A stretch of 64,000 bases of DNA from Macrostomum lignano (GCA_002269645.1 NIVC01001326.1:243708-307707), one strand, 5' to 3'; counted from the stretch's first letter, positions 1 to 64,000 are shown. Numbers and translations are program-made. The notes: generated by a model not told the origin, from the letters alone.

Positions 1-618
1 CACTGTAATTCTCATATTATGGAACAAAGAAGTCTCATAGCTTTCTTTGAGATGAGAACTTTGTGTTGTTTTATGTCCCACAGACAAATAATTCAAAATA
101 GGCTATGGCTTAAAGATTAACATAAATATTGAAAATAAGATATATTTATAGTTTATTAATTGTTTGGTGGTTAAAACTGGATAAAGTATAGTAGGTCAAG
201 TTTATTAGGAAATAATGTTGTGCTACTAAATTTACGACTGAGACTGACTTTGTGGGTGCCAAGTTGCTAAACTACAATAACAAAATTAAGGCTTACAATC
301 AAAGCTTCACAGTTGGAATAAATGAGCTTAGTTGAGCAAGATAATGAGAGTAGGCTAGCAAAGTAAACAAAATGAAATACAAAATGTAAACAATTGAGAG
401 AGAAGAGACTAGGGTTTTCATACATGCGCAACCCCCTGATTTACACTGGCCATGCAACTTACTTTTTGACCAAAAATGCAACTTACCTATAAAAGAAACC
501 CTAATGCAATTTTGGATAAACAGCAGGAAAAATATGACTGTCTTATAAGGGCTAAATGCCTAGTCATCTAATTAGTACTATGTCTGTATTCTTTAGGCTG
601 GGCATTTTCGCAACTTAC

Positions 619-677
619 CCCTGGTCTACCACAATTTACGGTGGCTAGATTGGCCAGGTCAGCCAGCAGTTGCGCAT
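619..677 (-). CDS. Candidate internal exon of an unidentified minus-strand gene (DAQLLADLANLATVNCGRPG)
   Basis: On the minus strand: cttatag acceptor, 59-nt open exon, then a GTAAGT donor. No homology recognised. Confidence 0.25.
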
Positions 678-2399
678 CTATAAGGGTTTTTGTAAACACG
701 CAAAAGTAGGAAATTAAATAGTAAGCAGCCAGCAATCCAATAGGTAGGGGTGGATGCTGGACATAGTGGTAGGCATGGATAAACACAAAAGGGCAAAATT
801 CCAAGAAAACAACAAAAATTAACAAAAGATCCATAGAGGGGATATTAGTAGGTTAGAACATAGAAAACAGAGAAAATTGCACTTGGACAAGCAAAGATAG
901 GCCACGCTGGGGATAAACTGACATCAGGTAGTCAGAGCATAGAGGACTTCACATGCAAAAATTAATTCAGCTAAAATTAATAAGGTCAAGTCACAAATTT
1001 CAAGTGGCAACCTGCCTGCCACAATACCCTAATTCTAATACTTTATTCTCTTATTAGATTGGAATAAATGTTAAAAACCCATAGATGTGGATTTTAGAAT
1101 TTAGAATAGAATCAAATTATTTTACTACACTTTAGCATTATTTTGAGATGTTCCAAAATAGCATTTTCTGTCAAAATTGAAATTTTCTAACTTTCCTAAA
1201 TCAAAATTGAAAATTTCCAAAATCAAAATTCAGAAAAACAAAGTTTAGTTAGTATGACCAACACTCACTTTTTTACTTTTGATTTATTGCTTATGCAAAA
1301 CAAATTACATGTAAATATAATTAAAAATTAGTTTATTTTTAGCCACTTTTTTAGACTTTTTCAAAGTTTTAATTTCCAATTTTTTAAAATTAAAATTTGC
1401 TTTTAAAAATTCCAAATTTTAGAAAATCAAAAGTGAAATTTTAAAACATCTCTAAGCATTATAATATAAAATAAGCATTATAAGCATTATAAAAGGCACT
1501 GCAGTTCTGATGAAAAAACTAGAGTTCTACTACAGCTATGGATATAGCTATGGGAAGTTTTTGAATATAGTGGTTTTTAGATAAAGCATATGGATATAGT
1601 TATAGTTACAAGAACACATTTCCCATATCTAGTTTTTATTCAAATTTTTTAGAATAATGTGTTGCCGGGTGTGCCTCTCTCTTTGACAATGACTGCAATT
1701 GTCGATGTTTCTATTGAATTAAATAAGTTAGAGGTTTGATTTGTTTCTCTCAATCTCTAACCTTCAACAAGATGTTTATTACTAATTAATATTAGTAGCA
1801 ATTCCTAATAGGATATTGATCATGCAATTTTGCAAATTTGTTACGCAATTCAATGAAAATGGAGCCACAGGCTACTTATTGATATTGTCACACAAATTGA
1901 CATTTGTCCATATTTATCTCTGTTAAATTGGGATATTAGAGTTCAGGCCCGATTGTTGGGACAAGCTAGTGGAGCAGTTGAGGAGGCAAAGAGGCGGAGA
2001 GCTGAGTGCGGTGAGAGGGCGAGGAGCGAGGTGCAAAGGGGACAAAGGCAGACAAGAGGACTAGGAGACAAAGGGATGAGAATGGACAAGGGTGGACAAG
2101 ACAGAGACTGGCTTCATTCTCACTAAATGCTAGTATATATATATGATTTCTATAATGCATTTCATTGGTGTTCGCTTTATGCAATGGGATCTTTATTGCC
2201 ACACAAGAATCTGCTATACTTTCCTGATAGAAAAACCTTCTGAAGTTCGCATTAGATTAAAAAATAACATTGGGCATAACATGCTTAAATTAAGATCACT
2301 GCCCTATACCTAGTAATACCACTTAACTGAGACTTTGAAAGAGCATTAGAACTATCGATTTAATAATCTGCCTTAATATCTTTTCTATCAATCTGGCCC

Positions 2400-3870
2400 A
2401 TGTGATTTATCACTAATGATAAACTAATTGATAAATACTTATCAGGTTGCCTACCCATGAAATAAATAGCAAACCAATGGTGTATCAATAAAAGGCATCA
2501 ATGATGGTAACAGCAGGTCTGTCAACAGCTTTCTTCTGAAGTCCTGATAGAACTTCAACAACCTCCAGGAATGGTAACATTCTGGCAACAATAAATAAAG
2601 TCCTTTCTTTACTAAACTGCTGGCAACAATGGCTATCAGTGGGTCATAGGTAAAGCATTATCAACAGAGACTTCAACAACATTCAAACCAACAGTTCTGG
2701 TTGTACTCATCACTTGCCTGTAGCATTCGAATTGCTTCTTGGCTGTTAGAGTGGCCATTGGAAATATTGCGATAAGATCTTTGTACCTGCTTACCAATGA
2801 CTTCACATCATGAAGCAAAGCAATGTCAAAGCAACAGTGCCGTCTGCTATTGGTCCATGTACCTCGGCCGTTTAAGTATTTGATTCGCTTTGCAACGTAT
2901 ATTTCGTCAGTGATCAGCAGAGTTGTTTTTAAAATGCATTCAGCCTTGATGCACGAAGACTTAGATAGGCAGTGTTGTCAAGCCCAGTTTCTTATTGGAT
3001 CCGCCGTGTGACCTTTTCAGGGTTTTAACCGACGGCAAACAGAGAACATTCTTTGCCAACAACACTGTGTAGGCTGCAGAGCTGGACGCGTGAATCAAGA
3101 AAGAGAAAACAGTTAATTCTGGTGAATAAATTCGACTAGGCTTTCCCGTTCCTGCGAGACTGATTTGCTCAAGCAGAAAGCTAAACCTTCTGTGTTTTTC
3201 GCTAGTATCAGAAAGCGCTTTGTTGTAGTCTTTCAGGTGTTCCTGAGCAGCATATCGACTGATGACAGTTCAGGGGACTGATTAGTATCACTGTCGCACC
3301 AAGATTTCAACCGACCCATTGGGTTCAAAAGCTGTGACAGCGTTAAAAGTCTGCTTCCTGAAGGTACAATGTCTGCGAGATTTTTCGCGGCAACAGCTGA
3401 ATTGTGAAATCTGCACTTGTATTTATTGTATTTAGGCAGATACAGTCACTCCCTGGAAAGCCGCCCTTTCAATTCCTCCTGCGTCAATGTGTTATAAGGA
3501 GTCCTCAGTTTCAAAAGCTTCACACAGCCACCAATCGTTCTTTCTTCTTAAGTCGAGCAGAAGCAGATGGCCATTCGGTCGCTAGATTTTTAGACAAGTA
3601 GTATGGCTCATTGAGAAATATGCTGGACACAGCACCATTTTCCAGATACCTGCAGTTCAGTTTGTTGCGTCGTCGTGGGTTCGACTCGTGGCGCTCCTTG
3701 ACGAAGTTTTGCGTGCTCGGAACAAACTCTTTTCTTGAGTTTGCTCTTATCCACCTGGCTTTCAAAGCCTCATCACGAGAGAACAAGTGCAGAGTCACTC
3801 CCAAAAGAAGAGGCTTGCTTTTACGAGTATTGCCGCTCTTACAGGCAAATGCGCAGCACTTGTTGACCAT
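2400..3870 (-). mobile_element. Decayed THAP-domain / P-element-family (THAP9-like) transposase remnant
   Basis: ORF 3870-3520 reads MVNKCCAFAC...LHLF.RD..LKARWI...GAVSSIF, a THAP fold with the distal C/H segment deleted. Downstream minus-strand frames give FLLEQISL...RIYSPELTVFSFLIH...LCLPSVKTLK, then LLITDEIYVAKRI and SLVSRYKDLIAIFPM...VSVDNA, which are P-element transposase core motifs. Stops and frameshifts interrupt it. TIRs were not identified. Confidence 0.8.
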
Positions 3871-4199
3871 TTTGGAGTTTTAGAAGAGAATTTTCTGAAA
3901 TCTATCACATATACAGTTGTGGACAAAGCATTTTTAGTGTATATTATTTAGTATAGTGGATTTTTATTTGCGTTGAAGAGCTATTCCAAGTGCTCTTTCA
4001 AGCTTTAAAATATACTTGAAAAATTAGTTAGCCACCCACCAAGCGTTGAAGCACACCTTGATGGGCGTACATTTCTGCTCTAAGGAAAAAGAATAAGAAC
4101 GTTCTATTAACAAATGGACAAATGGGAGACTGTTCTTCCTCATCAAGCTTCTGCAAGTCCATTCCTCTGTTCCTTTATCAATGCAATGCCCAGTCTTAC

Positions 4200-4687
4200 C
4201 TGGTCCAAAATCTCACAATGAACTACGCTAGTGTAAGCGGTTGAATCATTTGGGTACCAGTGTTCGAAGCTTATGGAATGATCGGGAATAACTGGGGGAG
4301 AGAAATAGGAACAGTCTCCACAGCAGAAATATTTTTTATGAGTAGTAGTGGTGTTCGGGTTTCCATTTTTTCTGGTTTCGGGGAAACACTGACCTCGAAA
4401 CCCGGAACCCGACATGGACCCTGTTAGATTTCCAGAATTCACAAACAGGAGTTTCAAAGTTTTTCTGGGCCAGGCTTTGGCTTCGGTACAACAATAGTTG
4501 GTCGGCGGCCTTGTGCCGAATCCCTTGTCGAGCTGTTTGCAGTTGCAGCAGATAATTCTGAAGTAGATCCGTTGGCCCCACTTTGGCACTCTCGCGGTGT
4601 TATTCCGATAGATCGGCAGAATTGCAGCAACTTGCTGCTGTCTCCTTTATTTCGATTCTGACTCCTCGACTGATTCAGATTCACCAT
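4200..4687 (-). CDS. Possible 5' exons of a gene divergent from ATP5PF (needs one frameshift near 4460)
   Basis: ATG 4687 opens a 77-aa S/A-rich ORF. Further on are a GAG|GTCAGT donor (4393), a pyrimidine-rich cccccag acceptor (4292), and a 92-nt open exon 4291-4200 ending CAG|GTAAGA. One extra A in the A5 run at 4460-4464 would join these in frame. Confidence 0.3.
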
Positions 4688-4998
4688 CTTCGATGGGTGG
4701 AATCAGAAATGTCACGGGACAATGTGCTATTGCCATTGGCATCAGCAATTCATGTGTTTAATGAAAATGTATGTAATTATAAATAAAGGGATTTTTAAAT
4801 CCAAAAGCATAGCCTAGCGGCCAGCCAGAATCCATAGATTCATAGATTTCATCCGTAGAACCCTACATTTGTAATTGAAAACTAGAAAACTTTCACTTTT
4901 TCACTAGACAAGGTTAAACAAAAAGATTTCTTTAGCATTTTACCAGTCTGAAAATCTAGCAAGCAGTGCATTCAGAATCCTGCCATGCTGCCTTCCAG

Positions 4999-5322
4999 AT
5001 GTTTCGCGCTCTCGCTAGCCTTGCCGCCAGTCGCGGCGCCACCACGCCGCTGGTGTCTCTGAGCCGGCCTCTGGCCGCCGCAGCCGCTGGCCCGTCTGAC
5101 CCAATCCAGAAGCTTTTCCTTGACAAGCTTCGCGAATACAAGAAGAAGCAGGCGGGTGCCAAGGACGGCCTGGTGGACGCCAGCCCGCAGTCGCAGCGGG
5201 AGTACACCGACATGCTCGAACGGGTTGAACGTCAATTCGAAGCCAAAGGCCAGGACATGTCGGCCTTTCCTAAATTCGAGTTCAAAGAGCCGACGCTGCA
5301 GAATCCAAGCGCTAATCGTTGA
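4999..5322 (+). CDS. ATP5PF: Mitochondrial ATP synthase coupling factor 6 (peripheral stalk subunit F6), 107 aa, no intron in the CDS
   Basis: The N-terminus is an Arg/Ala-rich presequence, followed by DPIQKLFLDKLREY...GLVDAS and a FPKFEFKEP tail typical of CF6. ATG 4999 is immediately preceded by ccttccag. Confidence 0.95.
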   Translation: MFRALASLAASRGATTPLVSLSRPLAAAAAGPSDPIQKLFLDKLREYKKKQAGAKDGLVDASPQSQREYTDMLERVERQFEAKGQDMSAFPKFEFKEPTLQNPSANR

Positions 5323-6133
5323 TTTGATGAAGAACAGAATATGCTCTAATATGGAGTAGCCTACTATTAGTAATAACCTACTACTGACCATTGGGAGAAA
5401 TGCCTAGTAGTTAAATAATAAATAATTTAATTCATCCATATGAAAAGAACCGACGAGACTCTTGAACACAAAATACCCAAGAAGAAATCGAATCCCAAGC
5501 ACCCAGCATATTAGCCATTATCTTATTCCATCCTTATCATCTTCTCTATAGACAAATATAGAACTTGTTTAGCTAGCCATATTTGCACTGACTGCAGCAG
5601 TAGCAACAGATCAATTTAAAAGTGGAAGGAAATTAGTTGAACCGTACTAATTATATAATTATAAATATAAGCTGGATTTTGTGCTACGTCTGTCACCTTT
5701 TCGGTGCGATTTCTTGCTCGCTAATTGCATCCGTGGCGTGTTCCCTGTTGATTTATTTAAATATTTTTACAATTCTTTCTTAGGGGTCATTAATTCCTGA
5801 TCTTATACAGTCTGATTTTATCTCATCCATCCCATCTGACTCCCCTTATATCTCATCCTTCTGACTCACCCCTCACAATCACTCCCTCTAGCTATCTCAT
5901 CCTTCTGACTCTCACCCCTCACAATCAGATCCCTCTTAGCTATCTCAACCATTTGACTTTCACCCCTCACTATTTTTATCTCACTCTTACGACTTTACGA
6001 TCTACTCCCTTCATCTCACCCTCCTCAATCTACTCCCTCTATCTCACCCTTTGTCTCTGACAAAGAGACGAGATTCAACCTATAACAATAAAAGCAGTCT
6101 ATGATATTGAGGGCATCCTACAAGCCCGAATAA

Positions 6134-6811
6134 ATGAATGCTCAAACTTTCATGGGCGAGCCAACAGCTAACCGGACTGGCGCGGACTGCGTGCCGAAGC
6201 TGATAGCCAGCATGCGGCTGTCGAACGAACTGCCGGCTCGTGGCACCAGCTACGACTATTATAGCAGCTTTCCCGCTTTCCGGGCCCTGATGGACGCGCA
6301 GTCCTCTAAGCTGCTCTATATGATGCAGCGGCTGATCAACTATCAGGTAAAATAAGTTAGATAAAGCTACACACACTACTGCAAATAGCACTATTAGTAT
6401 AGTATTAGTATATTGTGATATATACTCTCAAAGAGGGTTGTAGCTTAGTGATTAGGGCGTCGAACTCGCGACTGAAAGGTCGGGGGTTCGATTCTCAACC
6501 CACTCTGCATTGCTTCAGTTCACCCAGCTGAAAAAATGGGTGCCAGCATTAGCTGGGGTAATTGAGGGTGTGTTGCCAGTGGCGATCCCCCAGTCCTTGG
6601 ACTGAACAGCCGTACGCAGCCTTCAGATGCGCCGTGCAATATCTGCGGCTGAGCTGTCGGTTGCACATCTGGCCCAATTGGGGCAGGTGTAAATAATTTT
6701 TTTGAATATATAGTACTACGAGAAATAAGCTAGTTCCTTCGCTACTACTGCTAGTAATATAGCTACAAGTACTACAAATACCATAAATTCCAATACTACT
6801 ACTGCTACTGT

Positions 6812-6876
<65 letters not shown>

Positions 6877-9800
6877 ACAACAACTCTCCTCTCCACTTTG
6901 GAAGGGTGCCGGCGGTTCAGTCATAGGCGGCCAAATCAATCGAGACTTCGATGAACGGTTTGAATCGTTAATCGAGGTCAACGACGAACTGCTAGAACGA
7001 GTCGGCGCCGCGCTGGACGCACACGAGCGGGGTCAGCAGCCGGCAGCGGCTACGTCAAAGCAGCAGCAGAAGCCGCAGCAGTCCAATCAGCCGACTCAGA
7101 CCTTAACCCCCGCATCCGCCGCCGCCGTCCGCTTTCTCGCTGCGCGCATTGTGGCCCGACCGCAGGACCAGTTCCAACTGAAGCCGGACAATTCCGCGGC
7201 GCCGTTCCGTAGCCGGCTGCGAGTCAAGCACAATGCGCTGCAGGCAGGCGCCGCCGCTGAGCAGCTGGTGATGCAGCCGGGCCAGCATCCGTACGGACCG
7301 GAACTGGACGCGTTCACCCCGGAGGAGCGGTTCCTTGGCTCACCGCCTTCGCCGCAGCAGCCGCCAGCGCCGCCTCCGCCGCAACGCCTGGACGAAACGG
7401 AGCTAACGCTGGTGCAGACTACGGACGATCTGGCCGAACTGCTCGCACTGCTGGACGGCGAACGGGAGCTGGCGGTTGACCTGGAGGCGCATAGTTACCG
7501 GTCTTACCTCGGCATTACCTGTCTGATTCAGGTGAGTTCTACTTTTTGCATTCCGTCGAGTACAATTTTACCATAGACACTTTCCAAGTATTCCATTCTG
7601 CTGTTATTAGAGGCATTGTCGCACAACCCGCGAGAGGCATTACTGCCAATTCCGCCGACTCCCCTGAGCAGTCATGCGCACAGGCGCACACTCACACAGG
7701 AGTGTACAGCGGCCCTAAAAGGGGTGTCAACTTAAGCGCTAGAATAGAAGGCTCCATTCTAGAGCCTTCAGTTGACATGAGATCCCCATTTTATCCCATT
7801 AATCCCCTGGGACCCCAAGGAAGGGACCCGGATAGGATGTCTCGGCGATTCTAGTCACCGGGTCCGACCAGTTATCGATTCCAGTCGGTTTGGTCTGGAG
7901 CCTTGCTTTGGGCTCCATTCTAGCGCTTAAGTTGACACCCCCTTTATCGTTAGGCATGTACAATATCTCAGCTGATTCATTAACCTTTTCAGATCTCGAC
8001 TCGAACTCGGGACTTCATAGTGGACACCCTGCGCCTGTGGGATCACGTCTGGCAGTTGAATAGAATCTTCACTAATCCCAAAATTCTCAAAGTGCTGCAC
8101 GGCTCCTCCGGCGATCTGGCCTGGCTACAGCGCGACTTCGGCATCTACATGGTGAACCTGTTCGACACCTATCTGGCATCGCACATCTTGTCGATGCCGC
8201 GCCACTCTCTGGCCCACCTGGTGCAAACCTATTGCGGTTTTGCATTGGACAAGCAGTACCAGCTGGCCGACTGGCGGGTCCGGCCTCTGCCAGCCGAGAT
8301 GCTGCGCTACGCCAGGTGCGACACCCGCTACCTGTTGTACATCGCCGACAGGATGCGCGCCGAGCTGTGGCGCCGCGCCGACGGCCAGCCGGACCTGGTG
8401 CTGCGCGTGTTCGACGCGTCGCGCCGACTGTGCCTCGAGCTGTACAAGAAGCCCAGCTTGGGCGCGGACGACTATCGCCAGCTGTTAGCTAAATCTCGCA
8501 AAGCATTCAACTCCGGCCAGATACACGCGTTGGAACGGCTGTACGCTTGGCGGGATGCCACCGCCAGGGTGGAGGACGAGAGCGTCGCCTACGTGCTGCC
8601 GGATCACATGCTGCTGGCCGTGTGCGACCTGCTGCCCAGGTGAGGGGGGGGGGGTTCAGTTTGGGCGCGGCGGGTTTTCGTGCGATTCACAGCCATGAGG
8701 GCCAAACCCTGATGCACAGAGAGTGTACATGCCTGACGATTAGTAAGTCGGGGCCGCTGTACACCCTGTGTGAGCGTGTGTGAGTGCGTGCCTGCGTACA
8801 GCATTGGCGCGCCTGTGTGTGCTCAGGAGTCAGCGGAACGGGCAGCATTGCAATCAGCGTTATTTGTGCGACGATGTTACCAAAGGCGTTGCGCTAGAGT
8901 AATGTTTTTTAGGTCAATTGGGAATGGCTCAATGGAGGATTGCTCAAGTGGCTAAGGGCTCAATGGGGAATGGCTCTCAGGTGACTAAGGGCTCAATGGG
9001 GAATGGCTCTCAGGTGGCTAAGGGCTCAATGGGGAATGGCTCTCAGGTGGCTAAGGACTCAATGGGAAATGGCTCTCAGGTGGCTAAGGGCTCAATGGGG
9101 AATGGCTCTCAGGTGACTAAGGGCTCAATGGGGAATGGCTCTCAGGTGGCTAAGGACTCAATGGGAAATGGCTCTCAGGTGGCTAAGGACTCAATGGGGA
9201 ATCGCTCTCAGGTGGCTAAGGACTCAATGGGGAATCGCTCTCAGGTGGCTAAGGACTCAATGGGAAATGGCTCTCAGGTGGCTAAGGACTCAATGGGGAA
9301 TCGCTCTCAGGTGGCTAAGGACTCGATGGGGAATCGCTCTCAGGTGGCTAAGGACTCAATGGGGAATGGCTCTCAGGTTGCCAAGGCCTGAATAAAGGGG
9401 AATCCACTTTCCACCAACGCAGGGAGTTTACTGGCGTGCTGGCCTGCTGCAATCCGGTGCCGCCTTTAGTTCGCAAATACGTGCACGACCTGCACCGCAT
9501 CGTGCTCGAAGCCCGGGAACTGCGACCCGCCGAAGCAGCTGGCCGGAAGTCGGTCGGCGGCGGCAGCGGCGGCGGCGGCGGCAACGTCGGCAGTGGCGTC
9601 ACCGACCCGGCCTCGGTCGCCAATGCGTCGTTAAGCTACGCCGCAGCGGAGCCTACAGTCAGGCAGTTGCCGCAGCACCGCTGTCCGCACGACCTGTCCC
9701 ATTTCGGCGACGACGATTTCGCCTGCGCTTCGCCGCCGCCGTCGCCGTCGCCCACGACGTCGCCGAGTAGCTGGAAGACGACGCCGGCTGCCAGATGCTT

Positions 9801-10329
9801 CGGCCTGTTGACGGCGACTGGCGGCGAGGCTGCTGACGAACTGTTGCGAGCCACCCTTGGCCGCTTGGTCAGCCCGTTCTACTCTGTGCCAGCTCGGCCG
9901 GAGGCTTATTTCGTTGTCAAGGCAACGCCGCCAGACGAAACCGAGGAAGATTTGGACGGGAGCAATCAGGAGGCGACGACCGCGGCCGCGCCTGCGGCTG
10001 CTGCTGAGGAGGAGAAAGCGCCGTTTCTCCAGCCGACACAGCGGAAGCATCGGCGCCCGCGTCCGCCAAAAGCAGCGACTTCTTCAACTCAGGCTGATGC
10101 TGATGAAGCGGAGTCAGCGGAAGCTGACCAGCCTGAGTCCGGCAGCTTCGATTACGATCGGGCCGCGGTTGAACTGGCCAGCCGGGCCATGGACCGGTTC
10201 CCCATTCGCGATCCTCTCAATCTGATTGGCGGCGGCAAGCGGCGCTGCGGCGGGCGCGGTCGCGGCTCCGGCGGGCCGAGCCGATTAGCCAAGTATCGCA
10301 GGAAGCAACAGCAGCAGCAGCACTTTTGA
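6134..10329 (+). CDS. EXOSC10: Exosome component 10 / RRP6 3'-5' exoribonuclease; exons 6134-6346, 6905-7531, 7993-8639, 9423-10329
   Basis: PMC2NT-like YDYYSSFPAF and FESLIEVNDELLERVG; DEDD exonuclease motifs AVDLEAHSYRSYLGITCLIQ|ISTRTRDFIVD, HGSSGDLAWLQRDFGIY and YQLADWRVRPL...YARCDT; HRDC WRDATARVEDES..YVLP..ML; and ACCNPVPPLVR. All introns are GT-AG with consistent phases. Confidence 0.95.
6433..6650 (+). mobile_element. tRNA-derived SINE with a CORE-like body (family 1, copy A), in EXOSC10 intron 1
   Basis: A-box-like TAGCTTAGTGATTAG and B-box GGTTCGATTC, then ctctgcattgcttcagttcacccagctg..aaatgggtgccagcattagctgg, which is shared with 42412-42640. Confidence 0.65.
6770..6878 (+). repeat. 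(CTA)n microsatellite just upstream of the EXOSC10 exon 2 acceptor
   Basis: Direct reading of the sequence. Confidence 0.95.
7600..7961 (-). mobile_element. Inverted copy of dispersed repeat family 2 (SINE-like), split by a MITE
   Basis: The reverse complement has tgtacatgcctaacga on one side of the MITE and gggccgctgtacac.cctgtgtgag...gctcaggggagtcggcggaa on the other. This matches 8700-8860 and 52740-52870. Confidence 0.7.
7718..7944. mobile_element. MITE with about 28-bp TIRs and a TA target duplication (Tc1/mariner-type non-autonomous)
   Basis: Left end is TA|aaaggggtgtcaacttaagcgctagaat and right end is attctagcgcttaagttgacaccccctt|TA. The 25-bp TIR core is perfect. Confidence 0.85.
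8660..8900 (+). mobile_element. Dispersed repeat family 2, 5'-truncated copy in EXOSC10 intron 3
   Basis: About 130 bp (gcacagagagtgtacatgcctga...gctcagga) is nearly identical to 52745-52865. Confidence 0.75.
8930..9390 (+). repeat. 33-bp minisatellite (gggaatggctctcaggtggctaaggactcaatg), about 14 copies, EXOSC10 intron 3
   Basis: Direct reading; it explains the 11-aa periodic ORF 8918-9391. Confidence 0.95.
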
Positions 10330-10808
10330 AAGCCCATTACTGCTGTTTCAATTTCTTGCTTTTAGAAGTACAAGCATTTACAGTTTAGTCTGTTGCCTTG
10401 GTAATGCATTATTTTTAATATAATAATAGGTAATGGCATAGCCAAGGCAGCCAAATCATCCATTTGAGCGACGGATTAAAAGTTAATAATAAGACTGTTT
10501 CAACAAGAAAATCTCTCAATGAGCAGTAAATGCCGCTTTTGGCTTTCGCTTTTTTTGTTTATATTTTAGAGCAAACCTTTCATTGCATGGGAATAGATTA
10601 GCAATCCGTCCATCGATACGGTATTGCTAGAAATTCCTTATTGGCATATTCCTCGTGTTGATTAGTTTTATTTTGAAAATGCAAAAATCCTTTATTTCTA
10701 CTCGTCAGTAGTCAGATAAAGCAGTAACTTTTAACATATGCGTGGATTATTAAAAGGCTTTAGTTAAATTATTCATTTGCTTTTCCAGCCAAATTGCACG
10801 CCATTCCA

Positions 10809-13356
10809 ATGCTCGGCGGTACAGTGCCATTTGCTACGGTAGCAGCGGCTGCGTTAGTTTGCCTACTGACTGCCTTGTCTGTCAGGCCGGCTGGCGCCCT
10901 GACCTGCAGCGAATTAAATACTACGCATAAAGGGGTTCTGCAGCCACTTTTTGGACAATCGTGAGTGCTCAGCTTCCCTTACCCAGCTTCAAGATCCCCA
11001 TCAACCCGGTGATTCCTCAGCTTCAAGATCTTCATCAACCCTCCTTACTCACTACTCAGCTTCAAGATCCCCATCAACCCGGTGATTCCTCAGCTTTAAG
11101 ATCTTCATCAACCCTCCTTACTCACTACTCAGCTTCAAGATCCCCATCAACCTGGCGATTCCTCAGCTTCAAGATCTCCATCAACCTGGCGATTCCTCAG
11201 CTTCAAGATCCCCATCAACCTGGCGATTCCTCAGCTTCAAGATCTCCATCAACCCTCCTTACTCACTACTCAGCTTCAAGATCCCCATCAACCTGGCGAT
11301 TCCCGAGCTTCAAGATCCCCATCAACCTGGCGATTCCTCAGCTTCAAGATCCCCATCAACCTGGCGATTCCTCAGCTTCAAGATCTCCATCAACCCTCCT
11401 TACTCACTACTCAGCTTCAAGATCCCCATCAACCTGGCGATTCCTCAGCTTCAAGATCCCCATCAACCTGGCGATTCCTCAGCTTCAAGATCCTATCAAC
11501 CTGGCGATTCCTCAGCTTCAAGATCCCCATCATCCTGGCGATTCCTCAGCTTCAAGATCCCCATCAATTCGGCGATTCCCCAGCTTCAAGATCCCCATCA
11601 ATTCGGCGATTCCTCAGCTTCAAGATCCCCATCAATTCGGCGATTCCCCAGCTTCAAGATCCCCATCAATTCGGCGATTCCCCAGCTTCAAGATCCCCAT
11701 CAACCTTACCGACTACTCAGCTTCAAGATCCCCATCAACCTGGCGATTCCTCAGCTTCAAGATCCCCATCAACCTGGCGATTCCTCAGCTTCAAGATCCT
11801 ATCAACCTGGCGATTCCTCAGCTTCAAGATCCCCATCATCCTGGCGATTCCTCAGCTTCAAGATCCCCATCAATTCGGCGATTCCCCAGCTTCAAGATCC
11901 CCATCAATTCGGCGATTCCTCAGCTTCAAGATCCCCATCAATTCGGCGATTCCCCAGCTTCAAGATCCCCATCAATTCGGCGATTCCCCAGCTTCAAGAT
12001 CCCCATCAACCTTACCGACTACTCAGCTTCAAGATCCCCATCAACCTGGCGATTCCCGAGCTTCAAGATCCCCATCAACCTGGCGATTCCTCAGCTTCAA
12101 GATCCCCATCAACCTGGCGATTCCTCAGCTTCAAGATCCCCATCAACCTGGCGATTCCTCAGCTTCAAGATCCCCATCAATTCGGCGATTCCCTCTTCAA
12201 GATCCCCATCAATTCGGCGATTCCCCAGCTTCAAGATCCCCATCAACCTTACCGACTACTCAGCTTCAAGATCCCCATCAACCTGGCGATTCCCCAGCTT
12301 CAAGATCCCCATCAACCTGGCGATTCCTCAGCTTCAAGATCCCCATCAACCCGGCGATTCCTCAGCTTCAAGATCCCCATCAACCCGGCGATTCCTCAGC
12401 TTCAAGATCCCCATCAACCTGGCGATTCCTCAGCTTCAAGATCCCCATCAACCTTACCGACTCCTCAGCTTCAAGATCCCATCAACCTTACCGACTCCTC
12501 AGCTTCAAGATCCCCATCAACCCGGCGATTCCCCAGCTTCAAGATCCCCATCAACCCGGCGATTCCCCAGCTTCAAGATCCTATCAACCTGGCGATTCCC
12601 CAGCTTCGAAATCTCCCCTTGGCCTCTTCCAGGTTCACCCTGACGCTCAGCCCCTCCAGCAACAAAATCATTGTTCGCATCTGCGGCCCAGCCTCCGATT
12701 TTGAGCTGTTCGCCGACTCGGCCGCTCTGCTGGTTCCCAGCCACGGCAGCGGCGGCACCGTAGTGAAGCTGGGGCTGGTCAGCTCCGGTCAGATGTACCT
12801 AGGCACCGGCTGGATGCTACTGGTGTACACCGGCGGAGATCCGTACTCGGCGTCCGACAACAGCGGCAGCAATCCGCAGTGCAACGGCTCGCGCAGCGTC
12901 CGAATCGTGATGGAGTGCAATCCGGGTATCTACGCGCCCGAGCTGGACTTTGTTGGCGAGATTCGCAACGAGCCGAGCCAGTGTCACCACCTGTTCAGCA
13001 TGCAGCACTACAGCCTGTGCGGCCTGATCCCGGACCCAGCCGCCGGCGGCAGCCTGGCTCCCCTGGCCGTCGTCATCGTAGCCATCCTAGCCGGCTTCAT
13101 CGCCTACCTTGGCGTCGGCATGCTCATCCAGCGATTCTATTTTGGCAAACGCGGCGCCGCCCAGATACCGAATTACACCGCCTGGCAACGGTTTGGCAAC
13201 GCGGCCGCCAGCTGCTGCGATCTGGTCTGTCGCAGCGAGCCCAGGCCGCCCAGAGCTCGCTACGCCGACGCTGCCAGCGAGGACGGACAGCCGGGCGGCG
13301 TCACAACGCATCACCTGTACGCCGATCAAGATGACGATCACCTGCTGCCGGGTTGA
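10809..13356 (+). CDS. M6PR: Cation-dependent mannose-6-phosphate receptor-like (MRH domain, TM, cytosolic tail), 291 aa; exons 10809-10960 and 12633-13356
   Basis: Exon 1 (absent from the ORF track) encodes the signal peptide and LQPLFGQS|FTLTL, compared with LKPLFNKSF in CD-MPR. Also YTGGDPY, C..SR.V.I.M.CN, a TM helix, the QRF..G..G..QIPN...W...GN....CD.VCRS tail and a DDHLLP acidic dileucine end. Confidence 0.9.
10970..12610 (+). repeat. 34-bp minisatellite (cagcttcaagatccccatcaacctggcgattcct) filling the M6PR intron
   Basis: Direct reading; it contains a higher-order duplication of about 300 bp. Confidence 0.95.
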
Positions 13357-13639
13357 GCCTATTATTTTATTTATACTTTTGAAGGCCGTCGCGTCGCTTG
13401 TTTTGTTTGCTGTGTACCAAAGTAGCTAGCAATTGCTTCTGTTTGTTATTCTGAATTAACTTGCATTCCAAACATGCTTTAATAAGATTTATCTAATTAA
13501 ACTAGCTAGCACAAGTTCTGATCTAAACTGTTTTGCTTGTTATAATGCGATTCTGAGATATTATGATATTGAAATTTGCGATTATATTCAAGATTTTACA
13601 CTTATCAGTCTTGATACTGAGTGGGTGACATCTTAATTC

Positions 13640-14588
13640 TGAAAGAGTGACATCCGACTCCTGTGAGTGACATCCAACTCCTGAGAGTGACATCCCACTA
13701 CAGAGAGCACACATCTAACTCCTGAAAGGGACATCCCAATCGTAAGAGTGACATTCAACTCCTGAGAGTGACATCCAACTCCTGAGAGTGACATCCAACT
13801 CCTGAGAGTGACATCCAACTCCTGAGAGTGACATCCAACTCCTGAGAGTGACATCCCAATCGTGAGAGTGACATCCCACTCCTGTGAGTGACAACTCACT
13901 CCTAAAACCAATCGTAAGAGCGACATTCAATTCCTGAGAGTGACATCCCACTCCTGAGAGTGACATCCCACTCCTGAGAGTGACATCCCACTCCTGAGAG
14001 TGACATCCAACTCCTGAGAGTGACATCCCACTCCTGAGAGTGACATCCAACTCCTGAGAGTGACATCCCACTCCTGAGAGTGACATCCCACTCCTGAGAG
14101 TGACATCCCACTCCTGAGAGTGACATCCAACTCCTGAGAGTGACATCCCACTCCTGAGAGTGACATCCAACTCCTGAGAGTGACATCCCACTCCTGAGAG
14201 TGACATCCCACTTCTGAGAGTGACATCCCACTTCTGAGAGTGACATCCAACTCCTGAGAGTGACATCCAACTCCTGAGAGTGACATCCAACTCCTGAGAG
14301 TGACATCCCAATCGTGAGAGTGACATCCCACTCCTGTGAGTGACAACTCACTCCTAAAACCAATCGTAAGAGCGACATTCAATTCCTGAGAGTGACATCC
14401 CACTCCTGAGAGTGACATCCCACTCCTGAGAGTGACATCCAACTCCTGAGAGTGACATCCCACTCCTGAGAGTGACATCCCACTCCTGAGAGTGACATCC
14501 CACTCCTGAGAGTGACATCCCACTCCTGAGAGTGACATCCCACTCCTGAGAGTGACATCCAACTCCTGAGAGTGACATCCCACTTCTG
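13640..14588 (+). repeat. 20-bp minisatellite (ctcctgagagtgacatccca)
   Basis: Direct reading. Confidence 0.95.
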
Positions 14589-15134
14589 ATTGATTTGTGA
14601 GCGCATAAAAAGTCCTGTAAATGATGAGCTGTTTTAAAAAATCTTTTACAATAAGAATTTCATTTTATACAACATTAACAAAAAAACTGTATTATGCGGC
14701 GTCTCAGCGTGACCAAAGTCAAGAATTATAATTAAATTAATCGCTCTTTTGCTTCACTGTTTTTTATTCATTAGATCTTGATTTAGAAGAAAAGAAATCA
14801 ACTTTAGCAAGCAATTTTCTGCTCTGTCGCCTGTTTATTCCGGCTGACTAATTAAACTAGCTATGCATTGCTAATCTAAGCTATTCTCAATTTTGAGTTT
14901 AATCTCGTGACTGGACTGTTTATCTGAAGGCCACTGAAGTACCCGCCTTCGCAATTCAAGTCTCTGTCTTTATCTTTCTTATGTAAACTAGTGAAATATA
15001 CTGCAGATATAATGAATCTTTCATACTCAGTAAAATCTATATTACTAAACTCTGCTGAAATCTATTTACTAAATCGCTTGGCCTTGCAGTGTCCGTCATT
15101 TTGCTACTCGTATCTCCTACTTCATAAAGTCTGT

Positions 15135-15565
15135 CTATCAGTGCCTTCTGTACTGATGTCTATGGGCTGAAGTGCCTTCTGTACTGATGTCTATGGGCTG
15201 AAGTGCCTTCTGTACTGATGTCTATGGGCTGAAGTGCCTTCTGTACTGATGTCTATGGGCTGAAGTGCCTTCTGTACTGATGTCTATGGGCTAAAGGTGT
15301 GCCTTCTGTACTGATGTCTATGGGCTGAAGTGCCTTCTGTACTGATATTTATGGGCTGAAGGTGTGCCTTCTGTACTGATGTTTATGGGCTGAAGTGCCT
15401 TCTGTACTGATATCTATGGGCTGAAGTGCCTTCTGTACTGGTGATGTCTATGGGCTGAAGTGCCTTCTGTACTGATATCTATGGGCTGAAGTGCCTTCTG
15501 TACTGATATCTATGGGCTGAAGTGCCTTCTGTACTGATATCTATGGGCTGAAGTGCCTTCTGTAC
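15135..15565 (+). repeat. 31-bp minisatellite (gtgccttctgtactgatgtctatgggctgaa)
   Basis: Direct reading. Confidence 0.95.
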
Positions 15566-16139
15566 TTATGCTTACTAGCTAAAATAGATCGTATCCTAAA
15601 ATGGCTTCACATCGACGTAAAAGTACATATATTACCCTTTAAATGAATAATTAGTATGCTAAACTTTACTCGGCTGGCGAAAATTAATTCAAATGAACAT
15701 GTGTACTATTATTTGGCCTACATTTAACTGAAACTAGATAGATAGTGGGGGTTAAGCTGGCTGGGTTAGAGAACGAGTCTTTGCTGTACATATAGCTAGC
15801 TATACTTGAATTGCAGACTATTATAAAGTTCGAAGGTGCTCATTGAGCAATCCTCATTGTCCCTGGTTCGGCCTTCACGTATCCTAAAGTGTAAGGTTAA
15901 TCTTTAGTCTCGGGGGGGGGGGGGCAAATTAATTCATACTCAAATGCCATTGCTGAGTTAGCGAGCGCAATGGCTAAGGCTTCGATTGAAGCAAAAGTAG
16001 ATAAAACTGACACAGTGAAGACTCACCAAGACTGGGAACTAATTTTATGGCCCAAGTTTTTACAACCTTGGTGCGCTTCTAAAGCCTCTAAATGTGTGCG
16101 CACAGCTGGCCTCGCTGAATTCTCTTATCTTCTAGGCCA

Positions 16140-16215
16140 GTCACGTGACCATTCTGCGATCACGTGCTCTGAGCTGAAATTCGGGTGCGTGCAGCCGCCG
16201 GCCAACCAATGAGCA
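16140..16215 (+). promoter_or_regulatory. Putative XDH promoter: two CACGTG E-boxes (one a perfect GTCACGTGAC) and a CCAAT box
   Basis: gtcacgtgac at 16140, atcacgtgct about 20 bp later, and aaccaatgag near 16205, all 200-260 bp upstream of ATG 16401. Function is inferred. Confidence 0.4.
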
Positions 16216-16400
16216 ATGGCTGGGCTGTGCGAAGTTAGCTGGAATAAATAGAGAATAGAGGTGTGCTTATAAAATTATGGTCAGAAAAGCAACGAAAGCG
16301 CTTTTAAGTTGCTTTCGCCAGGAGCACTGAGAGCAGCATATTGCCTACGAACAGAACTGGACTGAATTATTTTTCTGTGAAGCAGCACAAGCAAAAGAAA

Positions 16401-29483
<13,083 letters not shown>

Positions 29484-29984
29484 AGTCACTGAAGTTGCGG
29501 CCTGTTTTTGTTGCCATGTAGTTTTCATGATGCAATCATTTTTAGACTTAACAGACCTAGCAAAAATCGCTCTTAGTAAGAGGTCGAAACATTATTGAAG
29601 GCGTGATTTCGGTTCAAAAAGGATTGATGGTGTAAGGAGGCGCCCATTCCATTCCGTTCTTATCAGTCTTGAGAATATGAAGGCAAACTGGGCCTTCAAT
29701 GAAATTTCAAGTATATATTTTAACTAGTAGTATGAAGTGCGCATTGATTTGCTCTGAATCTGTTAAATCATTGTAGCTTACACATAGATTTTAGCGAATC
29801 AGTTCAATCATAAAGTTTACACGAATAACATTCTGATTTCAACTATTCAAAATGTAACCGATTGATTAACAACTTTGAGAATTAAGGATTTTTCTTTCAA
29901 AATCTGAAGAAATCATTTTGAAATTTGAAATTTCTTCAAATTTGAAGAAATCATTAAAGGATTTGGTAGATACCTTTGTCATTA

Positions 29985-32268
29985 TTCCTGCAGCGCATGC
30001 AGTTTCTGTCTGAAATGACTGTCACAATTCCTGCAGCTCGTGCAGTGTCTGTCTGAAATGACTGTCACAATTTCTGCAGCTCATGCAGTGTCTGTCTGAA
30101 ATGACTGTCACAATTTCTGCAGCTCATGCAGTGTCTGTCTGAAATGACTGTCACAATTCCTGCAGCTCATGCAGTGTCTGTCTGAAATGACTGTCACAAT
30201 TTCTGCAGCTCATGCAGTGTCTGTCTGAAATGACTGTCACAATTCCTGCAGCTCATGCAGTGTCTGTCTGAAATGACTGTCATTATTCCTGCAGCTCATG
30301 CAGTTTCTGTCTGAAATGACTGTCATTATTCCTGCAGCTCATGCAGTGTCTGTCTGAAATGACTGTCATTATTTCTGCAGCTCATGCAGTGTCTGTCTGA
30401 AATGACTGTCATTATTCCTGCAGCTCATGCAATGTCTGTCTGAAATGACTGTCACAATTCCTGCAGCTCATGCAATGTCTGTCTGAAATGACTGTCATTA
30501 TTTCTGCAGCTCATGCAGTTTCTGTCTGAAATGACTGTCACAATTCCTGCAGCTCATGCAGTTTCTGTCTGAAATGACTGTCATTATTCCTTCAGCTCAT
30601 GCAGTTTCTGTCTGAAATGACTGTCATTATTCCTGCAGCTCATGCAGTGTCTGTCTGAAATGACTGTCATTATTCCTGCAGCTCATGCAGTGTCTGTCTG
30701 AAATGACTGTCATTATTTCTGCAGCTCATGCAGTGTCTGTCTGAAATGACTGTCATTATTCCTGCAGCTCATGCAATGTCTGTCTGAAATGACTGTCACA
30801 ATTCCTGCAGCTCATGCAATGTCTGTCTGAAATGACTGTCATTATTCCTTCAGCTCATGCAGTTTCTGTCTGAAATGACTGTCATTATTCCTGCAGCTCA
30901 TGCAGTTTCTGTCTGAAATGACTGTCATTATTCCTGCAGCTCATGCAGTGTCTGTCTGAAATGACTGTCATTATTTCTGCAGCTCATGCAGTGTCTGTCT
31001 GAAATGACTGTCATTATTCCTGCAGCTCATGCAATGTCTGTCTGAAATGACTGTCACAATTCCTGCAGCTCATGCAATGTCTGTCTGAAATGACTGTCAT
31101 TATTTCTGCAGCTCATGCAGTTTCTGTCTGAAATGACTGTCACAATTCCTGCAGCTCATGCAGTTTCTGTCTGAAATGACTGTCATTATTCCTTCAGCTC
31201 ATGCAGTTTCTGTCTGAAATGACTGTCATTATTCCTGCAGCTCATGCAGTGTCTGTCTGAAATGACTGTCATTATTTCTGCAGCTCATGCAGTGTCTGTC
31301 TGAAATGACTGTCATTATTCCTGCAGCTCATGCAGTTTCTGTCTGAAATGACTGTCATTATTCCTGCAGCTCATGCAGTTTCTGTCTGAAATGACTGTCA
31401 TTATTCCTGCAGCTCATGCAATGTCTGTCTGAAATGACTGTCATTATTTCTGCAGCTCATGCAGTGTCTGTCTGAAATGACTGTCACAATTCCTGCAGCT
31501 CATGCAGTGTCTGTCTGAAATGACTGTCATTATTTCTGCAGCTCATGCAGTTTCTGTCTGAAATGACTGTCATTATTCCTGCAGCTCATGCAATGTCTGT
31601 CTGAAATGACTGTCACAATTCCTGCAGCTCATGCAATGTCTGTCTGAAATGACTGTCACAATTCCTGCAGCTCATGCAATGTCTGTCTGAAATGACTGTC
31701 ACAATTCCTGCAGCTCATGCAATGTCTGTCTGAAATGACTGTCATTATTCCTGCAGCTCATGCAGTTTCTGTCTGAAATGACTGTCATTATTCCTGCAGC
31801 TCATGCAGTGTCTGTCTGAAATGACTGTCATTATTCCTGCAGCTCATGCAGTGTCTGTCTGAAATGACTGTCATTATTCCTGCAGCTCATGCAGTTTCTG
31901 TCTGAAATGACTGTCATTATTCCTGCAGCTCATGCAATGTCTGTCTGAAATGACTGTCATTATTCCTGCAGCTCATGCAGTGTCTGTCTGAAATGACTGT
32001 CATTATTCCTGCAGCTCATGCAGTGTCTGTCTGAAATGACTGTCATTATTCCTGCAGCTCATGCAGTTTCTGTCTGAAATGACTGTCATTATTCCTGCAG
32101 CTCATGCAATGTCTGTCTGAAATGACTGTCATTATTCCTGCAGCTCATGCAATGTCTGTCTGAAATGACTGTCATTATTTCTGCAGCTCATGCAGTGTCT
32201 GTCTGAAATGACTGTCATTATTCCTGCAGCTCATGCAGTGTCTGTCTGAAATGACTGTCATTATTCCT
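29985..32268 (+). repeat. 43-bp minisatellite (tgcagctcatgcagtgtctgtctgaaatgactgtcattattcc), about 53 copies
   Basis: Direct reading. Confidence 0.97.
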
Positions 32269-32559
32269 GTAGCGTGTCAGCAGACAGAAGGAGGCAGAAG
32301 AAAGGCAGCAAGTTCAAAGCAATCAGCCATATCTAGAAAATTTCATAGGCGATTCCATCTGAACTGGGCGACCACCCAGAGGCGCTGGGCTGTCCCATGC
32401 GGTCTCGCCTCAGGAAATTCGGAAAGCCTATTATTATAACAAGGCAAATGATGTGCAATAATTACTTTTCGCTATCGTGGCTGCCATCACGGACAGCTGA
32501 AGCAGCAAGGCCGCTGCACTCGCAGAGTCTGCTACAAATTTTGCTGCGAACCGCCGGTT

Positions 32560-32720
32560 TTTGCTACAAGAAAAGGTTTTGCACAGCCCTGAATAGGGTT
32601 TGGCCATAGACAAGTTCGGTCCAGCTGCTCCTGCACTGAAGAGACAGGGGAGTAGCTGGAGTTTCTTTGCCAGTCTCCGGCAGCAGTTCATGGAAAAAGC
32701 AGCTTTGATAAACCTGTGAG
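32560..32720 (-). mobile_element. Possible decayed Gypsy integrase C-terminal fragment
   Basis: A minus frame reads FHELLP...LQCRSSWTELVYGQTL, resembling the W.E.LP...L.CS.AELVYG.TL motif of Ty3/Gypsy integrases. The match is short and judged by eye. Confidence 0.22.
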
Positions 32721-33514
32721 CGCAGCCCGGGCACACCAAGTACTGGCTTCAGAAATCCAGAAAGTTTGCGGTCCTTCTACTTGTCCGTGGGTGCAATTCA
32801 CTTCGTTGATGGATTTGCATCAGTCATCGTCATTGATTTGATTCCCACAGTTGAATTTCCTGGATGCGAAAAACTTCCTCTGCAGCGTTTCCGGTATCTT
32901 TTTATTGCTCTGGAAACTCGAGGAATGCAAGAGCGAGGAAAGTGCTTTTATCCCAAATTATTGCCTCAAGACTGAGGGCGGCTCCATCACCTCCATCAGG
33001 TTTGGCAAGCTGGGAGCTGGGAGGCGCAGCGCATACAAGCTATGGGGAATCCGGCAGTCACTTAGCAGTTCGGGCGGGCATTTAGGCCCAGGCGCATTAC
33101 ACAGCTAAGCTTAAATGGGCCAGGCTAGCTGGTGTCCATATTTCTACTGCTCCAACAAAATCCGATGCGGTAGGGCTTGGCGAGAAGCGGACAGGGGGGG
33201 GGGCACAGAACGGCTGCGGTAGGCGGTGCCGCATGGGGTCCTGGGCTCGCCTCGCGGGGGCCTCCTGTATCGCTTTCTTTCTATCTGGGCTATCTGTCTG
33301 TCTGTCTGGCATCGCAGCCGTCCCAGTCCCCGGGGTCGAGCTGGGGGTGGGGGCGATCGCCGCGGGTGCCCCAGAAAATAAAGAGGGAAAACAAGAAGAC
33401 AGAAGGAGAGAAAGAGAAAAAAGGGTCAGCTTTGGCGGCCGGAGCAGAAAGAAGACCAGCAAGAAGCTGAACGAGCGAGCGAGCAAACTCGAACAAAGGA
33501 GACTCATTCTCAGC

Positions 33515-34320
33515 ATGCGGCCATTGAAGAATCCTCGGCTGCTGCTCCTGCTATTGCTGCTGCTGCTGCTGACTGGCTGTCAATCCGGCAGTGATGAATG
33601 CCAGAAGCAGCAGCAGCGGCAGCAGAAACGGCCCCGCCGGTGGCACCCCATCGAGTTCTCGCCCTGCCCGCAGCCGAGCCAGCCGACTGTGCAGCTGCTG
33701 CAGCTGGCCACGCGGCCCTCGCCGCTGCGCCTCTACGCCGATGGCAGCGCGTCCCGGCTGCGGATTCGCTACCGGCTGCGCCTGCTCGAGGACCTGCCGG
33801 CGTCCGACGGCCCCGTCGGCATTCAGCTCCGCCTGGCGCCGGTGCTCCGCCAGCCGGTCGCCTGCCCGCTGCTGTCCCTGGCTGGCCGGCTGCTGGCCCG
33901 CCTGCTGCTGCTGCCTTCGGCAGCGGCAACTCCAGCGACGGCAGCAGTCTGCACCTGCCGGATCTGTGCGCCCTGTCGCGCCTGTCCGTCAGTCACGTGA
34001 TCAGCCCTAAACGGCATCGTCGATTCTGTCGTCGTCGACGACGCCAGCTGGTGCCGCGGCTGCACGACGTACCGATTCCGTGCCTGTGCAGCCTGCGGCG
34101 GGGTGTGTACCGGCAGCGGGCCCTGCCAGTGTACCCTGCCCTGCCCGGCCTGCTGAGCAAGTTCGGTGTCAGTCCCGACTGCATCAGCGGCGGCTACCAG
34201 GCGCAGCTGACGATGACGCAACGGTTGCTGGGCAAAAATGAGACTACGGCAGGCGGGGCGTTGCGCAATTTGGCCTGCTACAATATCCGGTTCCGGCTGC
34301 GGGTGCGGGATAAGCACTGA
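33515..34320 (+). CDS. GM2 ganglioside activator-like / ML-domain secreted lipid-transfer protein, split by an apparent frameshift near 33860-33925
   Basis: Frame A gives the signal peptide MRPLKNPRLLLLLLLLLLTGC and EFSPC...P.VQLLQLA.RPSPLRL. Frame B gives PDLCAL, IPCLCSLRRGVY, ISGGYQAQL and LACYNIRFRL, matching GM2A HFCDVL, LPCHCPFKEGTY, TTGNYRIES and LGCIKIAASL. Confidence 0.65.
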
Positions 34321-34394
34321 GGGAGCCCTCACGACTCAGGACTGAGCAAGTTGGAAAACTGGACTCATGATTGAACCAGTGCGTGAATGAATGC

Positions 34395-35340
34395 TTGAAT
34401 GAATGAGTGAACAGGTGACTGGATGAATGAATGAGTGAACAGGTGACTGGATGAATGAATGAGTGAACAGGTGACTGGGTGAATGAATGAGTGAACAGGT
34501 GACTGCGTGAATTAATGGGTGAACAGGTGACTTGGGTGAATGAATGAGTGAACAGGTGACTGGGTGAATGAATGAGTGAACAGGTGACTGGGTAAATGAA
34601 TGAGTGAACAGGTGACTGGGTAAATGAATGAGTGAACAGGTGACTGGGTGAATGAATGAGTGAACAGGTGACTGGGTGAATGAATGAGTGAACAGGTGAC
34701 TGGGTGAATGAATGAGTGAACAGGTGACTGGGTGAATGAATGAGTGAACAGGTGACTTGGGTGAATAAATGAGTGAACAGGTGACTTAGTGGAATGAATG
34801 AGTGAACAGGTGACTGGGTGAATGAATGAGTGAACAGGTGACTGCGTGAATGAATGGGTAAACAGGTGACTTGGGTGAATGAATGGGTGAACAGGTGACT
34901 TGGGTGAATGAATGAGTGAACAGGTCACTGGGTGAATGAATGAGTGAACAGGTGACTGGATGAATGAATGAGTGAACAGGTGACTGGGTGAATGAATGAG
35001 TGAACAGGTGACTGCGTGAATGAATGGGTGAACAGGTGACTTGGGTGAATGAATGAGTGAACAGGTGACTGGGTGAATGAATGAGTGAACAGGTGACTGG
35101 GTAAATGAATGAGTGAACAGGTGACTGGGTAAATGAATGAGTGAACAGGTGACTGGGTGAATGAATGAGTGAACAGGTGACTGGGTGAATGAATGAGTGA
35201 ACAGGTGACTGGGTGAATGAATGAGTGAACAGGTGACTGGGTGAATGAATGAGTGAACAGGTGACTTGGGTGAATAAATGAGTGAACAGGTGACTTAGTG
35301 GAATGAATGAGTGAACAGGTGACTGGGTGAATGAATGAGG
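34395..35340 (+). repeat. 28-bp minisatellite (gaatgaatgagtgaacaggtgactgggt)
   Basis: Direct reading. Confidence 0.95.
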
Positions 35341-35784
35341 AGACTCAGCTCGTCACTCATTGACCCGGACCTGAACTTGCTCTCATCTTCAATCCTGCAG
35401 AATTACCTCAGTAAAGCTGGCTAGCTCATGCTAACAATATGCTTTTCATCAATAAATATGTATTTATCATTTGAATGCCTATAGAAGCTGGTTAGAAGCA
35501 CTAATAACTTTTCTGGGTCAATTTTGCCAGCCTATATCAACAATGCTTTTCTGTATCCCGGATGTGTTTTGTACAGCCCTTCATGCTCACAGTTGTGCAG
35601 TGCTGTCAGCTGTCCCTGATTTGTTTAATTCGATCATGAATTAAATAAATATACGATTGTAATTCTCTAATGGCTTGACAAAGTTGCAGTTTAATCAGTT
35701 TTAATTGAAGCTTGCTGTGTCAGACTCGAACTGCTTTTTCAGGAAATAATTGAGTTGCCTAATCACCAATGGTAACTGTGTACA

Positions 35785-36782
35785 AGCGCCATTAGGGTTA
35801 GTGTATAAGCGCCATTAGGGTTACTGTATAAGCGCCAGTAGGGTTAGTGTATAAGCGCCATTGGGTTTAGTGTATCAGCGCCATTAGGGTTACTGTATAA
35901 GCGCCATTAGGGTTAGTGTATAAGCGCCATTAGGGTTACTGTATAAGCGCCATTGGGTTTAGTGTATAAGCGCCATTAGGGTTACTGTATAAGCGCCATT
36001 AGGATTACTGTGTAAGCGCTATTGGGTTAGAGTATAAGCGCCATTAGGGTTACTGTATAAGCGCCATTAGGGTTAGTGTATAAGTGCCATTAGGGTTACT
36101 GTATAAGCGCCAGTAGGGTTAGTGTATAAGCGCCATTGGGTTTAGTGTATCAGCGCCATTAGGGTTACTGTATAAGCGCCATTAGGGTTAGTGTATAAGC
36201 GCCATTAGGGTTACTGTATAAGCGCCATTAGGGTTAGTGTATAAGCGCCATTAGGGTTACTGTATAAGCGCCATTAAAGTTAGTGTATAAGCGCCATTGG
36301 GTTTAGTGTATAAGCGCCATTAGGGTTACTGTATAAGCGCCATTAGGATTACTGTGTAAGCGCTATTGGGTTAGTGTATAAGCGCCATTAGGGTTACTGT
36401 ATAAGCGCCATTAGGGTTAGTGTATAAGCGCCATTAGGGTTACTGTATAAGCGCCAGTAGGGTTAGTGTATAAGCGCCATTGGGTTTAGTGTATCAGCGC
36501 CATTAGGGTTACTGTATAAGCGCCATTAGGGTTAGTGTATAAGCGCCATTAGGGTTACTGTATAAGCGCCATTAGGGTTAGTGTATAAGCGCCATTAGGG
36601 TTACTGTATAAGCGCCATTAGGGTTAGTGTATAAGCGCCATTAGGGTTACTGTATAAGCGCCATTAGGGTTTAGTGTATAAGCGCCATTAGGGTTACTGT
36701 ATAAGCGCCATTAGGGTTAGTGTATAAGCGCCATTGGGGTTACTGTATAAGCGCCATTAGGGTTAGTGTATAAGCGCCATTA
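35785..36782 (+). repeat. 23-bp minisatellite containing a telomere motif (ttagggtta[g/c]tgtataagcgcca)
   Basis: Direct reading; the G and C variants largely alternate. Confidence 0.95.
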
Positions 36783-38313
36783 TGTATAAATGTTTCAATG
36801 TTTGTATGAATCTGGGGTGGTGTTACTGTCCAATCTGTATACATACAGACAACTCATTTTTAGTATATAAGGAAGTTATATTAAAAATTTTAAACAACTT
36901 ACTTTTGAGTAGTATAGGCTGAGCAAGTATGCCAAAACAGTTCGGGTTATTATGAGCCTATATATGATTTCAAATTTGGCTATAATTTTTTTGCTCTTCA
37001 AATGACATTAACTGTTAGTAACATTGTGCACAGTAGCTACAGAAATCCAGAAGGCAAGATATTGTAAATTGAATTTCTAAAATATTTAAAACTGCTTAGA
37101 ACTTTCGTTAGTTGATACGAGCGCAGCCTCAAGTGAAAATCACACGACCTTATACTCAGCAACATTGAAAAGTCGCCATTCTATATGCCAGTGAGCAGTT
37201 TCTCTTGGACTATTCTGAAATTGTGAGAAAACTGATCGGGGTGGCTTTAATCAGTCCAACTCTCGCACACCGCTCCCTTCACTTCATTCCTCAACTCAAG
37301 TCTGCCGCGGCGTAGCTGAGCTGCGTCACTCGCAAAGATTGAGAGACTGTACTTGCATTCTCAAAAGTGGCAACCACAGACGGAATCTTCTGTGATGGCG
37401 ACTTTCGATGTTGTTGAATAATATATTTTCGAACGTTGCTTCTTTCAACTTCAGCTATCCAAGGCCTCGAGTTTATACCAGAATACGTCTCTACCTACCA
37501 GTTTCCTACTTGAAGGCATTAAAAGAATGATATTAGCAAAAGTACGGGGCGTACTCTGGCCTAGACGTTACATTTGTTGAAACTTGGCAGTATAACAGAA
37601 ATAACACTCGTTGAAGAACCGGTTCTCCATCTAGTATTCGGATTCTGGGGACTGGAATGCGAGCATGACGAAATATGCAAAATATAGCTGCACCTCTCTT
37701 GGTGAAGTTGCCTTGCTTTGACAAACAATGGACTGCTGCACTCTCAGGCCCAAGGAGTCCTTTAGACAGAGTCTGGATTGACAATCAAAGGTTTGAATAG
37801 GGAGTATATAAGACCTTTGCTGCAACTTTGAGCAAACGTAAGAGAAGAGGGAGCGTCATTTCATACGGTATTAATTAACATTATTGTACCCTCGTAGGTG
37901 TGGCAAAATTCAGATTTCCAAACTAGATATCTAACTTGAGTTGTCCTTGGCAGAAGCAGTTGCTTCTGCCAGTCCACTTGAGCTTCTATCTAGAGAACAA
38001 CAATGAGTGCGCAGGTTTCAATTGCAATGGTGTACGCAATAAAATGTACACCAAAGCCGAGCCCTTGTCACTGTGTGCTTAAAAGTGATAAAAGCCAACA
38101 GCATGCCCGGGCCAACGCCGCCAGAACAGTTCCACGGCAAATCCGGGGGGTTCCGGGGGAAAATCCGGGGAGACAGAAACAGCCGCGGATTTGCCTTGAG
38201 TAGGCCGCGGGTTTGACGCGGAAATTATGGAAAAAAAATTAATATTGCCTACGAATGCAGGGCCCACTCAGAATGCCAGCTCCCTCGCTAATTGCAACTC
38301 AAGCAGCTCCGCA

Positions 38314-38844
38314 ATGCCGCAGATTCAAATCTTCATCATTTTCCTAGCCGCGTTCAGCGCCATTCCGGTTCAGCAAGCCGAGATCTGCTGTCCGACAGGC
38401 CAGTACCCGGACATGTTCGTCGACATCTGCGTCCACTGTCCGACTGACTGTCTGACCATCGAGGACAAAAATTCAAGCTCCACCGCGATGCTGTTGAGAA
38501 GCTTCTGCGCCGAGTTGCGAGCCTGCGGCTACTGCCTGACGGCCAGAGATCGGGCTGAGGGGCTGCAGGGGTCAGCAACTGCCGCTGGATGCGGTTGGAG
38601 ACGTCGGCACTCGAAGACGTCGTTGGATGCAACCGCTGATGCCGATGCTGCTGACGTGTCGTTGGTCAAGAAAGTGACGATGTGGAAAGTCTTATGCGCG
38701 ATCAGCCTGGCTACCTCAGCCGGAGCCGTTGCAGCTCTGGTCCTGCTGGTCATTGTACAGCGGCGCAGATGGCGGCAGCTTCCGGTGGATGACAAGAACG
38801 CCCAGCTGCCTCACCATGCCAGCAAGCAGCTTCTAGTAGTTTGA
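38314..38844 (+). CDS. Type I membrane protein with a single N-terminal Cys-rich domain, TNF-receptor-like (BCMA/TACI/Grindelwald type), 176 aa
   Basis: Signal peptide MPQIQIFIIFLAAFSAIPVQQA; CCPTGQYPDMFVDICVHCPTDC...FC...C, compared with TACI CPEEQYWDPLLGTCMSC; TM helix VLCAISLATSAGAVAALVLLVIV followed by RRRWR; short tail. Confidence 0.6.
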   Translation: MPQIQIFIIFLAAFSAIPVQQAEICCPTGQYPDMFVDICVHCPTDCLTIEDKNSSSTAMLLRSFCAELRACGYCLTARDRAEGLQGSATAAGCGWRRRHSKTSLDATADADAADVSLVKKVTMWKVLCAISLATSAGAVAALVLLVIVQRRRWRQLPVDDKNAQLPHHASKQLLVV

Positions 38845-39687
38845 CAAATTACTTTACGAAAAACATACTTATTTCATGCTTTCATTGTTAAAAATCTAAT
38901 AAATCATGAAGCAGTACGAACTGCATTGAATATATTGCCATTTTTGTATTGAAGCTTCTTGATCTCCGTTTTCTCTACTTTTCCATATCCGCTGTTTACT
39001 CTTCAGTATCCACCGTCTACTCTGCAGTACCTCTCTTCAGCATCTTTACTGTCTACTCTTCAGTATCTACTGCCTACTCTTCAGTATCTATTGTCTACTC
39101 CTCAGTAGCCGCTATCTACTATTTTTTATCATTCCATTTCCGCTATCTACTCGTCACAATCGAAATGATTGTTACAATAATAACGTCAGCCTTCAATTTG
39201 TTTGTCACCTGTCAAGTATATATTTAGCATAATGAAATAGCAGTGTGTACTTTCGAATCGAGCACTTTTGTTATAACTTATAAGTTTGCTGATTGAATTA
39301 CAAGCACATATCGCTGTGCACTTGAACTAATACGTACATGGTTTCGAGTTAATGTTTTGATTTCGATAAATTAATATGCAAATTTTGGTCACGGGTCATA
39401 TAGTCAGTCTTTCTGAGGCCTTCGAAAAGAAACCGGCAGTTTCGAGAATTACGTTGGCTGCTAATTAGCAAATATTGCTTGTATAGTTATGCGCATTCCC
39501 TTCCCTCAACAGGTTGCTCCTCTGCTGTAGATTAGCGATGAACGCAGGGTTAAAAATAGTAACCGATTGTTTTTGCTGAAAAAACACGTCACACCGACCC
39601 AACTTGCATAAAAAATGTCAGCGGAAGGTGAAATTCAGCATTGGCGCTATTGTAAACAGCACTGGAGTGACCCTGGCTGGCTAGAGA

Positions 39688-39728
<41 letters not shown>

Positions 39729-39918
39729 AGAAAACAAACCGCATTTGCCTAGAGCGATCTGGTCACAGAAGCACAATGAGCTGCCCAATGCCAGAGCAAA
39801 GGGCTATTTAAGTTCAGCTTGAGCAGGTCTTGCAACAACTCTCTCTCTCTCTCTCTCTGTCTCGCTGCTGCGCGCTTGTTTATCTGCTTTGATCCTCAAG
39901 CCAAAGCAGCAAACAGAA

Positions 39919-40458
39919 ATGGCCAAGTGCTGCCAGTTGATGCCCTGCTTTCCGCTCCGAGTGATCCGAGCATTCTCAGCCAAGGACCGCAGCCTGTACT
40001 GCCTGTTCCATGTGCTGCTCTGGTGCGGCCTGGTCGCCTTCTTTGCCTGCCTGTCGCTGTACGCAGTCGAGCGTGAGTACGTGTACTTCATCGTGCCGCT
40101 GCCCAGCATCTTTCTCATGTTCGCCGGCCTGTTCGGCTTCCGCTGGCTGGCCATTCGCAATAATGACAAATTCGAGCTGCACCATCGGCGACGGGGGCAT
40201 CGACGCGGCGTCGCTGGCGACGATGGCGAGTCCGGCTCGGTGCCGCACGGCAGCTTCCCGCCGCCGCCGCCGCTGTACGCGCTGGAGTACGACGGGCCAG
40301 TTTTCACCATCTACGGAGTGCTGGTGCCGCCGCCGACTTACGAGGAGGTGCAGGAGGTTGCGGCTGCGGCTGCTGCATCCGCCGTTGATCAGCCTCATCC
40401 GACGGCAGCACCAGCTAGCACCGAGGAAACTCCAATCACGAAAGCTTTGACAACTTAG
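39919..40458 (+). CDS. Two-TM protein with two cytosolic PPxY motifs, 179 aa, family not identified
   Basis: GC-rich intronless ORF with two hydrophobic helices, a basic stop-transfer segment, and PPPLY and PPPTY motifs. Confidence 0.7.
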   Translation: MAKCCQLMPCFPLRVIRAFSAKDRSLYCLFHVLLWCGLVAFFACLSLYAVEREYVYFIVPLPSIFLMFAGLFGFRWLAIRNNDKFELHHRRRGHRRGVAGDDGESGSVPHGSFPPPPPLYALEYDGPVFTIYGVLVPPPTYEEVQEVAAAAAASAVDQPHPTAAPASTEETPITKALTT

Positions 40459-41125
40459 GAAGAAACGCTGAAAAAAGACGCTTATAAACCCGCAGTCGAA
40501 CTGGTACAAGCATTTAACGTGATCGCGTCTCAGTATAAGCCAGTTGATTGTAAAATTCTTTTTTTTGAAAAATTCGATCAGTAAATTTCTTTTCCGGTTT
40601 CTAAGATGCTCAAGACGTTCTCATAAGCATGATTCGCGGTGCACATATTCGCCTATGTTCTCGATGTTTATTTTATTTTCCATTTTTATAGGCCCAAGTA
40701 TTCAATAGTGCTTGCTTTGTAAGACCTAACGGCCAATAAGCATTATTGCTCATGATCAGAATCTCTTTCGCTTACAAAAGTTTTTCTTAATCCACCTGAG
40801 CTTCTGCATTTTCTGTAACCCTTTTCATTTATGATTGTAATTAACTACCGATTCATCGCAGGGTGCCAATTTAAGGTTTCATTGACTTTTCTGGCACTTT
40901 TGTCACTGTACTAAAAATTATAGCGAATACTACGTTTTTTGTGATGCGTGTATAGTAATACATAGAGGTGATTACAACTAGGTAAACAGGGAGTGCAAGC
41001 CCTTCGTGCGGATGGGTGCACACGGGAAAGTGAGATCTTAGACAGAAAATACGTGAAAGTCCTAAATTTTCGATTAAAGGAACAACTACACGACTTGCAT
41101 AGAAAAGACGACTTAACGTGCATTA

Positions 41126-41308
41126 CAGGCGCGTCGCCACAGAGGGGGATAGGGGGGGGGGGGCATGTCCCCCTCAGTAAAAGCTCTCTCTCTCAAAAAC
41201 ACGACTCTCAGAAAATGGAAATGTAGGAATTTAGTCATTTACATGCACATGTTGAATTCTTGGTTCTTGGAATTCTTCCCAACCATAAAATCCATGGCGA
41301 CGCCCCTG
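41126..41308. mobile_element. Small hAT-like MITE (14-bp TIR, CAGG[C/G]GCGTCGCCA)
   Basis: caggcgcgtcgcca at 41126 and tggcgacgcccctg ending at 41308. No TSD is evident. Confidence 0.45.
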
Positions 41309-41331
41309 CACATATAAGTAGGTCTTACAGT

Positions 41332-41530
41332 ACAGGTGGGGCGGTGGGGTAGACAGGTGGGGCGGTGGGGGTAGACAGGTGGGGCGGTGGGGGTAGACAG
41401 GTGGGGCGGTGGGGGTAGACAGGTGGGGCGGTGGGGGTAGACAGGTGGGGCGGTGGGGGTAGACAGGTGGGGCGGTGGGGGTAGACAGGTGGGGCGGTGG
41501 GGGTAGACAGGTGGGGCGGTGGGGGTAGAC
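41332..41530 (+). repeat. 22-bp G-rich minisatellite (gacaggtggggcggtgggggta)
   Basis: Direct reading. Confidence 0.95.
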
Positions 41531-42411
41531 GTGTTTGACTCTCGAGCCACGATCCCAAGCCATTTTTCCTCCCGTCGAACTACCAATGCCATGCAAGGAG
41601 AGAATTCACCCAGACATTTTTGCTGCGCTGGAACAAAGCAACGCAGGCACACGAAATTCAATAATTTTTTCTTGCACACCATCTAAAGCAATAATCAATT
41701 TCAAGTCGCCATCCCTCCGGACCGTCCAGATTTTCAATAATTCCGCCAGAAGGTCAAATTTCAGCGCTAGTGGTATTGGAAACCAATCAGCCCTGCGCCT
41801 TAGGAGGCCAAGCCTCCAAATTTCATCAGCACGTCGACCACGCGTGTTTGCATCAGCTCTGACTTGGTTAGTCAAAGTCACCCAGCATTCACCCAGGCGG
41901 AGCTTCTGTACCTTCAACAGGTGGCATCAGGTGACTACATGTATGATGAACACTCCTCCATTGCGAATTTCTCTGATGTTTCTGATAAAGCCTCAATCAC
42001 AGAATACTGTACAAGCCTCAACTGTTGGGTATCCTCAACTTAGTCTCTCAAGCATTCGGTCATCATCCAGACGCCGTCGGCTCCTTCAACGGCCGTGACA
42101 CCAGGTGACTATGGACACCCTGTTGAATCTATGTGTTGGATTTTTTATCAAGCCTCGTCATAAAATACTATACAATTTTCTAAACGAAAAGCGTAATGTA
42201 TTTTTTCTGTAAAACACGCAGCTGCCTCCCAAAATTTTCCAAGAAACGTACGTGTAGTTTCCAGCCTGTCTGTACTTGAGTAGTCCTTCTTTGTGTCCTT
42301 GAGCAAGACAATTAAGTCGGCGCTTCAGTTCATCCAGCTGTAAAATATATAGCTACATGTACAAGCATTAGCAGGGGTATTGAGGGTGTTATTTACTATC
42401 CCATAAGCTTA

Positions 42412-42640
42412 GGGGTTGTGGCCTGTTAGTTAGAGCGTACGATTGAAATTATATAAATCGATTCGATTGAAAAGTATATTCGATTCGATTATTCGATTAG
42501 AACTAAAACAATTTGTACGTGTCCTTGGGCAAGGCACTTAACTCTGCATTGCTTCAGTTCACACAACTGGAAAATCGGTACCAGCATTAGCTGGTGTAAT
42601 TGAGGTTGTTGTGACGATTATGACGACACAGTCCCAGGAT
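42412..42640 (+). mobile_element. tRNA-derived CORE-like SINE (family 1, copy B), with the head disrupted by ttcga repeats
   Basis: Head ggggttgtggcctgttagttagagcg, then gtgtccttgggcaaggcacttaactctgcattgcttcagttcac..ctggaaaatcggtacc, which resembles the CORE consensus and copy A at 6433. Confidence 0.6.
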
Positions 42641-44275
42641 CAAATGACGAAGACGAATAACGGAGGCAATTTGTGTAGCGGTAGCACTCATACAATGGCG
42701 ATGCGATGGCGATTATTTATTATGGTTAAATAGGCTCGCTCGCTATAGATTCCAGTCGGCAATAAAGAGACTGGGCCTGATTGGAAGCTGAATCCGTAAC
42801 TATGGTAAAGTTACGTAACGTAACTTTGGGCACTGCGGCAGGCAACAATAATGGTGATGGATAGCTAAATAGGCTACGGGCGATGGAGTGGTGATGATAT
42901 GATGGCAATGAGATAGGATAGAGGCAGCACTCTCTCTGGCTTGAACTTGGCAGTGGCGTGGCTTGAACTTGGGCGGAGTGAACTTGGCGGAGTGAACTTG
43001 GCGGAGTGAACTTGGGCGGAGTGAACTTGGCGAAGTGAACTTGGCGAAGTGAACTTGGCGAAGTGAACTTGGCGGAGTGAACTTGGGCGGAGTGAACTTG
43101 GCGGAGTGAACTTGGGCGGAGTGAACTTGGGCGGAGTGAACTTGGTGGAGTGAACTTGGCGGAGTGAACTTGGTGGAGTGAACTTGGTGGAGTGAACTTG
43201 GCGGAGTGAACTTGGGCGGAGTGAACTTGGCGAAGTGAACTTGGCGGAGTGAACTTGGGCGGAGTGAACTTGGCGGAGTGAACTTGGCGGAATGAACTTG
43301 GCGGAGTGAACTTGGCGGAGTGAACTTGGGCGGAGTGAACTTGGCGGAGTGAACTTGGCGGAGTGAACTTGGCGGAGTGAACTTGGCGGAGTGAACTTGG
43401 CGGAGTGAACTTGGCGGAGTGAACTTGGCAGAGTGAACTTGGCCGAGGCGGAGAGAGAGAGAGCGCGGGCCGGAAAACAAAAGAGGGTCAACCCCGGGCG
43501 CCCCAGCCAGACAGGACTGTGTGACGTTGTCAGTTGAGGTGGCCCCGACAAGGGCCGTTTTAGCGAAAGCAGTGCCATATAATGTCTGTTTTCAAGTTGG
43601 TTTTCAAGCCGGCCAATAGGAAAGTTGCGCATATTTTATGTTAAGTCCGGATTATGCTTTGTTGTGCGCCCACCCCAACCCGCTCGTTAACATGTAAGTC
43701 CTGTCTAGCTGGCGCGCCCGGGGTTGGCTTGTTTCTTGGTTCTTGTTTTGTTCTTGTTTACCGACCGGCGCTCTCTCTCTCCCCGCCTCGGCCAAGTTCA
43801 CCCCGGCAAATTCAAGCCACGCCACTGCCCCGAGTGGGGATCACGCCACACTTCCACCGCCGCCACTTCGCGGCACTTCTCCATAGTTCTACACCATTGC
43901 CATCATTCCTTCGCCACTTATCGCCGTAGCCTATAGCTATCCATTACCATTATTGTTGCCTGCCGCAGTGCCCAAAGTATCATAGTTCGGATTCAGCGCC
44001 AAATCAGGCCCAGTCCCACTATTACATTGCCGACTGGGATCTATAGCGAGCGAGTCTATCTAACCATAATAAATAATCGATAACATAACAACTACATGTA
44101 AGCCTGAGTGCTACCGCTACTTCACAAATCGCCTCCGTTATTCGTCTTCGTCATTTGACCGTGTCGTCCTTAATCGTCACAAATGATTAACGAGCGGGCT
44201 GGGGGTGGGCGCACAAGGAAAGCTTAATTTTAGGCTAGCATAAAATATGCGCGGCCTTCCTATTGGCCGACGAGA
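42620..44275. repeat. Inverted, circularly permuted duplication of a 600-700-bp unit; one copy holds an expanded 14-bp array (gtgaacttggcgga, 42955-43442)
   Basis: 42620-43540 is the reverse complement of 43695-44185, and 43611-43690 is the reverse complement of 44187-44270. Confidence 0.8.
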
Positions 44276-45761
44276 ATTAAATGCCTGCATTGCCTCCCCT
44301 ATGCTTAGTAAGTCTTAATAAAGAGATTTACCCGATCAAACGTTTGGATAGTAACTGCATACCAAATGCATATTTGGGGGGGGGGCAAATTGCAGACAGA
44401 ATCTAGCTGCCAAAATGCTCTGCAGGAAAAAAGCATTGCGGGCAAATCTCCGCGGGAAAAGCTCGGCTGGCAAATCTCGACGGGCAAATCTCCTGCGGGC
44501 AAATCTCGGAGGGAATTTCGTCTGGGGGAAATTCTCATGGACCCAAAGATTCCATAGATTCCCAAAAGGACGTCCTTGCAGGATCCCCACTAAATTGCAT
44601 GCGGCAAATGATCCTTGTAAAGACAGACTGTCGGTAAGCAGAATTTGCAATTGAAGGAGAAGGTTCAGTCCAATACTTGAATGAAAAGTTTTAATCGTTT
44701 TTAGATGTTTCTTCTTTAAAATATAGCATTTTTAAATTTTTATATGGTTAGCCTATGCCACAAAAATTGTTACACTGAGTGTTTGTTTTGTTGGACCATT
44801 TTGAACGGACGACTTGAATTTAATTTCACCCACGTGCTCGTCGTAACGTAATTCTGACGTTGTCGTTCTCAAGACCTCAAGTGCTAGTGCTAGTGCTAGT
44901 GCCAGCTTAGGTAGGTGTAGCAGCTAGCTTAGGTAGGTCTAGTATAGATATGCTTCTATAGCTACTCCAAATCCATCAATATTTTGTCCCAATTACTGTT
45001 AAAAATGATAATACTTAATAGCACTTGAATACTCCAGAGTTATCTTACAGAGGTTTGCCAAAATGTACAATTTTCTAATAGAGGATAGACCTGTTTATTA
45101 CATAAATCAAATTGTATAGGCCTACATTCTATGGTTATGCTGCCTATTGTCTTTGGAATGAAATTAAATAACTTCTAAATAGGTTTAATTTTATGGAAGA
45201 TCATTTTAGAATCAGGAGTGTCCATTCTATTCAATGTCCCTATGAGCAATATGTTAATATATTGGTGCAATAGGCCTATCTGGTCTAGTCTGGATTCTGG
45301 ATTTTCATTAGCCATGTGACTTAATTTTGACTAAAAATGCAACTTAGTTGTGCAATTTACCAAATAAAAAATTGTTAGTTTGCCAAAAAGTAAAAATGTG
45401 GCAATAGGGCCTAAATCATCAATTTTTCTGATATCCTTGGTTGGTCTACCATAATTTATACTAGTCCCCCAGGTCTAGCTAGATTAGCTAGTTCTGTTCT
45501 GTTCTGCTATTAGGCTTAGTTTTGAATAATGAATGAATAAGCATTAAACCTTATTAGGTATTTGGGTATACTCCTTTCTTATATTTATAAGGTAGGCCTT
45601 ACCATTTTACAAATAATAAAAAAATATAAACAGGCCTACTCTTCTTACTATTTGCCTATTAGAATTTAGATGTTTAGCTTCTCAAATATTTTTTGCTTAT
45701 AAACATTTTTATATTAGGCCTATGGCATTTTTGATTCTCAGTTTAATATATGCTTAGGCGC

Positions 45762-45907
45762 AACCTAGGGATTCACCTAGCCATTTCTATTGGCAACACA
45801 CACATAAGTTGCTACTGGACAGAATAGTAGTCACGTGACTGCTCTCAGCCAATAGTGACTTACATGTGTGTGTTGCCAATAAAAAAGGCCAAGTGATTCC
45901 CAAGGTT
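45762..45907. mobile_element. About 145-bp palindromic (hairpin) MITE-like element
   Basis: Arms of about 50 bp (aacctagggattcacctagccatttctattggcaacacacacataag and its reverse complement) flank a central gtcacgtgac. Confidence 0.65.
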
Positions 45908-47387
45908 ACACATGTATGGTTTAATATATCATATTATAAGTAAGCTAATCTTGCAAAGATAATAAGTTTTCAAAGAAGAGAAAATAAGCTATTTTATTGA
46001 TTTTTTCGATTAAAAAAGATACCAATTCTTTAAAAAATATACCCTATAAATTCTAAGATTTTTTGACTAAAACCCCAGGGTCCCCTAGTAAAGAATATGT
46101 AGATATAAAAAATATATTTATCAAACATTTCAAACCAAAAGAAAGCTATAGATATAATGTATTAGTTTGACCATATATATTTTTTGACTATATATTTGAC
46201 TATAAAACTATTGATATAGTAATACTAATAGTATCATATAGTGTAAGATTTACTTATAGAAAAAATATAAAAAGTAAAAATAATGCTAAATATCACCCTA
46301 AAAATTATGATTTGATAGACTATTTATCTGTTATCATATTTATTTATCTATATGCTTATCTATTTATCCTAGCTGTCTTCTTAAATGCTTAAACATTTGC
46401 TTGCTTGTTTGCCTGTCTGTCTGTCTATTTATTTGTTTATCTATCTATTTGTCTATTTGTCTATCTATCTATTTGTCTGTTTGTATTTATACTAGTCTAT
46501 TTGTCAGTCTATTTATCTATCAATTTGTCTGTTTATTTGCTATATAAATTTTGTTAGATAAAATTTCTGCAATATTTTGATCACAACTCACAAGTAGCTT
46601 GAAACTCACCATAGGATACTACTATCAGCAATTGAAGTAGATATGCAGTTTAGTCAGCTTTGACAAAAAGTCATTATTGAATAATAAGAACTCTTTTGTT
46701 AAAAAGAGTCTTGCTAATATAAATATATATACTCTGCCACAACAGATTATAATGAATTTTATTTAAAAACTTCTCAAAATACAATTTTTACTTCAATTGT
46801 TTTTCTAGGGTCTCAAAGTGCCTTAAACCTAATGCTCAGACTCCAAAAAAATTTAGGGTCCCCAGGAAAGGCTCCTTAGGGTTGATGTCCCTATTTTCAA
46901 TGTTTTATAAGTATTACTATCAAGGGCCTTGAGAGCCTTGCAAAGGCAGAGTTTTTGCTCTAATCTTTTTTGCTTTTTATTGCTTTGATTGACACTATAT
47001 TAGGCTAGATTTTAGGCTATGTTTCATTAGGATGATTATAGCATTTCAATTTCAACTAGCCTCAAGGTAACTAGATTGTTTTTTATATTTTTATAGTTGA
47101 CCTCTTTAGCAATTTCATTATCTATTGTTATATACTACAATTCACTTTTTTCCTTAATCCTTTTTGGCTCATTAATCATTTCTTTGATTAATTATAATTT
47201 TGTTTTATAGCTCTTTTAAGTAGGCCTGGGCCTAGTTCTAGGCCTATCCCTTTCAAGAGTGTATATACATACATTTTCCAATCATGGCATATCCAAAGGC
47301 CCTTAATACTATTTTATTTTTTAAGATTCTAGTTAGTAACTATTTCTATAGCTAAGGTATAGCTACTTTGTTTACTTGTGCAACATA

Positions 47388-48452
47388 AGACTGGGGAGTC
47401 AGTTGAAGACATTGGGGAGTCAGTTTAAGACACTGGGGAGTCAGTTTAAGACACTGGGGAGTCAGTTTAAGACACTGGGGAGTCAGTTGGAGACACTGGG
47501 GAGTCAGTTGGAGACACTGGGGAGTCAGTTTAAGACACTGGGGAGTCAGTTGGAGACACTGGGGAGTCAATTGGAGACACTGGGGAGTCAGTTTAAGACA
47601 CTGGGGAGTCAGTTTAAGACACTGGGGAGTCAGTTGGAGACACTGGAGAGTCAATTGGAGACACTGGGGAGTCAGTTGAAGACACTGGGGAGTCAGTTGG
47701 AGACACTGGGGAGTCAGTTGGAGACACTGGGGAGTCAGTTGAAGACACTGGGGAGTCAGTTTAAGACACTGGGGAGTCAGTTTAAGACACTGGGGAGTCA
47801 GTTTTAGACACTGGGGAGTCAGTTGGAGACACTGGGGAGTCAGTTGGAGACACTAAGGGAGTCAGTTTTAGACACTGGGGAGTCAGTTGGAGACACTGGG
47901 GAGTCAGTTGGAGACACTAAGGGAGTCAGTTGGAGACACTGGGGAGTCAGTTGGAGACACTGGGGAGTCAGTTGGAGACACTGGGGAGTCAGTTTAAGAC
48001 ACTGGGGAGTCAGTTGAAGACACTGGGGAGTCAGTTGGAGACACTGGGGAGTCAGTTGGAGACACTGGGGAGTCAGTTGGAGACACTAAGGGAGTCAGTT
48101 GGAGACACTGGGGAGTCAGTTGGAGACACTGGGGAGTCAGTTGGAGACACTGGGGAGTCAGTTTAAGACACTGGGGAGTCAGTTGAAGACACTGGGGAGT
48201 CAGTTGGAGACACTGGGGAGTCAGTTGGAGACACTGGGGAGTCAGTTGGAGACACTGGGGAGTCAGTTGGAGACACTGGGGAGTCAGTTTAAGACACTGG
48301 GGAGTCAGTTGGAGACACTGGGGAGTCAGTTGGAGACACTGGGGAGTCAGTTGGAGACACTGGGGAGTCAGTTGGAGACACTGGGGAGTCAGTTTAAGAC
48401 ACTGGGGAGTCAGTTGAAGACACTGGGGAGTCAGTTGGAGACACTGGGGACA
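47388..48452 (+). repeat. 21-bp minisatellite (gacactggggagtcagttgga)
   Basis: Direct reading. Confidence 0.95.
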
Positions 48453-48778
48453 CTGGTGATGACGTAAGTCTGAATTTAGATCTAAGAGTGTATGTAGAAA
48501 TAGTTCCGGGGATTAGAATTCAGCAGGTTTAAAATCCGCGGGTTTCAACAGCTTGTTAATATAGTCTAAAATCTTTCATGTAGTGGCACTGTCAATCCGA
48601 GTGTCTATGGTTAGCAATAGTTACTTTTACACTGCACAGAGCTTTGAAGTTGAGTTTGAAACCTTTAATACTTTAAACTTTGGTCTTCGTCAGTCTATTT
48701 GCGATTTAAAATAATTAAATAAGTTTTGCAGACACACCCTCGAGTCCCGTCAGCGTCGGCGAAAAAAAGAGATTAAGC

Positions 48779-51623
48779 ATGAGCGGACAGCAGAAATTGC
48801 AGGCCAAAGCCAATCAAGGTATTGTATTTTCATTGCTATTTGCTGTTTTAGGACATTCATTTTATGCTACTGTCCACACACAATTCAGTAGTATAGTTTA
48901 GCTGTATAATTTGAAATATAAATTAATGCAGGAGCCACCGAAGCTCGAATTAGCGGCGACATGTCGGACGCGGCCGGCTCCGCGGCGGTTGGCCGACTAC
49001 AGCAGAGCATCACCTACAATGCCAGACTGCAGGCTATGGGTCACTATCTGAGGTGAGCCAAGTCTTGTCTGGGAATCAATTCCATTTTCCAACCTAAGAA
49101 ACTTTTCATAAATATATTCTGATGAAGATGTGGACAGCTCGAACTAGCAATTGATTAGTGCATAGACAATGTTTAGTTAAAAATGGATTCCTTACAGATA
49201 GAAATGGCATCCATACAGATAGAAATGGCACCCATACAGATAGAAATGGCATCCATACAGATAGAAATAGCATCCATACAGATAGAAATGGCATCCATGC
49301 AGATAGAAATGGCATCCATACAGATAGAAATCGCATCCTTACAGATAGAAATGGCATCCATACAGATAGAAATGGCATCCATACAGATAGAAATGGCATC
49401 CATACAGATAGAAATGGCATCCATACAGATAGAAATGGCATCCATACAGATAGAAATGGCATCCATAAAGATAGAAATGGCATCCATACAGATAGAAATG
49501 GCATCCATACAGATAGAAATGGCATCCATACAGATAGAAATGGCATCCATACAGATAGAAATGGCATCCATACAGATAGAAATGGCATCCATACAGATAG
49601 AAATGGCATCCTTACAGATAGAAATAGCATCCATACAGATAGAAATGGCATCCTTACAGATAGAAATGGCATCCATACAGATAGAAATGGCATCCTTACA
49701 GATACAAATGGCATCCATACAGATAGAAATGGCATCCATACAGATAGAAATGGCATCCTTACAGATAGAAATAGCATCCATACAGATAGAAATGGCATCC
49801 TTACAGATAGAAATGGCATTCATACAGATAGAAATCGCATCCATACATATAGAAATGGCATCCATACAGATAGAAATGGCATCCTTACAGATAGAAATGG
49901 CATCCATACAGATAGAAATGGCATCCTTACAGATACAAATGGCATCCATACAGATAGAAATGGCATCCATACAGATAGAAATGGCATCCTTACAGATAGA
50001 AATAGCATCCATACAGATAGAAATGGCATCCTTACAGATAGAAATGGCATCCATACAGATAGAAATCGCATCCTTACATATAGAAATGGCATCCATACAG
50101 ATAGAAATGGCATCCTTACAGATAGAAATGGCATCCATACAGATAGAAATCGCATCCTTACAGATAGAAATGGCATCCGTACAGATAGATATAGAAATGG
50201 CATCCATATTCATACAGATAAAAATGGCATCCATTAAGATATAAATGGCATCCATTAAGATATAAATGGCATCCATACAGATAGAAATGGCATCCATACA
50301 GATAAAAATGGTATCCATACAGATAGAAATGGTATCCATACAGATAGAAATGGCATCCTTACAGATAGAAATGGCATTCATGTTCATACAGATAGAAATG
50401 GCATCCTTACCGATAGAAATGGCATTCATATTCATACAGATAAAAATGGCATTCATTAAGATATAAATGGCATCCATTAAGATATAAATGGCATCCATTA
50501 AGATATAAATGGCATCCATACAGATAGAAATGGCATCCGTACAGATAGAAATGGCATCCTTACAGATAGAAATGGCATCCATACAGATAGAAATGGCATC
50601 CTTACAGATAAAAATGGCACCCTTTTACAGATAAAAATGGCATCCTCAATTATAAATGTTTGTCTTGCTTTAACTTTTAAGGCAGAGGGCTAATTGCGTG
50701 CATTGACTGTAAAGTCAACGCTTTAGCATTTCGTTTTGAACTTTTTTATAACTTTTCCAACGCAATCCAGTGAAGAGCGTACTGCTTATAGAGGCTCACT
50801 GCTTATACAGGATCTGTCCTTCTGTGTTGGGTTCGGTAACAGCTTGTTTAAATATTTTTTTCCTATCGAAAGCATGCTAAAGTTTTATATTTGAGAAAAT
50901 TTTAGTAACCTTGTTTAAGATTGTGTTTGAGGAATTTCGATTCTATGTTTAGAAAGGAAAAGTATTTGGTTAGAAAACTATTCGATAAAATTCAACTTGC
51001 TGTTAGTTGCACGAAAACATGTCGCATCCGCTTGAAGCTATGGAGCGTCGTCTAGATGCGTTTGCTTACTACAATAGGTGAGGATATTTTCGGGCGAGTA
51101 CGAATCCCAGGATTAAGGGACAATGTTAAAGCCCACCTTATCTAGATACCTGCAAAGTGTGACAACAATATACAGTACCGTGAACATTACTTGTTTGTTA
51201 GTTAATTAGATAGTTAATTAGGTAGTTACTTGTAGTTAGTTAGTTATTTATTTTGTTAGTTATTTAGTTAGTTAGTTAGTTAGTTAGTTACTTAGTTAGT
51301 TAGTTAGTTACTTAGATAGTTGTTAGTTAGTTAGTTTGTTTGTTTGTTAATTAGGTAGTTACTTCTAGTTAGTTAGTTAGTTATTTAGTTAGTTAGTTAT
51401 TTATTTTAGTTATTTTTTTAGTTATTTAGTTATTTAGTTAGTTAGTTAGTTATTTAGTTAGTTAGTTAGATAGTTACTTAGATAGTTAGTTAGTTTGTTT
51501 GTTTGTTAATTAGGTAGTTACTTGTAGTTAGTTAGTTAGTTATTTATTTTGTTAGTTAGTTAGTTAGTTATTTAGTTAGTAAGTTAGTTAGATAGTTAGA
51601 TAGTTAGTTAGATAGTTAGTTAG

Positions 51624-51656
<33 letters not shown>

Positions 51657-51745
51657 CAGTTAGTTAGTTAGTCAGTCAGTTAGTTAGTTAGTTAGTTAGT
51701 TATTTAGTTAGTAAGTTAGTTAGATAGTTAGTTAGATAGTTAGTA

Positions 51746-51791
<46 letters not shown>

Positions 51792-51831
51792 ATAGTTAGT
51801 TAGTTAGTTATTTAGTTAGTTAGTTAGTTAT

Positions 51832-51863
<32 letters not shown>

Positions 51864-51878
51864 ATAGTTATTTAGTTG

Positions 51879-51914
<36 letters not shown>

Positions 51915-51931
51915 TTCAGTTAGTTAGTTAA

Positions 51932-51965
<34 letters not shown>

Positions 51966-51966
51966 G

Positions 51967-52003
<37 letters not shown>

Positions 52004-52046
52004 ATAGTTAGTTAGATAGTTAGTTAGATAGTTAGTTAGTTAGTTG

Positions 52047-52087
<41 letters not shown>

Positions 52088-52107
52088 ATAGTTAGATAGT
52101 TAGTTAG

Positions 52108-52151
<44 letters not shown>

Positions 52152-52183
52152 ATAGTTAGTTAGATAGTTAGATAGTTAGTTAG

Positions 52184-52223
<40 letters not shown>

Positions 52224-52307
52224 ATAGTTAGTTAGATAGTTAGATAGTTAGTTAGTTAGATAGTTAGTTAGTTAGTTAGTTATTTAGATAGTTAGTTAGA
52301 TAGTTAG

Positions 52308-52375
<68 letters not shown>

Positions 52376-52415
52376 ATAGTTAGTTAGATAGTTAGATAGT
52401 TAGTTAGATAGTTAG

Positions 52416-52479
<64 letters not shown>

Positions 52480-52511
52480 ATAGTTAGTTAGATAGTTAGA
52501 TAGTTAGTTAG

Positions 52512-52581
<70 letters not shown>

Positions 52582-55500
52582 CGGGCCACAGCACCTCAGC
52601 AGTAAACACGCCTGGCTTTTTTGCCAGCCCAGGCCCCACGAATGGTTCGATTTCGTGCTCGGCCACTTTCATTTACGGGTCGTGTGCACGAAAATTGGCC
52701 GGGAGGTTGTCGTGCGATTCCCAGCCACGAAGGCCAGTTCCTAAGGCACAGAGAGTGTACATGCCTGATGATTAGAAAGTCAGGGCCGCTGTACACCCTG
52801 TGTGAGCGTGTGCTGAGTGCGTGCCTGCGTACAGTATTGGCGCGCTCGTATTGTGCTCAGGAGCTGGCTGTGGGACGATGTTGACGATGGTGTTGCGCCA
52901 GGATGCCCGCAGCCTTCTTGCAATGGTTGTTATTGTACTTTATTTACATATTTATCTGGCTTGTTTGTCGGTTAGTTAGCTAATGAGTCAGGAGATTGCG
53001 CCTTAAATCAAGGCAACAGTCGACCACAGTAAGCCAAAGTCCAATTCCGCTGACCCCTGAGCACGCACACGGATGGGTACTCAAGCACACAAAAGACTCT
53101 GTACATTGGCCTTGACTTTCTCGTCGTGTGCATACACCCTTCACACTCACCGTCCAGCCTCCCGGAGTCGATGAAGCGCCGCGTACGCGCCCTAAAGAAG
53201 CTGCAATTCCACACTCTGGAAATCGAATCGAATTTCTATCGGGAGCTGCACGCCCTGGAAATGAAATACGCCTCAGTTCACGCTGAGCAGTTTGACAAGC
53301 GCTACAAAATTGTGAAGGGAGAGTACGAGCCGACTGACGCCGAGGCCGACTGGCCCGAGGACTCCGAGGCCGAACTGCAGCTGGCCGCTCTGGCTCGCAG
53401 CGTCGGCGGAACGACAGAGAAGTCCGCGGCCGCGGCGGCGCAGCTGTCCGGTGACGCAAAAGGCCTGCCGGGATTTTGGCTGACTGTGCTAAAAAATGTC
53501 GAACTAATCGGCCAGATGATTCACGAGCATGACGAGCCGATTTTGAAGCACCTGACCGACATCAGGGCCGGCCTGTTCTCGGGCGACCAGACTGGCTTCA
53601 CGTTGGAGTTCCACTTCTCACAGAATGAGTACTTCTCCAACAGTGTGCTGACTAAGCAGTACTTCACCCGGATGTCGCCCGACCGGCGCCAGCCGTGGAG
53701 TTACGACGGCCCGGAGATCTACAGATGCCGCGGCTGCGACATTCAGTGGTGCAAAGGCAAGAATGTGACGGTGAAGATTCTTAAAAAAGTGCAACGCCAT
53801 CGCGGCAACGGTCAGAAGCGGACGCTCACTAAAACTGTGGAGACCGATTCGTTCTTTAATTTCTTCAATCCGCCTACGCAGGGTGAGTTCAAGGACATTT
53901 AAATTTTATTCCAGATTAGGCCTAGAGGCGGATTCATCAGCTTATGGATTTTCAGCTACTGGACGCACGCTTAAACAAACAAAAGCCTCTATAAGCTAGG
54001 TTTTTTACATTCGCTTGGTAGATGTTATCATGCCCCTACCTAACCTAACTTCTAATATTTTACTAAACGAAAACTACTAATAGTAGTTCAAAATGCATAT
54101 AAAAAATCTCCCCCCCCTAGTATCCTGCGGGTTTCCTGGTTTATAAGATAAGGACTTACGATTAATAGCTATAGAAAAATGTGTCCTTTCACTGTAAAAA
54201 AAATAACTTTATGTGCATGGACCCTGCAAAAGATAAATTCACAATGCTTGCTTCCTTTTTTCAGCCATTGACGACCTCAATGATGATGTAAGCTGCGTAA
54301 TTGTTTTTTGTGTTATTTGACTTAAACTTAGCGCACTTTAGTATATAATTAGTAACGGAATTTTACTTAACCGCCTCGCAGGATTCCGAGGTTAGAGCAA
54401 AAGGGTTTTATTTTTATCCAGATTTTCTTTTTTCGTTTTTAAATATTTTAAGTTCTGTTAAATTTCTATATTGTTACTTAAAGTAGCGTGGCTCGAACTT
54501 AAAAGTGTAATTTTTCACTTTTGTTTCCTTTTTAAATTGCTATAGGACGAGGAGATTGAAAATCTGCTACAGTCGGACTTCGAAATTGGGCATTTCATCC
54601 GGGAACGAATTGTGTCCAGGGCTGTGCTGTGTTTCACTGGCGAGGGCCTGGACGACGATGATGAGGTTAGAGCATTCTTGACCTTTAATGTTCTCTGATG
54701 TTACCTATTTTTATGTAAACACCACGAAATCGGTTTTTTGCTACTATTAAGTCAGTAGTACTCAGAGGCGTAGTCTTTACAGTGTTGGTTTGGCAACGTA
54801 ATGATACACCAGGGACGTCTGGATGCCTGGACTGGAAGCAGTGAAGCAGACCGGAAAATCTTTCAGGGACGTCTGGACTCTGGATGCCTGGAATGGAAGT
54901 GGGTAACCCACTCCAAAATCTTTCAGGGACCTCTTGGGGATGCCTGGACTAGAAGCGGACCTGTCCATCTCAAAATCTAGTAGGGACCTCTGATGAATGC
55001 TTGGAATGGAAGCGGACCTGCACCCCACCCAAAATCTACCAGGGACCTTTAGATACCTGGACTGGAAGCTGACCCGCATCCACCTTAAAATATATTACCA
55101 TACCCACTAAAACATCATACGCAGCTGCTTAGATCCATGACTGCCTCCCCCCCCCCACGTTGACCTCGCTATTTTATTTGCGCATCCTCACCTGCCCAAG
55201 TCGCTAATGTGCATATTTAATTAGGCGGACTTGCTGCTGCGCGCATGAGCTCTCCTCCCCCCCCCCAGCTGCCCATATCGGAATTATAAACTGCATGTCA
55301 AGCCTGTTCTAGCTTCCAGTGCTTATCAAATTGATAAAAAATTAGAATCCATCAAATTAAACCGCATGGCTCCACGTAGCAAGTGAACGATGCATTATCT
55401 ATTGTCGGCATTGCATCTTAGTCTGCTTCTAGTAGCTGGCAGCAGCAACGAGGCCTCCGATTGTCCGGCAGCCGCCGACCTGCCAATCGGAGCCGTGTTC

Positions 55501-58500
55501 GGCCAGTCCATCGGTGACGCAAGAAAACGGAGCGCGCTTCGGTTCGCTCTGGCCGACCTCGGTTTCGAACTGGAGTCACCTGCTGGCTGTCCGGCCGCCG
55601 CTCAATCGATACGTCCGCGTCCCCTGGTTGCCATGGTGCCGGACAGGGACGCCACTAGAGCCTATCTAGCCGCCTGCGGACTATTAAACACTGGCGCTCT
55701 AGCCCTGATCGGCCCTGATCACCCGGCTCTGACTAGCGCCGATCTGGCCGCTATTGCTAGCGCCACTCAGGCGCCAATTATCGATCTGAGACCTTCGGAA
55801 TCTCTGGCCGCACCTGGCCGAGCCGACCAGCCGTCGGCCGCTCCGCCATTCCTGCTGCGTCTGCACCCGCCGCTGGAACAGCTGGCAGCCTGTCTGAGCT
55901 CCGCTATCGACTATTTCGATTGGCATGAGGCTCTCTACGTCTACGAAGATTTACGAGCCTGGCTCAGGTTAGAAGCGGCATTGAGGCGTCGAGTTTCGCC
56001 TGAGACTCTCTACTTGCGCACTAGACGATATTCAATAGCGGCCGGGCCTGAGCCCCTACTAGCGGAGATTGAAGCCTCCGGCTGGGCCACCGTTGTGCTG
56101 GACCTGAGCCCGGCTAGCGCTGCTCATTTTCTAAGAACCGCTGCCGCGCTGGGCATGTTAGGCGGCTCCTATCACTACGTGTTGGCTAATTTAAACAGCG
56201 CCCACCTGGCCGCTGCCTACCATGGCAGCCTGTTCAATATCACGGCGTTTAGACTGGAGCCATCGGATCGGCAGCACTACGATCGAGTGCTGGCCGGCCT
56301 TCGGGACTGGCAACGCCAACGGCAGCTTCGAGTAGGCGTTGGCGTCGGCTCGGCGTCGGATGACAGCGGCGATAGCGGCCGCCATGCGGTCAGGCCTGAG
56401 GACGAGGAATTCGGGCCGTTGGAACCGGATGGGCACCTGACTCTGGAGGTGGCGCTGGTGTACGATGCGGCTCAGGTGAGGTGGCTAGGGTATGACTGCT
56501 TTAGGGATCTTCGCTTGGATTTATTCTTTTCTTTTCTCATCTCTTCTCTCATCTCTTTTCTCATCTCTTCTCTCTACGTTTCTCATCTCTTCTCTCTTCT
56601 TTTCTCATCCCATCTCTCTTTCTTTCTTTTCTCTCTTCTCTCATCTCTTCTCTCTTCCTTTCTTATCTCTTCTCTATTCTCTCATATCTTCTCTTTTCCT
56701 TTCTCATCTCTTCTCTCTTCTTTTCTCATTCCATCTCTCTTCCTTTCTTATCTCTTCTCTCTACGTTTCTCATCCCATCTTCTATTCTCATCTCTTTTCT
56801 ATCCTTTTCTCATTTCTCACTTTTTCTAGTCTCATTCTTTATATTTTCTTTTCTCTCCTCTTCTTTAATATCTTTTTTTCTTTCATAGTTGGCTTCTCCC
56901 TAGCTGCCTTCAGTTTCTCATTAATATTAATTTCCTAGTTGTTTCTTGCTCTCACAAAAATCTATTTTAGTTTTGAAGGACATTCCATGTACCGTTAACC
57001 CAGGTGCTGCTAAAAGCTCTGGCCGATTTGCACAGAAGCCGTCAGCTGGTTCACAATGGCGGCAACGGCAGCGGCAGCGGTGGCTCCGCTTTCTCCCGCT
57101 GCTCGGCCAGGCCCAACCAAGCCGCCAGTTCCCCGTGGCCACTAGGCGCCAGCCTGTGGAACTATCTGCACTCGGTGGACCTGCCCAGCACAGGTTTAAC
57201 CGGCCCCATCCGATTCAGTCGAGGCGTTCGAGCTCCAATTGAGTCGTCGCCAGTTAACTTGTCAAGACCAGAATCGACTGGCGGACTGGTAGTGCTTCAT
57301 CAGCGTCGTGACACTGGCCTTGTCCGGTTGGCCAGCTGCGACTCCGCTGGCCGCTTAAAGCTGCCCAACCGGAAGCGGCCATCTGGCCAGCAGTCAACTT
57401 CCGGCGACTTCCCTACTGGCGGCCGACTGCACGGTCGCCGCCTCCGCGCCGTGGTGGTGGCCGCCCAGCCGTTTGTGTGGATCAAGCGCGAGCACCGGTC
57501 CCGCTACCTGAGCCCGGGCGGGCACATCCTGCCCGGGGTGGAGTTTCACGCGCATCATCTGGAAGGCTTCTGCGTGGACATGATTCGATTGATTGCTAAT
57601 CGAACGGGCCTGAAATGGAGTGTGTACCGATCGCCAGACGATAAATATGGTAGCTGCGTTAAACCGCCCGGCTGTCACCACAGATTAGCCAGCAACGGAT
57701 CGGCTGCTCCCTGCCAATGCCAATGGAACGGCATGATGGCCGAGCTGGTGTCCGGCCGGGCCGACATCGCACTTGGCTCCTTCACCATCACCTACGAACG
57801 CGAGCGAGTGATTGATTTCACTAAGCCGTTTATGAATCTGGGTATTAGCATATTGTTTAAACGGCCGAAAGGTGAAAAGCCAGGCTTGTTTAGCTTTCTG
57901 ATGCCGTTAGCGGTTGAAGTGTGGGTGTGCGTGCTGGCGGCCTACCTGGTTACTACCGGCATCATTAACCTGCTGGGCCGGCTGTCGCCCTACGAATGGA
58001 CCAATCCGCACCCTTGCGTGGCTGACCCGCCCTACCTAGTGAACGAACTGTCATTATCCAACGCATTCTGGTTCACAGTTGGCACCCTGATGCAGCAGGG
58101 CTCGGATATCAGTCCCCGAGCGGCTAGCAGCAGATTAGTTGGCGTCATCTGGTGGTTTTTCACCTTGATATTAATTAGCTCCTATACGGCTAATCTGGCC
58201 GCCTTTCTCACTGTCGAACTGGTGGTGATGCCGATTAAAAATGCCGAGGAGCTGTCCAACCAGACCGCTATCGAGTACGGCCTGCTCAGCGGCGGCTCAA
58301 CTGAGGCATTCTTTGAGACTTCTCACATTGCCACTTATTCCCGCATGGCCAAGTACATGCGCGCCAGGCCCGGCGTGAAAACTGCCACTACTAGCGCCGG
58401 CATCGAGCGGGTGAAGAAAGGCGGCTACGCTTTCCTGATGGAATCGGCTATGATTGAATATCACATTGAGCGGGAATGCAATCTGCAGCAGATCGGCGGC

Positions 58501-61500
58501 CTCATCGATAGCAAAGGCTACGGAATTGGGGTTGCTCCGAAACGGGAAGAGCTTGGCGACCTGCTTACGTTGAAGATATTAGAGCTGCAGCGGGACCAGG
58601 AACTGCAGGTGAGTTCTTTATCAGTCAAAATGTCGCTTTCATTGTCGGTCAAAATGTCGCTTTCATTGTCGGTCAACATGTCGCTTTAGTTGTCGGTCAA
58701 AATGTCGTTTCAGTTGTCGGTCAAAATGTCGCTTCAGTTGTCGGTCAAAATGTCGCTTCAGTTGTCGGTCAAAATGTCGCTTTCATTGTCGGTCAAAATG
58801 TCGCTTTCATTGTCGGTCAACATGTCGCTTTAGTTGTCGGTCAAAATGTCGTTTCAGTTGTCGGTCAAAATGTCGCTTCAGTTGTCGGTCAAAATGTCGC
58901 TTCAGTTGTCGGTCAAAATGTCGCTTCAGTTGTCGGTCAAAATGTCGCTTCAGTTGTCGGTCAAAATGTCGCTTTAATTGTCGGTCAAAATGTCGCTTTT
59001 TTTGTCGGTCAAAATGTCGCTTTTATTGTCGGTCAACATGTCGCTTTAGTTGTCGGTCAAAATGTCGCTTTAATTGTCGGTCAAAATGTCGCTTTTATTG
59101 TCGGTTAACATGTCGCCTTTATTGTCGGTCAACATGTCGTTTCAGTTGTCGGTCAAAATGTCGTTTCATTTGTCGGTCAAAATGTCGCTTCAAATTGTCC
59201 ATCAAAATGTCGTTTCAGTCTTCAGTCAAAATATCGCTTCAAACTGTCCGTCAAAATGTCGCTTTAGTTGTTGGTAAAATGTCGCTTTAATTGTCGGTCA
59301 AAAATGTCGCTTCAGTTGTCGGTCAAAATGTCGCTTTAATTGTCAGTCAAAATGTCGCTTTAGTTGTCGGTCAAAATGTTGCTTTAATTGTCAGTCAAAA
59401 TGTCGCTTTTATTGTCGGTCAAAATGTCGCTTTTATTGTCGGTCAAAATGTCGTTTCATTTGTCGGTCAAAATGTCGCTTCAAATTGTCCATCAAAATGT
59501 CGTTTCAGTCTTCAGTCAAAATATCGCTTCAAACTGTCCGTCAAAATGTCGCTTTAGTTGTTGGTAAAATGTCGCTTTAATTGTCAATCAAAAATGTCGC
59601 TTCAGTTGTCGGTCAAAATGTCGCTTTAATTGTCGGTCAAAATGTCTCTTTTATTGTCGGTCAAAATGTCGTTTCAGTTGTCCGTCAAAATGTCGCTTCA
59701 GTTGTTGGTAAAAATGTCGCTTCAGTTGTTGGTAAAAATGTCACCTCAGTTGTTGGTCAAAAATGTCGCTTCAGTTGTCGGTCAAAATGTCGCTTTTATT
59801 GTTTCAAAATGTCGCTTCAGTTGTCGGTCAAAATGTCGCTTCAGTTGTCGGTCAAAGTGTCGCTTCAGTTTTCGTTCAAGATGTCGTTTCAGTCTTCGGT
59901 CAAAATATCTCTTTAAATTGTCCGTCAAAATGTCGCTTTAGTTGTTGGTGAAAATGTCGCTTTAATTGTCGGTCAGAAATGTCGCTTCAGTTGTCGGTCA
60001 AAATGTCGCTTTTATTGTCGTTCAAAATGTCGGTTCAGTTGTGTACGGTCAAAATGTACGGTCGAAATGTCGCTTGAAAGTTTTTGCTATATTGAGGATT
60101 GTCGTTTAGAAAAATCGCTATCGCTTAAACTGCCGCTGATCCCCGTATCCCGCAGACACTAAAGAACAAATGGTGGAAGGACACGGGCATCTGCGGCGGC
60201 CAAGACTCGCAGCAGTCGAAGAATGCCAATCCACTCGACATGCAGAGCATCGGCGGCATTTTCCTAGTGCTGGTGGGCGGCATCATCGTGTCGACTTTAG
60301 TGGCCATCGTTGAATTCACTTGGCACTGGCGGAAGATTCGTCAATCTGGTCAAGTTATCGGCGCCGCCGACCTCTGCAGCCGGATGTGCCAGGAGGCCAA
60401 GTTCTCCTTGAACTGCTTCGGCTCCAGCGAGAAGCCGCAGCCTCAGCGTGCATGCAGCGAGCCGTGCTGCGAGATGCCTCTTCTAGCGTCGCCTCATCAT
60501 CAGCTGCCGCAATATCAGCACGTGCCGCCTCCGCCGCCGCCGCCGGTGCCGCCACGGCAAGGTTCCTCCTTGTCGCCAAATCCAGCTCGCTACTTCCGGC
60601 CTCTGGACATTGGCGGCGGCGGCGGCGGGTGGCCGGAGTTTGACTTCTGACTTCTTTTGGTTGTTGCGGATATCTGCTGTGTGTGGGATGGGACTGCGGA
60701 TATCTGCTGTGTGTGGGATGGGACTGCGGATATCTGCTGTGTGTGGGATGGGACTGCGGATATCTGCTGTGTGTGGGATGGGACTGCGGATATCTGCTGT
60801 GTGTGGGATGGGACTGCGGATATCTGCTGTGTGTGGGATGGGACTGCGGATATCTGCTGTGTGTGTGGGATGGGACTGCGGATATCTGCTGTGTGTGGGA
60901 TGGGACTTCCCTATATCGAAAATTCACTATAGCTTCTTAAATACAGATTTACGGTAGAACGTGTAAAATTATTTATATATTTCGTCTTTTTTTGCTTTAT
61001 AATTGCAAATTTATATTCCCTAGCCTTTTATATTACTATAAGTAGTTCTCGCACGCAAGCACATTTATACTGCTTATCAACTCCTTTTTAAATACATTTC
61101 TCACAGTTTGACGACGAAGACGAGGAAGAGGAGGTGCGCAGTGAAAAAAATTGATGCCAATTAAAGTGCAACATGTTCCTTTGGCTTTGTTGCTATATTG
61201 TTGAGTTTGGACTTTACAGCTTTAATTGTTTTTTTGTTAAAATGTTCCAGCTTACGTTTTTCAAATTTGTTTTATTCTTTTATCTCTAAAAATCATTTAT
61301 TTTCTTTTCAAACATTGTGTCAGGATGACGACGGAGACAACGAAGTGAACGACTTTGATGAAGAAGAGGCTGCACAGCAGGTGGGTGATTTTCTGTGTAC
61401 AGCTGACAGGTGGGTAATGGGAGTGTCTGTGTACAGCTGACAGGCGGGTGATAGGAGTGTCTGTGTACAGCTGACAGGTGGGTGATGGGTGATGGGAGTG

Positions 61501-62782
61501 TCTGTGTACAGCTGACAGGTGGGTAATGGGAGTGTCTGTGTACAGCTGACAGGTGGGTAATGGGAGTGTCTGTGTACAGCTGACAGGTGGGTGATAGGAG
61601 TGTCTGTGTACAGCTGACAGGTGGGTAATGGGAGTGTCTGTGTACAGCTGACAGGTGGGTGATAGGAGTGTCTGTGTACAGCTGACAGGTGGGTAATGGG
61701 AGTGTCTGTGTACAGCTGACAGGTGGGTAATGGGAGTGTCTGTGTACAGCTGACAGGTGGGTGATAGGAGTGTCTGTGTACAGCTGACAGGTGGGTGATG
61801 GGAGTGTCTGTGTACAGCTGACAGGTGGGTGATGGGAGTGTCTGTGTACAGCTGACAGGTGGGTAATGGGAGTGTCTGTGTACAGCTGACAGGTGGGTAA
61901 TGGGAGTGTCTGTGTACAGCTGACAGGTGGGTAATGGGAGTGTCTGTGTACAGCTGACAGGTGGGTGATAGGAGTGTCTGTGTACAGCTGACAGGTGGGT
62001 GATGGGTGATGGGAGTGTCTGTGTACAGCTGACAGGTGGGTAATGGGAGTGTCTGTGTACAGCTGACAGGTGGGTGATAGGAGTGTCTGTGTACAGCTGA
62101 CAGGTGGGTAATGGGAGTGTCTGTGTACAGCTGACAGGTGGGTGATAGGAGTGTCTGTGTACAGCTGACAGGTGGGTAATGGGAGTGTCTGTGTACAGCT
62201 GACAGGTGGGTGATAGGAGTGTCTGTGTACAGCTGACAGGTGGGTGATAGGAGTGTCTGTGTACAGCTGACAGGTGGGTGATAGGAGTGTCTGTGTACAG
62301 CTGACAGGTGGGTAATGGGAGTGTCTGTGTACAGCTGACAGGTGGGTGATGGAGTGTCTGTGTACAGCTGACAGGTGGGTAATGGGAGTGTCTGTGTACA
62401 GCTGACAGGTGGGTAATGGGAGTGTCTGTGTACAGCTGACAGGTGGGTGATGGGAGTGTCTGTGTACAGCTGACAGGTGGGTGATGGGAGTGTCTGTGTA
62501 CAGCTGACAGGTGGGTGATGGGAGTGTCTGTGTACAGCTGACAGGTGGGTGATAGGAGTGTCTGTGTACAGCTGACAGGTGGGTGATAGGAGTGTCTGTG
62601 TACAGCTGACAGGTGGGTGATGGAGTGTCTGTGTACAGCTGACAGGTGGGTGATGGGAGTGTCTGTGTACAGCTGACAGGTGGGTGATAGGAGTGTCTGT
62701 GTACAGCTGACAGGTGGGTGAGGTTAGAGTCTGAACACTTCCTTTATCATTACTGCTCGTTGATTTTTAGGCTCGCCACTAA
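48779..62782 (+). CDS. NAP1: Nucleosome assembly protein 1 (NAP1L1/4-like); exons 48779-48818, 48932-49052, 53158-53882, 54265-54287, 54546-54665, 61107-61133, 61324-61380, and a probable last coding exon from 62771 (C-terminus uncertain)
   Basis: YLS|LPESMKRRVRALKKLQ, GLPGFWLT.LKN, EHDEPILKHLTDI, FTLEFHFSQNEYFSNSVLTK, GCDIQWCKGKNVT, DSFFNFFNPP and DFEIGHFIRERIV.RAVL.FTGE, followed by the acidic tail LDDDDE|FDDEDEEEE|DDDGDNE. Phases are consistent. Confidence 0.9.
49190..50640 (+). repeat. 21-bp minisatellite (gaaatggcatccatacagata), NAP1 intron 2
   Basis: Direct reading. Confidence 0.95.
51200..52580 (+). repeat. Degenerate (GTTA)n microsatellite, NAP1 intron 2
   Basis: Direct reading. Confidence 0.95.
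52581..52920 (+). mobile_element. Dispersed repeat family 2, longest copy, with a degenerate tRNA-like head (probable SINE)
   Basis: The head has gggccac..., a cctggc/gccag stem and GGTTCGATT near 52643. The body is shared with 8700-8860 and 7600-7960. Confidence 0.6.
55390..60650 (+). CDS. Ionotropic glutamate receptor, non-NMDA (kainate/AMPA-like), about 1061 aa; exons 55390-56475, 57004-58608, 60156-60650
   Basis: Signal peptide and ATD; S1 [50 protein letters not shown]; M2 WF.VG.LMQQGSD; M3 [23 protein letters not shown]; S2 GGSTEAFF, YAFLMES..IEY and GG.IDSKGYG; LK.KWW..G.C; M4 IGGIFLVLVGG. The ligand residues T, R, S, T and E are conserved. Confidence 0.95.
58622..60075 (+). repeat. 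24-bp minisatellite (aaaatgtcgcttcagttgtcggtc), iGluR intron 2
   Basis: Direct reading. Confidence 0.95.
60665..60905 (+). repeat. 30-bp minisatellite (tgcggatatctgctgtgtgtgggatgggac) just after the iGluR stop
   Basis: Direct reading. Confidence 0.95.
61390..62722 (+). repeat. 34-bp minisatellite (gtgtctgtgtacagctgacaggtgggtaatggga), about 39 copies, NAP1 intron after exon 61324-61380
   Basis: Direct reading. Confidence 0.95.
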
Positions 62783-63527
62783 AATGCTTTGACTCGACTA
62801 GTGCAACCTTCTAGTGAGTACTTGCTTTGTTTATATTGGGGTGAGATTTTGCATTGAGTTGTTCTTGGTGCTCACTGCAGCCAGACGTTTTTAAACTCTC
62901 TCATTTTTCAGACGGCCTTCCAACCGTGACAACTGCCAGCTGTGCAATAATAATTTCTATTGAAGAACAGCAACTGACAAGATATAAGCTATTGGTTTCA
63001 TTTTTAATCAATTTTAAGATTGATTAGCAAAACAACTTTTGTATAGATTGAATTTATTAATGAATTTGTGCACCTTTATAACCGCTATTAAAATACTACT
63101 CTTAGTAGCGCATCCGCGTGTCCTTTTTATTATTGTCTTTCTAATTTTATTTATTTAGACAGCGGTGACAGAGTTCAGTTTTTGGAAGCTGTGTTGTTTT
63201 TTAATTGTATTAACGCAATTGTAATTTTATTATTTTGCCCGAAACTGCTCACTCTAATTTTGTACTCAATGCAAACTTCTACCCAGCACCTTTTTTATTC
63301 GGCGGCAAGCATGCTAGTTAGCAATTCATTAATACTTTGCCTACCTAATCCCCAAGCTTAGTGGTGCTTGAGCTGAATAAATAAGCTATAGATATCAGTG
63401 ATTAATTAGCACTTATTTGGCTCCCGTTTTATTTTTATTTGTTGAACTTTTTTTACAATTTTAGCGTTAACTATATAGCGTTTGCTTGTCATCATAAGCC
63501 TTCAGATACTCGATTTGAACTGAAACC

Positions 63528-64000
63528 CTCCCAGATCCTCAGTTGCTGGGCCAGCCTCCCAGATCCTCAGTTGCTGGGCCAGCCTCCCAGATCCTCAGTT
63601 GCTGGGCCAGCCTCCCAGATCCTCAGTTGCTGGGCCAGCCTCCCAGATCCTCAGTTGCTGGGCCAGCCTCCCAGATCCTCAGTTGCTAGGCCAGCCTCCC
63701 AGATCCTCAGTTGCTAGGCCAGCCTCCCAGATCCTCAGTTGCTGGGCCACCCTCCCAGATCCTCAGTTGCTGGGCCAGCCTCCCAGAGTGTCAGTTGCTG
63801 GGCCAGCCTCCCAGATCCTCAGTTGCTGTGCCAGCCTCCCAGATCCTCAGTTACTGGGCCAGCCTCCCAGATCCTCAGTTGCTGTGCCAGCCTCCCAGAG
63901 TGTCAGTTGCTGGGCCAGCCTCCCAGATCCTCAGTTGCTGTGCCAGCCTCCCAGATCCTCAGTTACTGGGCCAGCCTCCCAGATCCTCAGTTGCTGTGCC
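63528..64000 (+). repeat. 28-bp minisatellite (cctcccagatcctcagttgctgggccag) running off the window end
   Basis: Direct reading. Confidence 0.95.

What the first reader, a model, noticed from the sequence alone, without database searches (positions are those of the whole stretch)
54666..61106. A complete three-exon glutamate receptor gene nested in a NAP1 intron on the SAME strand
Seen: NAP1 exon 54546-54665 ends ...GEGLDDDDE|GT, and its acidic tail resumes in phase at 61107 (FDDEDEEEE) and 61324 (DDDGDNEVNDFDEEE), each with good splice sites. Between them lies the whole iGluR (55390-60650) with its own start, two introns and stop. Established: nested genes are usually antisense to the host, because same-strand nesting creates splicing and polyadenylation conflicts. 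Here NAP1 pre-mRNA must skip two iGluR acceptors (57003, 60155) and the iGluR 3' end. The NAP1 donor is phase 0, as are both iGluR acceptors, so in-frame NAP1-iGluR chimeras are possible. Inference: mutually exclusive or cell-type-specific processing, or release of the iGluR mRNA by trans-splicing.
Basis: partly seen in the sequence, partly recalled or inferred. Interest (0 to 1): 0.78.

Follow-up and report, generated by a model that had tools for sequence, protein, structure and literature searches.

The report
Glutamate receptor gene inside NAP1 intron
In the flatworm Macrostomum lignano a complete kainate-type glutamate receptor gene sits, on the same strand, inside an intron of a histone-chaperone (NAP1) gene; the same arrangement is kept at two other NAP1 copies in the genome, so it is real and old, but it is an ordinary host/nested gene pair.

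Summary
The window is Macrostomum lignano contig NIVC01001326.1. NAP1 exon 5 ends at 54665 (...GEGLDDDDE|gt). A 1061-aa kainate-type iGluR (55390-56475, 57004-58608, 60156-60650) follows on the same strand. The NAP1 acidic tail then resumes in phase at 61107-61133 and 61324-61380, followed by a short terminal exon.

Two other M. lignano loci (L001, L009) carry a diverged NAP1 paralog (65% identity) with an intact iGluR ORF (51% identity) in the homologous intron, followed by the same three small tail exons. The annotated protein at those loci joins the exons across the nest. The nest therefore predates an old duplication and is not a mis-assembly.

Same-strand nests are common (about 37% of human nests). 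The phases do allow in-frame chimeras, but no transcript shows one. SL trans-splicing exists in this species but is untested at this gene.

The most likely mechanism is an independently transcribed, retrogene-derived nested gene that NAP1 splices over, with possible H13/Mcts2-like interference. No transcript data for this locus could be reached.

A side finding: the two iGluR introns are lineage-specific gains at proto-splice sites, both filled with tandem repeats.

Verdict: new member of a known kind, modest interest.

The parts
48779..48818 (+). NAP1 exon 1 (ATG...; MSGQQKLQAKANQ). The public annotation starts this gene's CDS at 48734, 2 nt after a TTTTGCAG acceptor.
   Evidence: sequence, splice sites; a called NAP gene with a 392-aa product starts at L008:18816 = window 48734.
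48932..49052 (+). NAP1 exon 2 (...RLQAMGHYL)
   Evidence: weak similarity to the N-termini of P0001 and P0003; ag/gt borders; phase fits exon 3.
53158..53882 (+). NAP1 exon 3 (most of the NAP domain)
   Evidence: Pfam NAP E 1.8e-93; 63% identity to P0001.
54265..54287 (+). NAP1 exon 4 (AIDDLNDD)
   Evidence: restores the frame; matches TIDELGSD of P0001.
54546..54665 (+). NAP1 exon 5, ending ...GEGLDDDDE|gttaga (phase 0). This is the last host exon before the nest.
   Evidence: The homologous exon in the paralogs ends ...GEGLEDED|gtaagt.
54666..61106 (+). Host intron 5 of NAP1 (6441 nt), containing the whole iGluR gene
   Evidence: homologous host introns in L001 (22499-28232) and L009 (16592-22273).
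55285..55319 (+). Candidate 5' signals of the nested gene: TATAAA at 55285-55290 and TTCCAG (matches the SL-acceptor motif [T/C]TNCAG) at 55314-55319. Both are unproven.
   Evidence: motif taken from PMC8629364. Roughly one such match is expected by chance in this interval (my estimate).
55390..56475 (+). iGluR exon 1 (start codon, signal peptide, amino-terminal domain)
   Evidence: in-frame TGA at 55384-55386 upstream.
56476..57003 (+). iGluR intron 1 (gtgagg...cccag). CT-rich tandem repeats, 36% GC, with CAGGTG at both borders. It is absent from both M. lignano paralogs and from the Haliotis and Plutella homologs.
57004..58608 (+). iGluR exon 2 (ligand-binding domain, M1-M3 with SYTANLAAF, S2)
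58609..60155 (+). iGluR intron 2 (gtgagt...ccgcag). About 59 copies of a 24-nt repeat, with GCAG at both borders. It is absent from the paralogs and from the mollusc and insect homologs.
60156..60650 (+). iGluR exon 3 (M4, cytoplasmic tail, TGA stop)
60651..61106 (+). Presumed iGluR 3' UTR / 3'-end region. It holds a 30-nt x 8 tandem repeat at 60665-60907. There is no AATAAA or ATTAAA, only AATACA at 60940 and 61091.
61107..61133 (+). NAP1 exon 6 (FDDEDEEEE), the first host exon after the nest
   Evidence: The F aligns with the conserved Y/F of NAP1 tails. The homologous exon is YESEDDE in L001 and L009.
61324..61380 (+). NAP1 exon 7 (DDDGDNEVNDFDEEEAAQQ)
   Evidence: homologous to GEDGDEDDMEEDEDERVIGQ in L001.
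62714..62929 (+). NAP1 terminal-exon region. The candidates are acceptor 62771 -> ARH* (62771-62782, homologous to LRN*/HRH*), acceptor 62714 -> VGEVRV* (fits the annotated length of 392 aa), and acceptor 62912 -> TAFQP*. The first AATAAA downstream is at 63376.
   Evidence: homologous 3-codon exon in L001 and L009. Which acceptor is used was not resolved.

Best explanation
This is a host/nested gene pair. A kainate-type ionotropic glutamate receptor gene lies in sense orientation inside intron 5 of a NAP1 histone-chaperone gene of Macrostomum lignano. It most likely descends from an intronless retrocopy.

Shown:
- The anatomy.
- The fact that the tail exons belong to NAP1.
- The same nest at three loci in the genome: one old paralog pair plus a recent duplicate.
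- Purifying selection on the nested ORF.

Inferred:
- The iGluR is transcribed from its own promoter in the 724 nt between NAP1 exon 5 and its ATG, in a restricted (presumably neuronal) set of cells. Its transcript ends in the 456 nt before NAP1 exon 6.
- In the many cells that express NAP1 but not the receptor, RNA polymerase reads through the silent nested gene. The whole 6.4-kb intron, including the receptor's own splice sites and weak 3'-end signals, is removed by pairing donor 54665 with acceptor 61106.
- Where both genes are active, nested transcription would be expected to truncate or reduce NAP1 transcripts, giving a tail-less NAP1 ending ...DDDDEVRAFLTFNVL*. This is what happens at the mammalian sense-sense retrogene nest H13/Mcts2.
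- The nest persists through duplications simply because a gene inside an intron is copied and inherited with its host.
For: - Anatomy and domains.
- Closest solved structure is GluK2, E 7e-141.
- The window is 100% identical to M. lignano NIVC01001326.1 over 20.5 kb.
- Paralogous nests:
  - L001: NAP1 P0001 exon ends ...GEGLEDED|gtaagt at 22498; intact 1039-aa iGluR ORF at 24472-27591 on the same strand; then YESEDDE (28233-28253), GEDGDEDDMEEDEDERVIGQ (29708-29770) and LRN* (30048-30059).
  - L009: same layout.
- P0001 comes from a transcriptome-based annotation (PMC5730564) and spans the nest. A Logan contig that holds a continuous, intron-free NAP1 coding sequence, and so looks like a transcript, from a relative carries an uninterrupted tail.
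- The NAP gene called at the window locus gives 392 aa. That is too long for termination just after exon 5, where the maximum is 15+353 aa.
- Exon 6 starts with the conserved aromatic residue of NAP1 tails.
- The nested ORF is under purifying selection: dN/dS 0.12 between L001 and L009.
- Retrogene origin: all three type-B/P0136 copies are intronless, whereas the mollusc and insect homologs have at least 13 exons.
- The type-B nested iGluRs are absent from the RNA-seq-based gene calls while their host NAP1 is present. This argues against efficient co-production from host pre-mRNA.
- Precedent for the interference mechanism: PMC13309782.
Against: - No transcript, CAGE, SL-read or poly(A)-site data for this locus could be reached, so the promoter, the 5' end, the 3' end and the cell-type separation are all inference.
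- There is no AATAAA or ATTAAA between the iGluR stop and NAP1 exon 6 in the window. The receptor mRNA might therefore end elsewhere or share NAP1's downstream exons.
- The NAP1 exon-5 donor (GTTAG) departs from the species consensus GT[G/A]AG, while the iGluR donors fit it. Competition for the internal phase-0 acceptors is therefore not excluded.
- I could not retrieve the annotated 392-aa product, and my candidate sequences were not found by exact look-up.
- No non-coding block is conserved between the type-A and type-B nests that would mark a promoter.
Confidence: 0.6

Rival explanations
1. SL trans-splicing makes the receptor mRNA. The 5' end of the iGluR mRNA is created by adding the 35-nt spliced leader at an acceptor upstream of 55390. 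The substrate is either an outron of the gene's own promoter (a mild variant of the best explanation) or the NAP1-promoter-driven pre-mRNA. In the second case each primary transcript yields either NAP1 or the receptor, an 'operon inside an intron'.
For: [quoted passage not shown] The acceptor motif is [T/C]TNCAG (PMC8629364; PMC5730564).
- TTCCAG lies at 55314-55319, 71 nt upstream of the ATG.
- The annotated NAP1 CDS itself starts 2 nt after TTTTGCAG, so the host is probably trans-spliced.
Against: - One motif match in this interval is expected by chance.
- No comparable [T/C]TNCAG lies in the 150 nt upstream of the type-B iGluR ATG.
- The type-B nested genes are missing from the RNA-seq-based annotation while the host NAP1 is present. 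That is unexpected if they were processed from the same abundant precursor.
- A ubiquitous chaperone and a neuronal channel are unlikely co-transcription partners (inference).
- No SL sequence was found in any DNA I hold.
Confidence: 0.2
2. The locus makes functional NAP1-iGluR fusion proteins, or alternative isoforms of one gene, by splicing donor 54665 to acceptors 57003 or 60155. All of these sites are phase 0.
For: The phases are compatible. The predicted chimeras of 1042 and 507 aa are open.
Against: - The two older-type nests have no introns and therefore no such acceptors, so a fusion cannot be the conserved purpose.
- A fusion would lack the signal peptide and the amino-terminal domain and would place a membrane protein behind a nuclear chaperone.
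- The iGluR has its own ATG, its own signal peptide and an upstream in-frame stop.
- An exact look-up of these two chimera sequences was planned but never run; I have no database test of them either way.
Confidence: 0.03
3. Artefact. The exons from 61107 onward belong to another gene or arise by chance in acidic low-complexity sequence, or the assembly joined two loci wrongly.
For: - The tail exons are short, low-complexity and flanked by long tandem repeats that could mislead assemblers.
- My exact protein models were not found in the collection.
Against: - The same order (exon 5, iGluR, three tail exons) occurs on three different contigs.
- The exon phases, sizes (9/7, 19/20 and 3 codons) and the terminal xR(H/N)* micro-exon are conserved.
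- The conserved aromatic residue sits at the start of exon 6.
- The annotated product P0001 spans the nest.
Confidence: 0.02

Closest known systems
Mouse H13/Mcts2 host/nested pair (imprinted retrogene in H13 intron 4)
   Same: A retrocopy-derived protein-coding gene sits inside an internal intron of an unrelated, broadly expressed host, in sense-sense orientation. The host must read through it to reach its 3' exons. Active nested transcription causes host intronic polyadenylation (PMC13309782). This is the best model for how the flatworm locus is likely to behave.
   Different: There, the choice is set by imprinted CpG-island methylation. Nothing is known about regulation here. Here the nested gene is large (3.2-kb CDS), one copy has acquired two introns, and the nest has been duplicated and kept at three or more loci.
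Cholinergic gene locus (VAChT/unc-17 nested in the first intron of ChAT/cha-1)
   Same: Same-strand nesting of a neuronal membrane-protein gene in a host intron, conserved over long evolutionary times. This is established knowledge; the literature hits are.
   Different: In the cholinergic locus the nested gene lies in the first intron, shares the promoter and 5' non-coding exon with the host, and the two products act in one pathway. Here the nest is in intron 5 of 7, downstream of nearly all the host coding sequence, and the two proteins are functionally unrelated.
Genome-wide host/nested gene pairs of human, mouse and Drosophila
   Same: An entire gene within one intron of another. About 41% of human nested genes are single-exon and about 37% are on the host's strand (PMC3192792). 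The orientation split is 'broadly similar' in mouse and human (PMC11694760).
   Different: No such pair has been described for Macrostomum in the papers I could search. Retention of the pair through an ancient duplication is not a usual feature of the catalogues.
SL-resolved operons of M. lignano and C. elegans
   Same: Same-strand genes transcribed through one another in an organism with SL trans-splicing (PMC8629364).
   Different: In operons the genes are arranged in series, with the upstream gene's poly(A) site about 100 bp (under 1 kb) before the next acceptor. Here the 'upstream' gene is unfinished when the nested gene starts and resumes after it.

Membership tests
Intronic host/nested gene pair, same strand | The nested gene's whole coding region lies inside a single intron of the host | tested here: met
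   iGluR CDS 55390-60650 lies within NAP1 intron 54666-61106.
Intronic host/nested gene pair, same strand | Host exons on both sides are joined in one mRNA | tested here: inconclusive
   - Strong indirect support comes from tail homology, the conserved exon layout, and the annotated P0001 spanning the paralogous nest.
- The 392-aa product called at this locus needs exons beyond exon 5.
- No cDNA of this locus was seen, and the exact look-ups failed.
Intronic host/nested gene pair, same strand | Both genes are on the same strand | tested here: met
   All exons are on the + strand. The same holds in L001 and L009.
Intronic host/nested gene pair, same strand | The nested gene has its own transcript (own 5' end and poly(A) site) | not testable with these tools
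   Only sequence hints are available: TATAAA at 55285, TTCCAG at 55314, AATACA at 60940 and 61091.
NAP1 / NAP1L histone chaperone (Pfam PF00956) | NAP domain | tested here: met
   E 1.8e-93, profile positions 1-266 of 266. 48-65% identity to metazoan NAP1L1/4 among the listed hits.
NAP1 / NAP1L histone chaperone (Pfam PF00956) | C-terminal acidic tail following ...YFTGE(A/G)L | tested here: met
   Exons 6-7 are about 75% D/E and align to the tails of 10 homologs.
NAP1 / NAP1L histone chaperone (Pfam PF00956) | C-terminal ...ECKQQ motif of most animal NAP1L1 proteins | tested here: not met
   The window model ends ARH (or VGEVRV / TAFQP); P0001 ends LRN; P0002 ends HRH. P0003 and the mollusc, annelid and arthropod homologs end ECKQQ. 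This is a lineage-specific loss and does not affect family membership.
Ionotropic glutamate receptor, AMPA/kainate-like | ATD + bipartite ligand-binding domain + pore/TM region with SYTANLAAF | tested here: met
   Pfam ANF_receptor, Lig_chan-Glu_bd, SBP_bac_3 and Lig_chan. SYTANLAAF is present. Best PDB match is GluK2 at 7e-141.
Retrogene (processed copy) | Loss of all parental introns | tested here: inconclusive
   Type-B copies (L001, L009) and P0136 are intronless. The window copy has two introns, at positions not shared with Haliotis or Plutella. This is consistent with an intronless ancestor plus later gains, but intron loss in type B is not excluded.
Retrogene (processed copy) | Poly(A) remnant and target-site duplications | not tested
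   Not expected to survive at this level of divergence (51% amino-acid identity between the paralogs).
SL-resolved operon | The downstream gene carries the spliced leader and follows the upstream gene's poly(A) site by under 1 kb | tested here: not met
   The iGluR starts 724 nt after a NAP1 internal exon, not after NAP1's 3' end, and NAP1 continues downstream. SL usage itself is not testable here.
Shared-promoter nest (cholinergic-locus type) | The nested gene lies in the first intron and shares the host's 5' exon | tested here: not met
   The nest is in intron 5 of 7. The host ATG is in exon 1, so sharing it would put an upstream ORF ahead of the receptor.

The most novel reading that the evidence does not exclude
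The receptor mRNA is cut out of NAP1-promoter-driven pre-mRNA by SL trans-splicing at an acceptor just upstream of 55390, plus 3'-end cleavage before 61107. Each primary transcript then becomes either a full NAP1 mRNA or a receptor mRNA plus a tail-less NAP1. This 'operon inside an intron' coupling would be why host and guest have stayed intact together at three loci through an ancient and a recent duplication.
Probability: 0.08. Interest if true: 0.65.

Novelty: new member of a known kind. Interest (0 to 1): 0.3.

Why it matters
Host/nested pairs are common, but their regulation is understood at very few loci. This one sits in a transgenesis-capable, trans-splicing flatworm. It comes as a natural series:

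- an old paralog pair plus a recent duplicate;
- one copy with two internal introns and no canonical poly(A) signal;
- the others intronless, with AATAAA signals.

That makes it a convenient system to ask how a host gene reads through a same-strand guest. It can also test whether nested transcription removes the histone-binding acidic tail of NAP1.

Separately, the two receptor introns are clean candidates for recent intron gain at proto-splice sites by insertion of tandem-repeat DNA, an event rarely caught in animals.

None of this overturns current understanding.

Tried and rejected
- **Window iGluR against the 5.8-billion-protein index.** Low-complexity words swamped the search and no close relatives came back. 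Repeating with the L001 ORF found P0135 and P0136.
- **Spliced window proteins.** Exact look-ups of six and then four models (NAP1 with three C-termini, with and without the 15-aa N-extension; the tail-less read-through form; the iGluR; and two single-exon read-through ORFs) were all 'not in the collection'. A control showed that neighbouring window proteins are in the collection. So the annotated 392-aa NAP product either differs from my models or is withheld. I could not decide which.
- **Reading 'g2' in BOX15_Mlig006736g2 as 'second gene of a transcriptional unit'.** I first took this as a hint of an operon. One search shows that g1 and g2 are copies on different contigs, so I dropped the idea.
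- **Supplementary tables of two M. lignano papers.** I searched them for the gene ids and found nothing.
- **Testing whether the host intron position is ancient.** Look-ups of four mollusc and annelid NAP1 genes all failed, so this is undetermined.
- **Synteny beyond NAP1 between L001 and the window.** Only tandem-repeat matches turned up.
- **Conserved non-coding blocks between type-A and type-B nests.** None found.
- **SL sequence in the window or loci.** None found.
- **Rfam and tRNA scans of 48-64 kb.** Nothing found.
- **The 50%-representative search.** It collapsed all Macrostomum copies into P0135 and added no closer relative.

Full report
**What is in the sequence.** Region 48.7-63 kb of the window carries a NAP1-type histone-chaperone gene on the + strand. 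I built its model from the sequence and from homology. The eight exons are 48779-48818, 48932-49052, 53158-53882, 54265-54287, 54546-54665, 61107-61133, 61324-61380, and a short terminal exon. All have AG/GT borders and consistent phases, and together they give 374 aa with the ARH* ending. Pfam matches the NAP domain over its full length (E 1.8e-93).

Between exon 5 (...GEGLDDDDE|gttaga) and exon 6 (cacag|FDDEDEEEE) lies a 6441-nt intron. It contains, on the same strand, a three-exon gene (55390-56475, 57004-58608, 60156-60650). This gene encodes a 1061-aa ionotropic glutamate receptor with:
- a hydrophobic signal-like N-terminus;
- an in-frame stop just upstream of its ATG;
- the ANF_receptor, Lig_chan-Glu_bd and Lig_chan domains;
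- the SYTANLAAF pore motif.

Its closest solved relative is the kainate receptor GluK2 (7e-141).

**Where the window comes from.** Two small ORFs of the window are exact products of Macrostomum lignano assembly GCA_002269645.1. Locus L008 from contig NIVC01001326.1 is 100% identical to window 29919-50458. The window is therefore that contig, and record coordinate = window + 243707.

The public, transcriptome-based annotation calls a NAP-domain gene whose CDS starts at window 48734. That is two bases after a TTTTGCAG acceptor and 15 codons upstream of my ATG. Its product is 392 aa. I could not retrieve that protein.

Its length rules out termination just after exon 5, which would give at most 15+353 aa. 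It equals 15 + exons 1-7 + six codons from an acceptor at 62714 (VGEVRV*), the only acceptor downstream of exon 7 that gives six codons. However, the exact look-up of that candidate failed, even though neighbouring window proteins are in the collection. The terminal exon is therefore unresolved between 62714, 62771 (ARH*) and 62912 (TAFQP*).

**Do the exons from 61107 onward belong to NAP1?** Yes, on four lines of evidence.

1. The best database relative is M. lignano NAP1 P0001 (65% identity). Its tail ...GEGLEDEDYESEDDEGEDGDEDDMEEDEDERVIGQLRN, and that of a relative's sequence P0002 (...ERIINQHRH), match the window's ...GEGLDDDDE/FDDEDEEEE/DDDGDNEVNDFDEEEAAQQ/ARH in length and character. P0002 is encoded by a 1390-nt Logan contig whose NAP1 coding sequence is continuous and intron-free, so I read it as a transcript; that is an inference from the contig, not a stated library type.
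2. In an alignment of eleven NAP1 proteins, the F that opens exon 6 falls on the conserved Y/F that follows the ...GE(A/G)L-acidic stretch across molluscs, annelids and arthropods.
3. The genomic locus of P0001 (L001) has the same exon layout:
   - an exon ending ...GEGLEDED|gtaagt at 22498;
   - then, 5.7 kb later, exons of 7, 21 and 3 codons (YESEDDE; GEDGDEDDMEEDEDERVIGQ; LRN*).
4. P0001 comes from an annotation built on assembled transcripts (PMC5730564), so in the paralog the junction across the intron has RNA support.

**The nest is conserved.** tblastn of the window receptor against L001 gives one 982-aa HSP at 51% identity, on the NAP1 strand, at 24550-27318. That is inside the homologous intron. 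The region holds an uninterrupted 1039-aa ORF (24472-27591).

A second, recently duplicated copy of that locus (L009, contig NIVC01000010.1) has the same order: exon 5 ends at 16591, the ORF is at 18499-21618, and the tail exons start at 22274, at about 23774, and at 24105. The two type-B ORFs differ at 41 synonymous and 17 non-synonymous sites (dN/dS 0.12). They are therefore functional genes, even though neither appears among the genes called at those loci. UniProt does hold a 944-aa model of one of them (P0135).

A NAP1 distance tree gives (P0003, ((P0001, P0002), window)). So the window (type A) and L001/L009 (type B) are paralogs, and they split before M. lignano diverged from the species that yielded P0002. 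The nest predates that split.

A fourth receptor copy, P0136, is intronless and has no NAP1 exons within 10 kb. It is closer to type B (59-62%) than to the window (50%), so it is a secondary, un-nested duplicate. Three independent contigs with the same arrangement rule out mis-assembly.

**Origin of the guest and of its introns.** All type-B copies and P0136 are intronless, whereas the Haliotis and Plutella homologs have at least 13 coding exons. The simplest history is a processed (retro) copy that landed in sense orientation in NAP1 intron 5.

The two introns of the window copy fall at positions where neither M. lignano paralog has an intron, and neither does the mollusc or insect gene.
- Intron 1 sits exactly in a CAG|GTG proto-splice site that is intact in L001 (GTTCAG|GTGCTG), and CAGGTG is present at both borders.
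- Intron 2 follows CAG, with GCAG at both borders.
- Both are AT-richer than the exons (36-40% vs 60% GC) and consist almost entirely of tandem repeats: CT-rich 12/22-mers in intron 1, and about 59 copies of a 24-mer found nowhere else in the window in intron 2.

I read them as lineage-specific intron gains. Loss from type B cannot be strictly excluded without other flatworm genomes.

**How it probably works.** Nothing here measures transcription, so this part is inference.

The receptor has its own ATG and signal peptide. A TATAAA lies 105 nt upstream, and 724 nt of unique intron sequence precede it. In M. lignano, proximal regions of up to 2 kb usually suffice for tissue-specific expression (PMC5730564). 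The type-B guests are missing from the RNA-seq-based gene calls while their hosts are present. That fits a rare-cell (neuronal) gene rather than a by-product of an abundant NAP1 precursor.

I therefore favour an autonomous nested gene that is silent in most NAP1-expressing cells, so that the host simply splices over it.

The best-studied sense-sense retrogene nest is mouse H13/Mcts2. It shows what to expect where both are active: nested transcription causes host intronic polyadenylation or loss of elongation (PMC13309782). Here that would give NAP1 lacking its acidic tail (...DDDDEVRAFLTFNVL*).

Details that could matter:
- The window copy has no AATAAA or ATTAAA between the receptor stop and NAP1 exon 6, only AATACA at 60940 and 61091. 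L001 has AATAAA at 27769 and 28034.
- The NAP1 exon-5 donor GTTAG departs from the species consensus GT[G/A]AG, while the receptor's donors fit it.

The premise that nests are 'usually antisense' is too strong. About 63% of human nested genes are on the opposite strand (PMC3192792). A recent mouse/human survey found only a slight bias (PMC11694760).

In-frame chimeras are possible by phase, giving 1042- and 507-aa products. They cannot be the conserved function, because the older-type nests have no internal acceptors.

Trans-splicing is a fair idea for this organism. About 30% of its genes carry the 35-nt SL, and the acceptor motif is [T/C]TNCAG (PMC8629364). The only support at this gene is a single TTCCAG at 55314-55319, which chance would supply. 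I put 0.2 on SL addition of any kind and under 0.1 on production from host pre-mRNA.

**Verdict.** In kind it is a host/nested gene pair of the common sense-sense type: a new member, not a new mechanism. The more unusual aspects are retention of both partners through an old duplication and the two apparently young, repeat-filled introns.

Noticed in passing
window 56476-57003 and 58609-60155: Both introns of the nested iGluR look like lineage-specific gains. They are absent from the two M. lignano paralogs and from the Haliotis and Plutella homologs. They are inserted at CAG|G proto-splice sites, with short direct repeats at the borders (CAGGTG and GCAG). They consist almost wholly of tandem repeats.
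   Followed up: partly
L001 24472-27591; L009 18499-21618: The nested type-B glutamate receptor genes are intact (1039 aa) and under purifying selection (dN/dS 0.12). Even so, they are not among the genes called at these loci in GCA_002269645.1. Only a partial UniProt model (P0135, 944 aa) exists.
   Followed up: yes
window 48725-48779: The public annotation starts the NAP1 CDS at 48734, two bases after a TTTTGCAG acceptor that fits the SL trans-splice motif. This suggests that the host NAP1 mRNA is itself SL-trans-spliced.
   Followed up: partly
window 62714-62929; L001 30048-30200: The Macrostomum NAP1 paralogs have lost the ...ECKQQ C-terminus of other animal NAP1L1 proteins. They end in a 3-codon micro-exon instead (ARH*, LRN*, HRH*). 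An alternative downstream exon follows it (TAFQP* here; NPWSAYPAELINNNQQF in P0114).
   Followed up: partly
window 48000-64000 and throughout the window: Nearly every intron and spacer is occupied by a different long tandem array. Examples: a 21-mer at 49181-50645, GTTA x 348 at 51193-52581, a 30-mer at 60665-60907 in the iGluR 3' region, a 34-mer x 39 at 61392-62721 in NAP1 intron 7, and a 28-mer at 63527-64000. These arrays create long spurious ORFs on both strands.
   Followed up: no
L003 10001-13030 (NIVC01000010.1): A further intronless receptor paralog, P0136 (1009 aa, GC3 0.76), lies outside any NAP1 gene. It is closer to the type-B nested copy than to the window copy, so a nested gene has been copied out of its host at least once.
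   Followed up: partly
window 7151-10329, 12619-13356, 22000-29022, 38227-40458: Other genes in the window, all on the + strand:
- an EXOSC10/Rrp6-like 3'-5' exonuclease with an HRDC domain;
- a mannose-6-phosphate-receptor-domain protein;
- a xanthine dehydrogenase / aldehyde oxidase (molybdopterin-binding domains);
- two small annotated proteins of 205 and 179 aa.
   Followed up: partly
window 35500-40705 vs L004 (NIVC01000888.1): A second contig of the same assembly is about 97% identical to this part of the window. This fits the known recent duplication (hidden polyploidy) of M. lignano, so a near-identical fourth copy of the NAP1/iGluR nest probably exists.
   Followed up: no
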